The notes under the pieces were generated by a model that saw nothing but the letters and a program-made list of their open reading frames with translations, made no database searches and was not told the origin of the DNA. A program made the translations under genes and the position numbers. Positions 1 to 55,597 of a stretch of 55,597 nucleotides of DNA are shown piece after piece. This DNA comes from Candidatus Tayloriibacteriota bacterium (GTDB lineage Bacteria > Patescibacteriota > Minisyncoccia > Phycocordibacterales > PALSA-1337). The stretch is from NCBI GenBank assembly GCA_028286665.1, contig JAQBRD010000003.1:1-55597 (forward strand), written 5' to 3'. The stretch's first letter is position 1, and the number at the start of each line of letters is the position of its first letter.

Positions 1-1
1 C

Positions 2-142
2 GGCTTCGCGCGCATTGCAGCAGGCGTCCATCACGGCGTCGACATCGCCGGAAGCATCATCATCGCGATCGCGGTGACTGCGATCGTATATATGGTACTT
101 CGCAGGAAAGCATCCGGCGAAGAAGCCTCGCCGACGAATTAA
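2..142 (+). CDS. PAP2-family phosphatase, C-terminal fragment (5' truncated by window edge)
   Basis: Frame from nt 2 reads GFARIAAGVHHGVDIAGS...; RxxxGVHxxxD is the PAP2 C3 motif; TAA at 140-142. Confidence 0.7.
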   Translation, partial: GFARIAAGVHHGVDIAGSIIIAIAVTAIVYMVLRRKASGEEASPTN

Positions 143-168
143 TCACATAATCAATACAAAAAATCAAC

Positions 169-588
169 ATGCTACCGATCAATCTCCTCGCAGTCGCCAT
201 CGCAGCAGTCGCAGCTTTCATCCTCGGATTCCTGTTCCATGGGCCGCTCCTCGGAAAGCTCTGGATGAAATTGGCAGACGTCCATCCGACAGGAAATGAG
301 AAGCTGTCTGAAATGGTTCCGCAACTGCTCTGGAATCTGCTCGCGAATCTCGTCACCGCATATGTCCTCGCTGCGATATATCTGTTCGCGTCATCTTCTC
401 CCTACTTGGGCGCGACAGGCGTCAAAGGCGCGATCATCTGCGCGATCTGGCTCTGGATCGGCTTCCTCGTGACGACCACGTCGATCGAAGTCATCTGGAT
501 GAAACGGAAAGTCTCGCTCTGGCTTTTCGAATGCGGCTGCTCGCTCATCGTCATGATCGTCATGGGAGCGATCATCGGCAGCATGTAA
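169..588 (+). CDS. DUF1761-like small membrane protein
   Basis: 139 aa, about 4 hydrophobic segments; N-terminal INLLAVAIAAVAAFILGFLFHGPLLGKLWM pattern typical of DUF1761. Confidence 0.7.
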   Translation: MLPINLLAVAIAAVAAFILGFLFHGPLLGKLWMKLADVHPTGNEKLSEMVPQLLWNLLANLVTAYVLAAIYLFASSSPYLGATGVKGAIICAIWLWIGFLVTTTSIEVIWMKRKVSLWLFECGCSLIVMIVMGAIIGSM

Positions 589-622
589 TCGTCGATTTCA
601 GCGTATTACCTATACAACTATT

Positions 623-1345
623 ATGAAAATACAAGACTCGGTTATCATCGTAACCGGAGCATCATCCGGCATCGGAAAGGCAGCAGCCCAGGCACTCGCA
701 GGAAAAGGAGCGCGGGTCATTCTCGCTGCACGCAGGAAAGACTTGCTCGACGAGCTTTCAGCTCAGCTGCCCGGATCAGCAGTGATCGTCGCTGACATGG
801 CAGACGCTGATTCGATCAAAGCGCTGATACGGAAAACGAAAGATCAGTTCGGACGCATCGACGCGCTCGTGAACAATGCAGGCCAAGGCATCTATGGCGC
901 CGTAGAGAATGTCGACATCGGAAAATATCGAGGCGTCATCGAACTCAACGTCATCGGCCCGCTCATCGCCATGCAGGAAGTCGTCCCGATCATGAGATCC
1001 CAGGGCGGCGGCACCATCGTCAACATCAGCTCGATGGTCTCGAAGAATTATTTCCCATATCTTGGTGCCTACGCTTCGACGAAATACGCCCTCAATTGCC
1101 TCTCGCTCACTGCGCGCGCCGAGCTTGAGAAGGACAATATCATCGTGAGCGTCATGCACCCGACGCTCACCGAGACGGATTTCGGCAAGAACGCCATCAA
1201 ATCAGACGAGGTCGCAGCAGGCATGGAATCCCGAAACCGCGAAGGCATGCCAGCAGCCGACACTGCCGAGCAGGTCGCAGAAAGAATCGTACTTGCGATC
1301 GAATCAGGCAAGGCTGAGGTGTATGCGCATGAGGATATGGAATAG
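623..1345 (+). CDS. SDR family NAD(P)-dependent oxidoreductase
   Basis: TGASSGIG, VNNAG, NISS and YASTK (YxxxK) motifs. Confidence 0.95.
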   Translation: MKIQDSVIIVTGASSGIGKAAAQALAGKGARVILAARRKDLLDELSAQLPGSAVIVADMADADSIKALIRKTKDQFGRIDALVNNAGQGIYGAVENVDIGKYRGVIELNVIGPLIAMQEVVPIMRSQGGGTIVNISSMVSKNYFPYLGAYASTKYALNCLSLTARAELEKDNIIVSVMHPTLTETDFGKNAIKSDEVAAGMESRNREGMPAADTAEQVAERIVLAIESGKAEVYAHEDME

Positions 1346-1397
1346 ACCAGCTTCTATATAATATAGAGTAAATATGCTTAGGAACTATGGGCAAGTT

Positions 1398-1423
1398 TGA
1401 CTTGAACAAGCAAACGACATAAT
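1398..1423 (+). promoter_or_regulatory. Putative sigma70 promoter for the homoserine dehydrogenase-like gene
   Basis: TTGACT/TTGAAC followed by CATAAT upstream of an ~80-nt leader; spacing is imperfect. Confidence 0.35.
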
Positions 1424-1502
1424 CTGAAAGTATACAGGCAGAAACCGGCAAGTGTCCGGAATGACGCCATGCACATTGAGTCAACACCAGAATTGAGAGA
1501 TT

Positions 1503-2483
1503 GTGAAAAAAGACGCAAAAATCATCATTATCGGCGGCGGGCAGATTGCCACGCATCTGAAAGACCGACTTGAAAATCAAGGCCGCCTCGTCGCCCTAAC
1601 CATCGCGAACAGCAAGAACGAAACACCTTTTGCAGAGGAAATCGCTACATATCGGCCTGACATCGTATTCCTAGCCATATCGACCAAAGACAAGGGCGAG
1701 GCAGCAAAGAAATACATCGAAGACTGCATAGAGGCACGGATCCCGATCGTCACCTGCGAGAAGGGATCCCTCGCATATCATGCAGACGAGCTCAGACCGT
1801 TCATGCATAGGATCGGCTTCAGCGCCACAGTCGGCGGCGGGACAGGAATGCTCAGGTACCTGAAGGGCTTCCGGTTCGACAACAAGAAAGTCGAGATCAA
1901 TGCCATGCCCAACGGCACGTTCAACTTCATCTTCGACGAGTTTCGAAGCGGCAGGCAAAGAACCCCCGAACAAGCATGCCAGGTGGCCCGGAGTCGAGGC
2001 TATGTCGAGCCTGGCGCAGTCGATGCGCTGAGCATCATGAACAACGAGCTTGATGATGTGCGGATGAAGACCTGCGTCTTATTCAACAGGGTCCTTGCCG
2101 CGCGACGAGTCATCACGCCTGACGATCTCGGCCCGCTCAAGCTCGACAGAGAAGATCTGAGAGGGCTTTTCATAGACGAGGTCGACTATCGAATGGTCGT
2201 CACCTTCAGCAATTACGAACTCGGAATGAGACAGGAGTATTGCAGGAAAAAGCTCGTCCTGCGAGACATCGACGGCTGGCACATCAGCGTTTCGTTTCTG
2301 CAGATACTGTATCCCACGCGGCTTTCTTCCATGCTTCCGAAAGGGGCTGATAATGTCGTAAGCGTCACTGTAGGCGAAGAGCCGAATTCCCAGGAAACAT
2401 ACACCCTCACAGGACCAGGCGCCGGCTGCAGGCCGACAGTGTCTGCGATGCTTGCCGATGCCGATGAGCTCTGCCGAGGATGA
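1503..2483 (+). CDS. hom: Homoserine dehydrogenase-like protein (no ACT domain)
   Basis: Rossmann IIIGGGQIA; VTCEKGSLA, ATVGGG, NGTFNFI, GYVEP and GPGAG.RPTVSAML motifs of HSDH; GTG start. Confidence 0.7.
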   Translation: MKKDAKIIIIGGGQIATHLKDRLENQGRLVALTIANSKNETPFAEEIATYRPDIVFLAISTKDKGEAAKKYIEDCIEARIPIVTCEKGSLAYHADELRPFMHRIGFSATVGGGTGMLRYLKGFRFDNKKVEINAMPNGTFNFIFDEFRSGRQRTPEQACQVARSRGYVEPGAVDALSIMNNELDDVRMKTCVLFNRVLAARRVITPDDLGPLKLDREDLRGLFIDEVDYRMVVTFSNYELGMRQEYCRKKLVLRDIDGWHISVSFLQILYPTRLSSMLPKGADNVVSVTVGEEPNSQETYTLTGPGAGCRPTVSAMLADADELCRG

Positions 2484-2512
2484 TGGTGCAAGAAATGATC
2501 GTTTAACACAAT

Positions 2513-2547
2513 AGCCGTCTTGGTTCGATACCGAGGCGGCTGTTTTT
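2513..2547. terminator. Intrinsic terminator between convergent genes
   Basis: AGCCGTCTTGGT-loop-ACCGAGGCGGCT followed by GTTTTT. Confidence 0.7.
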
Positions 2548-2573
2548 ATTCCAAGACTTTTTCAATTACAGGC

Positions 2574-3116
2574 TTATGGACGCATCTCCCAAACCCGCTC
2601 CACAACCCACTTGTCGGCAGGCTTCTTGAGCAAGGCGATGTTATCGAATTGCATTTTGAAATCCGGACGCTTGCCCGACTGGAGATAGTTCCATATCGTT
2701 TCATAATCAAAGGGCTTAAGAGAAGCCATGGCGACGCTCGCGTGGAAATCGCCGCCGTTATCGAATTCATCGAATGCGATCGCCTTTATTTCACGAAGCG
2801 AATTCAGCAGATCGAGAACATCCCTCGACATTTCCTGAGAAGGAATCGCGTCGACGTAGATCACGCCATTCCCGAAGTTACCGAATCCTGAAAGAGAATA
2901 CCCGCTTGGCTTGTGCGAAGCAGCAAAGGCATCGAGACTCCTGCAGAGCGCCTCCATTCCCTGCTCATCGAGCTCGAATGGACGCTTGAGCGTAAGATGC
3001 GGAGGGATTCTCTCGTGAAGCGGATGCGTAGCAAATTTCTCAGTCAGATCTCTCGTGATATTCTCGTGAGCATTCTGCGCTTCGCCCCTGATCAGGTGGA
3101 CAATGATGTGTTTCAT
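2574..3116 (-). CDS. 2H phosphoesterase / 2'-5' RNA ligase family protein
   Basis: Two Hx(T/S) motifs: PHLTL and FHASV. Confidence 0.85.
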   Translation of the reverse strand: MKHIIVHLIRGEAQNAHENITRDLTEKFATHPLHERIPPHLTLKRPFELDEQGMEALCRSLDAFAASHKPSGYSLSGFGNFGNGVIYVDAIPSQEMSRDVLDLLNSLREIKAIAFDEFDNGGDFHASVAMASLKPFDYETIWNYLQSGKRPDFKMQFDNIALLKKPADKWVVERVWEMRP

Positions 3117-3195
3117 TATATGACATTGTATATGACTCGCAGCTTTTTACCATGCAAAACTTCCTTTCAGAATAGCAGCTTACTACATTCTAAGC

Positions 3196-3220
3196 AAAAA
3201 ACGCCCTTCGGCGTTTTTTT
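3196..3220. terminator. Bidirectional intrinsic terminator
   Basis: AAAAAACGCC-CTTC-GGCGTTTTTT. Confidence 0.75.
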
Positions 3221-3238
3221 GCTCTCTAAATTTGCTAA

Positions 3239-4336
3239 CTACTCCACTGGCACCAACTTCCCATCTTTCACTTGGGTGATGACCATCGGCTGGATGCGTA
3301 CTCCCTTATCGTCAAAAGAGATCGAACCAGAAACGCCGTCAGGATCATTGGTCTTCTGAATATTAGCTATCCAGGTCTTGGTGTTATTATCATGCTTTTT
3401 CAGAAGCACATTGACCATGTCGTAGGCAAAATCGGCGAGGAAGCCAGGCTCTTGCCCATACTTCTCTTTGAAAAGATTCTGGAACCCAGCCGCCTTTCCT
3501 GCCTTGAACCACATAGACTTCGCGCCATTTATTTTATTTGCATCTCCGAGGATTCGGGCATAATCCCCAAACCCGGTCTGCAGCTGCGCATCGTACGCGA
3601 GGATCGGTACTGATTTGTCGACAGTAAGCAACTCCTTCGTGAATAGCGCGCCATTTTCAGGAGACTCGATGATAACGACACCGTTGTAATTTTCATTGGC
3701 AATCTTGGTCGCATACCCGCGCAGATCATTCTTGCTGTTCACGATAAGCGGCGTAAAATCATGATTATACACTTTCTTGAAAGCACCGAAGAAGTCTATC
3801 TGAGCTGAAGAATTATCGTAGATTACGGCTACTTTCTTTGAGGAGAATTCTGGATCATGTCCCAAGTATCCCGCAAGATACCCTATCGGCGCCTCAGCAG
3901 CCGGGCTGAATTGAAAGATATTGTCATCCGCTACGCCAACTGTCTGAACCCCAAGTTGTATCACCGGAATACCGGCCTTCACGACATCCTCATGAATGGC
4001 GTCAATGACAGGAGTTGAAAGCATGAGGATCGCATCGACATGATCGAAGTCCATGAGCTTCCGATATGCGCTCACGCCTTTCTTCGCATCATATCCATCA
4101 TCCTCGACCACCGTCTTTATCGATGCTTCAGGATGAGCTTTCTTAAATTGATCCAGAGCAAGCTCCATTCCTTTCTGCATATTCTGACCCGCTGCAGAAT
4201 AATCGCCAGTAAGCGGCAGCATCAGTCCGAGCGTGATGGACTCAGATTTCTTTGAGGGATTATTTGAGATAACGAAACCTGCGACAATCGCACAGACCAG
4301 AATAATCATTCCTATTACTTGTGTTTTTTTATTCAT
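3239..4336 (-). CDS. Branched-chain amino acid ABC-type (LivJ/Peripla_BP_6-like) substrate-binding protein, membrane anchored
   Basis: N-terminal TM segment, then LGLMLPLTG...G, VEDD and AYD...GVSGSISFD..G patterns; start placed at MNKKTQ. Confidence 0.85.
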   Translation of the reverse strand: MNKKTQVIGMIILVCAIVAGFVISNNPSKKSESITLGLMLPLTGDYSAAGQNMQKGMELALDQFKKAHPEASIKTVVEDDGYDAKKGVSAYRKLMDFDHVDAILMLSTPVIDAIHEDVVKAGIPVIQLGVQTVGVADDNIFQFSPAAEAPIGYLAGYLGHDPEFSSKKVAVIYDNSSAQIDFFGAFKKVYNHDFTPLIVNSKNDLRGYATKIANENYNGVVIIESPENGALFTKELLTVDKSVPILAYDAQLQTGFGDYARILGDANKINGAKSMWFKAGKAAGFQNLFKEKYGQEPGFLADFAYDMVNVLLKKHDNNTKTWIANIQKTNDPDGVSGSISFDDKGVRIQPMVITQVKDGKLVPVE

Positions 4337-4499
4337 ATTTAGCATCAAAGCTTTTATTATTAATCCGTACTTATACAATACAATGATAAACATGTTTGTG
4401 CCACATAAATAGCACTTATGTCAATACTCGTCAAATAATCGCTTAACATAGGCACTTTCTTGGTTTTGATTTGACTATTTTATAGTCATATTATAAGAT

Positions 4500-5327
4500 A
4501 TGCTGATGGATTGGAATGCAAAATCACTCACAGTACTCGGCCTCAGCACAACAGAAGTCGCTATTCTTAGCGCTATTTCTGAATCAAAAAATGTCCAGAT
4601 GATTGCAGGTCAAACATCCCTGTCGCGCACCGGCATCAACCACGCGCTCAAAGGCCTTATGGCGAAAGGACTTGTCATTGCAGAAACAAAAGGCAGACGA
4701 AAGGTCTACTCTTCCCTTTCGCACGCTGAACTGCAGCACAAGCTCAGGAAAACTCTTGAAGGAATGGAAATTACAGATAAGCACAAGAAAGGCAGCAAGA
4801 TACGGATCTCGAAAGAGGATGAGTTCATCATCCATATCGGCTCAAAGGAAATCATCCCTGCATACTCGAGAATTGCTGCTGAGAACAAAAACGAGCGCAT
4901 CAGGGCGATACAGCATCATCGCGCTTGGAATCGGCTCGTCGACACGATATCCCCGAAGCAGCTTATCGAATTCAACGAGGCGGTAAAGAAAAATCACCTC
5001 ATTATCGATGGCATGCTGAACAGCGGCGCATATGATGCGTACAAGAAAGAGATCCAGGAAGATCCGAAAAAGCACGCCGAAGCGGTCAGAAGCCTCGAAG
5101 GCCGCATGGCGGACTACACCGTGTTCTCTGATAAATTCTTTAATTATGATGTCGAGATATGGATCTTCAAGACAACGACTCTCATCATCAACTGGAAAGA
5201 GGAAGTGGCGATCGAGATCATCAACGCAAGCATGACCGGCTTCATCAGGGATATGTTCGAATTCGTGAAAGCAGGCGGCGAAAAGCTCGATCACAACAAG
5301 GCGATACGGGAGTTGCTCAATAAGTAA
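4500..5327 (+). CDS. TrmB-like winged-HTH transcriptional regulator
   Basis: LGLSTTEVAIL...IA..TSLSRTGINHALKGL..KGLV; C-terminal effector/PLD-like region; divergent from the binding-protein gene. Confidence 0.75.
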   Translation: MLMDWNAKSLTVLGLSTTEVAILSAISESKNVQMIAGQTSLSRTGINHALKGLMAKGLVIAETKGRRKVYSSLSHAELQHKLRKTLEGMEITDKHKKGSKIRISKEDEFIIHIGSKEIIPAYSRIAAENKNERIRAIQHHRAWNRLVDTISPKQLIEFNEAVKKNHLIIDGMLNSGAYDAYKKEIQEDPKKHAEAVRSLEGRMADYTVFSDKFFNYDVEIWIFKTTTLIINWKEEVAIEIINASMTGFIRDMFEFVKAGGEKLDHNKAIRELLNK

Positions 5328-5334
5328 TTGGTAC

Positions 5335-7011
5335 CTACCGATTGAGTGTCTTGAGATAATCAAGAATCGCAGGATCTTTTGATCCCAGCTCGACAGCTTT
5401 CCGATAATAGAAGATCATCTGTTCTCTGTCCCGCAACAGTCGATAGACGGCACCGAGATTTTGATACTGCCGGTAGGTATAAGGGTCCAGTTGGATTGCT
5501 TTTTCCAGAGCGGCCTGAGCTTCTGCGTACCGCCCTGCGTCCATGTAATAAGCGCCGAGGTTATTGTATGCATTGGCATAATTCGGATTTATTTCTATGG
5601 CTTTTTTGTAGTTGACGGCAGATTCATCATTCCTGCCGGTATTAGAAAGCACGATGCCGAGATTATTGTAAGCGTTGGACAATCGCGGCTCAAGCGCAAT
5701 GGATTTTCTCAGATAGGTTTCGGCTTGCTTGTAGTCTTCGCGATCCATGTACATCAATCCCAGATCATTATACGACCGAGCATCGACATCAGGCATCTTC
5801 AAAAGTTCCGCTTCTAAAGCCTTGGACTTGGCATACTGTCCGATTTCATTATAAAGATCGATCACGCGGCTTATGTGACGAGCGTTGCGCTCGAGTTCCA
5901 TGGAGATCTGAGCCTCGGTCATCGCGGCTTTCCGATCATCATATTTCTGATCATACAGAATAGACAGATTCAAATGACCTGGAGCATATCGGAAATCGAA
6001 CGACAGGGCTTTTTTATACAGATCGAATTCGGCCTTCGTGTCATTTCTTCGGCTGGCTATCAAAGCCAGAGCATTGTAAAAACTCGCATAACGGGGTTCT
6101 ATTTTGAGACCCGCATTCAGAATTTCTTCGGACTTATCGAGCTGATTTTTGTCCAAATAATATGAAGCCAGGGTCAAATATTGATTGAGGTCTTCAGGAA
6201 AATCCTTTATTGAAAGATCGAGGTAGCGGAAGAATGCATCGTCATTTCCGAGCGCAAGCTCTGCAGAAGCGATGTCGCTATACAGAAGAGGGCTTTTGAC
6301 GGTCGGGTCATTTTCAATGCTCTTGTATATTGAGAGCGCCTGATCATATTGTTTCATTCCATGATACGTAAGTCCCAGATGGTATTTGAGGATCGCCGAA
6401 TTAGGATCTTTTGATAACGCGGATTCAAGCAATTCGAGCGATCCCTGATAATCGCCTTTTTTAAGACGAGAATCGAGAGCTTTTTTTACTGTCTGAACCA
6501 GATCATCAGGCATTCCGACATACAGATTATATGTCTGCAAGGAACGATAGGTGAATGCGTCATCAAGCGAGCCGGTACCGAGGAATTCATTCGTAGATGT
6601 CGAGCGTGATGAGAATTTCTTATAGCTATCGATATTCTTGCGATACGGAGTCAGCAGGCTTTCGTCGCTCGTATCAAAGGCTTTTTTATAGACGTCATAG
6701 ACATATTCCCCGTCGCCGACACCGGCCCCATTCGAATCGAACTTTGTCGGATCAGTCTTATATATCTCTTTTTCTGCGATATCGGTCAGCCCATCTTTAT
6801 CCTTATCCGGATCTTGGAGCACATGCAGATAGATAGCATGCCCGATCGTATCGACTTTTTGATCTATATATTTCTTCACCAATCGTCCTGGAATCGAAGC
6901 GACGCTTGGATTATGAACAAGGTATGCAATAGAAACCGCCACTGCCAGCAACAGGGCAGCAAGGATTGATAGGAGTACGATGGCCCAAGTTGGAAATAGA
7001 GGCTTATTCAC
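5335..7011 (-). CDS. Membrane-anchored TPR-repeat protein with a TSP3-like Ca-binding motif
   Basis: N-terminal TM; DPDKDKDGLTDIAE...TDPTKFDSNG motif; multiple AYNNLG TPR units. Confidence 0.85.
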   Translation of the reverse strand: MNKPLFPTWAIVLLSILAALLLAVAVSIAYLVHNPSVASIPGRLVKKYIDQKVDTIGHAIYLHVLQDPDKDKDGLTDIAEKEIYKTDPTKFDSNGAGVGDGEYVYDVYKKAFDTSDESLLTPYRKNIDSYKKFSSRSTSTNEFLGTGSLDDAFTYRSLQTYNLYVGMPDDLVQTVKKALDSRLKKGDYQGSLELLESALSKDPNSAILKYHLGLTYHGMKQYDQALSIYKSIENDPTVKSPLLYSDIASAELALGNDDAFFRYLDLSIKDFPEDLNQYLTLASYYLDKNQLDKSEEILNAGLKIEPRYASFYNALALIASRRNDTKAEFDLYKKALSFDFRYAPGHLNLSILYDQKYDDRKAAMTEAQISMELERNARHISRVIDLYNEIGQYAKSKALEAELLKMPDVDARSYNDLGLMYMDREDYKQAETYLRKSIALEPRLSNAYNNLGIVLSNTGRNDESAVNYKKAIEINPNYANAYNNLGAYYMDAGRYAEAQAALEKAIQLDPYTYRQYQNLGAVYRLLRDREQMIFYYRKAVELGSKDPAILDYLKTLNR

Positions 7012-7044
7012 TACTCATTTATATTAGCACAAAGTGACACGCCC

Positions 7045-7845
7045 TCACTTTTTCCACACAACATATAACCCAGGATAATATACCCCGTATGGACCTTTGG
7101 TCGGTTTCGATAGATCTACCGTTGAATATATTTCAAATGCGCCTGTCGCATAGGCATAATGCAGAACGCCCAAGCAATCATACGCGATAGGATTAGACAC
7201 GCACACTCCCGCAACCTTTCCGAGAAACAGCAATGCAGTCATGGTCGTTTCATCGGAAATATCCTTCCGATTGTGCACTGATAGCCCCCGAGACTTGAGC
7301 TTCTCTTCAACGTCGAACGGCAGCTTCTCTGGCTTAACATGAGCTAGATACGCGATCATATTCATCGGTTCGATGCCTGGCTTTATTTTTACCTCAGGCA
7401 GATCGCCGATATCTTCCGCTCGATCCTTTAGGATCCGTTTAGTCCAGCCGAGCAAGGGGTAACGATAATATGAATACAGCAGATTTTTTTTATTGTGCAT
7501 GCTGACAATCACCGAGAAATACCCTTCTCCAGCGACATACATCGCCGTGCCGTCGATCGGATCGATCAAGAGCACTAATCCATTTGTCCCTTTGAATTTG
7601 GAGACGGACGGGGTTGATTCTTCAGCGATCAGTTCGCATTCGATGAGCGGCGTTTCAGCTAGCTTTGAAAGAATAAACTCCTGAACCTGCAAATCAGCAT
7701 CGGTTACAATGTCTATGCCTTCAGCGCCCGTCTCTGATTTATTATAGGATGAAACTTTATTTCTCAGACTGCACGCAAGATCGGCAGCCTGATCAAAAAT
7801 CGGTTCGAATGAAACTAAAAGAGTAAGATATTGATCTTCAGTCAT
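7045..7845 (-). CDS. Inositol monophosphatase family protein
   Basis: IVTDAD, AEE and IDPIDGT motifs. Confidence 0.85.
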   Translation of the reverse strand: MTEDQYLTLLVSFEPIFDQAADLACSLRNKVSSYNKSETGAEGIDIVTDADLQVQEFILSKLAETPLIECELIAEESTPSVSKFKGTNGLVLLIDPIDGTAMYVAGEGYFSVIVSMHNKKNLLYSYYRYPLLGWTKRILKDRAEDIGDLPEVKIKPGIEPMNMIAYLAHVKPEKLPFDVEEKLKSRGLSVHNRKDISDETTMTALLFLGKVAGVCVSNPIAYDCLGVLHYAYATGAFEIYSTVDLSKPTKGPYGVYYPGLYVVWKK

Positions 7846-7891
7846 GATTGAGAGAGTTATCTGGGCTCGTTGCAGAGAAATAATACCATAC

Positions 7892-8446
7892 TTATCGAGG
7901 TGTGTGGGTCACCTGCTCTAAAAACGTCTTGAGCGCGGCAAACGGCTTTACCTGCATATATGTCTTCTGATCGTCCTCTTCGCTGAGCTGCGCTCGCGTA
8001 ACGGTATATCCGTCAGGTATGAAAATCTTGTCCCACCCATAGCCACTCTCTCCGGCTGGCACCTCAGCGATAGTTCCGCCGAGACTTCCTTCAAAAAGTT
8101 TAAGCATCTCACCGTCATAATATCCAAATAAGCATTTGGCGGTCGCTCGGCGGCTTTTTCCATTCACCATCGAGCAGATGGTTTCGAAAGGAACTTGGTC
8201 AACGAAGAAGCGTATAAAGGGCCTAGGAAGACCACCGAGGGCCTCGAATTCGAGAGACACGTCCTCAACAATGACCGGTTTCTTTATTTTTTCGTATGCT
8301 TGCCGGACTTTGTGTTCGACAATTTCCTTCAGATCAAGAGACTGTATCTCTTCCAAATCGAGCTTTATATGATCGACTGCATAACCCAGGTATTTTGCCA
8401 GGTAGTCTGCTTTCTTCTGATTTCCGGTTATGAACGTTATTTGCAT
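7892..8446 (-). CDS. Ham1/ITPase-family non-canonical purine NTP pyrophosphatase
   Basis: ITGNQKK, LEEIQ, VEDVSL and YGWDKIF motifs. Confidence 0.9.
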   Translation of the reverse strand: MQITFITGNQKKADYLAKYLGYAVDHIKLDLEEIQSLDLKEIVEHKVRQAYEKIKKPVIVEDVSLEFEALGGLPRPFIRFFVDQVPFETICSMVNGKSRRATAKCLFGYYDGEMLKLFEGSLGGTIAEVPAGESGYGWDKIFIPDGYTVTRAQLSEEDDQKTYMQVKPFAALKTFLEQVTHTPR

Positions 8447-8509
8447 ACTTCAATTCTAGCTTAGATATCAGCCTTTAGGTACTCGAGTCGTGCCGACACA
8501 AGTTCTTAA

Positions 8510-8535
8510 TGCGGGTGTCTCGGGCTAGAACCTTT
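8510..8535. repeat. Degenerate direct repeat copy A (tRNA-3'-end-like / att-like)
   Basis: TGCGGGTGTCTCGGGCTAGAACCTTT; shares the 19-nt GTCTCGGGCTAGAACCTTT exactly with the copy at 9925-9951. Confidence 0.7.
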
Positions 8536-8612
8536 TAGCTCATTGCACTTAAGGCTTTGGGCAATTTTTATGAACCACAAGGACGCATGTCGAGCAGACC
8601 GAAAAGCGGGGT

Positions 8613-9791
8613 TTACATATTAATAAGTTCGCTTTTCCACAAGCCGCCTACTTTAATAAATGACAAACGCACCATTCTGCCTTTTTCTTCGGCAGATATA
8701 TCTATCAACACAACATGTGTGGGTTCATGGGTTGCGTAGTCAAAAAATGGCATCCAAGCAATGTTCTGGCCTGAAATAGTGTTTTCATTGATAGTTTCTA
8801 AAGTAGCTGAGTACCTTGATATTATGCTTGTCACATAACTCTCTGGTGATGATTCCATATCAATTTTTCTCATTTTATCTGCTCTAGAAGAGACAAGATA
8901 TTCCCTCATTTTAGCAGTATTATTCATGCCAACGATTTTATGAAGCTCCTCGACAGCTGATCTGATCTCCTCTTTTTGAGCATCATTAAGCGTTAACTGG
9001 GGTTTATTTTCTGTTACAGCCCTTCTCTGGTCATTTATAGATTCTTTAGTGCTTTCGATTATATAGTTCTTGTAAATTACCGAAAGAATTATGAGACTAA
9101 TAAAAGACAGGAAAACAAACAGCTTGCTCCTTCTCTTGGTGTCTACAACTACCGTAGAGGCGATAATGTCATGGAGAGTTTGTTTCCTCTCCGTAAAAAG
9201 TGGAAACAGGTATCCGATATTGAGAATAGCAACACTTATAATCGAAGCAGCGGCTCTGCTTATTGCTCGGAGAATACTAATTCTCTCTCCATTCTTATCT
9301 ACAACTCGCAGTCCTAATATTATTTTTCCGGGCGTTGCCTGGAGTTTCGATGCATTGAACAAAGTATAATACATCAAGTAAAAAATTAACCCCACCGTCA
9401 GGCCAACAACCATAGCCGTACCCCATATCTTGAATAGATTGAAGAAAATACTTTCTACGGATCCCTGAGTAGTTAGGTTAATTACGATGTTATTCATCCA
9501 AGGAAAAACCATCGGCGAAATAACGAGACTCGAGAATAAGTTCGACAAGACTACCACAAGAGACACGTCGATAAGATGAGCAACGAGGCGGCGTAGAAAA
9601 GTTGCGTACAACTGATTACTAGCCATTGCTGTATTTTGCGTGTTTGCTGCGGCAGAATTCATAGATTGGAAAGCCTCTTGAATGTCTTCAATCAGCCACC
9701 CTTGGGAACTCAATTCTCTTGTTATTTCGTCTCGAGATACGCCCCTTGAAATTTCACTTCTAACAAAGTTCAAAATTTCTGGTGTTATCAT
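8613..9791 (-). CDS. RDD-family membrane protein with N- and C-terminal extra domains
   Basis: YATFLRRLVAHLID, QATPGKIILGLRVV and RKQTLHDIIASTVVV motifs; AT-rich. Confidence 0.9.
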   Translation of the reverse strand: MITPEILNFVRSEISRGVSRDEITRELSSQGWLIEDIQEAFQSMNSAAANTQNTAMASNQLYATFLRRLVAHLIDVSLVVVLSNLFSSLVISPMVFPWMNNIVINLTTQGSVESIFFNLFKIWGTAMVVGLTVGLIFYLMYYTLFNASKLQATPGKIILGLRVVDKNGERISILRAISRAAASIISVAILNIGYLFPLFTERKQTLHDIIASTVVVDTKRRSKLFVFLSFISLIILSVIYKNYIIESTKESINDQRRAVTENKPQLTLNDAQKEEIRSAVEELHKIVGMNNTAKMREYLVSSRADKMRKIDMESSPESYVTSIISRYSATLETINENTISGQNIAWMPFFDYATHEPTHVVLIDISAEEKGRMVRLSFIKVGGLWKSELINM

Positions 9792-9884
9792 AAATTAAAT
9801 TAGATTAAGAATAATATAGATGTAAACCAAGGTTGATATGTGAGATAAATATATCATATGTTTCGAATTTCTTGACTGTCAGGC

Positions 9885-9924
9885 AAAATAAAAGCAACAC
9901 CCAGAAGAGTGCTTTTTATTTTTT
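9885..9924. terminator. Terminator-like inverted repeat adjacent to repeat copy B
   Basis: AAAATAAAAGCA...TGCTTTTTATTTT. Confidence 0.55.
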
Positions 9925-9951
9925 TGCGGGGCGTCTCGGGCTAGAACCTTT
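9925..9951. repeat. Degenerate direct repeat copy B (tRNA-3'-end-like / att-like)
   Basis: TGCGGGGCGTCTCGGGCTAGAACCTTT. Confidence 0.7.
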
Positions 9952-10118
9952 CTCGGCTAAGCCCTGCAAGGTTGTTTCAAAGAAATTTAGTATACCATTT
10001 TGACGCGACTCGAGCGCATTAGAAAGTTATGAAGGTGACACAGATTAATACATTTAGTTATATATTGACATTATAATATTATATCAGCTTCAGAACTGCT
10101 CGCCATAACTTTTATCTA

Positions 10119-11591
10119 CTAGTACCTGAGATAGTCACCGACCTGATCCATCCTCCGCAGCATAGCCATCCGTCGGTCAAATAATACATCAGCAAGTCGA
10201 TACGCTTGTTTGGCCGCTTGAAGCGCCTCTTGGGTTTCCATGGTCTTTAGTTGTCGACCCACATCTTGAGTACTTTCTCCAACCATCATGAGGGCATTAG
10301 CAATAGATTTGAGGCTGTCCACATCTTCTTTAACGTTTCTTGAACGCATTGTACCAATAGTTTCAACGCTATCCTGTAGGCGAGCAAATGACGCTGACAT
10401 CTCATCAAAATCTTGCGGCTCTTTTATGTCCATTTCACCGAGTTTTTTCATTGTCGAAGACATGCGGCCAATTTCATTGACATCAATGAGTTCCGCCAAA
10501 CGCTCATCATCTCTATTTCGGAGAACTCTGTCGAGCGATCCGAAATAATCAGACATCTGCTCTACAGTCTTTTTATACCCGCCCACTGATTCCGGTGACA
10601 CAAAAAAAGTTTCTGATTCCCTAGATGCTTCATTTTCAAGTGAAGGAGTATTTATACCGAGCGATTCTCTGACTTTTCTCAATGCTTCCGCATCTTGTTC
10701 TATCACCTTCGGTATTTCAAATTTACTTGGCTCAACCGGACCAGCCTCTTCCGTCTTTTGTTCCACTCGCTTTTCGGCTACCCCCGCCTTTTCGGGATTT
10801 TTCGGAAAATGTGTCTCTCCCGCATTTCTAAAATCAGAATGGAGCTTATCAACTTGACCATAATAGCTCAAAACTTCCTGCTCCGAACCATCAGCTTTTC
10901 TCACGGTGTATGGCGTAAAGGATGTATCAGTAAATCCGCGACCGGCCATGACCTGACTTCGCAACGCATCTCGCTTTCCGAAACGGCCACCGAGCGACTT
11001 CAATTCTTCTGTGCGTTCCGGATCCATATCCTTGAAGAAAGCATCTCGTCTTTTTCCAAGATCGAGCTCCAGATTATCCTTATCTGAACGCAACCAGACC
11101 TCATCTTCTTGACCGACTCCACGCTCTCTCATTCCCTTCTCAACTTCTTTATGGCGTGCGGTTATATCACGTAATCTATTGAGATCGCTTTCGTACTTTC
11201 GGATAAAATCAGACTCTTCCGCTGGCAATGACCGCACTTCTTGCTCGCTCTTCAAAACACCCGCCAATTCAGAATCGGGTGATATTTTCTCCGTCATCAA
11301 CTCCAACTTTTCGTCAGCATCTCCGTGACTAAATATAATGTATTCGGGATTGATAGTACCAGCTTCCACTTCCTTCAACTCTTCATTATATGAAGCTATT
11401 TTTTCCTGCTCTGCTTCCTGTTGCTGAACATCAATTTTCGAAATTAGGACAAAATCGTCAGATAGGTGAGTTTCTTCCGTGCGTTTTTTTGCAGATGCAA
11501 TATCTTCCTTTATCTTATCGCTCGCCTTCATCCTCAGAACTTCTATTGGCGTAATCTCCTGTGTTGGTATGGGTTGTTCTAGCTTTTCCAT
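10119..11591 (-). CDS. Hypothetical acidic coiled-coil protein
   Basis: Long open frame rich in E/K/D; start placed at MEKLEQ after a TGn-TATTAT -10 element. Confidence 0.75.
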   Translation of the reverse strand: MEKLEQPIPTQEITPIEVLRMKASDKIKEDIASAKKRTEETHLSDDFVLISKIDVQQQEAEQEKIASYNEELKEVEAGTINPEYIIFSHGDADEKLELMTEKISPDSELAGVLKSEQEVRSLPAEESDFIRKYESDLNRLRDITARHKEVEKGMRERGVGQEDEVWLRSDKDNLELDLGKRRDAFFKDMDPERTEELKSLGGRFGKRDALRSQVMAGRGFTDTSFTPYTVRKADGSEQEVLSYYGQVDKLHSDFRNAGETHFPKNPEKAGVAEKRVEQKTEEAGPVEPSKFEIPKVIEQDAEALRKVRESLGINTPSLENEASRESETFFVSPESVGGYKKTVEQMSDYFGSLDRVLRNRDDERLAELIDVNEIGRMSSTMKKLGEMDIKEPQDFDEMSASFARLQDSVETIGTMRSRNVKEDVDSLKSIANALMMVGESTQDVGRQLKTMETQEALQAAKQAYRLADVLFDRRMAMLRRMDQVGDYLRY

Positions 11592-11610
11592 TGTGTGGTA
11601 GAATAATAAC

Positions 11611-11991
11611 ATGCAATTTACTGATGTCAAAACAGCTGATGAATACATGAATTTGGTCAATAAATATTCTTGGCTCGTCGACTCAGAGCTCAAAAAAGTT
11701 GAGCTTAATATCAAGGAGCATCCAGCTCATTTGGATATGAATATCGAATCTCTACCTAAGCTGATCTCGCTCGTGAATGTGATAGGATATCTGAGAGGAC
11801 AAAATAACGCATTCATCGAAATACGACCCCATGACGTAATTGAATATCAACCTGAGTTGTATAAAAATGAAGATGCATTCGAGTCTCGGCTACACGCTAT
11901 AATCACGACCATATGTGTAGATCCTAAAAATCTTGCGCTGTGCAAATCTACCCTCGAGCGGCACTTCATCGAGTATCGACTAAAGAAATAA
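11611..11991 (+). CDS. Hypothetical protein
   Basis: 126-aa ORF preceded by TGG-TAGAAT extended -10 (leaderless). Confidence 0.65.
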   Translation: MQFTDVKTADEYMNLVNKYSWLVDSELKKVELNIKEHPAHLDMNIESLPKLISLVNVIGYLRGQNNAFIEIRPHDVIEYQPELYKNEDAFESRLHAIITTICVDPKNLALCKSTLERHFIEYRLKK

Positions 11992-12022
11992 GATCAAAAA
12001 TTATTAATATAAATTAAAAAAT

Positions 12023-12529
12023 ATGAACGAGCAAGAAAAAGAGATCAAAAATCAAAATGGATTCGATGGCGTGCATGAGCTTCCTGGATCGGCTACTTTA
12101 TTTCAGGCTCGAAAGGGTGAAAAATACGGAATCTACTCATCTTCTAGAAAAGCGCTTGTCGTCCCTGTCGAGTTTGATGCGGTAAATCTTCAAGTCGATA
12201 AAGACAGGGTTTCAGTTGAGAAGGCAGGTAAGCACGGCATGTATTCTATCTCGCACGAGAAAATTGTCGTGCCGATTGAATGGGATTTTGTGAGTACCTC
12301 ACCAAATCCTACTAACACTGACACCTACGAAGTAGTAAATGGGAAGAAGCATGGTGTGTATTCACGTTTGGAATCGAAGCTCATCATGCCTATCGAATAT
12401 GACACCATCATAGAATTGGTCGGTTCAGACCACTTCAAGGATTCTCCTTACAATGGACAATACCGCGTACAGCTTGAAGAAAAAATTGGTAGGTTTGATC
12501 CAAAGACGCAGTCTGTAACTTGGAATTAA
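12023..12529 (+). CDS. WG-repeat-like beta-repeat protein
   Basis: Three K(Y/H)G(I/M/V)YS....K.(V/I).P.E(F/W/Y)D repeats. Confidence 0.7.
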   Translation: MNEQEKEIKNQNGFDGVHELPGSATLFQARKGEKYGIYSSSRKALVVPVEFDAVNLQVDKDRVSVEKAGKHGMYSISHEKIVVPIEWDFVSTSPNPTNTDTYEVVNGKKHGVYSRLESKLIMPIEYDTIIELVGSDHFKDSPYNGQYRVQLEEKIGRFDPKTQSVTWN

Positions 12530-12815
12530 TCTGAATCGTCAGATTCTTTCTCTATAACTTATCAATGACCGAGGACGGCTTTTTTCACCATCACGAATTT
12601 TCAACTGCCATTTCATAATATGCCATATGATCCGAGATTAGTCGGGTTAAGTGACAAATAGCTATATGTAGCTAGGCGTCTCGTGCGCGATAACCTAGCT
12701 CTAATTGGCGGAGTGAGATTCGGTCACAGGTATTTTTCTACTGAAAAATCCCGCGACCCCGCCTCGCTCGCCTACGCGAGCTCCGGCTTTCTCATCTACG
12801 CTCTGCTTCACGCAG

Positions 12816-12856
12816 AAATGAAAAAAAGAACTGCAGAAGCAGTTCTTTTTTCATTT
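12816..12856 (-). terminator. Terminator downstream of tRNA-Ser
   Basis: AAATGAAAAAAAGAACTGC-AGAA-GCAGTTCTTTTTTCATTT. Confidence 0.75.
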
Positions 12857-12858
12857 TG

Positions 12859-12945
12859 CGGAGAGAGCGGGATTCGAACCCGCGATGCCCTTTCGGACAT
12901 TCTACGGTTCCGGGGTAGCCCATTCGACCGCTCTGGCATCTCTCC
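12859..12945 (-). tRNA. tRNA-Ser (GGA), long variable arm, atypical anticodon loop
   Basis: GGAGAGA/TCTCTCC acceptor stem, G73, GGTTCGAATCCC T arm, long variable arm; anticodon arm CTACC-CCGGAAC-CGTAG. Confidence 0.85.
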
Positions 12946-13011
12946 ATCGACCACGATAGTAACACATAACAACCTCATAGGAAAACTAAAAAATATATTT
13001 TTTGTTTTTCC

Positions 13012-14034
13012 CTACCAACCTCCGCTCGCACCGCCTCCCCCCGAGCTTCCCCCGCCGAATCCTCCGAATCCGCCTCCGCTCGAGCCGCCAAAGCCTCCCG
13101 ATCCCCCGAAGCCTCCGCCGCCGATCCACCACGGCGGACGCCGGCCGCTCGTCATGGAGCTTGCGAACGCTTTCGAGACGATGTAATCGAAGATGAGGCC
13201 GATGATGGCGAAGGCAGCAATGGCAATGATGCCGATGAAAAGGAATCCATATATGAAGCCGACGACAACTCCGGCGATCGCGCCGAGGACGCCGCCGAGC
13301 CACCAGGATTTCGATCTGCCGAGGATGCTCGTGCACCAGATGAGGGCGAAGACGATAAAGAATATCCAGTTTCCGCTTCCGCCTCGCGAAGAGGATTCGC
13401 CACCCGAACGGTTGTCAGGATTTCCAGCACCACTTATATATTCAGGATCCTTCGATATCGTTCCGATGATGACATCTGTCGCACCGTCGACGCCTTCATA
13501 ATAATGACCGGCTTTGAACGCAGGTGTCATGACATTACGGATGATGCTGCTCGCGACAGAGTCCGTGATGACCGGCTCGAGGCCGTAGCCGACTTCGATG
13601 CGGATCTTGCGATCATCCCGGGATATGAGGATGAGCAGGCCGTTGTCCTGCTGATTGGGTGTACCTAAAGCATTCGTGCCGACACTTTTGGCCGAGCCGA
13701 TTCCCCATTCCTGAAAAAGCTTCTCGCCGAAATTCTCCACGCTGTCGCCGCCAAGATCCTTCACCGTCGCGATCACGATCGCGTTGCCGGTCGTCTTTCC
13801 GAAATCGACGAGCTTCGTCGCGAGCGCGTCGCGTTCAGCCGAGGAAAACATTCCCGCGAAGTCGTTGACGAGACCGACCGGCTTGCCTGGGCTCTGGTAT
13901 GCATATGCCGGGGCCGCGCTGAATCCGCCGAACATGCCGAATGCGGCAAATACGGCAAATGCCGCCGCGAAGAGCGGCAGCATGAGCGCTGAAATGAAAA
14001 CGACCGCACCTTTTTTTGCGCGAATCGTTTTCAT
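13012..14034 (-). CDS. TPM domain (DUF477/YgcG-like) membrane protein with Gly-rich tail
   Basis: VNDFAGM, WGIG...DNGLLILI...RIEVGYGLE motifs; ends GGGSSGGGGASGGW. Confidence 0.9.
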   Translation of the reverse strand: MKTIRAKKGAVVFISALMLPLFAAAFAVFAAFGMFGGFSAAPAYAYQSPGKPVGLVNDFAGMFSSAERDALATKLVDFGKTTGNAIVIATVKDLGGDSVENFGEKLFQEWGIGSAKSVGTNALGTPNQQDNGLLILISRDDRKIRIEVGYGLEPVITDSVASSIIRNVMTPAFKAGHYYEGVDGATDVIIGTISKDPEYISGAGNPDNRSGGESSSRGGSGNWIFFIVFALIWCTSILGRSKSWWLGGVLGAIAGVVVGFIYGFLFIGIIAIAAFAIIGLIFDYIVSKAFASSMTSGRRPPWWIGGGGFGGSGGFGGSSGGGFGGFGGGSSGGGGASGGW

Positions 14035-14041
14035 ATGCGTA

Positions 14042-14614
14042 TTACATAGTTATCTTCGGAGCCTTCGCCGCTTCTGCATCAGCCTGGAAATATGGGCGCT
14101 CATGGAATCCGAACATCGCTGCGATGATCGAGCTCGGGAATCGCTTCGCGAGGACATTGTATGCTTGGATATCGCTGTTGAATCGCGATCGTTCTACTGA
14201 AATGCGGTTCTCCGTTCCGGCGATTTCAGCGACGAGCGACTGGACGTTCTCGGATGACTTGAGCTGCGGATAATTCTCCGTGATGACGAGCAGGCGTCCG
14301 ATCGCGCTGTCGAGCTGCGATGCTGCCTTCGCCTTATCATCGATAGAGCCGCTCGTCTGAGCGCCTGCGTATCGGGTCCGGGCATCGGCGATAGCGCCGA
14401 ATACCGCTTGCTCCTGCTTCATGACGCCCTTCGTCACCTCGACGAGGTTCGGGATGAGATCGTAGCGTCGCTGATACTGAGTCTCGACCTGCTTCCACTG
14501 CGCTGTCGCCTGTTCATCGATCGCGACGAATTTGTTATATGCGCTGAAACCGTAGATCAGGACAAGGACAGCGATGATGCCGACGACGATCCAGGCTTTT
14601 GATGATGTTTTCAT
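14042..14614 (-). CDS. lemA: LemA family protein
   Basis: QYQRRYDLIPNLV, ENYPQLKS and TENRISVER motifs. Confidence 0.95.
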   Translation of the reverse strand: MKTSSKAWIVVGIIAVLVLIYGFSAYNKFVAIDEQATAQWKQVETQYQRRYDLIPNLVEVTKGVMKQEQAVFGAIADARTRYAGAQTSGSIDDKAKAASQLDSAIGRLLVITENYPQLKSSENVQSLVAEIAGTENRISVERSRFNSDIQAYNVLAKRFPSSIIAAMFGFHERPYFQADAEAAKAPKITM

Positions 14615-14663
14615 GTGCAATATGCCGAAAGAGACAATCGGCGATTACTGATATGTCGTAAGG

Positions 14664-15341
14664 CTATTTCGTTGCTCCAGAATGAAGCGCTTCATTGTCG
14701 CCGTCTGCGGATACTACGAACTGGAATGATTTCACGAGATTCTTGAATGCAGTATCAGCTGCAGTGATGGCTGCCTTGTTGTTCTCGGTCGCTTTTGCCG
14801 CGTCAGCTGCTGAGAGGCCCTTGGTAGAAGGGTTCGAAGTGATCGCTGAGAAGTTGAACATATAGCAGATGCTGCCCTTCGGAGTCGAATACATTCGGTT
14901 GAAGTATTCTCGGCCCTGAGAAGCGTTCGACATCGCGATCATGCTGAATGCTGCATCCTTGACCTTGATCGAGTCGCGTTCCTTGATCGTAGTGACCTGC
15001 GGGAACGTACATGAGCCGGGAACGACGTCGATGTTCACCTGGAGCTTGCTGATGGTGTTTTCACCGATGTCAGCAACCTTCGTAGGAGCAGTGAAGATCA
15101 CGCCTGATGGAGATGCTTCGTTCGTCCATGCCGTAGGATACTGGACTGAGAAACCGAGTTCCTCGTTCTTATATGAAGAAAGCTTGTCTGAAACCTTCTC
15201 GACGCTTGTAGGATTCGCAATATTGATCGTAGTATCAGATGAGGTGCCAGGAGCAACCTTGTCCGCAGTATGACCATTGAAATACCAAGCAACCAAGCCA
15301 ATAACGATGAGAACGACTACGATAATAATTGATTTTTTCAT
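14664..15341 (-). CDS. Membrane-anchored secreted protein, PsbP-like
   Basis: N-terminal TM; YKNEELGFSVQYPTAW motif; ends with a VKSFQF-type segment. Confidence 0.65.
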   Translation of the reverse strand: MKKSIIIVVVLIVIGLVAWYFNGHTADKVAPGTSSDTTINIANPTSVEKVSDKLSSYKNEELGFSVQYPTAWTNEASPSGVIFTAPTKVADIGENTISKLQVNIDVVPGSCTFPQVTTIKERDSIKVKDAAFSMIAMSNASQGREYFNRMYSTPKGSICYMFNFSAITSNPSTKGLSAADAAKATENNKAAITAADTAFKNLVKSFQFVVSADGDNEALHSGATK

Positions 15342-15377
15342 GCGACGATTATAGCATCCGCATACTGCTTTCACAAG

Positions 15378-16010
15378 CTATGAAGTGAACTTCGCGCTTG
15401 CGACGAGCGCTTCGAAATCCTTCAGATTCTGGATGTCGCGCGGAGTTCCCTTCGGTTCGTACGGATAAAGTGAGAAATGATAGACAGTCTGTCCGGCTTT
15501 CTCGCCCGCCTTCGCGCTGACGAAGAAATAGTAATCGAGCGTATGCGGAGATCCGGCATTCGCATGCTCGACCCGTTCGATGCGGATTCCGTTCTTCGTT
15601 TCAGAAGTATGCAGCGTCGGCTTTCCTGTGAAAGCATTCTCCAGGAGCTCGTTCGTCATGTACGCATCGATCGTCGTCGGCTTGTTGTGATAATCCGCAA
15701 GCGGCCCGGTCCAGACGACCATCTGATCGCCGAGCGCGAAAGACTCGCTTTCGATTTCAGGATATGTACTCTGCTTCAGGAGGACGACCGCATTCCCTTT
15801 GTCGAAGGCATGCCAGGTCGATTTCGGATATTCGAAAGAGATTCCTTTCTGCTGATCAGCATATGAAACTGATGAATTTGAAGCAGACGAAGCAGCGGAT
15901 GCCGGTTCACGCTTCTGTTCGAGAGCCTCCTGCCGATTCCAGAAAACGATACCCGCGATCAGAAAGAATGCGAAAATGAAGACGCCGGCTGTGAGGATTT
16001 TTTTATGCAT
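15378..16010 (-). CDS. Membrane-anchored secreted protein, PsbP-like
   Basis: N-terminal TM; YADQQKGISFEYPKSTW motif; ends FEALVASAKF. Confidence 0.6.
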   Translation of the reverse strand: MHKKILTAGVFIFAFFLIAGIVFWNRQEALEQKREPASAASSASNSSVSYADQQKGISFEYPKSTWHAFDKGNAVVLLKQSTYPEIESESFALGDQMVVWTGPLADYHNKPTTIDAYMTNELLENAFTGKPTLHTSETKNGIRIERVEHANAGSPHTLDYYFFVSAKAGEKAGQTVYHFSLYPYEPKGTPRDIQNLKDFEALVASAKFTS

Positions 16011-16160
16011 GCATCCATTATAATATGAAGCCCAGGAAATTGCCTGCGGACTTTTATTGACATTTGTATGTTTGTGTGATAAAAATACCCCCAAACAGAA
16101 CGAATGCGCAAAGAAAGCTATACACGGCTTTCAGCACATTCCTGAAATAGGAATCAAGAA

Positions 16161-16535
16161 ATGCAATCGAATGAACCGGAAAAGGACCCGAAGTTACTGA
16201 ACATCTGCCTCTGCCTCGACAGCGAGAAAATGAAGCACAGGATACTTGTAGCGCTCGGCGCCCTCGGTGATGGAATCTTCAGATTCGTCAAAGATCCCGC
16301 TGAAGCAGACCTCATCATCACGGATGCTCGCGGCGGTGAAGACGGTGCTGACAGCCTCTGGAAGCGGCATTACAAGCCGGATCTTGGCAAGATGCCGCTC
16401 ATCATGATACCTGTATCGTCCAATATCGCCGAGACTATGCCTAAAGGAATGGACTCGTACGATCCCGAAAAACCGAAGTCGAAGATTCTCGCAGTAGCGA
16501 GCAAGATGTTCGAAATTCGGTCCGCGACGCCATAA
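16161..16535 (+). CDS. Hypothetical protein (possible degenerate receiver-like fold)
   Basis: 124-aa ORF containing ADLIITD, followed by a strong hairpin at ~16539-16586. Confidence 0.55.
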   Translation: MQSNEPEKDPKLLNICLCLDSEKMKHRILVALGALGDGIFRFVKDPAEADLIITDARGGEDGADSLWKRHYKPDLGKMPLIMIPVSSNIAETMPKGMDSYDPEKPKSKILAVASKMFEIRSATP

Positions 16536-16646
16536 AAAATGCCCAGCCCCTCAGCGAGATACGCCAAATCGCTGAGGGGCATGCTTTTTATGCCCCTTTC
16601 TGCAGGAATTTGCCAGCCGAAGCCGGGTATGCTACGATATTGAGCA

Positions 16647-16880
16647 ATGAAGACTATTTCATCTCTGCTTCCCTACATACAGATCGGGCTCGCAATCCTT
16701 ATGGTTGTGTCTATCCTCTTGCAGCAGACCGGCGCTCAGATCGGCGGTGCTTTCGGCGGATCGGATAATTTCAGCTCGGCTTTCCACACTCGACGAGGCG
16801 CGGAGAAAACACTCTTCATCGTGACGATCGTTATCGCGATCCTTTTTGCGGTTTCTGCTCTCGTTTCACTCATCAAATAG
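16647..16880 (+). CDS. secG: Preprotein translocase subunit SecG
   Basis: ILLQQ..A.IGGAFGG...HTRRGAEK with two TMs. Confidence 0.95.
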   Translation: MKTISSLLPYIQIGLAILMVVSILLQQTGAQIGGAFGGSDNFSSAFHTRRGAEKTLFIVTIVIAILFAVSALVSLIK

Positions 16881-16943
16881 CCCCCGATTTTCGAATGCAG
16901 CTTTCCGCGGCTTCGATCATTATCAAATTACAGATCTATCACC

Positions 16944-18761
16944 ATGGCATCACGTGAATTCCGTCTCAAGGGCGGCGAGCGCATCCTCGCTATGATCCGA
17001 CATTTCTCCGCGACTGAAAAAGTCATTTTCGGCTTGCTCGTGCTTGCGTTATTCGTGAGCACGCTCATCATGGTCGTGCGCATCAACAATCACTTCCTCG
17101 TGCCAGTGCCAGCAAACGGCGGGACTTTGACCGAAGGCGTCATCGGGCTTCCTCGCCTCATCAATCCTGTCATCGCGGTGACCGATGTCGATCACGACCT
17201 CAGCTCGCTCATCTATGCAGGACTTCTCAAATACGATCAAGGCGTCATCGTGCCTGACCTTGCCGCTTCATATAAGGTTTCCGAAGACAATCTCACATAC
17301 ACCTTCACCCTGCGCGACGATGTCTATTTCCATGATGGCACGCCAGTAACCGCCGATGATGTCGAGTTCACGATTCAGAGAATACAAGACCCGGCTATCC
17401 AGAGCCCTCGGCGCGTAGACTGGAAAGACACTGAAGTGAAGAAGATCAGCAGCACGGTGATCGAATTCACCCTGAAGCAGCCGTACGCGGCGTTCATAAA
17501 CAATTTCACGACAGGCATTCTCCCGAAGCATATCTGGAAAGATGTCGACTCGACCAAATTCGTCCTCGACCAGCACAACATCGAGCCGATCGGCGCAGGC
17601 CCCTACAAGATCAGCGCGATCTACCCTGACAGCAAGAGCGTTCCGACTTCATACAGGCTTGTTCCATTCAGCAAATACGCAGGAGGCATGGCGCATATTT
17701 CAAATATCAATATCGAATTCTTCCCGAATGAGAAGACGGCTCTCGATGCGCTCCGGAACGGAAGCATCGACAGCATCGCATCAGTCTCGCCGAAGGAAGC
17801 AAGCAGCATCGCTTCGAGCACGCCGAGCGCTTCTATCCAGAGCACGCCGCTCCCGAGAATCTTCGCAGTATTTCTGAATCAGAACAATCCTCTCTTCGCG
17901 AACAAGGAGATCCGCCAGGCGCTCAGCATGAGCGTCGACAAGGATAGCCTCGTGAAGGACGTCCTCAACGGATACGGAGTGCCGATCGACGGTCCGGTTC
18001 CTTATGGAAGCTTCAGCGGCCTCAGCGCTTCGACGACCGCAGCATCGAAGACCGCATCAACGACCTCTTCATCGAAAGACGCTGCTCGTCAGCTCCTCGA
18101 GAAATCGAATTGGGCTATCAACGCGAACGGCATGTATCAGAAAATGTCGAAGAAGGAGACGAAGACCGTCAAGGGCGGAGGCAGGACTACGACGACTACG
18201 GTCACCACTGTCGCCGGCCAGACATTCGAATTCTCCATCGCGACTGCAGACAGCCCCGACCTGAAGCAGACAGCCGAGTTCTTGAAGAAAGAATGGGAGA
18301 AGATCGGCGCGCATGTCACCATCAAGGTCTTCGAGGCTGGAGATCTCACCCAGGACATCATCCGGACCCGCAAATACGACGCGCTCCTCTTCGGCGAAGT
18401 CGTCGGGAAGGATCTCGACCTCTATGCGTTCTGGCATTCATCGCAGCGAAATGCTCCCGGCCTCAATCTTTCCATGTACGTGAATGCGAAGACCGACAAG
18501 CTCCTCGAAGATGCCCGTAAATCCCCGAACAACGCCTCGCGCCTGAGCACCTATGCCGACATCGCTTCGCTCATCAAGGACGATGCCCCCGCGGTATTCC
18601 TCTATTCCCCCAACTTTATATACATTATTCCAGAAAAGCTGAAAGGCGTGATGCTCGATCATATCACCGCAGCATGGGATAGATGGAATGGCATCGGCTC
18701 GTGGTACATCGATACGGACAATGTATGGAAGGTGTTCGCGGACGACGAGAGTCAGAAATAA
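16944..18761 (+). CDS. Peptide ABC transporter substrate-binding protein (SBP family 5)
   Basis: GGTLTEG, LIYAGL, PDLA, YTFTLRDDVYFHDGTPVTADDVEFT and PIGAGPY motifs. Confidence 0.92.
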   Translation: MASREFRLKGGERILAMIRHFSATEKVIFGLLVLALFVSTLIMVVRINNHFLVPVPANGGTLTEGVIGLPRLINPVIAVTDVDHDLSSLIYAGLLKYDQGVIVPDLAASYKVSEDNLTYTFTLRDDVYFHDGTPVTADDVEFTIQRIQDPAIQSPRRVDWKDTEVKKISSTVIEFTLKQPYAAFINNFTTGILPKHIWKDVDSTKFVLDQHNIEPIGAGPYKISAIYPDSKSVPTSYRLVPFSKYAGGMAHISNINIEFFPNEKTALDALRNGSIDSIASVSPKEASSIASSTPSASIQSTPLPRIFAVFLNQNNPLFANKEIRQALSMSVDKDSLVKDVLNGYGVPIDGPVPYGSFSGLSASTTAASKTASTTSSSKDAARQLLEKSNWAINANGMYQKMSKKETKTVKGGGRTTTTTVTTVAGQTFEFSIATADSPDLKQTAEFLKKEWEKIGAHVTIKVFEAGDLTQDIIRTRKYDALLFGEVVGKDLDLYAFWHSSQRNAPGLNLSMYVNAKTDKLLEDARKSPNNASRLSTYADIASLIKDDAPAVFLYSPNFIYIIPEKLKGVMLDHITAAWDRWNGIGSWYIDTDNVWKVFADDESQK

Positions 18762-18803
18762 CAGAATCGAATTATCAATCATTATCAATAATCACAGAAA
18801 TAT

Positions 18804-20897
18804 ATGAACCCAGAAAACAACAACAATCCAGGACCGTCAGTACCTCCAGCCAATCCCCAGGGCGCTCCTGGAGCAGGAAACCCTTCATCAGGGCCTATGT
18901 CTTCATTCTCATCGACCGCACCAGGCCACAGCCATAGCGGGCATTCGCACGGACCCGTAGGAAATACGATGGTTCGACGCGAAGGAATGACGAATTCCCG
19001 AGGCGGCGGACGAGGCGGCAGCCGAGGAGGATCGAGAGGCGGTCCCGGCGGAGGATCCCGAGGCGGGCCAAGCGCAGGCGGCTCGCGAGGCGGCGGCGGA
19101 CGCGACCGAGGAGGACGCGGCGGCGGACGAGGATCTTTCGGTCCGCGACCGGAAGAAACGCAGGTCCACAAGAAAGTAGAGGACACCATTCCTCCGCTCG
19201 CTCCCGACTCTATCCGCATCATCCCGCTCGGAGGCGTGGAGGAAATCGGAAAGAACATGACGTCGATCGAATACGGCGATGACATCATCGTCATCGATAT
19301 CGGCTTCCAATTCAAGGACGAGAACACTCCCGGCATCGACTATATCCTTCCGAATACGAAATACCTCGAGGAACGGAAGAATAAGGTCCGAGCAGTCATC
19401 ATCACCCACGGACACCTCGACCATACCGGAGGCATCCCATACATCATGCCGCGCATCGGCAATCCGCCTTTGTATACCCGACTGCTCACCTCAGTCATGA
19501 TCAAGAAGCGCCAGGAGGAATTTCTCGGAGAAGCTCCGCTCGATATCCGCGTCGTCGAAAAGGACGAAACGCTCACGATCGGCAAGCTCAGGGTGAAATT
19601 CTTCGCAGTGACCCACACCATTCCTGACGCGATGGGAATCATCATCCAGACCCCGCACGGATCCATCGTCCACACCGGCGACCTCAAGCTCGACCATGTC
19701 GACGGAGTCCCGACCGACGAAGAGGTCGCGGAATACGACAAGAAATTCAAGAACGAGAACGTGCTCATGCTCATGGCAGACTCGACCAACGTCGAGAACC
19801 CAGGCTTCTCTATTCCAGAAAAGACCGTCCACAAGAACATCGAAGCGATCATCAAGAACACCGAAGGCCGCCTCATCGTGAGCACCTTCTCGTCCCTCAT
19901 GGAACGAATGATCAAGATCATCGAATTCTCGGAAAAGTACGGCAAGAAAGTCGTCGTCGAAGGACGCAGCATGAAGAACAACATCGAGATCTGCAAGCAC
20001 ATCGGCTTGCTGAAACCGAAGAAAGACACGCTCATCCTCGCTGAAGACATGGAGCGATATCCTCCGGAACGGATCGTCATCCTCGCCACCGGAGCCCAGG
20101 GAGACGAATTCGGCGCGCTCATGCGCATGTCGAACAAGACCCACAAGTACATCAAGATCACCAAGCGCGACACGGTGCTCCTCTCTTCATCGATCGTCCC
20201 AGGCAACGAACGGCCGGTGCAGCGGCTCAAGGACAACCTTTCGCGACAGGGCGCGCACATCCTCCACTACCGAACCTCCGAGGTTCACTCATCGGGACAT
20301 GCGAATCGAGATGAAACGATGTGGATTCACAAGAAAATCCATCCGAAATTCTTCATGCCAGTCCACGGATACCACTACATGCTCCGCGTCCACGGCGAGA
20401 TCGCGAAGGAGGCAAACGGACTCACCGAGAACGACGTCATCATTCCTGATAACGGCTCGCTCGTCGAAATCCAGCACCTCTCGAGCGCGAATTCCGCAGA
20501 CGTGAAGATCGTGAAGCTCAAGGAGAAGGCTCCGAACGGCGTCGTCCTCGTCGACGGATTCTCAGTCGGAGACATCCAGGACGTGGTCATGCGGGACCGC
20601 CAGATGCTCGCGCAGGACGGAATCTTCATCGTCTTCGCAATCATCGATGCGCGCACCGGCAAGCTGAAGAAATCTCCGGACATCATCTCGCGAGGCTTCG
20701 TCTATCTCCGAGAATCGCAGGAGCTCCTCCACGGAGCCCGCATCATCATCAAGAGCACGATCGATGAAACGACGCGCAACATGAATCCGATCGATATGGA
20801 CTACATCAAGGACACCGTGACCGAGAACGTCAGCAAGTATCTTCTCCAGAAGACTGCGAAGCGTCCGATCGTCATTCCGGTGCTCCTCACGGTCTAA
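18804..20897 (+). CDS. rnj: Ribonuclease J with long N-terminal RGG-rich disordered extension
   Basis: PLGGVEEIGKNM, THGHLDHTGG, HTGDLK, DSTN, HSSGHA and PVHG motifs. Confidence 0.97.
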   Translation: MNPENNNNPGPSVPPANPQGAPGAGNPSSGPMSSFSSTAPGHSHSGHSHGPVGNTMVRREGMTNSRGGGRGGSRGGSRGGPGGGSRGGPSAGGSRGGGGRDRGGRGGGRGSFGPRPEETQVHKKVEDTIPPLAPDSIRIIPLGGVEEIGKNMTSIEYGDDIIVIDIGFQFKDENTPGIDYILPNTKYLEERKNKVRAVIITHGHLDHTGGIPYIMPRIGNPPLYTRLLTSVMIKKRQEEFLGEAPLDIRVVEKDETLTIGKLRVKFFAVTHTIPDAMGIIIQTPHGSIVHTGDLKLDHVDGVPTDEEVAEYDKKFKNENVLMLMADSTNVENPGFSIPEKTVHKNIEAIIKNTEGRLIVSTFSSLMERMIKIIEFSEKYGKKVVVEGRSMKNNIEICKHIGLLKPKKDTLILAEDMERYPPERIVILATGAQGDEFGALMRMSNKTHKYIKITKRDTVLLSSSIVPGNERPVQRLKDNLSRQGAHILHYRTSEVHSSGHANRDETMWIHKKIHPKFFMPVHGYHYMLRVHGEIAKEANGLTENDVIIPDNGSLVEIQHLSSANSADVKIVKLKEKAPNGVVLVDGFSVGDIQDVVMRDRQMLAQDGIFIVFAIIDARTGKLKKSPDIISRGFVYLRESQELLHGARIIIKSTIDETTRNMNPIDMDYIKDTVTENVSKYLLQKTAKRPIVIPVLLTV

Positions 20898-20916
20898 CGA
20901 CCGCAGCGAGCAGAAC

Positions 20917-20942
20917 AAAAAAGCCCCTTCGGGGGCTTTTTT
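20917..20942. terminator. Bidirectional intrinsic terminator
   Basis: AAAAAAGCCCC-TTCG-GGGGCTTTTTT. Confidence 0.85.
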
Positions 20943-20958
20943 CGTTATTTGCGCTGAA

Positions 20959-21534
20959 TTATTTCTGATACATGAGCTCGATGAGCTTCTGCTCAATCGC
21001 CGGCAGCTCGTCAGGATGCTTCACTTCGAAGAAATGGTCGAATTCGTCGGGAGACGGCAGCTGAAACACCCCGTTCTGCCGATCAAGGACTTCTTCGAAC
21101 GATCTGGAAAGGTTGAGGACGTCCTTGCTGCGGTCGGATGCCGCGATGCGCTCGCGCAGCAGGCTTTCGGGATAATTGAAATAGACTCCGATGAGCGCAT
21201 ATGAATGTTTCCTGACCATGGCCGCAGTATCGCTACGCATCCTTTCAATGAGATTGCCATTGCAGAGCACGAGATTCAGACCGCCCTTGAGAGCGTACGC
21301 GATCATGTCGCGGAACAGGATGAATTTGAGCTTCGGATCGGCGATGTCTTCATTGGTCTTCAGCTTGTCGAGCGCCTTGAGCTTCGGGAAATTATTCCCG
21401 AGAAAAGCCGCTATCGGATCCGCTTCGAGTATCTCGAAGTTCGGCAGCTCCTTCGCGAGGCGCCTTGCGAACGTCGTCTTGCCGCTATGCGTCTTGCCGA
21501 CCGTCATGATGGCGTATTTCTGATCTGATTTCAT
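20959..21534 (-). CDS. AAA_33-type P-loop kinase
   Basis: Walker A GKTHSGKT. Confidence 0.8.
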   Translation of the reverse strand: MKSDQKYAIMTVGKTHSGKTTFARRLAKELPNFEILEADPIAAFLGNNFPKLKALDKLKTNEDIADPKLKFILFRDMIAYALKGGLNLVLCNGNLIERMRSDTAAMVRKHSYALIGVYFNYPESLLRERIAASDRSKDVLNLSRSFEEVLDRQNGVFQLPSPDEFDHFFEVKHPDELPAIEQKLIELMYQK

Positions 21535-21580
21535 GGGAATATGATAGCACATAGGAAATCGGGACGGAGCGTGTGATATA

Positions 21581-22777
21581 ATGATCGGCAAACCAACGCA
21601 TATGCGCCATCACGGACGTATCACACTTCATAGCCACATCCTCTACACTATCCTGGTGATCGGTTTCATCTATACGCTCCACTTCACGCTGCCGATCTAT
21701 ATCGCATCGAGCTTCCTCGGCTCATTCACGAGCGAAAGCACCGTCGGCCTCATCTACGCGTTCGGATCTGCGATGACGATCGTCGGCTTCCTGCTCATCA
21801 ACGGCATCCTCTCGCGCTTCGGGAACAAGAACACCTCGCTCTGGCTCATCATCATCCAAGGATTCCTGACCTACGGAATCATGACGACGGAGTCATTCAA
21901 GCTCCTCGCGACATTTTTCATCATCCAGACCGCGATCGTTGCGATGATCGGCTTCAATCTGGACATCTTCATAGAGGCATATTCTGATGTGCAGCATATC
22001 GGCAGCATCCGCGGACTCTACCTGACCGTAACCAACGTCGCATGGATCCTCGCGCCGCTCCTCGGTGGCGCCATCGTCGATGGAAATCACTATCAGCGCG
22101 TATACATGGCGGCTTTCGGCCTGCTCTTCGTGCTCTACTATATCGTCCATAAGAATTTCAACCGATTCCACGATCCGAAGTATCCGCATATCACAATAAT
22201 GAACACGCTGCGGCATATCGCGAAGAATCACGATATATCGAAGATATTCATCGCGAACATCATCCTGCAATCTTTCTATGCATGGATGACGATCTATACG
22301 CCGATATACCTGAATACCGTCATCGGACTCTCATGGCAGAGCATCGGCGTGATCTTCACCGTCATGCTTATTCCCTTCGTCATATTCCAGCTGCCAGCGG
22401 GCAAGCTCGCCGATCGAAAATGGGGCGAGAAAGAGCTCATGACGCTCGGCTTCATCATCGTAGGCCTCTCGACATTCTTCATCTCCTATATCCACAGCTC
22501 GAATATCGTCATCTGGGCAGGCATTCTCTTCATCACGCGAATCGGCGCGAGCGTCGCCGAAGTCATGATCGAAACGTATTTCTTCAAGAAAGTCGACAAG
22601 CGCGAATCGAATGTCCTGAGCATCTTCAGGATCACGCGCCCGATCGCCTACTTCATCGCGCCGATCATCACCGGCATCGGCATGATCTACACTTCATATG
22701 CAGGACTCTTCATGATCCTCGGCATCGTCGTGCTCTGCGGGCTCTTCTTCACGCTGACGATCAAGGATACGAATTAA
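21581..22777 (+). CDS. MFS transporter
   Basis: About 12 TMs; PAGKLADRKWGEK MFS motif A. Confidence 0.9.
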   Translation: MIGKPTHMRHHGRITLHSHILYTILVIGFIYTLHFTLPIYIASSFLGSFTSESTVGLIYAFGSAMTIVGFLLINGILSRFGNKNTSLWLIIIQGFLTYGIMTTESFKLLATFFIIQTAIVAMIGFNLDIFIEAYSDVQHIGSIRGLYLTVTNVAWILAPLLGGAIVDGNHYQRVYMAAFGLLFVLYYIVHKNFNRFHDPKYPHITIMNTLRHIAKNHDISKIFIANIILQSFYAWMTIYTPIYLNTVIGLSWQSIGVIFTVMLIPFVIFQLPAGKLADRKWGEKELMTLGFIIVGLSTFFISYIHSSNIVIWAGILFITRIGASVAEVMIETYFFKKVDKRESNVLSIFRITRPIAYFIAPIITGIGMIYTSYAGLFMILGIVVLCGLFFTLTIKDTN

Positions 22778-23025
22778 AAACCGGGATATTTCTTCTCTTT
22801 GAGATATACGGAGACCTGCTCGCGGTCAGAATCAGCAAGGATTTCGCCATCGATGTCGAGAGTCGGGGTCTTCTTCTGGCCTGACTTCGCGACGAGTTCG
22901 TCGAAATATGCAGGATTGCCAAGCACCTCCCGTTCCTCATATTTGACGCCTTTCTCAGCGAAGAGGTCGAGTACGCCCTTGCACCATGGGCAGCCTTTTT
23001 TCGTGTATAGAATGATGTTGTTCAT
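22774..23025 (-). CDS. Glutaredoxin family protein
   Basis: YTKKGCPWC and SGQKKTPTL motifs. Confidence 0.9.
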   Translation of the reverse strand: MNNIILYTKKGCPWCKGVLDLFAEKGVKYEEREVLGNPAYFDELVAKSGQKKTPTLDIDGEILADSDREQVSVYLKEKKYPGF

Positions 23026-23097
23026 ATAAGTTTTTATGAAAGCATTGTATATCTTCTGAAGCCGGCAAGCCAGGCATTCCGTTTCATAAAATAGTTT

Positions 23098-23130
23098 AGC
23101 CGCCGCGCAATCGTGCGCGGCGGCTTTTTT
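23098..23130. terminator. Intrinsic terminator
   Basis: AGCCGCCGCGCA-ATCG-TGCGCGGCGGCT-TTTTT. Confidence 0.75.
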
Positions 23131-23142
23131 CATCAAGACAGA

Positions 23143-23460
23143 TCAGGCGATAGTGAAGCGGAGCGGCTCAGCGGCAGGATCGAGATTGATAGCCTTCTGA
23201 ACCATTTCACTCCACGTACAGGTGAAGCTGACTTTCTTGCGGTTACTGCAGCGCGGAATTTCGTTCAGGTTGCAGAACAGGCGGCAAAGCCTCTCCCGCA
23301 ATTGCTTTTTGAAATTCCGAAGGATCTTGTTGAGGAATTCCAACGTCGCGACAGTTGCTGTCGAAGCAAGCTTCAAAGTTGAACGTGCATTGGGATTACT
23401 ACGAGACTGACGCGGATTGCGTGCTGAATCGTGCGGGATATGGTGACTAATCGAACGCAT
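23143..23460 (-). CDS. Hypothetical basic protein (orphan unit)
   Basis: 105-aa ORF with a GGAG SD-like site, upstream TTGCAT-17-TAGTAT promoter and downstream hairpin. Confidence 0.45.
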   Translation of the reverse strand: MRSISHHIPHDSARNPRQSRSNPNARSTLKLASTATVATLEFLNKILRNFKKQLRERLCRLFCNLNEIPRCSNRKKVSFTCTWSEMVQKAINLDPAAEPLRFTIA

Positions 23461-23604
23461 TTGTTATTGCTCCAATTTCTTCTACGTTGTTTACGGTTTT
23501 CTATTTTTACGAAAAAGAACCAACATCTATTGGTCCGGAATAAAATACTACAACACAAGCATTAAATATGCAATTGCGACTTATGCACATGGCGGCTATA
23601 ATGA

Positions 23605-25041
<1,437 letters not shown>

Positions 25042-25065
25042 CTAAAAAGTAGCGGACAAAAAAAT

Positions 25066-25107
25066 AAATAAGGAACGGGCGACCTTCAGGTCGCCCGTTC
25101 CTTATTT
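25066..25107. terminator. Perfect 19-bp inverted repeat terminator (GGCGACC family copy 1)
   Basis: AAATAAGGAACGGGCGACC-TTCA-GGTCGCCCGTTCCTTATTT. Confidence 0.85.
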
Positions 25108-25173
25108 CAAGGATAATTTTCCAAAAGAAAAAGCCATGCGTATTGCATGGCCGGAGCTTGAAGCTCCTAATGA

Positions 25174-25365
25174 CTATTCAGTGACAGCCGCTTTGGCGTG
25201 CTTTGCGGCAGACATGCGCTCGAGATAAACTCCGAGCAGCAGTCCGATCGACAAAGCGCTGATGATCATCGAGATATTGCTATGCTTGATGATTCCACCC
25301 ATCAGAAAGACTGCCAGAAGAATGAGTGCGCAGATAGGACCTAATGTATTTTCGATGAAGTTCAT
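25174..25365 (-). CDS. Small two-TM membrane protein
   Basis: 63 aa from MNFIENT; GAGG SD-like site upstream. Confidence 0.55.
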   Translation of the reverse strand: MNFIENTLGPICALILLAVFLMGGIIKHSNISMIISALSIGLLLGVYLERMSAAKHAKAAVTE

Positions 25366-25485
25366 GATATTTTCCTCGTAGTTTTCACTCTGCAGCTGTT
25401 GATTTGTTGAGCTGCATGTTCCAATGCACGATATGCCCTGGAACATGCAGCCAACTGAGGAATTCAATGAATCTTATCTGTTATT

Positions 25486-25513
25486 ATTATACCAGATTTA
25501 TATACTATGTCAA
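25486..25513 (-). promoter_or_regulatory. Consensus sigma70 promoter
   Basis: TTGACA-16 nt (ending TGG)-TATAAT. Confidence 0.7.
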
Positions 25514-25740
25514 ATACTCGCAAATAACTAAGAGTTATGATGCTTATGAATACGGTAACACAAAGAATTGCTTTCATAGTATTTTCAATCTGAACTTGTT
25601 TCACTGCAGTTATGACCTCCCTCTCACCGCGTAGTGACGAGAGAAATCCCTTTCTGCAGCTAACGCCTGCCCGCACAGTATCATATGGATATTCGCAGAG
25701 CAAGATGATGACTCATGGAAATATCAGCTCATAAAAAAGG

Positions 25741-25771
25741 ACAAGGCGACCATTGCTGGCCGCCTGTTTTG
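25741..25771. terminator. Hairpin (GGCGACC family copy 2)
   Basis: ACAAGGCGACC-ATTGCT-GGCCGCCTGTTTT just downstream of the 25785 stop. Confidence 0.6.
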
Positions 25772-25784
25772 AAAAGAACACTGA

Positions 25785-26600
25785 TTATAGACTGGATGTG
25801 TTCAGCACGACTGTATTCAGTACGTTGATAGTCACCCCCAATGGAAGACTCGGAGCGTACCGATCGAGCTGCAGATCATCCTGGCCTCGGATTCCATCAG
25901 GAAGGATCCCGATAGCATACGACAGCTGAACCGGATCAGCCGCAGTTTCAAGCACATCCGCCTTGATTCTCAAGATCCTTGATGAATTATGAGGTACGGC
26001 ATAGTGGAAGCCTGAGATATTCAGGAAGTAATTCAATCCTTCTTTCGCGACAGTGCCCGAGTTGAGTTCCTGCGAAGCAAGAATGCTGCCCGCATCATCA
26101 GTCACGTAGAATATCTTGAACACCTTCCTGTAAACATCCGGGTTCTGTCCGAGATCGATCCTGATTCGCTGAAGATCCATGTCTGAATCCGCAGCCCTTG
26201 CAACCAGCGACATGAGCGTCGCATTAGTCTGATTTTTTCGAATCTCGACGGCATTCGTCTGATTCGGATCAAGCTTCACGAAGAGAGGCGTCGGATCTTT
26301 CCTAAGTCTGAAGAATGCCGATGTCGGGTACTCCGCTTTGGAAAAGCTGCCCACGATTTCCTTCAGCACCGTCGAATCTGTCGGCGTCACTGATCCCATC
26401 GTACTCCAGCCCTTGAGATCGCTCGATATCTCGACCGCATAATGCATGTCTGCTTCTATCGTTCCAGTCATGTACACGAGCGTGGTATTCAAAATATCCA
26501 CCATCGTGTATCCGCTTATCTGAGGAGCAGCCGCTTGGACTGAATGCCTCAAGAAAAGAACTGCCAACGCGCAGAGCAAACCGCCGATTTTTGTTTTCAT
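25785..26600 (-). CDS. Secreted hypothetical protein (signal peptide, beta-rich domains)
   Basis: Signal peptide ending VQA; YAVEISSDLKGW...FFRLR motif followed by an Ig-like beta-rich segment. Confidence 0.75.
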   Translation of the reverse strand: MKTKIGGLLCALAVLFLRHSVQAAAPQISGYTMVDILNTTLVYMTGTIEADMHYAVEISSDLKGWSTMGSVTPTDSTVLKEIVGSFSKAEYPTSAFFRLRKDPTPLFVKLDPNQTNAVEIRKNQTNATLMSLVARAADSDMDLQRIRIDLGQNPDVYRKVFKIFYVTDDAGSILASQELNSGTVAKEGLNYFLNISGFHYAVPHNSSRILRIKADVLETAADPVQLSYAIGILPDGIRGQDDLQLDRYAPSLPLGVTINVLNTVVLNTSSL

Positions 26601-26663
26601 TTATTCTAATCGAATTTTCAAAGAGTTAAGCGGGCAGAATGCCAGCTTTGTCACTCGGTGTAT

Positions 26664-26692
26664 ATTATAGCACACAATATACACCTGGTCAA
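26664..26692 (-). promoter_or_regulatory. Consensus sigma70 promoter
   Basis: TTGACC-17 nt (ending TGC)-TATAAT. Confidence 0.7.
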
Positions 26693-26765
26693 TTATCATA
26701 CGCAGCTCGAAATAAGGCTGTGCAATTGGCGTATTACGCGATGACGTGTATGGTATCCGTCGATA

Positions 26766-26801
26766 CAAAGAACGAGGCGACCTGTGAGGTCGCCCGTTTT
26801 G
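26766..26801. terminator. Hairpin (GGCGACC family copy 3)
   Basis: CAAAGAACGAGGCGACC-TGTGA-GGTCGCCCGTTTTG. Confidence 0.65.
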
Positions 26802-26834
26802 CATTTATTTCACACATCGTCAGATGACGATTGG

Positions 26835-27452
26835 TCATGCTGGATTCTTCTCGAATAAGCGCGGGATAACCCGATACATATCGAGACGTGCTTCATAGAA
26901 AGGAGCTACAGAATCATCGACCTGAAATCCCGAGAACATCTCGGCATGATTCCATTGGCCAGAATCGAGAGCGGCATGCTTTTCAAGATAATACCTGAAC
27001 GCAAGAAGCTCAGCTGTGCCGCACCACCCTGGAGCCTTGAGGATGAGGGCGGGCATGCCTGAAAATTCCCGCAATCGGGATATGACGCTCATCGCGCGAA
27101 GCGGCGGAGTCATCGTCCGAACCTTACGCATGTATACGCCGCCTGATTCTCGAACTTCTTTGGACACAGTATTTTCCCCGAAATACATGGTGTCGAAAAA
27201 CCAGAGAAATTCTGAATGATCGTCGACCTTGCTGTAATCTCCGAACTTGAGGTTACCCGTCTGCAATTCGCCTGCTGCCATATCCTCAAATCCCTTGCTT
27301 TCAGGATAGAGTGCGCGGGCAAGCCTTAGGGATTCGGCGAATTCGTCTGCTGCATATGCGCTCAATATCAAGAGCGCTTGAAGATCGGCGACTGAAAGCC
27401 CCGACCAATTCAGATTAGTGATCTGCTGTGCAATTTGTATATATTTGTTCAT
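26835..27452 (-). CDS. Hypothetical all-alpha protein, possible heme-oxygenase-like diiron fold
   Basis: GEL...DDHSEFL and YYLEKHAALDSGQWNH; start at MNKYIQ after TTGACA-17-TATAAA (27494-27466). Confidence 0.6.
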   Translation of the reverse strand: MNKYIQIAQQITNLNWSGLSVADLQALLILSAYAADEFAESLRLARALYPESKGFEDMAAGELQTGNLKFGDYSKVDDHSEFLWFFDTMYFGENTVSKEVRESGGVYMRKVRTMTPPLRAMSVISRLREFSGMPALILKAPGWCGTAELLAFRYYLEKHAALDSGQWNHAEMFSGFQVDDSVAPFYEARLDMYRVIPRLFEKNPA

Positions 27453-27513
27453 AACATCTGAATCATTTATATAAAACAAAACACTGGGTGTCAATCTATT
27501 CATGACAATAGAA

Positions 27514-27541
27514 AATTGCGAAGCCCGAAGACTTCGCAATT
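27514..27541. terminator. Hairpin downstream of the 27563 gene
   Basis: AATTGCGAAG-CCCGAAGA-CTTCGCAATT. Confidence 0.6.
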
Positions 27542-27562
27542 AACACAGAGACAGTTCAATCC

Positions 27563-28147
27563 TTATTTTTCTTTGACGATCGACTGAACTTCTCCGACAG
27601 CCTCCCCGCTTACTAATTTTTTGGCAAGAGGCTTGCCGAGAGAACCCAAGACTACGAGAGAATCGGATTCAATTCCCGCGATGACAGTTTCGGCTACGTC
27701 CGGAACATTCCGGAGATCTACCTTGACCGTCACAGGATTCGGAGCTTGTTCCAAAAAACCCTGATTGATGTCCGAGAAGGTGGCCGCTCCGTCGATGATG
27801 AAAGCCGAAGCGATCATCATGCCCTTTTTGAAAAGGTACGCGACCGGAACATGGCCCGCAGCTACTGCAGTTCCTTCGAAGGTGACAGTGAGAGAAGGAA
27901 CGACCACATATCCATTTTTAACCAGGACATCTGCTATCAGGACCGTGACCATATCTGCCTCGTTCCCATTCTGTCCAGACGAAACTGCGATCAGCTGCGC
28001 CGGAGGAGTAGCAGCATCTACCGCAAGGGTAAGCGACGCTTTCTGGGGCTTTGCGGAGTTCTGAGCTTTGCCTGCAGTTTGAGCTGACACATAACCAGCC
28101 TGAGCAAGACAGAGGACCAGCAGACCGACAATAAACATGGATTTCAT
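27563..28147 (-). CDS. Secreted beta-rich hypothetical protein
   Basis: Signal peptide ending VSA; Ig-like alternating hydrophobic strands. Confidence 0.75.
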   Translation of the reverse strand: MKSMFIVGLLVLCLAQAGYVSAQTAGKAQNSAKPQKASLTLAVDAATPPAQLIAVSSGQNGNEADMVTVLIADVLVKNGYVVVPSLTVTFEGTAVAAGHVPVAYLFKKGMMIASAFIIDGAATFSDINQGFLEQAPNPVTVKVDLRNVPDVAETVIAGIESDSLVVLGSLGKPLAKKLVSGEAVGEVQSIVKEK

Positions 28148-28222
28148 AGAATAGTTCAGTGGATTTTCAAAGAGACCGGCGGACGTCGTGCCCGCTTGGA
28201 TGCTTTCGATAATTCCTTTAAT

Positions 28223-28251
28223 ATTATAGCATATAATATATGTATAGTCAA
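28223..28251 (-). promoter_or_regulatory. Consensus sigma70 promoter
   Basis: TTGACT-17 nt (ending TGC)-TATAAT. Confidence 0.7.
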
Positions 28252-28295
28252 TTCTCGTAAACCGCCTAAAATAACGCTATACTTGTAGCCACATT

Positions 28296-29588
28296 ATGAA
28301 AAAAGAACTCAAAATCAGCGAGCTTCCCTCGCACCTCGAAGAAACCATGCAGCTTTCAGGCTTTGTGCATTCGAGCCGAAACCAGGGCAAAGTCGGGTTT
28401 ATTACGCTCCGCAATATCAGCGGCATGGTTCAATGCGTCTTCATCGGCGAAGCTCTCATCACCGAGTTGAAAAAGATAACGACCGAATCCTACATTCGAG
28501 TCGAGGGCAAACTCGTCGCAGCGAAACAAGCTCCCGGAGGCATCGAGATCCAAGTCGTGTCGGTCACTGTCCTCGGCGCAGCAGCTCCTGAACTCCCTAT
28601 CCCGGTCGTCACGATCAAGGGCGGCGAAGAGACAGAGGCGCCGGTCCGTTTCGATTACCGATGGATCGACCTCCGCAAGCCGGAGAAGACGCAGATCTTC
28701 AAAGTCTGGACCTCGTTCGAGAAAGGCCTCCGAAATTATTGGTATGCGAATGACTACATGCAGGTGTATCCTCCCGCATTCATGAACACTCCGTCTGAAA
28801 CAGGAGCGGAAGTCTTCGAAGTGAATTATTTCGATCGAAAGGCATATCTCGCCCAGTCCCCTCAGTTCTACAAGCAGATGGCGATGGCGTCAGGCTTCAA
28901 CCGAGTATTCATGGTCGCTCCCGTATTCCGCGCAGAACTCTCCTTCACCACGCGACACCTTACTGAATTCACCGGATTCGACTTCGAAATTTCAAATATC
29001 GAAAGCCATCACGATGTCATGGATGAAGAAGAAGGCGCGCTTGTTGCTGCTTTCACCCAGCTCAAATCAGACTTCCCTGATCTCAACATCGAAATTCCCG
29101 CTCGACCATTCCCGCGCGTCACCATGCTCGATGCGAAGAAGATCCTCACAGCCGAAGGCGTCGCGAGCGGCGAAGAGCACGATCTCTCGCCTGAAGAAGA
29201 GCGCGGCATTTGCGACTACGTGAAGAAGACGCAGAATCACGATTTCGTATTCATCACCGACTACCACAAGTCGAAGAGCGCTTTCTATCACATGCGCCAC
29301 GCTGACAACCCAGACCGATCGAAGCGAGCCGACCTCCTCTACCGAGGCATCGAGATCACCACGCTCGCGCAGCGAGAACACCGCATCGAGATCCTCGAGA
29401 AGCAGGCGATCGAAAAAGGCATGTCGCTCGAGTCACTGAAGGATTATCTGAACTTCTTCCGATACGGCTGCCCTCCGCACGGCGGCGCAGGACTCGGCCC
29501 GGCTCGAATCATCATGAAGATCCTCGACCTCCCGAACGTCCGCGAAGCGACATATCTCCCTCGAGACGTGAAGCGGCTTAATCCATAA
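28296..29588 (+). CDS. aspS: Aspartate--tRNA(Asn) ligase, short non-discriminating type
   Basis: YLAQSPQFYKQM, VFRAE...RHLTEF, GCPPHGGAGLG and PRDVKRL motifs; 430 aa without a GAD insertion. Confidence 0.93.
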   Translation: MKKELKISELPSHLEETMQLSGFVHSSRNQGKVGFITLRNISGMVQCVFIGEALITELKKITTESYIRVEGKLVAAKQAPGGIEIQVVSVTVLGAAAPELPIPVVTIKGGEETEAPVRFDYRWIDLRKPEKTQIFKVWTSFEKGLRNYWYANDYMQVYPPAFMNTPSETGAEVFEVNYFDRKAYLAQSPQFYKQMAMASGFNRVFMVAPVFRAELSFTTRHLTEFTGFDFEISNIESHHDVMDEEEGALVAAFTQLKSDFPDLNIEIPARPFPRVTMLDAKKILTAEGVASGEEHDLSPEEERGICDYVKKTQNHDFVFITDYHKSKSAFYHMRHADNPDRSKRADLLYRGIEITTLAQREHRIEILEKQAIEKGMSLESLKDYLNFFRYGCPPHGGAGLGPARIIMKILDLPNVREATYLPRDVKRLNP

Positions 29589-29641
29589 TAATTCCTGGCG
29601 CTTGTCGCGCATTTTCGCTGCGACTGCGCCGCACAAACCCT

Positions 29642-31228
29642 ATGAACAAAAAACCACAGGTAGCTCTTATCGTGCTCGACGGCTGGGGCCATCGCGAAGA
29701 CACGACGCACAATGCTGTCGCGGCGGCGAAGACGCCGTATTTCGATTCGATCTGGAAGCAGTATCCGCATTCACTCCTCGAAGCATCCGGCCTCGCCGTC
29801 GGACTCCCTGAAGGCCAGATGGGCAATAGCGAGATCGGCCACACCACCATCGGCGCCGGCAAGGTGATCGATACCGACCTCGTGCGCATCGCGAAAGCCA
29901 TCAAGGATGGCGAATTCAAGACCAACCCGGCTTTCGTGAAGCTTTTCAATCATGTGAAGAAATATGATTCGACGCTCCATGTGAAAGGCTTGCTCAGCAC
30001 CGGCGGCGTCCATAGCCACGAAGAGCATCTGTTCGCATTCCTCAAAGCCGTGAAGGAAATCGGCATCAAGAAAGTCGTCATCCACGCATTCACTGACGGC
30101 CGAGATACGCCGCCGCAAAGCGCAGCTGATTCTCTTGAGAAGCTCGAGCACCTCATCGCGGAACTCGGCATCGGAAAGATCGCTACCGCCTCAGGCCGCT
30201 TCTATGCAATGGACCGCGACAACAATTGGGATCGCCTCGCAAAAGCAGAGGCAGCGATGTTCGAATGCAAGGCCAATGCCTGCACGCCGAAGAAGCCATC
30301 TGAATTCCTCCGCGAACTCTACAAAAATGGAACAAAGGATGAGACGCTCGACCCGATCGTCTTTCTCGATGAGAACGGCAAAGGATACAAAGTCGAGCAG
30401 AATGACGGCGTCTTCTTCTTCAATTTCCGCAAGGACCGAACGCGCATGCTCTCGAAGAAGCTCGCCGATATGGCGAAGGCGAAGAATCTCGCATACGTGA
30501 CCCTCACAGAATATGATCCCGAGATCATCGCCGACGTTGCCTTCCCCACCATCGCAATCGAGACGACGCTTGCGAAAGAAGTCGCCGAAGCGAACCTCAC
30601 CCAGGCGCACATTGCTGAAACCGAGAAATTTCCGCACGCGACGTATTTCCTCAATGGAGGAACTGACAAGCCGCACAAAGGAGAGAAGCATATCATGCTC
30701 GACAGCCACAAAGTTCCAGACGCGAAGCGCGCGCCGCATGTGAAGAAGGACGCCGACGGGACTTTCGCATTCACCCATGACATGGCCCCGATGATGCGCG
30801 CAGAAGCGATCGCAGACAAGGCGATCGAGGAGGTCAATGCTGGCACCGATCTCATTTTCATCAATTTCGCAAATCCAGACATGGTCGGGCACACGGCGAA
30901 TGTTCCCGCGATCATCGAGGCCGTCGAGGAAACCGATGCGCAGCTCAAGCGCGTCTGCGATGCGATGCTCGCGCGAGCGAAGGCTAGCGGCGCTGAAGAA
31001 TTCATCTTCGTGACTGCAGACCACGGCAATGCCGAAGTGAATATTGATCCGATGACCGGCGAGAGACATACATCTCACACGATCAGCCCGGTTCCAGCCA
31101 TTCTCATACAGTCGAATGTGATGCACGCGAAGCTTGCGCATGGAGGCCTCGCCGACATCACCCCGACGATTCTGAAAATCCTCGGCGTACCGCAGCCGAA
31201 ATCGATGACAGGCAAATCGCTTATCTAA
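29642..31228 (+). CDS. gpmI: 2,3-bisphosphoglycerate-independent phosphoglycerate mutase
   Basis: LDGWG, GQMGNSEIGH, DGRDTPP, GRFYAMDRD, NPDMVGH and TADHGNAE motifs. Confidence 0.97.
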   Translation: MNKKPQVALIVLDGWGHREDTTHNAVAAAKTPYFDSIWKQYPHSLLEASGLAVGLPEGQMGNSEIGHTTIGAGKVIDTDLVRIAKAIKDGEFKTNPAFVKLFNHVKKYDSTLHVKGLLSTGGVHSHEEHLFAFLKAVKEIGIKKVVIHAFTDGRDTPPQSAADSLEKLEHLIAELGIGKIATASGRFYAMDRDNNWDRLAKAEAAMFECKANACTPKKPSEFLRELYKNGTKDETLDPIVFLDENGKGYKVEQNDGVFFFNFRKDRTRMLSKKLADMAKAKNLAYVTLTEYDPEIIADVAFPTIAIETTLAKEVAEANLTQAHIAETEKFPHATYFLNGGTDKPHKGEKHIMLDSHKVPDAKRAPHVKKDADGTFAFTHDMAPMMRAEAIADKAIEEVNAGTDLIFINFANPDMVGHTANVPAIIEAVEETDAQLKRVCDAMLARAKASGAEEFIFVTADHGNAEVNIDPMTGERHTSHTISPVPAILIQSNVMHAKLAHGGLADITPTILKILGVPQPKSMTGKSLI

Positions 31229-32511
31229 TCTCCCTTTTCTTCAAGCCTCTTTTCAAGCCTCAGGATCGCCGCCATATATTTCACGAACAGCACCATGAGC
31301 GTCGTCCACAAGACGCCGATCGCATAGCCTGCGACGACATCGGAAAGCCAATGCACATTGAGGTAGAGGCGGCTCAGCGGTACGAGAAAGCTGATGATGA
31401 CCGCGGCAGCGATCGCTGCTTCCCTCGCGTGATGGTTCTTGATATGGATGAAGCAGACATAAATGAGCGCCACGCAGCCGAAGGCAGCCATTCCCGCATG
31501 AAGGCTCGGGAAGCTGAAGTCGCTGTAGAGCGTAGCGCCGCCCTCAGGCCGCACGCGCATGACGAGCTCCTTGATGAAGCCGATCCAGCCCATCGTGCCG
31601 CCGAGCGACAGGATGAGGAATGCGAAGTCTTTGTAGTTTCGTTTCAAAAAATAAATGCCTGTCGCGATAATGCCGAGCAAGGCGAACGTCACCGGACTCA
31701 GCGCATTCGTGATGAATGACATGATTCCTGTCATGAGCGAGCCTGCAGGAGCAGCATGAGCCGACATCCACACGTTCACTGCGAGATCGAGCTGCTCCAT
31801 GAACGAGTGGGCGCTGACCGTATCCTGGATCATCTTGAAGCTCACGTACAGCGAGACGAGCATGAGTCCGAGTGTGAAAAGATCGTACTTGACGAAGACA
31901 TGCCATCGCTTATTGATGAAGCTATATGCCCAGATCATGATGAGCGCGATGATGAAGCCTGCGAGGACGAACTTGCCCATGACTCCTGCAGCAGCATGGT
32001 ATCCGGCGCCGAAGACATACCCGATGAGCACCGAGCTCACTGCCCAGCTCACGCCGGCGATGATATCGTACAGCCAGAACTTTCCGGCGTGTCCGCCGCT
32101 TGCGCCGACGATGAATGGCATGAGCGTTCTCGTGAGCGGATTGAATCGTCCGAAAATGATTGCCTTGCCGGTATGCTTCGCGACGAGCTGCTTCGCTTTT
32201 TCAATATGGCTCTCACGGATCGAAAGGTACCTGCTTACGCGTTCGAGAAAACCGAATCCGTATTTCCTGCCGAGGCAGAACGCTATCCCATCGCCGAGTA
32301 TGGCGCCGAATCCTCCGAGCATGAGTACTGCAGGCAGGCTCAGCACTCCGATTTTGGCCATGAATCCCGCGAGGATGATGATGGTATGCCCAGGAACGAC
32401 CGAACCGATGAGCGGCAAGCCTTCGAGGATGGACGTAATAAAAATGACCGCATATCCGCCATGAGCGACGATGCTTTCGAGATGATGGATGAACGGCGCG
32501 AAGAGATGCAT
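31225..32511 (-). CDS. Bifunctional DedA/VTT + PAP2 membrane protein
   Basis: DedA: LEG...PG, GD...F.LGR, FGRF.P..R; PAP2: K....RVRP, SFPSLH, SRLYLNVHWLSDV. Confidence 0.93.
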   Translation of the reverse strand: MHLFAPFIHHLESIVAHGGYAVIFITSILEGLPLIGSVVPGHTIIILAGFMAKIGVLSLPAVLMLGGFGAILGDGIAFCLGRKYGFGFLERVSRYLSIRESHIEKAKQLVAKHTGKAIIFGRFNPLTRTLMPFIVGASGGHAGKFWLYDIIAGVSWAVSSVLIGYVFGAGYHAAAGVMGKFVLAGFIIALIMIWAYSFINKRWHVFVKYDLFTLGLMLVSLYVSFKMIQDTVSAHSFMEQLDLAVNVWMSAHAAPAGSLMTGIMSFITNALSPVTFALLGIIATGIYFLKRNYKDFAFLILSLGGTMGWIGFIKELVMRVRPEGGATLYSDFSFPSLHAGMAAFGCVALIYVCFIHIKNHHAREAAIAAAVIISFLVPLSRLYLNVHWLSDVVAGYAIGVLWTTLMVLFVKYMAAILRLEKRLEEKGD

Positions 32512-32556
32512 GGAGGTAGTATAGCAAATATTCAAGCTCGTCGAATGAATGCATAT

Positions 32557-32590
32557 AAAAAGGAGAGGCTCTGTCTTGGAAGACAGAGCC
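32557..32590 (-). terminator. Intrinsic terminator of the candidate large ncRNA
   Basis: Minus strand GGCTCTGTCT-TCCA-AGACAGAGCC-TCTCC-TTTTT. Confidence 0.75.
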
Positions 32591-33144
32591 CTTTGTGACT
32601 GATTACTCGATTTGTGCTATTTCGGTTCCTGTGAAGTTACATACCCTCACAGGAACCTAGAGAAGAAGAACTGCATCATGGTTTACCTTCAGGATTTTTT
32701 CCAGTAATTTCTTCTCGAAATTACTGATAAATCCGGAAAGCTAGTTTGTTTTTAATCTATCAATGCGGTATTGCTGGTTACTCGGCCCATTTGGCCTTAA
32801 CCCCTTTTTCTTCTTTTCATAGTGCAAACAATCTATGATCAGAAGGATGAGCTACTCTTATCCTCGCGATGTCTAGCCTAGTTTAACTAGTGCTAGTTAC
32901 ATCTGCCTTCATGGTGTATCGACGTTGATTCATCGGTCAATCGATACCTTTGTGACTATTTCACTGCTGAAGGTGATTTGTTAGTCGCTGAGCCTGCCAC
33001 TCCTTGGCTTGGCTATCTTTCCCTATTAGTGCGTTTGGCTTCATAAGCCGTTGAGTTCCGCTAACCTGAGGAACCTGCACTCTGTGATTATATCTTCCGA
33101 AGCCGATTGGCTTCTACGTAACGTCTTGTCGTTTACTCTGTTAC
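32557..33144 (-). ncRNA. Candidate large (~590 nt) highly structured non-coding RNA, family unrecognised
   Basis: No minus-strand ORF of 60 aa or more; own promoter and terminator; at least 10 stem-loops plus long-range pairings. Confidence 0.65.
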
Positions 33145-33150
33145 ATGTGT

Positions 33151-33178
33151 ATCATAGCATATACATGCAATTTGTCAA
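33151..33178 (-). promoter_or_regulatory. sigma70 promoter for the candidate ncRNA
   Basis: TTGACA (33178-33173)-16 nt ending TGC-TATGAT (33156-33151). Confidence 0.7.
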
Positions 33179-33280
33179 GTACATTTACCATATGCAAAAT
33201 AAAATCTTTATGAATTTCTTATCTGAAACTGCAGCAGAAAAGTTCGACGAGTTGCGGCATGAGACGGTATACTGCTCTAC

Positions 33281-33952
33281 ATGAAATTACTGATCATCGA
33301 GGATGATATCGCCGCCGCCGCATTCATGAAAACAAGCTTCGAGTCCGCTTCGCATGTCGTCGATCTCGCGCACAATGGCACCGACGGATCCTATGCCGCG
33401 CGAATCAATCCATATGACGTGATCATCCTCGACTTCTCGATGCCGAAGAAAAACGGACTGAAAGTCTGCGAAGAGATCCGTTCCGCCGGCAAGACCGTGC
33501 CGATACTCTTCCTTTCAGTCATCGGCGATACTGCGAAGAAAGTCGATGCGCTCGAGAAGGGCGCCGACGATTATATGACCAAGCCATTCTCATTCGACGA
33601 GCTGCATGCCCGAGTGCGAGCGCTCGCGCGCAGGCCGCATAAGATCGAGACATCCATACTTACCGCCGGAGATCTGAGCCTCAATACCGAGCGTCAGGTA
33701 GCAGTCCGCGGAGGCACCGCAATATATCTGACAAGAAAGGAATATACCCTGCTCGAGTATCTGATGCGGAATCAGGGCACGATATTATCGCGTGGTATGA
33801 TCATGGAGCATGTCTGGAACGCGGACAGCGATCCTTTTTCAAATACCATCGAAGCGCACATCCTCAATCTTCGGAAGAAGGTGAATATCGGACGGAGAAA
33901 GGATTTCATCCGGAATGTTCCAGGACGAGGATACATGATCGCTGTCGAATAG
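33281..33952 (+). CDS. OmpR/PhoB-family response regulator
   Basis: LLIIEDD, IILDFSMP, GADDYMTKPF, LTRKEYTLLEYL and IRNVPGRGY motifs; TATACT -10 just upstream (leaderless). Confidence 0.96.
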   Translation: MKLLIIEDDIAAAAFMKTSFESASHVVDLAHNGTDGSYAARINPYDVIILDFSMPKKNGLKVCEEIRSAGKTVPILFLSVIGDTAKKVDALEKGADDYMTKPFSFDELHARVRALARRPHKIETSILTAGDLSLNTERQVAVRGGTAIYLTRKEYTLLEYLMRNQGTILSRGMIMEHVWNADSDPFSNTIEAHILNLRKKVNIGRRKDFIRNVPGRGYMIAVE

Positions 33953-34064
33953 TGCTTCATGAATATTTCATATTTTTTTGATCAGCAATTCATGCCGGTC
34001 AGATAGAATGACTGGGATCATGAAGGTCGACGTGATCAACGATCATATAAACAAACATACCCAA

Positions 34065-34166
34065 ATGAGCATTCTCATCAAACAACTATTGCGTGACGCC
34101 GAGCAGCGGAAGAAGGCTTCCGTAGCAGCGCATTCGGAAAGCGACTTTGCCCCATGGAACGGCTAG
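34065..34166 (+). CDS. Putative ComX-like signalling peptide precursor (33 aa)
   Basis: MSILIKQLLRDAEQRKKASVAAHSESDFAPWNG; single Trp third from the C-terminus; lies between the response regulator and kinase genes. Confidence 0.55.
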   Translation: MSILIKQLLRDAEQRKKASVAAHSESDFAPWNG

Positions 34167-34183
34167 AGTCTGCAACATCACAA

Positions 34184-35611
34184 ATGGCAGCCATAACGCG
34201 CTTCGTGCAAAGGCGCGTTATCGCGCTGATACGTCCGAAATCAACTGACGAGGATACGCATCGCGAAGAATTGATTCTCAATACCATTCTTCTCACCTCG
34301 ATCGCACTGCTGCTTGTGCTCGATGCGACCATACTCTACAATCTCCCCGCTTTCGGAGCCGCATACCAGGGCGTGCATTTCATTCCGTTCACGATCATCC
34401 TGGCCATATTCGCAAGCTTGTTCGTCCTATCGAGGCGCGGAAAAGTCCGCCTGGCATCCTATCTCCTCATCAGCTTCTATATAATCGGCACCATATACTG
34501 CGGTTATGAATGGGGCGCAAGCCTGCCTGCGACGCTTCTCACGACGACGCTCGTCATCATCACTTCAAGCATCCTTATCGGAACCCGATGCGGCATGATC
34601 GTCTCGGTCGCAATGGTGTGCATTCTTTCCTATCTCGGTTTCCACGAATACAAAGTGCTCGGCGTCCAAGCATGGAAATACACCACCATCAGCACGACAG
34701 ACATCATCACCTATTCGGGAATCTTCTTCTTCATCACGCTCCTTTCATGGCTCTCAAACAGAGAAATCGAGAACTCGTTGAAACGTGCCCGGAAATCAGA
34801 GGGAGAATTGAGAACGGAACGCGACAATCTTGAGATGACCGTCACTGAGCGGACGGAGTCCCTGCGCAAGATGCAGCTTGATCAGATGGTCTACCTGTCG
34901 AGATCCGCTGAATTCGGAGAACTTTCCCGAGGATTATTCCACGATCTCATGACTCCCCTTGTTTCGATTTCGCTCGGCATAGATGCGCTCGGAAAGACCA
35001 GCTCGCCAGAAGTGAGGACTCTCCGCGAATCCCTCAGCAAGACCATCGAAGCATCCAACAGAATGGGAGAGTTCATGTCGACAGTACGGAAGACGATGCG
35101 GTCCTCAGAGTCTTCCCTGCAACCAGCGACCGCACCTCAGCTCGAGAAAACCTGCGATCTGAAGGAGTCTCTCGAATACATCCTTCAGATTCTTGGCTAT
35201 AAGATGCGGAATGCAGACGTGAAAGTAATCCATGAATATATCGGATTCAACGAAAATCCGATCATATGCAAAGATCATGTATTGATAGAGAGAATCCTCC
35301 TCAACCTCATATCGAATGCGATCGACTCATATGCGAGCTTGCCCGAGCTCGATGAAAAGAAAATCGAAGTCTGCCTGAGCAAATCAGAGGAATGCATCGA
35401 GATACAGGTCTCAGATCATGGCTGCGGCATCCCGAAGCAAAATATGAAACAGATATTCAATCCTTTCTTCACGACAAAATCGAATGAGAGAGGAAGCGGA
35501 CTCGGACTTACTATCGTGAAAACGATCGCAGAAAAAGATCTCGGCGGAACCGTCGGAATAAAGAGCGAAGCAGGAAAAGGCACCGATATACAGATAACGT
35601 TTCCTCATTAA
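34184..35611 (+). CDS. Membrane-embedded sensor histidine kinase (HisKA/HATPase)
   Basis: About 5-6 N-terminal TMs with short loops; FHDLMTPL, NLISNAID, DHGCGI, FNPFFTTK and GSGLGL boxes; alternative start at 34154. Confidence 0.95.
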   Translation: MAAITRFVQRRVIALIRPKSTDEDTHREELILNTILLTSIALLLVLDATILYNLPAFGAAYQGVHFIPFTIILAIFASLFVLSRRGKVRLASYLLISFYIIGTIYCGYEWGASLPATLLTTTLVIITSSILIGTRCGMIVSVAMVCILSYLGFHEYKVLGVQAWKYTTISTTDIITYSGIFFFITLLSWLSNREIENSLKRARKSEGELRTERDNLEMTVTERTESLRKMQLDQMVYLSRSAEFGELSRGLFHDLMTPLVSISLGIDALGKTSSPEVRTLRESLSKTIEASNRMGEFMSTVRKTMRSSESSLQPATAPQLEKTCDLKESLEYILQILGYKMRNADVKVIHEYIGFNENPIICKDHVLIERILLNLISNAIDSYASLPELDEKKIEVCLSKSEECIEIQVSDHGCGIPKQNMKQIFNPFFTTKSNERGSGLGLTIVKTIAEKDLGGTVGIKSEAGKGTDIQITFPH

Positions 35612-35623
35612 TCAAATCTCAAT

Positions 35624-37510
35624 ATGCACACCAAACAACTCGACCATATGATCGAGCAGCTTTCGACGCACCTCGACTCCATGCATTCCAAAGACAAGCT
35701 GCTGCAAAGCAGAAACATATTCATCCCTGCGCTTATTCTGCTTGCGCTTCATTCAGGAAAAGAACATAGGCGAATCCAGAATATCTGCGACACGCTCATC
35801 GCTCATATTCTTGAAAATAAAAATGATGCCTGGACATGGAATTACTGGCCGAGATCGACAGGAAAGAAAACCTCAGCATCAGAACGGCCATCCTACCCCG
35901 ACGACATGGATGACACGAGCTGCGCGATCGCAGCTATCGCGCTCTGGCGGCCTGAAATGCTCTCAGGAGAAGCATTTGCGAATATAACGAAAGCTCTCAT
36001 CGCCTGCGAAACGCAGCCTGGCGGCCCTTATTTCACCTGGATAGGCGGCATGAGAGCCTCGCAGACTCCTGACATAGGCGTGAATGCGAACATCTCTTTC
36101 ATGCTTTCCCTCATAGGAGTATCGATGCCCGAACTCACAGAGTCAATCGATCATGAATTGCGCTTGGAGCAGCCCGCATCACAATTCTATTCGAACAGAA
36201 TGATGATCTTGTATTTCATTTCGCGCAATTATTCGGGAAAGGAGAAATCCCGGCTGATAGAAAAAATATGCACTGAAGGCAAGTCCAATCTCATGGATGC
36301 AGCTCTCGCAGCGAGCTCGCTCATCCGGCTTGATGCTCCTGATGGAATCATTTCTGAACACATCGCCAAGCTCGGCTCGTTCACGGTGTCGATCGGAAAA
36401 AGTGAGGCTCACCCGATGTATATCGAAAAGATCGCAAACGGAATCATCCAATATGCGACATCTGAAGCCTTCACCGCTGCAGCTGCCTTGGAGGCGTTGC
36501 TTCTCTGCAGATTGCGCCTCCAGGAGAAAACTGAGAAAGGACGCCGCGACATCGAAGCGGCAGCCGAGAATCAGATCCAATTGGCAATCATCGAAAAACT
36601 GCATTCTGAGACAAAGAGCCTCTCTTCCGAAATGAAAGCAGCATTCGACGCGCATCTTGAAAAATTCAGATCAGCAAGCCACTGGAACGAGATCGCGCTC
36701 CTGCCCTATTCGCTCGTTCGCAATTTTCCAGATGCAGATGCTGTCGCGGCAGTTGTCGGAGCTGTCGGCGTCCTTGGCTGGATCGCATACACCATCGACG
36801 ACATGAGCATGGATGAACCGATGTCCGGTCATGGGAAAGAAATTCCTCTCTCGCGTTTCATCCATAGGAAGATCGAGCATCTGATCAGGGCGGAATTGCT
36901 GCCAGCGGCAGCAGAAGGCACTCGATCAAGAATAGAAAGATACATCGGCAAAGTCTTCATCGATCTCGACAATGCGCATCATGCCGAAATCCTCGGCAAA
37001 AAAGTATCAATGACCGAAAAGTCATTCGGGCACGCGCTCCCGGTCATGCTCATCGCGCATGTATTCTCAAAAAATATCCGAAACGGGGATGCCGAGCAGA
37101 GCGTCTGCGAAAATCTGCTGAAGATGCTGGAGATGAGCTGCTCGCACTACATACTCGCCCGGCAGCTGTCAGACGACGCGCACGATTGGCAGGAAGACAT
37201 GAATTCAGGCCGGCTTACCGACGTAACTGAAATGATGCAGAGAGCCGCGAACGCTCCTATGACTGCATTCGCGCCGGAAAATGCAGAGAAGAGCATGCGT
37301 GACATATTCTGGAATGAATGCGCTCTTCGGATAGCTGACAGGATCCTCGAGCACGCCATGAATGCGAAACAGCTCGCCGAGAAATGCAGTATTCTCGACG
37401 AGCGTTTCGATATGAGTTTCCTGATCCGATGCATCTCGCGATATGAGGCTATCGGGAGATCGATGACTGAAGATATTCGGAAGACGAAGGAATTCCTTGC
37501 TGCGTACTGA
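35624..37510 (+). CDS. Fused class II terpene-cyclase-like + class I isoprenoid synthase/prenyltransferase-like protein
   Basis: N-terminal WTWNYW, YPDDMDDT (DxDD) and D..VNAN; C-terminal YTIDDMSMD, EKS and QLSDDAHDWQED...GRLT. Confidence 0.65.
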   Translation: MHTKQLDHMIEQLSTHLDSMHSKDKLLQSRNIFIPALILLALHSGKEHRRIQNICDTLIAHILENKNDAWTWNYWPRSTGKKTSASERPSYPDDMDDTSCAIAAIALWRPEMLSGEAFANITKALIACETQPGGPYFTWIGGMRASQTPDIGVNANISFMLSLIGVSMPELTESIDHELRLEQPASQFYSNRMMILYFISRNYSGKEKSRLIEKICTEGKSNLMDAALAASSLIRLDAPDGIISEHIAKLGSFTVSIGKSEAHPMYIEKIANGIIQYATSEAFTAAAALEALLLCRLRLQEKTEKGRRDIEAAAENQIQLAIIEKLHSETKSLSSEMKAAFDAHLEKFRSASHWNEIALLPYSLVRNFPDADAVAAVVGAVGVLGWIAYTIDDMSMDEPMSGHGKEIPLSRFIHRKIEHLIRAELLPAAAEGTRSRIERYIGKVFIDLDNAHHAEILGKKVSMTEKSFGHALPVMLIAHVFSKNIRNGDAEQSVCENLLKMLEMSCSHYILARQLSDDAHDWQEDMNSGRLTDVTEMMQRAANAPMTAFAPENAEKSMRDIFWNECALRIADRILEHAMNAKQLAEKCSILDERFDMSFLIRCISRYEAIGRSMTEDIRKTKEFLAAY

Positions 37511-37524
37511 CCGAGTGGCGATTA

Positions 37525-38004
37525 CTAAGCCTTCTCAGCAACGACTTCGCATGAAGCGTCCGCGCAAGTTCCCTCTTTGCATGTCCTGCATGATCCCTTG
37601 AGAACCGAGTACCGTCCACGGCCGATGAGCGCGAGTCCGACGAGCATGAAGAAAAATATGAGATCGAATTCGAATGCATTGAAGCCTTTCGACCACTTCA
37701 TATTGAAGATGATGACGAGCATCTCGATTGCAAGTGCGATCGCTGCAGGACCCTGGAATACGCCGAGGAGTATCGCGAGGCCGCCGACAGTTTCGACGAT
37801 AGCCGTGAGCCATGCGAGGAATGAACCGTAGCCGATCGATGCGAAGAACGCAACGGTGCCGTGCATATCAGCGAGCTTGAGATAGCCGTGATGGATGAAG
37901 AGCGCGCCGAGGCCGACCCTGAGGATGAGTATGCCGACGTCTCGATTAAGATACTGCGAAGGACACCATTTGCCGCACGATTCCGAACATGTATGCTTGA
38001 ACAT
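37525..38004 (-). CDS. DoxX family membrane protein
   Basis: LILRVGLGALFIHHGYLKL, ETVGGLAILLG and GRGRYS motifs. Confidence 0.9.
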   Translation of the reverse strand: MFKHTCSESCGKWCPSQYLNRDVGILILRVGLGALFIHHGYLKLADMHGTVAFFASIGYGSFLAWLTAIVETVGGLAILLGVFQGPAAIALAIEMLVIIFNMKWSKGFNAFEFDLIFFFMLVGLALIGRGRYSVLKGSCRTCKEGTCADASCEVVAEKA

Positions 38005-38054
38005 CTGTATATATAAATTATTGGTAAGCCGGCTCATTGTAGCATGAAAGCAAA

Positions 38055-38083
38055 AATCCCCGCTTTCTTGCGAAAGCGGGGAT
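38055..38083. terminator. Hairpin terminator
   Basis: ATCCCCGCTTTC-TTGC-GAAAGCGGGGAT preceded by AAAA. Confidence 0.65.
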
Positions 38084-38109
38084 CACTCCATACTGACAGA
38101 ACTTGTAAC

Positions 38110-39234
38110 TTACGCTGCCGACCGAATTTCGTCGAGCGAAACGCCGAGCATCGATGCGACCTGGCCGTGATCGAGTTCGGTTTTGACGAAATCATCAAAG
38201 ACAGCATTGCTCTTCGTTGCCGGAACAATTTCAGGCAACGGCTCGGCATTGATGAGCGCGCGGATGAACGGAGCGCCTTCCCGCAGTCCCTGTTCGGGAC
38301 CTTTGATAGCGCACTCCCATTCCAGAACGCGAGGGATTCCGATCAATCCTTTTTCCTCGAGTGCTTCCTCGATGTCAGCGAACTGCACCTGACCGTCGCC
38401 GAGGCTGCGAAAGCGCGTATTGCGCTTGCCCCACGGCTGGAAAGCTCCGTAGAAGCCCTGATTGGCGGTACTTGCCGTTTCAGCATCTTTGACGTGATAC
38501 GCCTTGATTCGATCTGCCCATGTTTCGATGAAGCCGACGTAATCGAGGTTCATCAGGACGAAGTGCGATGGATCGAAGTTGATGCCGGCAGCCTCGTGAC
38601 CACCGACAGTTTCAAGGAAACGAGCGAACGTATCGCCATCATGCACATCTTCGCCAGGATGCAGTTCGAAGGCGATTGATTGATCAGCGTCCGATGCAGC
38701 ATCGAAGACCGGCTCCCAGCGTTTGCCGAGGATCTTGAAGGCGGTACCCACAAATTCCTGCGACAACTGCGGCCATGGATAGATGTACGGCCAGAGGAAC
38801 GACCCCGTAAAGGATGGGATGGCGTTCAAGCCGAGATTCTTGCTCGCTTTGACCGCGAGCAGCATCTGCTCCTCTGCCCACTTGTAGAGGGCTTTCGGAT
38901 CATTCGTCGTCTGCAATTCCGGCGGACCGAACTTGCGGAACAGCTGGAGGTACGCGGGATGCACGGCCATGAGCTGGCCTTGCAGATGAGTAGCGATTTC
39001 AGTCACCCCATCTTTCAGTCCCCACTCCATGATCTTGCCGACAAGATGATCGCAATAGTCCTTCGATTCCGCTGCGCACCCCAGATTGAATAGCTTGGAA
39101 TCCCAAGACGGGATCTGAATGCAGGTGTAGCCGTTTGCGGCTGCGGTCTTGCATGAGTTCTCAAGATTTTCGAATCCAGGACGTCCAGAGAATTGGGCCA
39201 GGAAAAGACCTGGACCCTTTGGTTTGGTTTGCAT
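38110..39234 (-). CDS. Sugar phosphate isomerase/epimerase (xylose isomerase-like TIM barrel)
   Basis: GPGLFLAQF, FELHPGED, NFDPSH, YHVKDAE, FRSLGDGQV and VLEWEC motifs. Confidence 0.9.
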   Translation of the reverse strand: MQTKPKGPGLFLAQFSGRPGFENLENSCKTAAANGYTCIQIPSWDSKLFNLGCAAESKDYCDHLVGKIMEWGLKDGVTEIATHLQGQLMAVHPAYLQLFRKFGPPELQTTNDPKALYKWAEEQMLLAVKASKNLGLNAIPSFTGSFLWPYIYPWPQLSQEFVGTAFKILGKRWEPVFDAASDADQSIAFELHPGEDVHDGDTFARFLETVGGHEAAGINFDPSHFVLMNLDYVGFIETWADRIKAYHVKDAETASTANQGFYGAFQPWGKRNTRFRSLGDGQVQFADIEEALEEKGLIGIPRVLEWECAIKGPEQGLREGAPFIRALINAEPLPEIVPATKSNAVFDDFVKTELDHGQVASMLGVSLDEIRSAA

Positions 39235-39518
39235 AATGTAGTATCCGATCGGAAGCCTTCGTTTTTGATGTTTGAAGGCGGTTTTCAGTTGTAACGGACT
39301 ATTCAGGAGCGACCCGAACAGAGCCAAGAACTTCCTAGCTCATGTGAAATTACCTTAGAAAACAAGATAAGTCAAATGAATTTCTCCTGCATGGACGATT
39401 GCAACCAAGCCGTACAACTTGCCTTTTCACCCTGGATTCGTAGTATTAGCGCAGGACATCTCCCTGTGTGGGGTTTTGTGTGTCCTTTGTCAGCAAACAT
39501 TCAGATATCGACTACGTT

Positions 39519-40502
39519 ATGGCCAAAATACCCGCAAGAATACTTGGGCTAGAAAAGCCCCTTCCCGGCCTCGAACTCATCGGCCGCGGAAAAGTCCGAA
39601 ACTCCTACAAGATTCCCGGACACGACGACAAGATGCTCGTCGACGTAACCAACAACATCAGCATCTTCGACTTCGTGCTCAATGCGCAAGTCGAAGGAAA
39701 GGGAGGGATTCTCACTGCGATCAATCACTTCTTGGTGACCCAAGTGATCAAGGACGCATGCGAGAGCGACTTCATCGCAGCAGGCGCAGCGATCGACGAA
39801 TACCTGCCGGCAGAGCTGCGCGGAAATTCAGAACTCCAGCGCCGAGCGACAGTAGTAAAACGCGTCAATCCGCCCGACGTCGAAGACATCGTCCGATTCA
39901 TACTCACCGGCACCGGCTGGGAAAGCTATCAAAAGGATGGAACGGTCTGCGGACACACGCTGCCTGCAGGACTCACTGACGGCAGCATGCTTCCCTATCC
40001 GATCTATACGCCCTCAACAAAAGCAGAGATCGGGCACGATGTTCATTTGACGGCGGACTCAATCGCAGAAAGATATGGCACCGAGCGCGAGCAGCTTGCG
40101 CTTAAAATCGCCAGAGCAATCCATAAGCACGCGATGAAACGCGGCATACTCATGGGCGATACGAAATTCGAATTCAGCTTCACTAATGGGCGGCTATGTC
40201 TCGTCGATGAACGAGGAACGCCGGACTCGAGCCGTTACTTCGACTTCGAGGCCTATTTGGAAGCCCGCAAGGAAGGCAAGTTGCCGCCGTCGCTCGACAA
40301 GCAATTCGTGCGGAATTACGGAATCGAAATCGGGATCAAGAAACGGAATCCCAAAGTCAACGAAGATGTCGCCTGGGTGCACGAACAAGTGATACCGAAC
40401 GAGATCCTCGACAAGACCTCAGAAATCTACAGGAACATCTTCTGGCGGCTAACAGGCCATTCAATCAGCGATTATCAGAAGAATCAGATGGGCATCGCAT
40501 AG
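39519..40502 (+). CDS. purC: Phosphoribosylaminoimidazole-succinocarboxamide (SAICAR) synthase
   Basis: RGKVR, ISIFD, GKG.IL, TPSTKAEIGHD, DTKFEF, DE.GTPDSSR and SLDKQFVR motifs. Confidence 0.93.
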   Translation: MAKIPARILGLEKPLPGLELIGRGKVRNSYKIPGHDDKMLVDVTNNISIFDFVLNAQVEGKGGILTAINHFLVTQVIKDACESDFIAAGAAIDEYLPAELRGNSELQRRATVVKRVNPPDVEDIVRFILTGTGWESYQKDGTVCGHTLPAGLTDGSMLPYPIYTPSTKAEIGHDVHLTADSIAERYGTEREQLALKIARAIHKHAMKRGILMGDTKFEFSFTNGRLCLVDERGTPDSSRYFDFEAYLEARKEGKLPPSLDKQFVRNYGIEIGIKKRNPKVNEDVAWVHEQVIPNEILDKTSEIYRNIFWRLTGHSISDYQKNQMGIA

Positions 40503-40521
40503 CGATTGCCCGCTTCACAAG

Positions 40522-40555
40522 AGGCCGCGACACTGGTTGTCGTGGCCGCTTTTTT
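40522..40555 (+). terminator. Intrinsic terminator after purC
   Basis: GGCCGCGACA-CTGGT-TGTCGTGGCC-GCTTTTTT. Confidence 0.7.
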
Positions 40556-40667
40556 ATTCAGAAGAATAGCGAGGGCAAACAACTTCTATCTCTGAACAAC
40601 AGAGATCACGACTGCCGTTTGCGAAAGCAAACGGCAGTTTTTATGATGTGATATAATTTAGCATTCC

Positions 40668-43600
40668 ATGAAACGATACCTGATACTCTTCGCATTTGTC
40701 CTGTTCTCCGTCGCATACGCGCCATCCTCCAATGCTGAATTCTTCGCGAACAGCATCCCCCTCCCAGGAACGATCACCGTCAATAGCAACGGCGTGAACG
40801 CGATCGCAGTCGGGACCTCGACGATATATATCGGCGGGTCTTTCACCTATGCCGGTCCTTATTCAGGAAATTTCGTTTCAATATCGCCATCGACTGGAAC
40901 AGCTACGACGAGCTCATATGACAAAGTCCACGGCATCGTCAATGCGAGCATCCCGGACGGTCGAGGCGGGTGGTATGTAATCGGCGGATTCATAAAGGTC
41001 GCCTCATCATCCCGCAACGATCTCGCGCATATACTCCCGGACGGAACCGTGGATCCGAACTTCAATCCGAGCCTCGACAGCGAGAGCAACGCCCTCGCTC
41101 TCTCTTCGGATGGCTCCATACTCTATATCGGAGGATTTTTCAGCACAGTCGGCAGCACGACGAGGAATAGGCTTGCAGCCGTAAATACGTCCGATGGTTC
41201 AGTCGTAGCATCCTTCAATCCGAATATGAGCGGCGGAGTCACCGCACTTGCTCTCTCATCGGATAATTCGATACTGTATGCCGGCGGTTTCTTCACGACA
41301 GTCGGCGGCGTGACGTACAACAGGCTGGCAGCAATCAATACTGCAGATGGCACGGCGATCTCTGCTTTCAATCCGAATCTCAACAGTACCGTGAGCGCGC
41401 TTGCGCTTTCGTCCGACGGATCGAAGCTCTATGCGGGAGGATCGTTCACCACGGTCGGCGTAACGACGCGCAATCGGCTTGCAGGAATCACGACCTCGAA
41501 TGGCGCGCTCATCTCGGGCTTCAACCCGAACATGGGCAGCACTGTCAACGCTCTCGCGCTTTCATCTGACAATACGAAGATATATGCCGGCGGTTCCTTC
41601 ACGACAGTCGGCGGCGCGACGTACAACAGGCTGGCGGCAATCAATACTGCAGATGGCACGGCGATCTCTGCTTTCAATCCGAACATGGACGGCACGGTAA
41701 CAGCCCTGAAACTTTCGTCTGACGATTCGAAGGTGTTTGCTGGAGGATCCTTCGCCAATATGGGTTCTGCTACATCAAGCGGCCTCGCTGCGATACAGAC
41801 GTCCGATGGCACCGCAGTTTCCGGCTTCAGTCCAAACGTAGTAGGAAATATCATGACGATCTCCATGTCTGCGGACGGGTCTGCGATGGGCATCGGCGGA
41901 ACATACGTCTCCGTAGGCGGCAGCGTCCGCAACAGGCTGGCGGCAGTCGATATAACCGGCAGCACCCTTTCTTCTTTCAATCCGAATCTCAACAATACCG
42001 TCAACGCGCTTGCACTTTCATCCGACGGATCGAAACTCTATGTAGGAGGAACATTCACAGCGGTCGGCGGCACGACGCGCAATCGGCTTGCAGGAATCAC
42101 GACTTCCGACGGCGCAGTCATCTCAGGCTTCAATCCGAACGTAGGCAATACCGTCAATACCCTCAAGCTTTCTTCAGACGATGCGAAGATATACGCAGGA
42201 GGATTATTCACGACGGTCGGCGTAACGACGCGCAATCGGCTTGCAGGAATCACGACCTCGAATGGCGCGCTCATCTCGGGCTTCAACCCGAACATGAACA
42301 ACACAGTCAACTCTCTTGCGCTGTCATCCGACGATGCGATGATCTATGCGGGAGGAACATTTAGTACGGTGGGCGGCGTGACGTACAACAGGCTGGCGGG
42401 AATAAACGCATCGAACGGTACCGCAAGCTCGACATTCAACCCAAATATGGGCAACACAGTCAATAGCATCGCCCTCTCTTCTGACAATACAAAACTCTAT
42501 GTAGGAGGAACATTCACCACGGTCGGCGGCGTGACGTACAACAGGCTGGCGGGAATCAATACGGCGACTGGGGCTGCGATTTCGACTTTCAATCCGAACC
42601 TGAATGTCAACGTCAACGGAATTGCCCTCTCCCCCGATGGTTCGAAACTCTATGCAGGAGGACTGTTCACGACTGTCGGCGGCGCGACATACAATCGGCT
42701 TGCAGGAATTACGACTTCCAACGGCGCAGTCATCTCAACATTCAATCCCAGCATGGAAAGCACGGTGAACACCCTCACGATTTCTTCTGACGGAAAAAAG
42801 CTCTATGCCGGGGGATTATTCGCCTACTCGGATCTCAATAGTGCAGCGAGGAATTTCGCCATATTCTCGGGAGGAGGAGTGACGGTGAGCACGACGACTG
42901 CAGCCGCGACGGAAGGAGCGGCCGGAGACAGCTATACCGTCGTCCTTGATGCAGAACCGACGGCGAATGTGACCGTCACGATAACGCCTGATCCGAGCAA
43001 TCTCTCGACATCGCCTTCAAGCCTCGCCTTTACGGCTTCGAATTGGAATATCCCTCAAACAGTGATAATTACTGCCATTTCGAATAACAGCATCGAAGGC
43101 ACGCACACTGCTTCGATCAGCCATTCTATTTCAAGTTCCGATTCCTCATACAGCGGAATTTCGGTCACCCCCATCACAATAACGATCACGGACAGCACGC
43201 CGCACAATCCGACAGTCACCGCGAGCGCTGCGGCCTCGACTACAGAATCAGGAACAACGCTCTCAGGCGCGATAACAGCCGACGGCGTCGCATCATCTAC
43301 CGAACGAGGCTTCGTATACGGCAAAACCACCTCGTATGGCGCGACAAGCACGCAAAGCGGGATATTCGGCATCGGTTCGTTCACCGCCGATATCGCAGGG
43401 CTCAGCAGCGGCAGCCTCTATCATTTTCAGGCATATGCGACAAACGCTTCCGGAACGGCATACAGCAGCGACCTCACCCTCACGACAGTACCTGCTGCAA
43501 ATCAGCCCCAGGCTTACAAGACATCGTCTGCGCGCAGAGCCGCCAATCAGGAAGCTTCGGTCAGCACGAAAATCCTCATCGTAACCCAGACTCCGCCTGC

Positions 43601-43907
43601 ACCGAATGAAACCGCATCGAGCCCTGCCGGACAAGATATTGCTTCGCCAAAAACCCCCTCCGCTCAAGCATTCGCGAGGCCGCTCGCATATGGCAAGACT
43701 GGCAGCGACGTGAAGCAACTGCAGCAGTATCTCAATGCCAAAGGCTACGCACTGGCAGCATCAGGTCCTGGATCTGTCGGAAATGAGACGAACTTCTTCG
43801 GCCCGCGCACGCAGGCAGCGCTCCTGAAATTCCAGAAGGCAAACGGGATTTCCGCAACCGGATATTTCGGCCCGGTCACCAAGGCATTCGTCGGGAATTC
43901 GCGCTAA
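40668..43907 (+). CDS. Large secreted surface protein: beta-propeller repeats, Ig/Fn3-like domains and a C-terminal peptidoglycan-binding domain
   Basis: Signal peptide; ~51-aa repeats (V.ALALSSDG.KLY.GG.FT.VGG.T.NRLA.I....G.....FNPN); C-terminal G.DVKQLQQYLN...FGPRTQAALLKFQ...TGYFGPVT. Confidence 0.9.
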   Translation: MKRYLILFAFVLFSVAYAPSSNAEFFANSIPLPGTITVNSNGVNAIAVGTSTIYIGGSFTYAGPYSGNFVSISPSTGTATTSSYDKVHGIVNASIPDGRGGWYVIGGFIKVASSSRNDLAHILPDGTVDPNFNPSLDSESNALALSSDGSILYIGGFFSTVGSTTRNRLAAVNTSDGSVVASFNPNMSGGVTALALSSDNSILYAGGFFTTVGGVTYNRLAAINTADGTAISAFNPNLNSTVSALALSSDGSKLYAGGSFTTVGVTTRNRLAGITTSNGALISGFNPNMGSTVNALALSSDNTKIYAGGSFTTVGGATYNRLAAINTADGTAISAFNPNMDGTVTALKLSSDDSKVFAGGSFANMGSATSSGLAAIQTSDGTAVSGFSPNVVGNIMTISMSADGSAMGIGGTYVSVGGSVRNRLAAVDITGSTLSSFNPNLNNTVNALALSSDGSKLYVGGTFTAVGGTTRNRLAGITTSDGAVISGFNPNVGNTVNTLKLSSDDAKIYAGGLFTTVGVTTRNRLAGITTSNGALISGFNPNMNNTVNSLALSSDDAMIYAGGTFSTVGGVTYNRLAGINASNGTASSTFNPNMGNTVNSIALSSDNTKLYVGGTFTTVGGVTYNRLAGINTATGAAISTFNPNLNVNVNGIALSPDGSKLYAGGLFTTVGGATYNRLAGITTSNGAVISTFNPSMESTVNTLTISSDGKKLYAGGLFAYSDLNSAARNFAIFSGGGVTVSTTTAAATEGAAGDSYTVVLDAEPTANVTVTITPDPSNLSTSPSSLAFTASNWNIPQTVIITAISNNSIEGTHTASISHSISSSDSSYSGISVTPITITITDSTPHNPTVTASAAASTTESGTTLSGAITADGVASSTERGFVYGKTTSYGATSTQSGIFGIGSFTADIAGLSSGSLYHFQAYATNASGTAYSSDLTLTTVPAANQPQAYKTSSARRAANQEASVSTKILIVTQTPPAPNETASSPAGQDIASPKTPSAQAFARPLAYGKTGSDVKQLQQYLNAKGYALAASGPGSVGNETNFFGPRTQAALLKFQKANGISATGYFGPVTKAFVGNSR
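41050..42830 (+). repeat. Intragenic ~153-bp tandem repeats (about a dozen units)
   Basis: For example an identical 84-bp stretch at 41451-41534 and 42213-42296. Confidence 0.85.
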
Positions 43908-43925
43908 GCCGGAAGCCTCGAAATC

Positions 43926-44876
43926 TTATTCAGGAATCATGAACAGGTCCTGATTGTATTCGCCGACGCCGATGTATTCGGCTTCGCCCCGGAGGATCTT
44001 CTGGAATGGGCGGCATGCGAAGCATTCGGTACCGCTGCCATCTGCGACACGAGGACAGATGAAAGCCTTGTCAGGACCCTCTGCGAGGGCTTTGGCGCGC
44101 GCAGCGGCGACCTGACGGGCTACGACGATGACTCGTTCGAAGGATTCCTCGACTGATGGCAGGTCTGTTTCGACTGGAGCATCATCTCGATCGAGATACC
44201 AATAACTCGCGCCATTCACCTTCCGCTTCTGGAGATTCGCGAGAAGGAGCTGATAGATCGGCAGCTGGAGCGACTCGCCATCTTCCTGATTCTTCCCTGT
44301 CTTGAAATCGAGAATATGCACAGTATCATCCTCAGGCCGATAGATGAGCCAATCGATCTTGCCGCAGAGGATGATATTGTCGGTATCGGTAATATAGAAA
44401 TTCGGCGGCATCTCGTCCTTGCCGCTGCCTTTGCCAGCGAGCTTCACGGTCTTGTGCGCGAGCGGTTCCGGATGCTCGACTACTCGGCGAACCATGGCCT
44501 CTGCGCGAGCGCGAGCTTGCGCTTCCTCTTCGGCAGATCGAAAACCGCCTTTCTTTCCCGAGACTTTCTTCCAAGCGACGTCGAGATCTGCGATGAGCGC
44601 GTCAGTTCCTCGAGCGAAGCGCTCTTCCGTAGGAAATCGCGCGAGGCCTTCGACGACCTCGTGCACAGCGACTCCGAGCGCGAGCGCAGGAGTCGTCACA
44701 TTGATCTTGCGACGGGTCTTCGGGTCCTTGTAGACGTTATGGAGATAATACGCGCGAGGACACTTCAGGAAGTCTCCCATAGACGAATGGGATACCCAGA
44801 CAGCAGTGTATTTATCGCGAACGACTGGAGCGGCAGCCTTTATTGGAGTTTTTTCGATATGTGGCTGATCTTTCAT
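43926..44876 (-). CDS. PD-(D/E)XK nuclease family protein (AddB/Cas4-like, 4 Cys)
   Basis: SHSS...FLKCPRAYY, G..VH, GKID, ILDFKTG, QLPIY and C-terminal CP...C..C motifs. Confidence 0.88.
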   Translation of the reverse strand: MKDQPHIEKTPIKAAAPVVRDKYTAVWVSHSSMGDFLKCPRAYYLHNVYKDPKTRRKINVTTPALALGVAVHEVVEGLARFPTEERFARGTDALIADLDVAWKKVSGKKGGFRSAEEEAQARARAEAMVRRVVEHPEPLAHKTVKLAGKGSGKDEMPPNFYITDTDNIILCGKIDWLIYRPEDDTVHILDFKTGKNQEDGESLQLPIYQLLLANLQKRKVNGASYWYLDRDDAPVETDLPSVEESFERVIVVARQVAAARAKALAEGPDKAFICPRVADGSGTECFACRPFQKILRGEAEYIGVGEYNQDLFMIPE

Positions 44877-44947
44877 CCTGCAATTCTATCACAGCGAAAT
44901 GAAATTCTTATCAAAAAACGCCGCTACCTGCCCTATTTCTAGGGTTA

Positions 44948-44976
44948 TTGACATATTACTATATATAATGTATAAT
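44948..44976 (+). promoter_or_regulatory. Consensus sigma70 promoter
   Basis: TTGACA-17 nt-TATAAT. Confidence 0.7.
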
Positions 44977-45089
44977 ACAGCCAGAATAGCTGCCGAACTA
45001 TTCAGGATTGATGGAAAGTTCGTATCGGTCACCATGCTGATATGAATGGCCACCATGCCCCAAGAATCCTCGTATTAGGCCTTTGAAAA

Positions 45090-45797
45090 ATGAAAAAAGT
45101 AGATCCTTTATTGGAAGGAATGGACCAGTTGCTCGGAATGATCGCTGACCCGCATCGCATTGAATGGGAAAAGAACAAGCTTGATGGTCAAAGCCTGGTC
45201 AAGATAAGAGCAAACTACCTGCGAGCATTGCAGGATAAGGAGGAAGCGGTGGCATATGATAAAGTATGGGACAAGCGACTTTTTGTAGGCATTATTGCAT
45301 TCGCCATCATCGTCCTGGCTTCGATTTTATCGAAGATGAACGAAGGGTGGGTAATGCTTGAAATCATCGTATGCGCCCTGGCCATAGGCGGCATGTTTAA
45401 TGAGCTGAATACGGCAGCGAGCGAAAAGCGCGCCGCCGAGCAGAAAGCCCAAGAGTGCGTCGAACTATTCGAAGCATACAAGAAGGCGATCGCCGATCTC
45501 GATCCGCACATCGCACCAGCCTTGAATCCCAATCCGGTCGACGCGACGATCATCCGCAAGCGGATGATCAGCCTGGCCGGAGACATACTTCACGCGAAGG
45601 CAAAGTTGGAAGTGATCCGCCTCACGCGAGCGTCAACCGAAGCAGCGATCAGGGAATCCTTGAAATGGATCGATCACTGCGAAAGGCTCTTCCTGAAGAT
45701 ATGGACTGCCGCGGGAGACTTCGGCATCGATAACAAGAAGGAGGAAATATTCCGGCTCGCTCAGGAACAGCTGGACAAGACTGCCACTCCGAAATAG
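45090..45797 (+). CDS. Hypothetical two-TM protein (orphan unit)
   Basis: 235-aa ORF with two TMs and helical flanks; own promoter. Confidence 0.7.
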   Translation: MKKVDPLLEGMDQLLGMIADPHRIEWEKNKLDGQSLVKIRANYLRALQDKEEAVAYDKVWDKRLFVGIIAFAIIVLASILSKMNEGWVMLEIIVCALAIGGMFNELNTAASEKRAAEQKAQECVELFEAYKKAIADLDPHIAPALNPNPVDATIIRKRMISLAGDILHAKAKLEVIRLTRASTEAAIRESLKWIDHCERLFLKIWTAAGDFGIDNKKEEIFRLAQEQLDKTATPK

Positions 45798-45907
45798 GAA
45801 GTCCTTCGAACACTTTTGAGAATTGCATGGAATCTCAAGGCTTCGAGCATAACGCTCGAGGCTTTCTCTTTTTATAAGGATGCCGCATGGACGCATCCGA
45901 GGCGAAT

Positions 45908-46213
45908 TTAGCGGAGCGCGCCTTCCTTCTTCAGAATCGCGAGTTTTTTCTCAAGTCCGCGATTGTAGCCGCCCAATCCCCCATCCGACCTGATGACGCG
46001 ATGGCATGGAATCTTCGGATCGAAGTTCTTCGCGAGAATGCTGCCGACTGCGCGGACCGCTTTCGCATTGCCTGCGCGCCGGGCGACTTCGGCATAGGTG
46101 AGCAGCTTGCCCTTCGGGATCTTCCGGACGACTTCGCGGACCTTGTCGCCGAACGAGCTTGCGGCTGCTTTCGCCTTTGCAGTCTTCGCGATTTGCTTGA
46201 TTATTTTCTTCAT
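45908..46213 (-). CDS. MGMT family (methylated-DNA-protein-cysteine methyltransferase) DNA-binding domain protein
   Basis: IPKGKLLTY, RAVG and IPCHRVI motifs. Confidence 0.92.
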   Translation of the reverse strand: MKKIIKQIAKTAKAKAAASSFGDKVREVVRKIPKGKLLTYAEVARRAGNAKAVRAVGSILAKNFDPKIPCHRVIRSDGGLGGYNRGLEKKLAILKKEGALR

Positions 46214-46226
46214 ATTTACTTGAACC

Positions 46227-47189
46227 CTATACGTTAAGATACCTTCGGACCGCGAGATAGCTCGAGATCGCGCCGAGCAGGACGCCGGAACCCATGATGA
46301 TGCTGAAGATCTGTCCGAAATTCGCGAGGAAATATCCGGAGAAGAGATTCACGATGATCGAGAAGTCATTCGCGCCCTCGAGGCCTGCGAATTTGAGCAG
46401 CGCAGCATCGCTATAGTACGCAGCTACTGCGAGCAGGATGAGGGTGATGATTCCGGAGATAATGCCGTACATGATGCCTGAGACGACGAACGGACCGCGT
46501 ATGTAGGTATTCGATGCTCCGACGAGCTTCATGACCGCGATCTCATCGCGAGATGTGAATATGATGATGCGGATAGTATTGAAGACGATCACGATCGTGA
46601 CAAGGACGAGCAGGATGGCGAGCGCGGTGCCAGTCTTCTGGACAGCCGGGATGATTCGGCCGAGGCGATCGATGATGAGCTTGTTCTGATTGTAATTCAC
46701 CTTCTCGACGATCGAAGTGCCGTCCTTCGACGAAGCAGTGTTCTTCGTATTATCGAGGAATTTGGCGATGCCGCCATACTGCGAAGGCTCCTTCGCCTTG
46801 ATATTGAGGACGGCCGGCAATGGATTGTAGCCGATCTCGTCGAGGCCTTGGAGGATGAGGGTGTTGTCCTTCCATTTGTCGCGGAAATCAGCGAGAGCCT
46901 TGTCTTTCGAGATATACGTCGCCTTGTCGACTTCAGGAAGCTTCTCGACGGTCTTCTGGAGCGCGAGGATATCGGCTTCGTTCGCATTGAGCGTGAAGTA
47001 GACGTTGATATCGACCTTGCTCTTCACTTCCTTGACGAGCGCTCGGCCGAAGACGCTGCTGAAGATGAGTCCGCCGAAGAACAGAAGCGCGAGCGTGAGC
47101 ACGACGATCGCTGCGAGCGAAAGGAGGCTGTTCCGCCAGAAATTGACGAAGCCGGTGCGGACGATTCTTTTGAATTTGGTGAAAATCAT
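46227..47189 (-). CDS. ftsX: Cell division permease FtsX
   Basis: YISKD.AL, NPLPA, NTIR...RDEIAVMKLVGASN.YIRGPF motifs. Confidence 0.95.
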   Translation of the reverse strand: MIFTKFKRIVRTGFVNFWRNSLLSLAAIVVLTLALLFFGGLIFSSVFGRALVKEVKSKVDINVYFTLNANEADILALQKTVEKLPEVDKATYISKDKALADFRDKWKDNTLILQGLDEIGYNPLPAVLNIKAKEPSQYGGIAKFLDNTKNTASSKDGTSIVEKVNYNQNKLIIDRLGRIIPAVQKTGTALAILLVLVTIVIVFNTIRIIIFTSRDEIAVMKLVGASNTYIRGPFVVSGIMYGIISGIITLILLAVAAYYSDAALLKFAGLEGANDFSIIVNLFSGYFLANFGQIFSIIMGSGVLLGAISSYLAVRRYLNV

Positions 47190-47222
47190 GTGATTGAAAT
47201 AATATCAGTTCTTGCGGCGCTG

Positions 47223-47903
47223 CTACAAAATATATTTGCCGTTCTTGTCATCGCGGACGATCTTGCCCTTCTCCATGGTGATGACGCGGCCGCCGACATG
47301 ATCGACGACGCCTTTGTTATGGGTGGTGAGAATGACGGTGGTGCCAAGCTCATTGATCTTCTTCAGGATGCGGATGATCTCGAAGGTATTGACCGGGTCG
47401 AGGTTTCCGGTCGGCTCATCAGCGATGATGATATCAGGCTGATTGACGATGGCCCGGGCGATGGCGACGCGCTGCTTCTCTCCGCCGGAAAGCTCGTGCG
47501 GGAAATTCCAGATCTTCGAGCCGAGATCGACGAGGTCGAGCACATGCGGGACGTCCGAGGCGATCTCGGCGTCGGTGCGGCCGGAGGCTTCCATGGCGAA
47601 TGCGATGTTCTCATATGCGGTCTTGTTCGGTATGAGGCGGAAATCCTGGAAGACGGTGCCGATGCGGCGGCGGAGCTTGCTCATCGCTTTCTTGCTGAGC
47701 TTGTGGATATTGGTCGATTCAAAAAAAATAGCTCCCTCCGTAGGCCGATCCTCCGCGATGAGGAGCTTGATGAGGGTGGATTTGCCCGCGCCCGAATGGC
47801 CGACGATGGTGACGAATTCCTTCGGTTCTACGCCGAAACTGACGCCGTCGAGCGCGACGGACTTATCCGGGTATATCTTCGATACCTTGTCGTAGTAGAT
47901 CAT
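47223..47903 (-). CDS. ftsE: Cell division ATP-binding protein FtsE
   Basis: GHSGAGKST, VFQDFRL, LSGGEKQRV and ADEPTGNLD motifs; upstream of ftsX. Confidence 0.95.
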   Translation of the reverse strand: MIYYDKVSKIYPDKSVALDGVSFGVEPKEFVTIVGHSGAGKSTLIKLLIAEDRPTEGAIFFESTNIHKLSKKAMSKLRRRIGTVFQDFRLIPNKTAYENIAFAMEASGRTDAEIASDVPHVLDLVDLGSKIWNFPHELSGGEKQRVAIARAIVNQPDIIIADEPTGNLDPVNTFEIIRILKKINELGTTVILTTHNKGVVDHVGGRVITMEKGKIVRDDKNGKYIL

Positions 47904-48041
47904 TGCCACTGATTATATCACAGCGAACCGGCAATGGAACACGTAAACAAAGGGCCGCTCGGATCAGCAGGTGCATACAACGGATTGTAGGCACCCCTGA
48001 TCGGAGCGGCTTTGAAAAAAAGAGCTGGGGGTTCATATCGT

Positions 48042-48857
48042 CTAATTTGTTTCGACGACGGTGCAATTGCTCTCATCGCCGAGGGCGATCCGCAGAAGAT
48101 CGCTGATGCGCCTCGGATTGCAGACGATGATCGGCTTCTTATTGTCCATGCAGAGCGAGAAAGCTGTGGAATCCATGACCTTGAGCTCTTTTCGGAGAGC
48201 ATTCCGATGACTGATGCGAGCGAAACGCTTCGCTCGAGAATTCAGTTTCGGATCAGAGTCATAAATGCCATCTACTTTTGTCGCTTTTATGATGACATCA
48301 GCCTTGATCTCATTCGCCCGCAGCGCAGCGGCAGTATCAGTCGAGAAATACGAATTTCCCGTACCGCCGCCGAATATGACCACGAGACCTTCGCTGATAT
48401 GTTTCATCGCATTCGCGCAGACATAATGCTCGCCGAATCCAGGCATCGAAGTTGCAGTCATGACGACCGCGGGAACGCCTATAGATTCGAGAGCATCCTG
48501 AAGCGCGATCGAATTGATCACGGTGGCGAGCATTCCCATATGATCGCCCTTCACCCGATCGATTCCATTCTTGCTGCCTGCGAGGCCGCGGAAGATATTT
48601 CCGCCGCCAAGCACGATGACGACCTCGATGCCGGCTTTTCGAAGCAAGGCGATCTGCGCAGCGATTCTGCGGAGGATTGCCGCGCTTATCGTATCAGAGC
48701 GATTCCCGAGGGCTTCGCCGCTGAATTTGACGAGTATCCGCGGGTATTTGAGCACCAAAGGCCCTTTTGCTGATCCGAAGGACTTCGCAAAAAACCTCCG
48801 AATCCCATTTTCGACTTTGAGATTTATAGGAGGAAGCCTGACTGTAGTAGTTTTCAT
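48042..48857 (-). CDS. pyrH: UMP kinase
   Basis: KFSGEAL, GGGNIFRG, DHMGMLATVIN, FSTDTAAALRA and VMDSTA motifs; start codon uncertain. Confidence 0.95.
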   Translation of the reverse strand: MKTTTVRLPPINLKVENGIRRFFAKSFGSAKGPLVLKYPRILVKFSGEALGNRSDTISAAILRRIAAQIALLRKAGIEVVIVLGGGNIFRGLAGSKNGIDRVKGDHMGMLATVINSIALQDALESIGVPAVVMTATSMPGFGEHYVCANAMKHISEGLVVIFGGGTGNSYFSTDTAAALRANEIKADVIIKATKVDGIYDSDPKLNSRAKRFARISHRNALRKELKVMDSTAFSLCMDNKKPIIVCNPRRISDLLRIALGDESNCTVVETN

Positions 48858-48936
48858 AACGATATAACCCACATAGTTTTCAAATCACAACGCTTCATGC
48901 GCTGTGAAAACGAGCCTTTCATGATTGAAAATAGCA

Positions 48937-49872
48937 CTAGCTCAGGAAAAGGTCAATCTCCCCGTTGAGAACCTTGTCGATCTGAGAGGTTTCGACGTCG
49001 GTGCGATGGTCTTTCACCATCTTGTACGGATGCAGGACATAGGAGCGGATCTGATTGCCCCAATCGATCGAGGTGGTCTTCGAGATATACATGCCCTTCT
49101 CGCGAGCGAGGCGTTCGTCTTCGCGCTGCTTGAAGATCTTGCCGCGGAGGATGTCGAGGGCCTTCTCCTTGTTCTGAGCTTGAGATCGCTCCGAGGTCAC
49201 GTGCACTGAGAGCTTCGTCGGCACATGGACGATGCGGACTGCGGTCTCGCGCTTGTTGACGTTCTGGCCGCCAGGACCGCCGGACTTGGCGATGGAGATC
49301 TCGAGATCCTTATCAGGAATTTCGATGTCTGGACCTGCGGCCTTTTCGAATTTCGGAATGAGCTCGACCATGGAGAAAGACGTCTGGCGGAGCTGCTTGG
49401 AATTGAATGGCGAGATGCGAACGAGCCGATGCACGCCTGATTCATTCTTCAGGATTCCGTACGGACCTTTCTTCACATTGGAACCGCCGCCGATGCCGAT
49501 CGGCTTGCCGCTGATCTCGACAGTGATATTGCGATAGCCGCCATGATCATTTTCATTCATATGAATGAGTGACATCGTCCAGCCGTGATTCTCGCAGAAT
49601 TTGCGGTACATGCGATAGAGCATGCCGGAGAAGTCTTCGGCATCATCGCCGCCTGCGCCTGAGAATATCGTCATGACTGCGTCGCCCTTATCGTATTTTG
49701 CCGCGGGATCATTCGCACCAGGATCTTCGATTTCTTCCCTGAGCGACTGGATTTCCTTGATGACGGCCTGCGCCTTGTCCTTGTCAGCCCAAAAATCCGC
49801 CTCGAGCATTCCTGCTTCGAGCGCGTCGATCTTCTTCTGGAGTTCTTCGAGTCTGACAGCTTCGGGTTTCAT
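48937..49872 (-). CDS. prfB: Peptide chain release factor 2 (N-terminally short, no programmed frameshift)
   Basis: GAGG..AED, GVHRLVRISPF (SPF specificity motif), GGPGGQNVN and WGNQIRSYV motifs. Confidence 0.93.
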   Translation of the reverse strand: MKPEAVRLEELQKKIDALEAGMLEADFWADKDKAQAVIKEIQSLREEIEDPGANDPAAKYDKGDAVMTIFSGAGGDDAEDFSGMLYRMYRKFCENHGWTMSLIHMNENDHGGYRNITVEISGKPIGIGGGSNVKKGPYGILKNESGVHRLVRISPFNSKQLRQTSFSMVELIPKFEKAAGPDIEIPDKDLEISIAKSGGPGGQNVNKRETAVRIVHVPTKLSVHVTSERSQAQNKEKALDILRGKIFKQREDERLAREKGMYISKTTSIDWGNQIRSYVLHPYKMVKDHRTDVETSQIDKVLNGEIDLFLS

Positions 49873-50016
49873 GAAAATGAGTATAGCAAATGAGTGCGAT
49901 GAAACCAATGAAATTGTCACGAATAAAGTTTGACATTAATAGAAAAGTATACTATAAACATAAAAGGGTCTGCAGCGGGTTCATCACGAATCTGCACAGA
50001 TTGCTCTCTATTATCT

Positions 50017-50442
50017 ATGAAAACAAATAAGCTCATCGCGAGCATCCTTACAGCAGCAATGTTACTGTTGGCTATTGGCGTCGAAAGCGTACACGCTCAA
50101 ACTACGAATAAAACAGAGTTTGTGCCGAAATACGCAATATCCAAGCATCTTGATTCGGAATGGATCATTTCCTTTCCCGTCCGAAAAGGCGACTTCAGGA
50201 TTCTGCTCGAATGCAATCCCGACATCGAAATCGTATCGATATCAAAGAGTGCAAGCCGAATGGTATCGAGCATCCAAATTCCAGGAACGACGTTTACGAT
50301 TACCGCCAAAAAGAAAGGGGCGGTCACGTACGAGGTATTCGATGCGGAGATACCGCTTGGCAACGAATACACCTTGCTCATCTCACCCCGCAACGAAAAA
50401 GAACTCGGGATGGTTGCGGCAGGCCTGCAAAAAGGATATTAG
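50017..50442 (+). CDS. Secreted hypothetical protein (orphan unit)
   Basis: Signal peptide ending VHA; upstream TTGACA-17-TATAAA at 49930-49958. Confidence 0.7.
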   Translation: MKTNKLIASILTAAMLLLAIGVESVHAQTTNKTEFVPKYAISKHLDSEWIISFPVRKGDFRILLECNPDIEIVSISKSASRMVSSIQIPGTTFTITAKKKGAVTYEVFDAEIPLGNEYTLLISPRNEKELGMVAAGLQKGY

Positions 50443-50533
50443 CTCCGCGAATCGCTTCAAAATCGGTCTCAGGCAAATTGTCTGGGACCGATTTATTTTA
50501 AATTGACTTCTCCTAACAGGACGTAATATTCGG

Positions 50534-50606
50534 AGCCAAAGTCCGGGATCGAACCGGAGACCCTCGCTTTACGAAAGCGATGCTCTACCAACTGAGCTAC
50601 TTTGGC
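50534..50606 (-). tRNA. tRNA-Thr (CGT)
   Basis: Cloverleaf; anticodon arm TCGCT-TTCGTAA-AGCGA. Confidence 0.95.
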
Positions 50607-50621
50607 ATATTTGCGCTGAAC

Positions 50622-51179
50622 CTACTTTGCAAGATACTCGGACAATTTCTCATCGATCTGCGCCCGGAACTCCCCCATCGTTCCGTCGTTCATGAGGAGG
50701 ACGTCCGCAGCTTTGATGCAGTCGGAGAGGCTCATCCGGGCCGGATCATCCGACTTCATCTCGACCTCCTGCTGTGCGGCGAATTTCTCGAATGTGACAT
50801 TGTCAGTCGCGCTCTTGCGGAGCACTGCTCTTTTATACCTGATTTTGAGGTCGGCGTCCACTGCCACGAGCAGGAAGTTCTCCTGCTGCTTCAGGAAGCC
50901 GACTTCGCCCATCGTCCGGACCGATTCGATGACGGCATTCTTGCCGGATTTCTCTGCCCGCCGATACAATGATTCGATGATGTGGCTTGCTCCGAATCGA
51001 GTGCGGAGATCGTCGGCAACCGCCTTCATGCTCGGACGCTCGACAGGCAAGCCGCGCTTCTCGATCTCCTCGACGAGGAAATCCCGGACGGAATAGAAAC
51101 CGAAGCCCTTCGTCGTGAGATGGCTCGTGAGCTCCCCTTTTCCCGACCCGTTTGTTCCCGTGACGCCGATGATGATCAT
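50622..51179 (-). CDS. P-loop nucleotide kinase (dephospho-CoA kinase/UPF0200-like)
   Basis: GVTGTNGSGKG Walker A; VIESVR and IRYKRAVLR segments. Confidence 0.8.
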   Translation of the reverse strand: MIIIGVTGTNGSGKGELTSHLTTKGFGFYSVRDFLVEEIEKRGLPVERPSMKAVADDLRTRFGASHIIESLYRRAEKSGKNAVIESVRTMGEVGFLKQQENFLLVAVDADLKIRYKRAVLRKSATDNVTFEKFAAQQEVEMKSDDPARMSLSDCIKAADVLLMNDGTMGEFRAQIDEKLSEYLAK

Positions 51180-51201
51180 TAATCTTTATTATACCTTAGG
51201 G

Positions 51202-51274
51202 AGCCGACGTCCGGGATTGAACCGGAGACCTCGTCATTACCAATGACGTGCTCTACCAACTGAGCTACATCGGC
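51202..51274 (-). tRNA. tRNA-Thr (GGT)
   Basis: Cloverleaf; anticodon arm CGTCA-TTGGTAA-TGACG. Confidence 0.95.
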
Positions 51275-51351
51275 TTACTACTCGCACAAACTACCATGTC
51301 AGCCATGTCGGCTTACAGAGACATACTAATACACTTGGCCTTTCTTTTCAA

Positions 51352-52635
51352 TTACTTCGCCTTGATCGGCAGATACGCTGTGACCGTCGTCCCCTTTCCG
51401 AGGACGGATGAAACGGAGATCGTGCCGCCATGAAGCTCGATGATCTTCTTGGTCGTATAGAGGCCGACGCCGCTCTCATTCGGCTCGAGCGAGATGGCGT
51501 TCTTCCCTCGATGAAGCCGATCGAAGACATATGGAACATCCTCTTCCGAAATTCCGATGCCAGTATCGGTAACCGACATCACCATCTTCTCCCCATCGGA
51601 CGTTACGGAAATATCGACATTGCCCTTCGGCGAATACTTGAATGCATTATCGACGATGTTGAGGAATGCGGCCTTGAGCTTCTTGAAATCGCCTTCGATC
51701 TCGAGCTTTTCCGGAAGATTCAGATTGACTTTCACTGAACGGACGAGCGCGACATATTCGAGATCGCCGAGGATCGCCTTGATGAGGCGAGGCACGTCGA
51801 CAGGCACGCGGACGAGCTTGAGCTGATCGGTGCTTGAGCCTTCGGCGGTGGTGAGCATCTCATTGACGATGCCGATCGCATCGCCAACGCGAAGGATGCT
51901 TTCATCGATGAGTTCGCGATTCTGCGGAGATACGCCCACGTCTTCTTTGAGTGTCTCCAGGGCCCATCGGAGGCCTGCAAGCGGCGTGCGGAGCTGGTGC
52001 TGGGCAACGCTCAGGAAATCATGCTTGAGCTGCTCGATCTGCGTGAATTCGCTCAGGCGGCGGTCGATCTCTTCTTTCTCATTTTTCTGATGAAGCGTAT
52101 CGACGACGATGCGATGCATGAGATAGCAGATCAGGCCGAAGAGTACCGTGACCGTGACATGGCGGATGATGAGCGACGGGTCCGTCCAAGCTCGCGGATA
52201 CAGCACGATGAGCATCGCGAGCATGATCGTGAGCACGAGGCCTACATGCTCGGTGATGCGTTCGTCGAGGTAGACCGCGGAGACGATGACCGGAAAGACG
52301 AGCAGGAATATGAACGGGCTTCCCAGCCCCCCGGCCGAGATGATGATGCACATGAAGAAGAACGAGTACGAATAGCGGGCAGCGGTGAAGAATATCTTCT
52401 TATTGAATTTTTCATGAAGCGCGAAGAAAAGCACGTGCAGCACGGCAAGCGAGACGATGGAAAACAGGACTGCCTGCGGATACCGCATCCAGGTGAAGAA
52501 ATCAGGCGCAAGATACATGCCCAGCCCGAGTGCGATCGGTATGAGAAGGCCCAACCCTTCTACAAGATAATAATACTTCCGGAGCCGAAACTCTTGGAAT
52601 ACCGCCTTGCCTGAAGTGCGAGTATGATCCGTCAT
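51352..52635 (-). CDS. Orphan membrane sensor histidine kinase
   Basis: About 6 TMs; QHQLRTPL, NIVDNAFKY, DTGIGI and SGVGL boxes. Confidence 0.93.
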   Translation of the reverse strand: MTDHTRTSGKAVFQEFRLRKYYYLVEGLGLLIPIALGLGMYLAPDFFTWMRYPQAVLFSIVSLAVLHVLFFALHEKFNKKIFFTAARYSYSFFFMCIIISAGGLGSPFIFLLVFPVIVSAVYLDERITEHVGLVLTIMLAMLIVLYPRAWTDPSLIIRHVTVTVLFGLICYLMHRIVVDTLHQKNEKEEIDRRLSEFTQIEQLKHDFLSVAQHQLRTPLAGLRWALETLKEDVGVSPQNRELIDESILRVGDAIGIVNEMLTTAEGSSTDQLKLVRVPVDVPRLIKAILGDLEYVALVRSVKVNLNLPEKLEIEGDFKKLKAAFLNIVDNAFKYSPKGNVDISVTSDGEKMVMSVTDTGIGISEEDVPYVFDRLHRGKNAISLEPNESGVGLYTTKKIIELHGGTISVSSVLGKGTTVTAYLPIKAK

Positions 52636-52636
52636 G

Positions 52637-52710
52637 CGCAGCCAAGCGGGCTCGAACCGCCAACCTCTCGCGTGACAGGCGAGTGCTCTAACCAGTTGAG
52701 CTATGGCTGC
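52637..52710 (-). tRNA. tRNA-Asp (GTC)
   Basis: Cloverleaf; CTCGC-CTGTCAC-GCGAG anticodon arm; G73. Confidence 0.95.
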
Positions 52711-52761
52711 AATGCTGCTTATTATACATAAATATGCAGACCTCGCAATCGCTTTGAAGTG

Positions 52762-52834
52762 TGTCGGGGGTGGGGATTGAACCCACGACCCCGGGCTTAT
52801 GAGTCCCGTGCTCTACCAACTGAGCTACCCCGAC
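52762..52834 (-). tRNA. tRNA with CAT anticodon (elongator Met or Ile2)
   Basis: Cloverleaf; loop CTCATAA; paired 1:72 position, so not the initiator. Confidence 0.88.
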
Positions 52835-52909
52835 ATGGAACGCCTATTTTTTCAAGCCCTCAAAATATAACAAAAAGTGGCGAAAAACGCCACCCTTTGT
52901 AATATCTTG

Positions 52910-52982
52910 TTGCGGAGGCTGGAGTCGAACCAGCGAGACCTAGGTTATGAGCCTAGTGGGCTAACCGCTACCCTACCCCGCG
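52910..52982 (-). tRNA. Initiator tRNA-fMet (CAT)
   Basis: 5' CGCGGGG with C1:A72 mismatch; anticodon arm CTAGG-CTCATAA-CCTAG. Confidence 0.88.
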
Positions 52983-53022
52983 ATGTGGGCATATAATAAC
53001 ATTCCTGTAGAAAAAGGCAACT

Positions 53023-53664
53023 TCAAATAAAGAAGAATTCTTCGAAAACCTCCCGGAACGAATGAATGACGCGCTTCGCCTCATGATGCGTCAGCGGGTA
53101 GTCCTTGCCTTCGTGCGCAATGCGGTTTCGTACGGTGTGCCCGTCCCATGCCTTCTGAATCGACTTGAAGTCTCCTGGGTCCTCCTGCGCTCGCTTGAGC
53201 CGCCCGCCGACGCCTTCGCCCTGATAGCCGAGCTTCACGAGGAGATCATCGAGCATGATGTCCGCCTCGAGAATAGCCTGGCGCCAGTCATTCTCATTTT
53301 CAGATTCGACGGATTCCATGACATGCCTCCACCGGTTCGCCATTTCATGATCAGGCTTCGCTATGGCCGGAGTCACTTCTGCCTCGACGACATTCCATGG
53401 ATGATAGACCTTGCGCTCTGCCTTGCGGATGCGCAGGATGCCGTCGACGGCGATGAAGGTGCCGATGATGCAGAAAGCCGATATCGGAAGGGCGAACCAC
53501 ATCCAGACCGTATTGATCGATCTGAGCAGCGGGAGGATATTCTGATAATGCCCGATTTCATACGTGATCAGATTGCTGAGCTTGGTGATCACGTCGAGCT
53601 GCGGCACGGCGACTGCGCCCTGTTCTGCCGCGTGCGCTATGTTTGCAAAAAGTTCGAGGATCAT
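53023..53664 (-). CDS. Conserved hypothetical membrane protein
   Basis: One or two TMs, then RW..V...N.WRQAILEAD.MLD..L...GY.G...G.RLK...AW.GH.VRNRIAHEG. Confidence 0.8.
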   Translation of the reverse strand: MILELFANIAHAAEQGAVAVPQLDVITKLSNLITYEIGHYQNILPLLRSINTVWMWFALPISAFCIIGTFIAVDGILRIRKAERKVYHPWNVVEAEVTPAIAKPDHEMANRWRHVMESVESENENDWRQAILEADIMLDDLLVKLGYQGEGVGGRLKRAQEDPGDFKSIQKAWDGHTVRNRIAHEGKDYPLTHHEAKRVIHSFREVFEEFFFI

Positions 53665-53676
53665 AAGGTGCTCCTA

Positions 53677-55194
53677 TTATAGCGCAGAAACCGCTTCGCA
53701 AGGAAAGTCCTTTCCGGCCGCGAAGAGCGCGGCCTCATTTCCATGCCGTGCAGTGAGCTGAATTCCGACAGGCAATCTGTCTGCGCCGCCCGAAGACGTG
53801 GTGCGGCCAGCTGGAATAGACATCGCTGGCAGCCCGGTGAGATTCGCCGTGACCGTGAAGATGTCTTCGAGGTACATCGATACCGGATCGGAGGCTTTCT
53901 CGCCGATCTTGAATGCAGGCGCCGGTGCAGTCGGCATCATGATGATATCGACCTTCTCGAATGCGGCGTTGAAATCCTGCGTGATGATGCTTCGCATCGC
54001 ATTGGCCCGGTTGTAGTACGCGTCATAGTAGCCGGATGAAAGGACGTAAGTGCCGAGGAGGATTCGTCGGCGAGCTTCGCGGCCGAAACCTGCGGCTCGG
54101 GTTTCGAAATAATCATCGACGCCGGCGGCTCGATTCGCACCGAGGAAATTCTTCCCTCCTGCAATGCCGTCTTTATGGAAGCCGTAGCGCACGCCGTCAA
54201 ATCGCGATAGATTCGATGAGACCTCGGCGAAGTTGATGATGTAATAGACCGGCAGCGCGAACTCGTTGTTCGGCAATTCGACATCGACGATGCGGTATCC
54301 GAGCTTCGCGAATGCCGCTTCGGCTTCAGCGAAGACTCGCTTCACTTCAGGATGGATGCCGCCGAGCTCCATGAATTTCCGAGGGATGCCGATGGTGAGC
54401 TTCTTGCCTGCAGCTGCATCCGCCACGGCTTCAGACTTCGCATACGTATCTTCGGAGATCGTCGTGCTGTCCATAATGTCCTTGCCGCGGATTGCATTGA
54501 AAAGGATTTCCGCATCAGCGACCGTCTTCGTTATCGGTCCGATCTGATCGAGAGATGAAACTGCTGCAGTCAGTCCGTATCGGGAGACTGCGCCATATGT
54601 CGGCTTCAATCCGACCGTTCCGCAGAATGAAGACGGCTGGCGGATGGATCCTCCCGTATCAGATCCGAGCGAGATGAGCGACATGCCGGCAGCGATCGCC
54701 GCTGCTGAACCTCCGGAAGTTCCTCCGGGGACGCGCTCGAGATCATGCGGATTCTTCGTCGCTCCGAATGCGGAATTCTCCGTCGAGCCTCCCATGGCGA
54801 ATTCATCCATGTTCGTTCGGCCGATAAAGACGACGCCCTGCTCGCGCAGCCGAGCGATCGCAGTCGCATCATACGATGCTTCATAGTGCTCGAGCATCTT
54901 CGAAGCGCAGCTCGAGATTCGGCCCTTGATGAGGATGTTGTCTTTCACGGCGCACGGGATGCCAGTAAGCAGGGTCGTTTTCATGCCGCCGGACTTCTCA
55001 GCTGCGAAACGCGCATCTGCTGCTTTCGCCTGTTCGATGACATCGCTGAAAATCTCGAGATATGCGTGCACGTCCTTGTCAGCTGCTGAAATACGATCGA
55101 GATAGGCCTGCGCAAGTTCGACCGCGGTGAAATCTCCGGCGACGAGGTGCGCATGAGCTTTTTCTATCGTGAGTGTCTTGAGGTCGATGGTCAT
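53677..55194 (-). CDS. gatA: Asp/Glu-tRNA amidotransferase subunit A
   Basis: KDNI, TNMDEFAMGGSTENS, PGGTSGGSAAA, GSDTGGSIRQP and RRILLGTYVLSSGYYDAYY motifs. Confidence 0.97.
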   Translation of the reverse strand: MTIDLKTLTIEKAHAHLVAGDFTAVELAQAYLDRISAADKDVHAYLEIFSDVIEQAKAADARFAAEKSGGMKTTLLTGIPCAVKDNILIKGRISSCASKMLEHYEASYDATAIARLREQGVVFIGRTNMDEFAMGGSTENSAFGATKNPHDLERVPGGTSGGSAAAIAAGMSLISLGSDTGGSIRQPSSFCGTVGLKPTYGAVSRYGLTAAVSSLDQIGPITKTVADAEILFNAIRGKDIMDSTTISEDTYAKSEAVADAAAGKKLTIGIPRKFMELGGIHPEVKRVFAEAEAAFAKLGYRIVDVELPNNEFALPVYYIINFAEVSSNLSRFDGVRYGFHKDGIAGGKNFLGANRAAGVDDYFETRAAGFGREARRRILLGTYVLSSGYYDAYYNRANAMRSIITQDFNAAFEKVDIIMMPTAPAPAFKIGEKASDPVSMYLEDIFTVTANLTGLPAMSIPAGRTTSSGGADRLPVGIQLTARHGNEAALFAAGKDFPCEAVSAL

Positions 55195-55215
55195 AATAAT
55201 ATGCATGAAAGAATA

Positions 55216-55500
55216 TCAGAGAATTTTCTTCACTGCGACGAAATCGCCGATGCGGTCAGGGGCCTCATCGAGGATCTGCTCGCGGTCTTCAGGCGAAATC
55301 TTCCGAGGCTCGTCGGAACGGCTCACGTTCTTCACTGCGCCGATCGATGCGTCCTTCGAGATCGATACGTCGGCCTTCTTGATCTGATCGACATACGCGA
55401 GGATCGAGCCGATCTCCTTCATGAGGGCCAGCTTTTCATCAGGCATGAGCTTGATGCGCGAGAGTTCTGCGAGGTTTTCGATATCCCGTTCGGTGATCAT
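55216..55500 (-). CDS. gatC: Asp/Glu-tRNA amidotransferase subunit C
   Basis: IENLAELSRI...ILAYVDQI...NVSRSD...F.AVKKIL; directly upstream of gatA. Confidence 0.93.
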   Translation of the reverse strand: MITERDIENLAELSRIKLMPDEKLALMKEIGSILAYVDQIKKADVSISKDASIGAVKNVSRSDEPRKISPEDREQILDEAPDRIGDFVAVKKIL

Positions 55501-55597
55501 TGTGCCGAAATTCTAGCATATATGGCACTGTTATTGAAGCCGTGAAGCTTCAAATAGAAGGTATTGTTGTCAAAATGAATAAAATATGTTATGGTTC

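Follow-up and report, generated by a model that had tools for sequence, protein, structure and literature searches.

A predicted promoter-to-terminator RNA gene with a multi-pseudoknot fold and its relatives in Saccharibacteria-type genomes

Large structured bacterial RNAs of unexplained role are, to our knowledge, few, and each of the classes OLE, GOLLD, ROOL, HEARO and raiA has led to unexpected biology. The OLE gene sits in a conserved operon together with partner proteins, and ROOL and GOLLD reportedly form self-assembling RNA-only particles. Here we describe a transcription unit within the window, by which we mean the whole stretch of 55,597 nt of DNA under analysis. The category of "orphan ornate RNA" is already known, and the family to which this unit appears to belong is new to it.

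ROOL and GOLLD share with the window family a length in the range 0.5-0.8 kb, transcription as a stand-alone unit, numerous helices and pseudoknots, a conserved core with a variable periphery, a sporadic distribution and freedom from any obligatory protein neighbour. Unlike them, the window family gives no match to their models, has no prophage or tRNA context and occurs in Saccharibacteria-type hosts. OLE resembles the window RNA in being a large, highly structured orphan noncoding RNA of about 600 nt, but its model finds no match and the window family is without conserved neighbours. A strong independent promoter, a length of a few hundred nucleotides and loop-strand pseudoknots in series are features held in common with tmRNA; however, the genome's tmRNA lies elsewhere, the window RNA has neither a tRNA-like domain nor a tag frame, and the family is too patchy for ssrA. 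Bacterial RNase P RNA (type A) likewise joins a conserved pseudoknotted core to lineage-specific peripheral helices, yet the genome's copy is on another contig and RF00010 finds no match at the window RNA.

The unit occupies the minus strand from 33178 to 32556, promoter to terminator, and the predicted RNA of 589 nt extends from 33145 to 32557, its 5' end, placed from the promoter position, probably lying near 33145 (Table 1). The promoter that the first-pass annotation had read as TTGACA-16-TGcTATGAT agrees with the consensus hexamers at 11 of 12 positions and has TG ahead of the -10 element. The GC-rich terminator claimed for the other end is borne out as well, with an 11-bp stem and a U-tract, and this stem (32591..32566) is the single terminator-like site within 32300-33500. 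The homologues described below show the same arrangement, all five having their own TTGACA / TGnTATnnT extended -10 promoter and ending with a GC-rich hairpin and a U-run.

Table 1. Elements of the RNA unit and flanking features, in window coordinates
Feature	Position	Strand	Description	Basis
Promoter	33151..33178	(-)	-35 TTGACA, 16-nt spacer, extended -10 TGcTATGAT	
5' hairpin (peripheral)	33099..33114	(-)	GAAGCC-AAUC-GGCUUC	MFE fold
P2	33029..33080	(-)	outer GUGC/GCAC, inner GGUUCC/GGAACU, 10-nt loop UCAGGUUAGC	homologue comparison
Conserved block C	32974..32987	(-)	CGACUAACAAAUCA (homologues: GUCUGRCAAAUCG)	alignment
Stacked helices S2 + S3	32906..32973	(-)		coordinates by hand from homologues
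S2	32968-32973 with 32906-32911	(-)	CCUUCA/UGAAGG	
S3	32941-32947 with 32916-32922	(-)	GUAUCGA/UCGAUAC; loop holds GAUUGAC..GAU	
CTAG-rich region	32843..32903	(-)	CTAG-rich window-specific hairpin 32869-32903, GCGAGGAU at 32861-32868, local hairpin GAGGAU/AUCCUU	MFE fold
P5 hairpin	32817..32838	(-)	UCAUAG/CUAUGA, loop AUUGUUUGCA	homologue comparison
PK1 3' strand	32744..32748	(-)	CAAAC with P5-loop GUUUG (32825-32829)	located by hand
P6 and P7	32686..32740	(-)	P6 GGAUUU/AAAUCC, extension CUUUC/GAAGG, enclosing P7 CAGUAAUUUC/GAAAUUACUG	MFE fold, alignment
PK2 3' strand	32660..32667	(-)	UUCUUCUC, pairing GAGAAGAA at 32709-32716 (P7 loop and start of P7 3' strand)	alignment, inverted repeat
P9 hairpin	32624..32657	(-)	GGUUCCUGUGAG / UUCACAGGAACC, loop GGUAUGUAAC	MFE fold, alignment, inverted repeat
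Intrinsic terminator	32556..32591	(-)	11-bp stem 32591..32566, then CTCCTTTTTA / U-tract CUCCUUUUUA	
OmpR-type response regulator	33281-33952	(+)	flanks RNA unit; histidine kinase follows	
DedA/VTT-PAP2 membrane protein	31225-32535, likely ATG 32511	(-)	flanks RNA unit	
Extra DNA relative to G001, ~650 nt	32537..33194	(-)		intergenic regions compared by eye

The 589-nt RNA folds far better than dinucleotide shuffles, a comparison that the first-pass annotation had put forward as a check, with a minimum free energy (MFE) of -187.1 kcal/mol versus -136.5 +/- 6.0 for 100 shuffled sequences (z = -8.42). Folding energy does not tell the strand, because the complementary strand folds equally well (z = -8.43); it is the promoter and terminator, together with the G-U pairs, that identify the strand. 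Indeed, the counted helices are rich in G-U pairs, in agreement with the promoter/terminator strand. The local helices read from the letters by the earlier annotation are all present in the sequence and in the MFE fold, including the helix at 32624-32635/32646-32657, the helix at 32702-32711/32717-32726 with its GGAUUU/AAAUCC extension, the helices at 32916-32922/32941-32947 and 33099-33114, and the CTAG-rich hairpin within 32869-32903; the two copies of the 11-nt direct repeat CCTTTGTGACT, at 32590 and 32947, are identical. The long-range pairings proposed alongside them had mixed fortunes. That of AGAAGAA with UUCUUCU persists in the homologues, where it forms pseudoknot PK2, and those of GGAAAG..UAG with CUA..CUUUCC and of ACCUUCAG with CUGAAGGU, the latter suggested as a pseudoknot, are unsupported by the homologues, in which the equivalent strands pair locally and form S2 and the extension of P6.

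Homologues were sought by BLAST of the window RNA against 61 relatives, of which two matched, the window's own genome (G000) being one. The other, G055, belongs to a different family of the same order and matched over 30 nt (93% identity, E 5.4e-6); by eye the similarity extends over the promoter, the 5' hairpin, P2 and block C of a 469-nt unit, and the terminator is also present. Of 401 genomes in the window's order, two contain the P2 motif when up to three mismatches are allowed. An exact scan for it in 185,579 species genomes returned six loci, three of them real (G055 and the Candidatus Saccharibacteria genomes G431 and G432) and three due to chance (two Serinicoccus and one gammaproteobacterial MAG); the three loci found in metagenome contigs are all chance matches. 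BLAST with the G431 RNA within the family of that genome gave hits in 5 of 31 genomes, among them the new members G444 and G434. G439 was dropped as a member, having a 19-nt BLAST match and a partial score of 17.6 bits with the core model R1 and not being recovered by the R1 genome search. A P5-loop motif with up to two mismatches matched 13 of 401 genomes of G431's order versus 10 reversed-control matches; the 11 inexact loci scored at most 12 bits with R1 and were rejected, and only the exact matches, in G431 and G434, are real.

The five homologues (G055, G431, G432, G444 and G434) measure 444-503 nt, which gives a range of 444-589 nt for all six units, the window copy being the longest and most decorated. 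The P2 loop UCAGGYYAGC is found in five of the six members, the window included, and is missing from G434, and GCGAGGAU/CGAGGAU is conserved in all six. The comparison of G431 with G432 is uninformative on selection, as identity is 90.6% over the entire 5.6-kb syntenic block and 91% in the RNA. Taken singly, homologues fold no better than shuffles (MFE z = -1.66 for G055 and -1.39 for G444), and the 3' domain of G055 is arranged differently and is not detected by the 3'-domain model R2.

Helices were derived by hand from the six sequences and fixed by per-sequence coordinates. To count pairs, the G444 coordinates were projected onto a plain MAFFT alignment of the five homologues, the controls being 3' partners slid by 1-3 columns. 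The homologues keep their helices through changes on both sides, as a homologue comparison suggested in the earlier annotation had left to be seen: the 85 pairs in 15 helices, including four pseudoknots, are 83.5% paired versus 37-44% in the slid controls, a comparison in which the structure is favoured by being tested on the same sequences that yielded it, and 27 pairs are changed on both sides versus 3-9. None of 500 shuffles reached the observed pairing, compensatory counts or covariation score, though such controls overstate significance for related sequences, here six members of which two are 91% identical.

Support is strongest for PK0, P5, P9 and P6/P7. Pseudoknot PK0, a 7-bp pairing of the S3 loop with the strand directly before CAUGCCU, is 100% paired, with 4 of 7 pairs changed on both sides. 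Both-side changes also affect 6 of the 9 pairs of P5 (9 bp in the homologues), 4 of 6 pairs in P9 and 4 of 12 in P6/P7. PK1, which joins the P5 loop to CAAUCA, is 93% paired and invariant among the five homologues; the homologues have UGAUUG/CAAUCA versus GUUUG/CAAAC in the window, where the pairing was placed by hand and is weak alone. On the MAFFT alignment PK3 is 59% paired and S3 63%, the latter value being low because MAFFT displaces this helix by one column; when each sequence is given its own coordinates, S3 pairs perfectly in all six members. A G-U-rich local hairpin that RNAalifold drew at S1-S3 was rejected for the same misalignment, and S3 was taken from the per-sequence coordinates. 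S2 and S3 occupy the equivalent position in all five homologues with differing sequences. When the window copy is included, the 27 pairs of the 3' domain are 88.6% paired versus 33-47% slid, and 13 are changed on both sides versus 0-3; within this domain, pairing in PK2 reaches 93% and both partners are changed in 5 of its 9 pairs (GAGAAGAA/UUCUUCUC in the window versus GAGAGAU/AUCUCUC in homologues).

The shared core consists of the stacked helices P2, S1-S3, P5, P6/P7 and P9, tied by PK0, PK1, PK2 and PK3, and the peripheral hairpins vary. The counterparts of the 5' hairpin are GGAAGC/GCUUCC in G055 and GGGC/GCCC in G431, G444 and G434, and G432 has none. P2 holds an extra, window-specific hairpin at 33037-33049, is changed on both sides in G444 (GGUUCU/AGAACC and GCGC/GCGC) and is absent from G434.

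The window copy is well supported as a member of this family and is the most divergent of the six. Its 5' part matches clearly, by the BLAST hit to G055 and by the exact P2 motif. In a search of the 0.93-Mb genome with R3, a 3'-domain model from which the window copy had been left out, the top hit is the window locus, at full length and in the expected position, with a score of only 17.7 bits (E 0.2 genome-wide and 0.016 within 71.6 kb). The central core model R1 finds no match in the window. By hand, block C, S2, S3, GCGAGGAU and P5 can be followed there in order, with pairing at 7 of 9 aligned positions of P5 and with window-specific hairpins inserted between the central elements; S1 and PK0 could not be placed by hand in the window sequence. 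The proposed homology of the central part thus rests on hand alignment and colinearity.

The distribution of the RNA is patchy. R1, which covers 134 positions (block C, S1-S3, PK0 and P5) and scores 112-139 bits on the five homologues, detects the RNA in 4 of 31 genomes of G431's family and in 1 of 151 of the window's order (118 families sampled), namely G055. R2 detects it in 1 of 41 genomes of the window's own family, G000 alone. Since the other 40 of these 41 genomes are without it, an essential housekeeping RNA is ruled out. The carriers are Saccharibacteria-type (CPR-like) genomes of 0.5-0.9 Mb with one RNA copy each; the window genome itself has 0.93 Mb in 34 contigs and is 94% complete.

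The genes that flank the unit in the window are divergent. In G001, a genome of the same genus, these two genes are 110 nt apart with no RNA gene between them, and in G002 and G004 the DedA gene and the kinase lie within about 0.8 kb, again without the RNA. The extra DNA of about 650 nt is exactly promoter, RNA and terminator, and is flanked by the shared 'aaattcataaagattttat' and '..aatat(t)tgctatact'. Since three other genera of the family are without the RNA at this site, a gain in the window's lineage is the more parsimonious reading. A 7-nt TGCATAT/ATATGCA pair at the ends of the unit was seen by eye alone.

The RNA could be that of a non-autonomous mobile or selfish element or its remnant, for example an ORF-less retroelement or an intron-like RNA, the structure then serving its own propagation rather than the cell. 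The patchy distribution just described, the different context at each locus and the clean insertion relative to G001 fit this account. Nevertheless, no transposase, reverse transcriptase or integrase adjoins any copy, each genome has a single copy, and no terminal inverted repeats of at least 10 nt flank the inserted window unit. No copy matches a group I or group II intron model, and the promoter that each copy carries would be needless for an intron. Nothing real was found in viral, phage or plasmid collections: the P2 motif has no locus among IMG/VR viral contigs, the P5-loop motif has two there that R1 identifies as chance, and the phage genome and plasmid collections gave no match. We regard a mobile element as unlikely.

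A second possibility is that the RNA assembles into an RNA-only particle of the ROOL/GOLLD type, with PK1 and PK3 pairing between molecules. Its size, its own transcription unit, the loop-strand complementarities, the variable peripheral helices and the sporadic distribution would all suit such a particle, but the RNA matches none of the ROOL, GOLLD and OLE models and its loci lie in no prophage or tRNA neighbourhood, so that we hold this to be distinctly unlikely.

The RNA might also belong, as a far-diverged member, to a known family (RNase P, tmRNA, 6S, group II intron, HEARO, OLE, GOLLD, ROOL or raiA), since in size and in its pseudoknots it resembles tmRNA, RNase P and the ornate RNAs. 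At gathering score, Rfam 15 finds six tRNAs in the 55.6-kb window and no family at the RNA unit. Within 32450-33350 there is no match below E = 1, and no family matches even at E <= 10. At the five homologue loci (E <= 1) no match falls inside any RNA; the sole one, RAGATH-25 (E 0.73), lies outside it. The earlier claim that the RNA is not RNase P, tmRNA or an intron is upheld. With the RNase P models (RF00010/RF00011), neither the window at gathering score nor 32450-33350 at E <= 10 yields a match, and the copy that the genome does have lies at C13:24314-24690 (101 bits). As for tmRNA, the genome's own maps to C17:11347-11777 (87.9 bits), and ARAGORN run on 32300-33500 next to the RF00023 search reports no gene, tRNA-like domain or tag frame. 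The group I and group II intron models give no match at E <= 10 in 32450-33350 or at E <= 1 in the five homologue loci, and a domain-5-like hairpin with the conserved AGC was not seen on reading the sequence.

The 6S RNA model (RF00013) is without a match in the whole genome, which would leave a 6S-like role unfilled, by a weak test in that the same model detects 6S in merely 5 of 14 control genomes. The conserved fold is multi-domain and pseudoknotted, versus the long irregular hairpin with a central bubble of 6S RNA. The GOLLD, ROOL, OLE, HEARO and raiA models find no match up to E = 10 in 32450-33350 or E = 1 in the homologues; the likeness to the OLE/ROOL/GOLLD class drawn in the first-pass annotation is fair as regards size and complexity, but no homology to these RNAs came to light. 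With RNase P RNA and tmRNA on other contigs, no Rfam match at E <= 1 and the RNA absent from 40 of 40 other genomes of the same family, a divergent known family is very improbable. The RNA family is uncatalogued in Rfam 15 and each tested membership in a known family failed; its newness is provisional. In listings and abstracts of the literature, we found no description of a large structured RNA in Saccharibacteria or CPR bacteria.

On the same strand, the likely ATG of the DedA/PAP2 gene follows the end of the terminator by about 45 nt, an arrangement that would suit a long cis-acting leader (riboswitch or attenuator) of that gene. The other loci argue against it, as neighbours differ between loci, even inside one family: G055 has a ResIII helicase gene as a neighbour and its downstream gene lies 440 nt away, G431 and G432 have a UvrD/PD-(D/E)XK nuclease and a convergent downstream MFS transporter, G444 has S6 and SSB on one side and HicB-HicA on the other (HicB downstream), and G434 has PilC and a downstream pilin gene. 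Furthermore, the DedA -10 box of G001, TGCTATACT, is retained in the window between terminator and gene, and the RNA is missing beside the gene pair in G001, G002 and G004. A leader therefore has little to recommend it, and we give it a very low probability. The idea of a defence island was rejected in turn, the PADLOC matches being limited to generic helicase similarity for 2 of the 11 neighbour proteins. Because the neighbours differ and the PADLOC results are generic, there is no shared partner gene, cis-regulatory logic or defence-island signature.

Coding potential is slight, as the earlier annotation had also stated: the longest ORF inside the unit has 39 aa, with a GTG start (33080..32961). 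It opens with VQVPQVSG, eight residues that are found again in G431 and G432, in ORFs of 20 aa each with unrelated tails; the ORF is absent from G055, G444 and G434, the ORFs of G431 and G432 differ despite RNAs that are 91% identical, no other ORF is shared, and none is conserved among the six copies. An mRNA for one or more small proteins, to which the recurring start might point, is the least credible account, as VQVPQVSG is the conserved P2 motif read in frame.

We therefore return to the reading that the unit is a discrete structured noncoding RNA gene of a new small family that acts in trans via its fold, to which we assign a probability of about 0.6. That it is a genuine structured noncoding RNA of an uncatalogued family we consider very likely, and the window RNA would very probably be the founding member, with five relatives, of a rare, patchy family; the trans-acting, fold-dependent mode of action is modestly favoured on the sequence evidence. 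The RNA, of about 590 nt, is predicted to be transcribed independently from its own promoter to its own terminator. It would be made abundantly and work in trans through its three-dimensional fold, perhaps as a scaffold for a partner encoded elsewhere, as a ribozyme or as a self-assembling RNA, and the conserved unpaired blocks at helix junctions (GUCUGRCAAAUCG, CGAGGAU, CAUGCCU and AGUUUGG) would form its working surface. It would be neither a cis-regulator nor an antisense sRNA nor an mRNA, and the lineage of the window genome would have acquired it as a stand-alone accessory gene. Its action is probably due to the RNA itself or to the RNA with a widely available partner, because the gene travels alone.

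For the biology of these bacteria, about 600 nt of noncoding DNA with a strong promoter are unlikely to be retained without use in extremely reduced genomes. The six units offer defined constructs of 444-589 nt with a testable secondary-structure model, and the RNA gene is a possible marker of gene flow among Saccharibacteria. A bolder and more doubtful extension is that the family forms a new RNA class, large and with multiple pseudoknots, that would act as a ribozyme or as a self-assembling RNA machine, may spread as a naked promoter-to-terminator gene among ultra-small epibiotic Saccharibacteria and would there provide an accessory function by RNA alone.

Within the structured RNA of the window, an 18-nt inverted repeat (I2, 78% complementary) has its arms at window positions 32650-32667 and 32709-32726. 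Pairing of the two arms would join the 5' strand and loop of the 3'-domain hairpin P7 to the 3' strand of the pseudoknot PK2 and the start of hairpin P9, and it is possible that it represents an alternative conformer in competition with the P7 and P9 hairpins. The P9 loop (UAUGUAAC, window 32636-32645) is also complementary, by eye, to GUUACGUA in the 5' leader (33115-33122), over 8 bp including one G-U pair. The homologues instead have their P9 loop paired with a downstream strand, as the pseudoknot PK3; the complementarity to the 5' leader in the window copy could be due to chance.

Elsewhere in the window, GC content is 0.39-0.47 at positions 3000-13000 versus 0.50-0.58 across most of the remainder, and the low-GC stretch may be an island or a gene block of other composition. 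At Rfam gathering scores, five tRNA genes are grouped within 2.5 kb (50534-52982) and a lone sixth, of 87 nt, lies on the minus strand at 12859-12945. Directly 3' of the histidine kinase gene, a plus-strand ORF of 628 aa (35624-37510) had no Pfam or PADLOC match.

The P2 hairpin motif of the RNA (GTTCCTCAGGTGAGCGGAAC) also occurs exactly in two genomes of Serinicoccus (Actinobacteria), at L006:5128-5147 and on the minus strand of L010 at about 6487-6506, apparently at a single intergenic site shared by both. Matches outside the RNA family are about as numerous as chance predicts, with some 4 expected across the collection. Saccharibacteria in culture have Actinobacteria as their known hosts, and the coincidence is therefore worth noting.

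In the G431 family, a terminator-like hairpin (AAUGGCUC...GCC followed by a U-run) lies ~45 nt 5' of the −35 box of the RNA, even though the upstream genes are not the same. Directly 3' of the G444 copy is a HicB-HicA toxin-antitoxin pair (L018:1859-2466).

Terminator-like hairpins upstream of the RNA in the G431 family
Locus	Position	Strand
L008	3430-3460	
L009	6900-6925	minus
L019	1610-1640	minus
L018 (G444 copy)	1385-1420	

An upstream insulator may be part of the transferred RNA unit.

Follow-up and report, generated by a model that had tools for sequence, protein, structure and literature searches.

The window, a stretch of 55,597 nucleotides from Candidatus Tayloriibacteriota bacterium, contains four genes which, by ORF analysis, lie on the plus strand in the order regulator, peptide, kinase and 628-aa enzyme, and which form a conserved unit recurring across Patescibacteria. 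Judged from sequence and modelling, this cassette probably decorates the one Trp of the peptide with a cyclised terpene, and the membrane kinase probably senses the product. With moderate confidence, the whole is read here as a ComQXPA-like peptide-signalling cassette equipped with a ChrPC-like maturase. The cassette and its surroundings comprise the following features.

31225 to 32535, minus strand: divergent neighbour of the regulator, in which a DedA/UptA-like undecaprenyl-phosphate transporter and a PAP2 phosphatase are fused (VTT_dom and PAP2 by Pfam)
32557 to 33150, minus strand: strongly structured non-coding unit, with a promoter-like site at 33178-33151 and a terminator-like hairpin at 32591-32566
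33198 to 33217, no strand assigned: conserved box AATAAAATCTTTATGAATTT in the gap between the regulator gene and its divergent neighbour, a candidate regulator binding site
33281 to 33952, plus strand: OmpR/PhoB-type response regulator of 223 aa (Pfam Response_reg, E 3e-25; Trans_reg_C, E 1.7e-23)
34016 to 34037, plus strand: hairpin GATCATG-AAGGTCGA-CGTGATC, 27 nt 5' of the peptide ATG and just 3' of a TAGAAT -10-like box (34004-34009)
34065 to 34166, plus strand: 33-aa precursor peptide MSILIKQLLRDAEQRKKASVAAHSESDFAPWNG, with a conserved leader and an invariant Trp31 (peptide HMM, E 9.6e-6)
34154 to 35611, plus strand: membrane histidine kinase of 485 aa (HATPase_c, E 2.4e-26; a weak HisKA match, E 0.017, below the cut-off; hydropathy scan)
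35624 to 37510, plus strand: two-domain maturase of 628 aa, class II terpene cyclase-like at residues 3-299 and trans-IPPS-like prenyltransferase at residues 310-611

The co-oriented genes listed in the preliminary description, namely an OmpR-type response regulator at 33281, a 33-aa Trp-tailed peptide at 34065, a multi-TM histidine kinase and a terpene-synthase/prenyltransferase-like protein at 35624, only 12 nt past the kinase stop, were all found in place and belong to one conserved unit. The kinase gene is likewise present, but its start lies at 34154, where it overlaps the last codons of the peptide gene, and the Met at 34184 from which it had been drawn is merely internal; the first 10 residues of the longer form align with the kinase of the closest relative. 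The synteny of kinase, regulator and small Trp-terminal ORF across Patescibacteria, which had been put forward as a check, also holds. The kinase adjoins the enzyme in 75 of 80 related loci (71 of the 72 where the flank suffices), 58 of 80 carry a homologue of the regulator upstream of, and co-oriented with, the kinase (56 of the 65 with at least 2700 nt of flank), and a gene for a peptide of 32-40 aa directly precedes the kinase in 70 of 80 (69/70 where the flank suffices). Among sampled Patescibacteria genomes, 13 out of 400 or about 3% contain the cassette, and a profile search of metagenomes assigned more than 1,250 distinct 50%-identity clusters to the enzyme family. A word-indexed protein search returned only 7 relatives, as compared to the large family recovered with the profile.

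The 628-aa protein alone matches no Pfam or NCBIfam family. Its AF2 model, built from an alignment of 140 sequences, reached a pLDDT of 92.9 and a pTM of 0.90 (the single-sequence prediction, with a pLDDT of 40, was not usable), and consists of two domains with recognizable folds. The N-terminal domain (3-299) superposes on the drimenol synthase 9mhs_B (Z 27.8, rmsd 2.7, 271 residues aligned; VIA, AF2 model) and on MstE (Z 23.9, VIA), and 9mhs was also retrieved with the enzyme in a PDB profile search (E 1.4e-17). The C-terminal domain (310-611) superposes on solanesyl- and heptaprenyl-diphosphate synthases (Z 23.4 and 23.1, respectively; VIA), the match at Z 23.4 being 9jqs_A (rmsd 2.8, 273 aligned), and on Ord1 9v4g_A (Z 19.6, rmsd 3.8, 269 aligned; VIA). 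Both sets of catalytic motifs are preserved among the 140 sequences. In the cyclase, the acid motif DxDD is intact, with D94 and D96 invariant and D97 conserved in at least 90%, so that the extra cyclase domain attributed to the prenyltransferase-like protein is borne out by fold and motif alike. In the prenyltransferase domain, D393 and D397 of the first Asp-rich motif are invariant, as are D517 and D521 of the second (D517-D518-x-x-D521), in which D518 is conserved in at least 90%; D525 and Q514 are invariant too. Q514 stands before the second Asp-rich motif, and according to a 2026 review (PMC13290415, section 2.4) a Gln just before this motif distinguishes those trans-IDS-like enzymes that prenylate Trp.

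The putative substrate is encoded by an ORF starting at the internal ATG 34065 of a frame that spans 33978-34166, and its C-terminal end reads ...DFAPWNG. A peptide HMM, the seed of which excluded the window's own peptide, recovers it with an E value of 9.6e-6, and the runner-up away from the pre-kinase position, among 38,072 six-frame ORFs from 1.03 Mb, scores only E 1.4. In the 70 loci where the peptide was found, its gene always occurs just 5' of the kinase. W31 is invariant in 62 peptide sequences, M1, L9 and R15 are conserved in at least 90%, and 0-6 residues follow the Trp across the family, the Trp of the window being third from the C-terminus. Prediction of the peptide-enzyme complex gave a score of 0.69, a mark reached by 58 of 80 solved complexes and by 2 of 110 mismatched pairs, as compared to 0.02 for the best of three controls; the partner pLDDT is at least 61, and at least 61% of the contacts are common to the runs. 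In the predicted docking, residues 1-19 of the peptide lie on residues 115-134, 164-170 and 617-628 of the enzyme, a surface including the conserved L125, E129, G133, G134, L168 and F624, and the complex model yields no confident placement of the Trp in the active site. Upstream of the peptide start, GTCG occurs between -100 and -15 in 36 of 68 loci, and in 19 of these 36 a stem of 7 bp or more closes it, versus 187 of 4872 GTCG sites elsewhere. The stem sequences of these hairpins vary from locus to locus; they did not fall in register with MAFFT, and a control on the background rate was used in place of a covariance model.

The kinase displays four clear hydrophobic segments in the hydropathy scan, and about six by eye. 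Its loops comprise at most about 18 aa, so that it corresponds to the multi-TM protein devoid of a large extracytoplasmic domain that had been announced. Its assignment to the HisKA type is sustained in part, since the core resembles that class but the HisKA match falls below the cut-off. Upstream of the regulator, whose OmpR type is established by its two Pfam domains, the core ATAAAATCTTTAT of the conserved box was recognized by eye in the window and in the relatives L027 and L065. The box sits just upstream of the promoter-like site of the structured unit. The divergent neighbour, which in two relatives is separated from the regulator by about 90-114 nt, matches UptA models (E 4e-14) as well as SepP and PgpB models (about 1e-5).

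Taken along the pathway, the 628-aa enzyme would bind the 33-aa precursor via its conserved N-terminal leader, and the trans-IPPS-like domain, as its fold and motifs suggest, would transfer a C10-C20 prenyl group from a prenyl diphosphate to the Trp. The class II cyclase domain would subsequently protonate the prenyl chain with its DxDD acid and cyclise it. The lipidated peptide, possibly trimmed, would leave the cell and be sensed within the membrane by the co-translated kinase, a link between kinase and peptide that is suggested by gene order. The kinase would then phosphorylate the OmpR-type regulator, which would act on the promoters of the cassette itself and, probably, on the divergent gene for polyprenyl-phosphate recycling.

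A kinase/regulator pair of this sort can also serve an antibiotic instead of a pheromone, as in clusters of the lantibiotic type. The modified peptide could accordingly be a membrane-active or host-directed lipopeptide, used as a weapon or as an aid to adhesion, with the pair only controlling its production or self-protection. The relatives published for this enzyme design belong to natural-product pathways and prenylated peptides are reported to be membrane-active (PMC13290415); ABC or AI-2E-type transporters occur near the cassette in 4-5 loci each. Against this reading, which we regard as unlikely though worth keeping in view, no immunity, transporter or protease gene was found conserved with the cassette in the neighbourhoods of the related loci, and the system recalls ComQXPA and PalPXQ both in the overlap of peptide and kinase genes and in its minimal set of four genes. 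Among the neighbours outside the cassette, the most frequent family is that of canonical polyprenyl synthetases (PF00348, E 7e-58), which immediately follow the cassette in the same orientation in 12 of the 70 loci with flank, a point also in favour of the signalling reading.

Against the signalling reading, which we prefer, neither an exporter nor a leader protease is conserved in the cassette, and the prenyl donor raises a question. In the source genome, which is 94% complete, no match to trans-IPPS, UppS, IspH, GHMP kinases or Dxr was found, nor was a trans-IPPS found in a sister genome, and the donor is thus left unexplained there. Since no isoprenoid pathway, trans-IPPS or UppS was found in the lineage of the window, the pheromone might be built solely from host prenyl diphosphate. 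The circuit would then report attachment to the host or the supply of host lipids, and not just density, and the response of the regulator would be to turn on the adjoining gene for the undecaprenyl-phosphate transporter/phosphatase; this extension is rather improbable as it stands. According to a further interpretation, the enzyme would produce a free terpenoid or act on scavenged polyprenyl phosphates, the small ORF encoding a regulatory or leader peptide instead of its substrate. It agrees with the action of the nearest solved relatives of the N-domain, the drimenol synthases, on free farnesyl diphosphate, and with the presence in this lineage of the undecaprenyl-phosphate transporter/phosphatase fusion. 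However, the Trp is invariant, the leader is conserved, the Gln marker for Trp prenylation is invariant, the complex prediction exceeded its controls, and the DedA-PAP2 neighbour occurs in only 3 full and 2 partial cases among the 80 loci, all of which makes it very improbable.

The divergent non-coding unit requires separate consideration. A structured RNA of about 590 nt had been described here, and in silico this unit is real. The 594 nt fold with a predicted energy of -188.7 kcal/mol (z -8.2), the plus strand folding equally well (z -8.8), and 300-nt windows at 32551-32850 reach z values of -7 to -9, as compared to a background with a mean of -0.33, a standard deviation of 1.18 and a minimum of -4.4 in 68 plus-strand windows from 1-10 kb of the window. 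The promoter-like site on the minus strand, TTGACA-16-TATGAT with TG, agrees at 11 of 12 positions. No Rfam family was matched at the gathering threshold or at E values up to 10, and none by the related sequence in genome G055. RNase P RNA and tmRNA were rejected as identities because both were found elsewhere in the source genome, and neither terminal inverted repeats nor repeat families turned up.

The role suggested for it in the cassette is not supported. Two relatives sharing the whole neighbourhood (L020/L027 and L021/L065) lack the unit at this intergenic site, and among 60 related genomes the only match is a 30-nt block in G055, a genome devoid of the enzyme, where the related 5' module sits among unrelated genes. 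Its promoter and a block agreeing at 28 of 30 nt recur in L012. None of 12 further loci in which a long gap precedes the regulator has a homologue, and 400 sampled genomes of the class gave no hit. Strongly folding stretches (z about -6 to -8, 12 shuffles) also precede the regulator at some other loci; these, single long hairpins or, once, a stretch beside a tRNA, were rejected as relatives of the unit. The unit is probably not part of the cassette, and probably represents a rare non-coding gene in its own right, situated between the cassette and the neighbouring gene. Despite the consensus-like promoter 100-130 nt from the regulator start, the terminator, the very strong predicted structure and the conserved box nearby, the suggestion of an effector RNA driven by the regulator, in the manner of agr RNAIII, is hardly credible, because the unit is missing in two syntenic relatives and its 5' module occurs in a genome lacking the cassette. 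The likeness to agr is limited to the picture of a structured RNA divergent from a peptide-signalling operon, whereas AgrB/AgrD-type genes are missing here, the regulator is of the OmpR type and the conservation of the cassette does not extend to the RNA.

The Patescibacteria account for a large share of bacterial diversity and live on other microbes, and little is known of how they perceive partners or one another. None of the words quorum, two-component, histidine kinase, prenyl, isoprenoid or undecaprenyl appears in a 2024 perspective on these bacteria, and a literature search joining Patescibacteria with ComQ/ComX, or with prenyltransferase plus precursor peptide, retrieved no paper. If true, the host-contact interpretation would provide these bacteria with a chemically encoded sensor made from a polycyclic-terpene peptide, and the cassette would carry terpene-cyclised peptide chemistry from natural-product pathways over to signalling. 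It is compact and can be tested wholly in E. coli, without culturing the organism.

With respect to known systems, ComQXPA resembles the cassette in having a small precursor with a modified Trp near its C-terminus (in B. subtilis 168, ComX is described as farnesylated on the Trp third from the C-terminus; PMC13731918), a trans-IPPS-like prenyltransferase, a multi-pass kinase without large outside domain together with a regulator, overlapping genes on one strand, and the lack of a known dedicated exporter. The cassette is nonetheless not a simple orthologue, as had been recognized: the regulator contains Trans_reg_C (PF00486) where ComA contains PF00196 (PMC4008528), the kinase core resembles the HisKA class, the peptide directly precedes the kinase in the order regulator-peptide-kinase-enzyme as opposed to comQ-X-P-A, and the enzyme possesses an extra cyclase domain and an intact second Asp-rich motif, the latter said to be absent in ComQ. 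ComQ belongs to the same fold class as the C-domain, which matches no Pfam or NCBIfam family here and is fused to a cyclase. A census of 2014 found no com-like loci outside the Firmicutes (PMC4008528). Of the hybrid signalling module once envisaged, the ComQXPA-like cassette thus stands by analogy, but not its RNAIII-like part. PalPXQ from Paenibacillus alvei similarly groups a kinase, a C-terminal-Trp precursor and a trans-IDS-like Trp prenyltransferase in one cluster, but the leader of PalX is of the NHLP type and about 100 aa long, and PalQ, devoid of a cyclase domain, needs the Trp at the very C-terminus, where 0-6 residues follow it here. The nearest solved structures of the N-domain are the drimenol/drimenyl-diphosphate synthases (AsDMS, 9mhs/9m7d, and SsDMS) and the monodomain cyclase MstE, on whose acid motif the PDDLDDT motif aligns; their substrates are free prenyl diphosphates or meroterpenoids, and they are either fused to a HAD phosphatase or stand alone, none being fused to a trans-IPPS-like domain. 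The closest counterpart of the enzyme as a whole, ChrPC, has been described before (Hubrich et al. 2024, Chem 10:3224); the preliminary description, unaware of fused Trp-acting maturases, had overlooked it. According to the account in PMC13290415, ChrPC is a bifunctional prenyltransferase-cyclase RiPP maturase with trans-IDS-like and terpene cyclase domains, which acts on a Trp of a ribosomal peptide with C10-C20 donors and then cyclises the chain. Compared with that review's description, the two folds, the two sets of motifs and the Gln marker all recur here, together with a precursor bearing the acceptor Trp beside the enzyme in 70 of 80 loci; same-length Bacteroidota clusters in the ESM Atlas (scores 0.94 and 0.93) serve as leads only. 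In contrast to ChrPC, the present enzyme is tied to a kinase/regulator pair, and its precursor of 32-40 aa has its own leader family. Since the enzyme design is published, it is the coupling of a ChrPC-like enzyme to a kinase/regulator pair in this phylum that looks new, and the ComQXPA-like reading accordingly draws its support only from analogy.

The cassette consists of four co-oriented ORFs, found at the positions proposed in the preliminary description except for the kinase gene, which is present but whose supposed start at 34184 is an internal Met of an ORF running from 34154 to 35611. The genome to which the window belongs (G000) amounts to 933 kb, is 94% complete and was reasonably labelled as CPR, its closest matches among the species-genome collection carrying the titles of Patescibacteria-type MAGs. 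The cassette and its surroundings comprise the following features:

31225-32535, divergent from the regulator: fusion of a DedA/UptA-like transporter with a PAP2 phosphatase
32557-33150, minus strand: structured unit of 594 nt
33281-33952, plus strand: OmpR-type regulator (Response_reg and Trans_reg_C)
34016-34037: hairpin GATCATG-AAGGTCGA-CGTGATC, directly 3' of a TAGAAT box and ahead of the peptide gene
34065 (start, an internal ATG of the frame 33978-34166), plus strand: 33-aa peptide ORF with the C-terminal end ...DFAPWNG
34154-35611, plus strand: histidine kinase (HATPase_c; HisKA at E 0.017 only)
35624-37510, plus strand: 628-aa enzyme ORF, beginning 12 nt past the kinase stop

The 628-aa protein by itself matches no family in Pfam or NCBIfam. 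The AlphaFold2 model built from a 140-sequence alignment (pLDDT 92.9, pTM 0.90) contains two domains. Residues 3-299 align with the drimenol synthase 9mhs_B (Z 27.8, rmsd 2.7, 271 residues aligned) and also with MstE (Z 23.9) and squalene-hopene cyclase (Z 23.8), a likeness on which Foldseek (E 5.5e-7) and a sequence profile (E 1.4e-17) agree. Residues 310-611 resemble solanesyl- and heptaprenyl-diphosphate synthases (Z 23.4 and 23.1, respectively) and the Trp farnesyltransferase Ord1 (Z 19.6, rmsd 3.8, 269 residues). Residues P92, D94 and D96 of a PDDxDDT motif, D393, D397, Q514, D517, D521 and D525 are invariant in the 140 sequences. According to a 2026 review (PMC13290415, section 2.4), a Gln immediately preceding the second Asp-rich motif is common to ComQ, PalQ, Ord1 and the P domain of ChrPC, and recognizes the indole. 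The same source describes ChrPC as attaching a prenyl group from C10-C20 donors to an internal Trp of a ribosomal peptide, the chain being subsequently cyclized by a fused cyclase domain. The enzyme is thus best filed as a ChrPC-like maturase, ChrPC being compared here through its description in that source.

A profile of the family retrieved 2,634 cluster representatives at E <=1e-3 and 1,253 at E <=1e-30, with lengths of 555-724 aa, mostly 620-670 aa, for all of the 150 matches listed; same-length clusters from Bacteroidota and Chloroflexota occur as leads in the ESM Atlas. The enzyme was detected in 13 of 400 other genomes sampled evenly across the phylum and in 6 of 60 close relatives. In a data set with one genome per species, a relative of the enzyme is encoded on 223 stretches, and the best 80 of them were used for counting loci, two that are identical in sequence to L020 and L021 (loci sharing the neighbourhood of the window) being counted once. 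The proposed synteny of the enzyme with a kinase, a regulator and a small Trp-containing ORF is borne out by these loci: a kinase homologue lies immediately 5' of the enzyme in 75/80 (71/72 with sufficient flank), a regulator occurs 5' of the kinase on the same strand in 58/80 (56/65 with sufficient flank), and the peptide family is found in 70/80 (69/70 with sufficient flank), in addition to the window and three loci fetched by handle. A canonical polyprenyl synthetase (PF00348, E 7e-58) follows immediately 3' of the enzyme, on the same strand, in 12/80 loci (12/70 with sufficient flank), and no conserved neighbours other than these four were found around the 80 enzyme loci. In one locus (L098), a family peptide at 5738-5842 directly precedes the maturase and no homologue of the kinase or regulator occurs within 6 kb upstream, a variant devoid of the two-component pair. 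In five genomes (G005, G025, G042, G251 and G352) the maturase matches as two separate pieces, which could reflect a cyclase and a prenyltransferase encoded by split genes, a frameshift or the end of a contig.

Judging from its conservation, the 33-aa Trp-tailed peptide represents a real gene family. The regulator-kinase gap of the three closest loci contains a small ORF ending in FAPWNG, FAPWNG and FAPWND, respectively, and since one of these ORFs lies clear of the kinase start, gene overlap does not account for the conservation. An HMM seeded with 53 peptides picked by position was searched against 38,072 six-frame ORFs from 1.03 Mb of loci; all matches at E <0.01 sit just 5' of the kinase, the next best having an E of 1.4. 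Seed peptides match by construction, and about 17 matches come from outside the seed, including that of the window (E 9.6e-6) and those of eight loci with a Trp farther from the end. The alignment of 62 sequences shows no variation at the Trp and a conservation of 90% or more at M1, L9 and R15, giving the consensus MxxLxxxxLTDKxAR...PW followed by 0-6 residues. The predicted enzyme-peptide complex scored 0.69 (three runs, 0.67-0.73) versus 0.02 for the best control, the score mark being met by 58/80 solved complexes and 2/110 mismatched pairs, counts that are rough here as own alignments were used. The partner has a pLDDT of 61 or higher, and the runs share no less than 61% of their contacts. 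The confident contacts involve peptide residues 1-19, the conserved leader, which touches enzyme residues 115-134, 164-170 and 617-628, including the conserved L125, E129, G133, G134, L168 and F624. The model supports, as a prediction, binding of the peptide by the enzyme, the Trp being placed without confidence.

Upstream of the peptide gene, the hairpin probably acts, from its sequence pattern, as an element of the 5' leader RNA of the precursor. A GTCG occurs at -100 to -15 in 36/68 loci versus 20% of 85-nt windows elsewhere; in 19 of these 36 loci, a stem of 7 bp or more closes it, versus 187 of 4,872 GTCG sites elsewhere (3.8%). In some 19-23 related loci, the loop (A/G)GTCG(A) is kept 17-44 nt 5' of the peptide start and the stems vary; the hairpin is absent where the peptide gene closely trails the regulator behind a strong ribosome-binding site. 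At 33956-34009 and in the matching stretch of four related loci (L024, L027, L035 and L087), TTCAT/CTTTAT-type direct repeats spaced by about 11 nt were recognized by eye, extending to the -35 position of the putative peptide promoter. This pattern is as expected for an OmpR/PhoB-type activator.

The divergent DedA-PAP2 gene also adjoins the regulator in two relatives, with a common box (core ATAAAATCTTTAT) between both genes, which hints at co-regulation with polyprenyl-phosphate recycling. In these relatives the two genes are only about 90-114 nt apart, so that the structured unit is not part of the cassette. The unit, suggested earlier to be a divergent RNA of about 590 nt comparable to RNAIII, is real in silico, with a promoter-like site and a terminator-like hairpin; the divergent direction is not given by folding, because z is about -8 on either strand. 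BLAST against 60 relatives yielded nothing beyond short matches resembling promoters and a single 30-nt block in G055. In this relative, which is devoid of the enzyme, the same promoter and a block identical at 28/30 nt, with the same spacing, stand at the start of about 1 kb of sequence that is free of ORFs and flanked by unrelated genes without Pfam match. This further occurrence of the promoter and 5' module (locus L012, 1410-1960) contains a hairpin GGAAGC...GCUUCC, then AGAGUGCGGGUUCCUCAGGUCAGCGGAACU. With the module present there and the unit absent in same-neighbourhood relatives, the comparison with RNAIII lacks support. Searching 400 genomes of the class by pattern gave no further copy, neither the unit nor its G055 relative matches an Rfam family, and RNase P RNA and tmRNA were ruled out. 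As seen by eye, the unit's promoter is similar to the -10 region from which DedA-PAP2 would be transcribed in the sister genome, and this -10 occurs once more directly ahead of the DedA-PAP2 start in the window; the unit may therefore have been inserted into the leader of this gene, and is left as an orphan non-coding unit. Elsewhere in the window, G+C is 0.39-0.44 at 9-13 kb, then 0.58 at 13-14 kb, beside tRNA-Ser (12858-12945), a shift over 9000-14000 that could mark an island boundary, and five tRNA genes (Thr, Thr, Asp, Met, Met) cluster at 50532-52982 on the minus strand.

In the best reading of the mechanism, the enzyme would prenylate the peptide Trp, guided by the leader, and then cyclize the prenyl chain; the co-translated membrane kinase, with 4 clear hydrophobic segments in a hydropathy scan and about 6 with short loops as judged by eye, would sense the lipopeptide, and the regulator would close the feedback. 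Sensing by the kinase is proposed from the gene order and from the analogy with ComQXPA and PalPXQ. The donor poses a difficulty for this reading: G000 has no match for PF00348, PF01255, PF02401, PF00288 or PF02670 (trans-IPPS, UppS, IspH, GHMP kinases and Dxr), the controls of this search matching in 10-14 of 14 genomes. The donor is therefore either scavenged, or its genes lie in unassembled sequence; the presence of the undecaprenyl-phosphate transporter/phosphatase fusion in a 94%-complete genome without matches to these families suggests that polyprenyl lipids are scavenged. PF00348 is present in 8 of the 10 other cassette-bearing genomes tested and absent from the sister G001 (93% complete) and G251 (enzyme gene in pieces). 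In locus L028, a polyprenyl synthetase (7872-8918; PF00348) lies on the same strand directly 3' of the maturase, as does a PF00348 gene after the maturase in 11 other loci (L041, L046, L048, L050, L072, L074, L080, L084, L090, L099 and L101); from their gene content, these are five-gene cassettes with their own donor supply.

No published description of the cassette was found in the literature searched, the primary ChrPC paper and supplementary material, which may list the family, lying outside the search. The design of the enzyme is already known, since PMC13290415 describes the prenyltransferase and fused cyclase of ChrPC. As for the ComQXPA-like reading, the cassette would, by analogy, work like ComQXPA but is not a member of that group; as a whole, it is a variation on known kinds, built around a ChrPC-like enzyme.

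Follow-up and report, generated by a model that had tools for sequence, protein, structure and literature searches.

The fused prenyltransferase-cyclase RiPP maturases NctPC and ChrPC were reported by Hubrich et al. 2024 and are described in a later review (PMC13290415). By the review's description, the work is divided in ChrPC between a P domain, for prenylation of an internal Trp, and a C domain, for cyclisation of the prenyl group. For ComQ and StheQ, a preprint gives a pseudo-SARM of the form NDxxx (bioRxiv 10.64898/2026.08.29.745113).

Here we analysed a window of 55,597 nt, that is, the whole stretch of DNA taken from contig JAQBRD010000003.1 of a Candidatus Tayloriibacteriota bacterium. 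Patescibacteria are ultra-small and mostly uncultured, and many of them are thought to live on other cells. To our knowledge, hardly anything has been described of the way in which they perceive one another or their host cells. In this window we found a two-domain enzyme, which we consider fairly likely to be a bifunctional maturase: a Trp-containing peptide would be prenylated, its prenyl group would then be cyclised, and the cassette around the enzyme would both make and sense the product, in the manner of ComQXPA.

Gene cassette and precursor peptide

The enzyme is the last gene of a conserved cassette, preceded by an OmpR-type regulator, a peptide and a polytopic kinase:

33281..33952, + strand, OmpR-type response regulator, gene 1 of the cassette (Pfam Response_reg 3e-25, Trans_reg_C 1.7e-23)
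34065..34166, + strand, 33-codon precursor peptide gene, unannotated, MSILIKQLLRDAEQRKKASVAAHSESDFAPWNG, with the invariant W31 three residues from the end
34154..35611, + strand, polytopic membrane histidine kinase (Pfam HATPase_c 2.4e-26; weak HisKA 0.017)
35624..37510, + strand, two-domain enzyme gene of 628 aa (beta domain of a candidate terpene cyclase, followed by an alpha domain of the prenyltransferase type)

The longest form of the peptide ORF starts with a TTG at 33978. A peptide HMM was scanned against 35,537 small-ORF variants, from both strands of all 80 sources. It matched at the expected place in 66/69 testable loci and nowhere else within the 76 tabulated loci. The query genome gave one match, with an E-value of 1.9e-10 (next best 0.2). 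When the 66 peptides were aligned, L9 and W31 were invariant and the N-terminal leader was conserved. The Trp was located 0–6 residues from the C-terminus and was preceded by Pro in 54/66 peptides. The cores were almost all different, and 65/66 peptides were unique. Three peptides scanned against Pfam had no match, the ComX model included.

An ORF of response regulator size ended at most 400 nt upstream of the peptide gene in 57/66 loci, and 55 of these ORFs were homologues of the regulator in the window. Kinase homologues started between -50 and +126 nt from the peptide stop in 64/66 loci, and the enzyme followed in 59/66 peptide-anchored loci. The kinase and regulator counts come from this peptide-anchored recount, which replaces a crude ORF clustering that undercounted them (53/76, 60/76). 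In the window, the kinase ATG sits within the Pro-Trp codons of the peptide, with an overlap of 13 nt. Between kinase and enzyme the gap varied from -58 to +195 nt across loci, being 12 nt in the query, and the two genes are probably co-transcribed. For the kinase, a simple hydropathy scan gave mostly 4–6 membrane segments, the last one ending near residue 190.

An ABC exporter was found within four genes in only 9/76 loci, and neither an exporter nor a leader protease was conserved in the cassette across the 76 loci. Most loci had no immunity gene, protease or dedicated exporter. Upstream of the regulator, a repeat scan detected only short, unremarkable repeats. We found no description of this kinase-linked cassette in Patescibacteria in the literature, in which the work of Hubrich et al. 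2024 was covered through the review.

Enzyme gene and its homologues

The enzyme is encoded by a single, unbroken reading frame, and the AF2 model of the full-length protein had a pLDDT of 91.9 and a pTM of 0.90. The following domains and motifs were recognized:

35624..36520, + strand, class II terpene cyclase beta domain, residues ~1–299, from profile and Foldseek matches
35894..35917, + strand, YPDDMDDT, DxDD(T) general-acid motif, in which D94 and D96 align with D331 and D333 of AsDMS
36020..36040, + strand, GGPYFTW, insertion that is peculiar to the family when compared with AsDMS and contributes to the surface on which the leader is predicted to dock
36185..36190, + strand, F188-Y189, of which Y189 aligns with Y427 of AsDMS
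36521..37507, + strand, trans-isoprenyl-diphosphate-synthase-fold (prenyltransferase-type) domain, residues 300–628
36788..36814, + strand, YTIDDMSMD, first Asp-rich motif (family consensus YTIYDDFLD, DDxxD), with D393 and D397 in 81/81 homologues
37163..37198, + strand, QLSDDAHDWQED, a Gln and then the second Asp-rich motif (Q514, D517, D518, H520, D521, D525)

In residue numbers, WTWNYW spans 70–75, YPDDMDDT 91–98, GGPYFTW 133–139, YTIDDMSMD 389–397, EKS 465–467 and QLSDDAHDWQED..GRLT 514–532 (37163–37219). The reading frame and these motifs had been pointed out in an earlier, sequence-only reading of the window. They proved real, at the positions it gave and conserved across 81 homologues, except that YTIDDMSMD (36788–36814) lies two bases earlier than it had quoted.

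Conservation was assessed on an alignment of 81 full-length homologues, with 25–41% identity to the query enzyme. Invariant residues were Y74, P92, D94, D96, E129, G134, P135, Y136, T138, W139, D150, V153, N154 and Y189 in the N-terminal half, and W386, D393, D397, E455, S467, Q514, D517, D521 and D525 in the C-terminal half. D93, D97, T98, D518, H520 and W522 were kept in at least 90% of the rows. The sequence-only reading had staked itself on two points: the motif Asp residues, of which D94, D96, D393, D397, D517, D521 and D525 are invariant in 81/81 homologues, and the alpha/alpha-barrel and terpenoid-synthase folds, both of which were recovered in the predicted structure. The query clade departs from the family consensus in three places: it has F188, no W at the equivalent of AsDMS R378, and M394 in the first Asp motif. 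Except for one buried helix (373–391), hydropathy predicted no membrane segment in the enzyme.

The family comprised 1328 cluster representatives at E ≤ 1e-3 and 588 at E ≤ 1e-30, with lengths of 542–698 aa among the best 150 of the 1328. The query protein itself had no significant match in Pfam, NCBIfam or the PDB sequences. A word-indexed homologue search returned only 7 relatives, whether it started from the single protein or from the 81-sequence profile, and did not reach beyond Patescibacteria. The cassette was present in at least 390 species-level genomes from many lineages of Patescibacteria. Its spread was patchy, with family members in 9/151 sampled Patescibacteria genomes, one of the nine being a weak partial match. 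The Atlas also had similar two-domain clusters from Bacteroidota (691 aa with a score of 0.94, 621 aa with 0.93) and Chloroflexota (666 aa with 0.92), to be taken as leads only. None of the public RNA runs was listed as containing the enzyme locus; the one run listed for it was of DNA and may be the sample from which the sequence came.

N-terminal cyclase domain

Against the PDB, the family profile matched the cyclase domain of AsDMS at E 9.2e-16 (profile positions 41–310) and AstC at 2.9e-4. Foldseek gave 25 matches at E ≤ 0.001, every one a class II cyclase, with AsDMS on top (1.8e-7). One homologue, P0007, had a precomputed match to PF28380 (Atlas name AstC-like_C). With the DxDD motif kept as well, the assignment of the N-terminal half to the class II cyclases, made by the sequence-only reading, is well supported.

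In the profile alignment, the family PDDLDDT corresponded to PDDLDTT of AsDMS and the family YY to its Y426/Y427. D94 and D96 were found in 81/81 homologues, and D97 and T98 in 76/81 each. Y189 was present in 81/81, and position 188 was Y in 79/81 and F in the query. According to the account of AsDMS in PMC12365925, its D331A/N and D333N variants are inactive, Y427 hydrogen-bonds the catalytic Asp, and Y427F is inactive. The aromatic lining was kept too (Y74 81/81, W75 73/81, F33 78/81), with Y74 and W75 aligned to the active-site residues F318 and Y319 of AsDMS. WTWNYW and GGPYFTW had been taken for QW-like segments, which they are not. The first holds the active-site residues Y74/W75, and the second is an insertion which, in the complex model, is in contact with the leader of the peptide. 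In this insertion (GGPYxTW), G134, P135, Y136, T138 and W139 were found in 81/81 homologues, at a place where AsDMS has a gap.

The diphosphate-binding arginines of AsDMS (R378, R380, R425 and R513) were not conserved at the equivalent columns of the 81 homologues. The columns of R378 and R380 had W in 74/81 and D in 79/81, respectively, while at R425 the commonest residue was P (40/81, with 10 R and 10 K) and at R513 it was G (35/81, with 13 K). Because arginines of the AsDMS type are not conserved, the cyclase seems, judging from the alignment, to be built for a substrate without diphosphate. This speaks against a substrate of the FPP type but does not count against the chemistry of a cyclase.

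C-terminal transferase domain

The model of the C-domain had a pLDDT of 94.0. In the VIA comparison its best match was 9jqs_A, with Z 23.2 and an rmsd of 3.1 over 277 residues. Polyprenyl synthases ranged from Z 23.2 to 20, Ord1 reached 19.3, and class I cyclases were at 14.3 or lower. Foldseek returned nothing at E ≤ 0.001, and its top rows, each above this value, were all prenyl synthases or prenyltransferases. The proposal of a class I-fold prenyltransferase in this half thus agrees with the VIA Z of 23.2 and with both Asp-rich motifs being kept. Other assignments were tried and rejected: a squalene/phytoene-synthase type (HpnC Z only 12.7), a class I cyclase (Z at most 14.3) and a class IB large-terpene synthase (5yo8 Z 14.2).

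With hhalign, the trimmed C-domain alignment was related to 10 Patescibacteria polyprenyl synthases at E 4.8e-5 and 68% probability. The template held the 10 of 30 synthase loci that a motif filter retained, 20 being left out. When the mixed alignment A3 was compared with a single polyprenyl synthase sequence, no relation emerged (probability 0.2%). The first Asp-rich motif aligned with the FARM of canonical synthases, the KS/KT motif with its counterpart, and the second Asp-rich motif with the canonical FQxxDDxxD; here Q514, D517, D521 and D525 were found in 81/81. The sequence-only reading had called the first motif degenerate and suggested altered or lost activity. The family consensus is DDxxD, and as both invariant Asp (D393, D397) are present in the query, the motif shows no sign of decay.

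The basic IPP-binding motifs of canonical synthases had no basic counterpart in this alignment: GGKRlRp was opposite a non-basic consensus ('~qI~LLP') and the RRG segment fell in a gap. We therefore did not file the enzyme as a chain-elongating synthase, and rejected it as the missing FPP synthase of the genome. PF00348 (polyprenyl_synt) did not match the enzyme at E ≤ 1, nor anything in the whole-genome search, and controls were matched in 14/14 genomes. In such transferases, a Gln and the first SARM Asp recognise the Trp indole, by the review's description (PMC13290415). The equivalents of this pair, Q514 and D517, were found in 81/81 homologues.

Predicted peptide-enzyme complex

The complex of peptide and enzyme was predicted with a score of 0.68, compared with 0.02 for the best control. 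The mark set for this score was attained by 116/157 solved complexes and by 2/215 mismatched pairs. Contacts agreed by at least 82% between runs, and the pLDDT of the partner was at least 63. In the predicted complex, leader residues 1–15 lie on enzyme residues 115–134 and 164–170. W31 is the sole core residue in confident contact, and the output gives no enzyme-side partner for it. The confident contact set includes enzyme residues 132–134, which contact the leader, and H520. Contact residues were conserved above average (0.66 vs 0.44), which was matched by 3/10,000 random sets. The prediction supports binding of the peptide by the enzyme.

Source of the prenyl donor

In the query genome (94% complete), polyprenyl synthase, UppS, IspH, DXR, HMG-CoA reductase and GHMP kinase were not found. 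The prenyl donor is therefore without a visible source there. The check for isoprenoid pathways that the sequence-only reading had proposed thus gave no MVA or MEP marker genes in this genome. Among 12 other carrier genomes searched, 11 had a canonical polyprenyl synthase. The gene for such a synthase was located directly downstream of the cassette in 11/76 loci, and another lay within the cassette in locus L031. A donor derived from the host, as had been suggested, fits the query genome but not the family in general.

Proposed function and alternatives

In the proposed mechanism, the conserved leader helix of the peptide would dock on the conserved surface of the cyclase domain, as in the complex model. 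The trans-IPPS-like C-domain would ionise an allylic prenyl diphosphate, probably C15 or C20, at the first Asp-rich motif with Mg2+, and the prenyl group would be moved onto the invariant Trp near the peptide C-terminus, by analogy with ComQ acting on ComX. Next, D96 of the class II cyclase domain, with Y189 in support, would protonate the attached chain at its distal double bond, and the chain would close into a polycyclic terpene. The matured peptide would probably be trimmed and exported, and the polytopic histidine kinase may sense it and signal to the OmpR-type regulator.

The sequence-only reading had offered two functions, modification of a peptide Trp or synthesis of a free terpenoid. 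The first is clearly favoured by the conserved adjacent Trp peptide, the complex prediction, the lack of IPP-binding motifs and the lack of diphosphate-binding Arg in the cyclase; the same evidence disfavours the second. The modification itself would not be new, as that reading had it, since the chemistry would match the published maturases: a cyclised prenyl group on a RiPP Trp has already been described for NctPC and ChrPC, according to the review (PMC13290415).

Several observations were counted against the bifunctional maturase. Pfam polyprenyl_synt is blind to the C-domain, and the profile-profile link is modest. The regulator is of the OmpR type, the gene order is unlike comQXPA, and there is no conserved exporter or protease. 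The query clade has its three departures from the consensus, the family is patchy (9/151 genomes), and the query genome has no visible source of prenyl donor.

With the same enzyme chemistry, the product might be an antimicrobial, membrane-anchoring or host-directed lipopeptide, the two-component system only regulating its production or self-protection, as NisRK, with its OmpR-type NisR, does for nisin. We hold this to be unlikely, even if the joint occurrence of peptide, enzyme and two-component system fits either role. It is favoured by a regulator that is OmpR-type and not ComA-like, and by the ABC exporter near 9/76 loci, and a published cyclised-terpene RiPP reportedly has modest anti-cyanobacterial activity. 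However, most loci are without immunity gene, protease and dedicated exporter, and the 65/66 unique peptides resemble ComX pherotypes. In addition, the kinase has a polytopic sensor that lacks a large domain on the outside, and translation of the kinase gene is coupled to that of the peptide. ComP and AgrC, two kinases that sense peptides, are laid out in this way. If the cyclase-like domain served only for leader recognition, the peptide would be prenylated and not cyclised. The leader does dock on the N-terminal domain in the complex model (115–134, 164–170), and ComQ needs no cyclase, by the review's description (PMC13290415). Nevertheless, D94, D96, Y189 and the aromatic lining are conserved over 81 sequences at 25–41% identity, which a pure docking domain would not need, and we regard prenylation alone as very unlikely.

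It is highly improbable that the enzyme is a free-terpenoid synthase like the fungal PvCPS, with the C-domain making FPP or GGPP, the N-domain cyclising it, and the peptide unrelated. The product of such a synthase would be a drimenyl- or copalyl-type diphosphate, made from IPP and DMAPP. The architecture is like that of PvCPS (prenyltransferase domain Z 19.1), and AsDMS, the closest solved cyclase, uses free FPP. Yet GGKRxR and RRG have no basic counterpart, the cyclase has no diphosphate-binding Arg, a separate canonical synthase adjoins in 11/76 loci, and the query genome shows no IPP pathway. The Trp peptide, moreover, is present in 66/69 loci, and its complex prediction passes. Finally, we find it scarcely credible that the enzyme has no catalytic role and is an accessory of the two-component system, modulating the kinase through binding of the peptide or of an isoprenoid lipid. 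The tight linkage of enzyme and kinase genes (12 nt in the query) and the lack of a visible prenyl donor pathway in the query genome would fit, but the residues for metal binding and for the general acid are kept without exception in the two domains, and no membrane segment is predicted apart from the buried helix 373–391.

Returning to the bifunctional maturase with its make-and-sense cassette, a more far-reaching and rather doubtful proposal is that a Trp peptide carrying a polycyclic terpene serves as a dedicated cell-to-cell signal of Patescibacteria (CPR), with the donor derived from the host in lineages which, like the query, have no visible isoprenoid pathway or polyprenyl synthase. If so, signal production would reflect not only population density but also whether a cell had attached to a host. 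In the literature, we found no dedicated cell-to-cell signalling system described for Patescibacteria (CPR). The cassette is a compact candidate sensing system of four genes (peptide, enzyme, kinase and regulator). If the maturase reading is true, the terpene-cyclised ribosomal peptides, which were described as natural products in 2024, would gain a part in signalling, tied to a receptor kinase. The cassette would also give ComX-like Trp lipidation a second example beyond Firmicutes and Chloroflexi, and one that is structurally distinct. The enzyme would be of interest for biocatalysis too, as a Trp prenyltransferase guided by a leader and coupled to a cyclase that takes a diphosphate-free substrate.

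Comparison with known systems

By profile and fold, the closest cyclase domain is that of the bacterial drimenol synthase AsDMS and the fungal AstC, of the HAD-TCbeta type. Together with the Pfam 38.1 family AstC-like_C (PF28380), they share with the query the DxD(D/T)T general acid, the partner Tyr and the aromatic lining. AsDMS and AstC have a HAD phosphatase as partner domain, whereas the query has a prenyltransferase fold. The query also differs in that the four arginines for the FPP diphosphate are not conserved and in having the additional GGPYxTW insertion. The merosterolic acid synthase MstE is likewise a single beta domain, and cyclises a prenyl chain that is already on an aromatic head group, with no diphosphate. 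It is more distant than AsDMS (Foldseek E ~8e-4), stands alone, and acts on a small molecule.

PvCPS, the Penicillium copalyl diphosphate synthase, resembles the query as a class II cyclase fused to a trans-IPPS-fold domain (Z 19.1). Its transferase elongates with IPP, while the query has no IPP-binding motifs, and it cyclises GGPP with a beta-gamma didomain, compared with the single beta domain of the query. The trans-IDS-like Trp prenyltransferases Ord1 and PalQ share the fold (Ord1 Z 19.3) and a conserved Gln immediately ahead of the second Asp motif. By the review's description, the indole is positioned by this Gln (PMC13290415). Both stand alone without a cyclase, and PalQ needs a terminal Trp, whereas 0–6 residues follow the Trp in the query family.

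With ComQXPA of Bacillus and StheQ/StheX of Sphaerobacter thermophilus, the locus has in common a trans-IPPS-fold transferase and a short pre-peptide with a Trp near its C-terminus. Further likenesses to ComQXPA are a polytopic histidine kinase and a response regulator in a co-directional cassette, and variable peptide cores. Unlike ComQXPA, the query has the order regulator-peptide-kinase-enzyme, an extra class II cyclase domain, and an enzyme that Pfam polyprenyl_synt does not recognise. Its regulator is of the OmpR type, while ComA is a LuxR/NarL-type regulator. The second Asp motif of the query is an intact DDxHD, in contrast to the pseudo-SARM signature of the ComQ family (IPR033965) as the preprint describes it.

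There is also a likeness in overall design to ChrPC and NctPC, in which, by the review's description, a peptide prenyltransferase acting on Trp shares one chain with a single-domain class II cyclase, which cyclises the prenyl group once it is attached. Compared on that description only, the P domain of ChrPC is trans-IDS-like, as is the C-domain of the query. What the review defines as the ChrPC type, a trans-IDS-like domain plus a single-domain class II cyclase with a Trp precursor nearby, is also found at this locus. In the query, the cyclase is N-terminal and closest to AsDMS/AstC, the cassette includes a dedicated kinase and regulator and a short ComX-like precursor, and the hosts are Patescibacteria.

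Enzyme family and domain architecture

The enzyme was encoded in a single uninterrupted frame of the window (35624..37510, + strand) and had 628 residues. Queried as a single protein against Pfam, NCBIfam and the PDB sequence set, it retrieved no significant match. Its family comprised 588 cluster representatives at E ≤ 1e-30, a number rising to 1328 at E ≤ 1e-3; the top 150 members listed were 542–698 residues long. We aligned 81 full-length members, with 25–41% identity to the query. The motifs quoted in the sequence-only reading were all present, with coordinates right to within two bases, and formed the most conserved stretches of this alignment. Invariant residues were Y74, P92, D94, D96, E129, G134-P135-Y136, T138-W139, D150, V153-N154 and Y189 in the first half, and W386, D393, D397, E455, S467, Q514, D517, D521 and D525 in the second. 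The Asp motifs, whose lack of conservation among homologues had been named as a point against that reading, were conserved. The AlphaFold2 model of the whole enzyme had a pLDDT of 91.9 and a pTM of 0.90. We are very confident of this architecture: the beta domain of a class II cyclase joined in one chain to a domain of the prenyltransferase fold. The original observation was confirmed and its interpretation supported, with corrections.

The N-terminal cyclase domain

The 81-sequence profile matched AsDMS, a bacterial drimenol synthase, over its cyclase domain (E 9.2e-16, profile 41–310 on chain 265–523) and fungal AstC (E 2.9e-4). The family's PDDLDDT lay over PDDLDTT of AsDMS, and its YY over Y426/Y427. 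In AsDMS, D331, D333 and Y427 are catalytic, a change of any one abolishing activity, and the FPP diphosphate is bound by four arginines, R378, R380, R425 and R513 (PMC12365925). The equivalents of the three catalytic residues, D94, D96 and Y189, were found in 81/81 homologues. At the four arginine positions, taken in order, the commonest residues in the family were W (74/81), D (79/81), P (40/81) and G (35/81). With the catalytic residues kept and the arginines replaced, the N-terminal half is a single-domain class II cyclase with intact machinery, without a visible site for the diphosphate head group.

The class II cyclase proposed for this half was also recovered by structure: Foldseek with the whole-enzyme model gave 25 matches at E ≤ 0.001, class II terpene cyclases without exception. 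AsDMS came first (1.8e-7), followed by single-domain squalene-hopene-cyclase-like proteins, ent-copalyl diphosphate synthase, Streptomyces drimenyl diphosphate synthase, Rv3377c and MstE. Only after all class II cyclases did the list reach beta subunits of protein farnesyltransferase. The aromatic segments described as QW-like needed correction: Y74/W75 aligned with the active-site residues F318/Y319 of AsDMS, and GGPYxTW was an insertion absent from AsDMS.

The C-terminal prenyltransferase-fold domain

Residues 300–628 were folded separately (pLDDT 94.0). Foldseek found no match for this model at E ≤ 0.001; its top rows were all polyprenyl diphosphate synthases or prenyltransferases of that fold. 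An exhaustive VIA search bore out the class I isoprenoid-synthase fold, with a Z of 23.2 to solanesyl diphosphate synthase (rmsd 3.1 over 277 residues), and 22.9–20 to many further trans-prenyl synthases. Ord1, a Trp farnesyltransferase, scored 19.3, and the PvCPS prenyltransferase domain 19.1. Class I cyclases and squalene synthase, also considered as kin, were rejected at VIA Z ≤14.3 and 12.7 (HpnC), respectively.

When its profile was compared with one of 10 polyprenyl synthases from Patescibacteria, the E was 4.8e-5 (probability 68%, 230 columns). The first Asp motif fell on the first Asp-rich motif (FARM) of the synthases, K466-S467 on the KT motif, and Q514-x-x-D517-D518-x-x-D521 on FQxxDDxxD, which holds the second (SARM). 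The first Asp motif had been called degenerate; its family consensus is YTIYDDFLD, a canonical DDxxD, and it is not decayed in the query, since DDMSMD keeps both invariant Asp. The GGKRxR and RRG motifs of polyprenyl synthases bind IPP, and no basic counterpart of either was found in the enzyme family in this alignment. Fold, motifs and missing IPP-binding motifs together suggest that the domain ionises a prenyl diphosphate and is unlike a chain elongator. In this it resembles ComQ, PalQ, Ord1 and the ChrPC P domain, as described in PMC13290415. The same text has the Trp indole positioned by the Gln preceding the second Asp motif and by that motif's first Asp; the counterparts, Q514 and D517, were invariant in our 81 sequences.

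Gene neighbourhood and precursor peptide

From 390 loci with a gene for a relative, found in one-genome-per-species contigs, we fetched 79 and called ORFs in them. Ahead of the enzyme gene lay two conserved genes, identified by Pfam as a response regulator of the OmpR type and a histidine kinase, with a small ORF in the gap between them. In the window this ORF was:

34065..34166, + strand: precursor peptide gene, unannotated, 33 codons, between regulator and kinase, encoding MSILIKQLLRDAEQRKKASVAAHSESDFAPWNG

The regulator-kinase gap measured 105–382 nt in 44/45 loci; in L031, with a synthase gene inserted, it was 1332 nt. Of the 69 loci with sufficient upstream sequence, 66 had a match in the expected position to a peptide HMM built from 54 seed peptides. 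As to the others, L017 had a divergent ORF likewise ending FAPWND, L018 had its peptide immediately 5′ of the enzyme gene, and L065 had no peptide ORF. Of 35,537 small-ORF variants scanned on both strands, the HMM matched 72 distinct ORFs: the 66 in place, those of L018 and L080 just beyond the distance window, and four in the four loci whose enzyme gene is truncated and in which + strand peptides occur. Nothing else matched in the tabulated loci. Counted from the 66 peptides, a kinase homologue lay downstream in 64 and the enzyme in 59, with a regulator homologue upstream in 55; misses were mostly due to contig ends or ORF-calling rules. The kinases mostly had 4–6 hydrophobic segments in their first ~190 residues, without a large outside domain.

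The 66 peptides (65 unique) had 33–40 residues and shared a leader, consensus M-x7-LTDKxAR, followed by a variable middle. The Trp was invariant, preceded by Pro in 54/66 and followed by 0–6 residues. Across the entire genome the window's peptide was the sole HMM match (E 1.9e-10; the runner-up had 0.2). The kinase ATG sits within its last codons (Pro-Trp), a 13-nt overlap seen in 5/64 loci measured, the window among them. The peptide is likely the substrate of the enzyme.

The predicted complex of enzyme and peptide, with both alignments supplied, scored 0.68 (three runs: 0.65, 0.68 and 0.73), the best control 0.02. A score of 0.68 was reached by 116/157 solved complexes and 2/215 mismatched pairs, figures that are only rough here because custom alignments were used. 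The runs shared at least 82% of contacts, with a partner pLDDT of at least 63. In the model, leader residues 1–15 lie on cyclase-domain residues 115–134 and 164–170, including the invariant E129 and the GGPY insertion. Beyond the leader, the only confident-contact residue is W31, the peptide's invariant Trp. Contacts on the enzyme side, which the output does not pair with W31, also include the C-terminal helix and, in the second Asp motif, H520. Conservation of the contact residues was 0.66, against 0.44 for the whole protein, a value matched by 3/10,000 random sets. The model supports enzyme-peptide binding, and we are fairly confident that the enzyme acts on the adjacent Trp peptide.

In 9/76 loci an ABC exporter was encoded no more than four genes away from the enzyme, for example in L038 (11104–12936, − strand; ABC_membrane + ABC_tran, 611 aa), and possibly exports the peptide in some lineages. 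None was found near the window's cassette. The gap before the window's regulator gene (32536–33280) was unusually long, ~745 nt, with several short inverted repeats (e.g., 32624–32657 with 16-nt arms, 32567–32590 with perfect 11-nt arms) and one putative 77-codon ORF. Further along, 40668–43907 (+ strand) encodes a 1079-aa protein, probably a surface protein judging from its translation, with an N-terminal signal-like segment, >10 copies of a ~50-residue repeat (FNPN...SSDGSKLYAGGxFTTVGG..RNRLA) and a C-terminal segment resembling a peptidoglycan-binding domain.

Origin of the prenyl donor

Canonical polyprenyl synthase genes lay immediately 3′ of the enzyme in 11/76 loci (Pfam 2.7e-47 for the member checked) and, in L031, between regulator and peptide (1.8e-54):

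L012:9809-10891: canonical polyprenyl synthase gene, directly after the enzyme gene
L031:5163-6197: canonical polyprenyl synthase gene, inside the cassette

In the window the 3′ position is taken by a DoxX gene on the other strand. In the source genome, a 94% complete assembly of 0.93 Mb in 34 contigs, no polyprenyl synthase or UppS was found, and the MVA/MEP check found no IspH, DXR, HMG-CoA reductase or GHMP kinase. When 10 Patescibacteria synthases were searched against it by tblastn, the best E was 0.23. MraY, which requires a polyprenyl phosphate carrier, was present. With none of the above genes found, the cell-wall lipid carrier has no visible origin in this genome.

A host-derived donor, as proposed from the sequence, is thus a real possibility in the source organism, the alternative being a missing gene within the unassembled 6%. 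Across other carriers the proposal generally does not fit: a canonical synthase was present in 7/7 from the phylum sample, six of them from one family and thus not independent, and in 4/5 further genomes. UppS was found in 4/5 carrier genomes, IspH and GHMP kinase in 1/5 each. Divergent from the window's cassette and adjoining it was:

31225-32535, − strand: DedA/VTT + PAP2 phosphatase fusion, 436 aa

Its homologues (blast cluster 5, 8 members) lay just 5′ of the regulator in L002 and L017. Given the roles of DedA/VTT and PAP2 domains, the fusion could recycle or flip polyprenyl phosphates, which would matter in a genome with MraY and without UppS.

Proposed mechanism

We propose that the peptide leader would bind the cyclase domain, and that the C-terminal domain would then move a prenyl group from a diphosphate donor onto the peptide Trp. 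The cyclase domain would protonate the attached chain at its far double bond, the rings would close and the product would be released. The polytopic kinase would sense the product and pass the signal to the regulator; we are less sure of this last part, in which the product acts as a pheromone for the adjacent kinase. We place transfer before cyclisation because the cyclase lacks the diphosphate-binding residues, and because a drimenyl-type diphosphate, no longer allylic, would be a poor prenyl donor. The nearest cyclase, AsDMS, uses a C15 substrate; for ChrPC, chain lengths of C10–C20 are given in PMC13290415.

Distribution

The enzyme family is widespread yet patchy. It occurred in 9/151 sampled genomes of the phylum, one of these a weak partial match, and in all six genomes of one family. 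The titles of the 79 loci included Parcubacteria/Paceibacterota, Saccharimonadia, Microgenomates, CPR2, and Levyi-, Davies-, Doudna-, Nomura-, Taylor- and Moraniibacteria. About 17 were titled uncultured Gammaproteobacteria, Bdellovibrionales or Dormiibacterota. These labels look doubtful on cassette-bearing records; five genomes so titled were only 0.8–1.7 Mb. Records with non-Patescibacteria titles and a Patescibacteria-type cassette were L008, L011, L013, L021, L026, L040, L048, L050, L051, L055, L056, L059, L066, L070, L074 and L078. Similar two-domain clusters in Bacteroidota and Chloroflexota (ESM Atlas, scores 0.92–0.94) are leads only.

Comparison with known systems

Within limited literature coverage, we found no published link of this cassette to Patescibacteria; on RiPPs and terpenes in the group, this coverage yielded only broad gene-cluster surveys, such as PMC11484240. 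A cyclised terpenyl group on a RiPP Trp had been put forward as a new modification, but it was already reported for the fused maturases NctPC and ChrPC, in which the Trp of a ribosomal peptide is prenylated and the prenyl group then cyclised (PMC13290415, on Hubrich et al. 2024). By analogy with these, the chemistry proposed here is itself already known. NctPC combines an ABBA-fold transferase with an MstE-like cyclase, and ChrPC a trans-IDS-like transferase with a cyclase (same source). The likeness of our enzyme to ChrPC, compared by description only, lies in the latter combination. In its logic the cassette follows ComQXPA (PMC4008528) and StheQ/StheX (bioRxiv 10.64898/2026.08.29.745113). 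Compared with ComQXPA, the enzyme here has an extra cyclase and an intact second Asp motif, which is pseudo in ComQXPA, the regulator is OmpR-type and the gene order is different.
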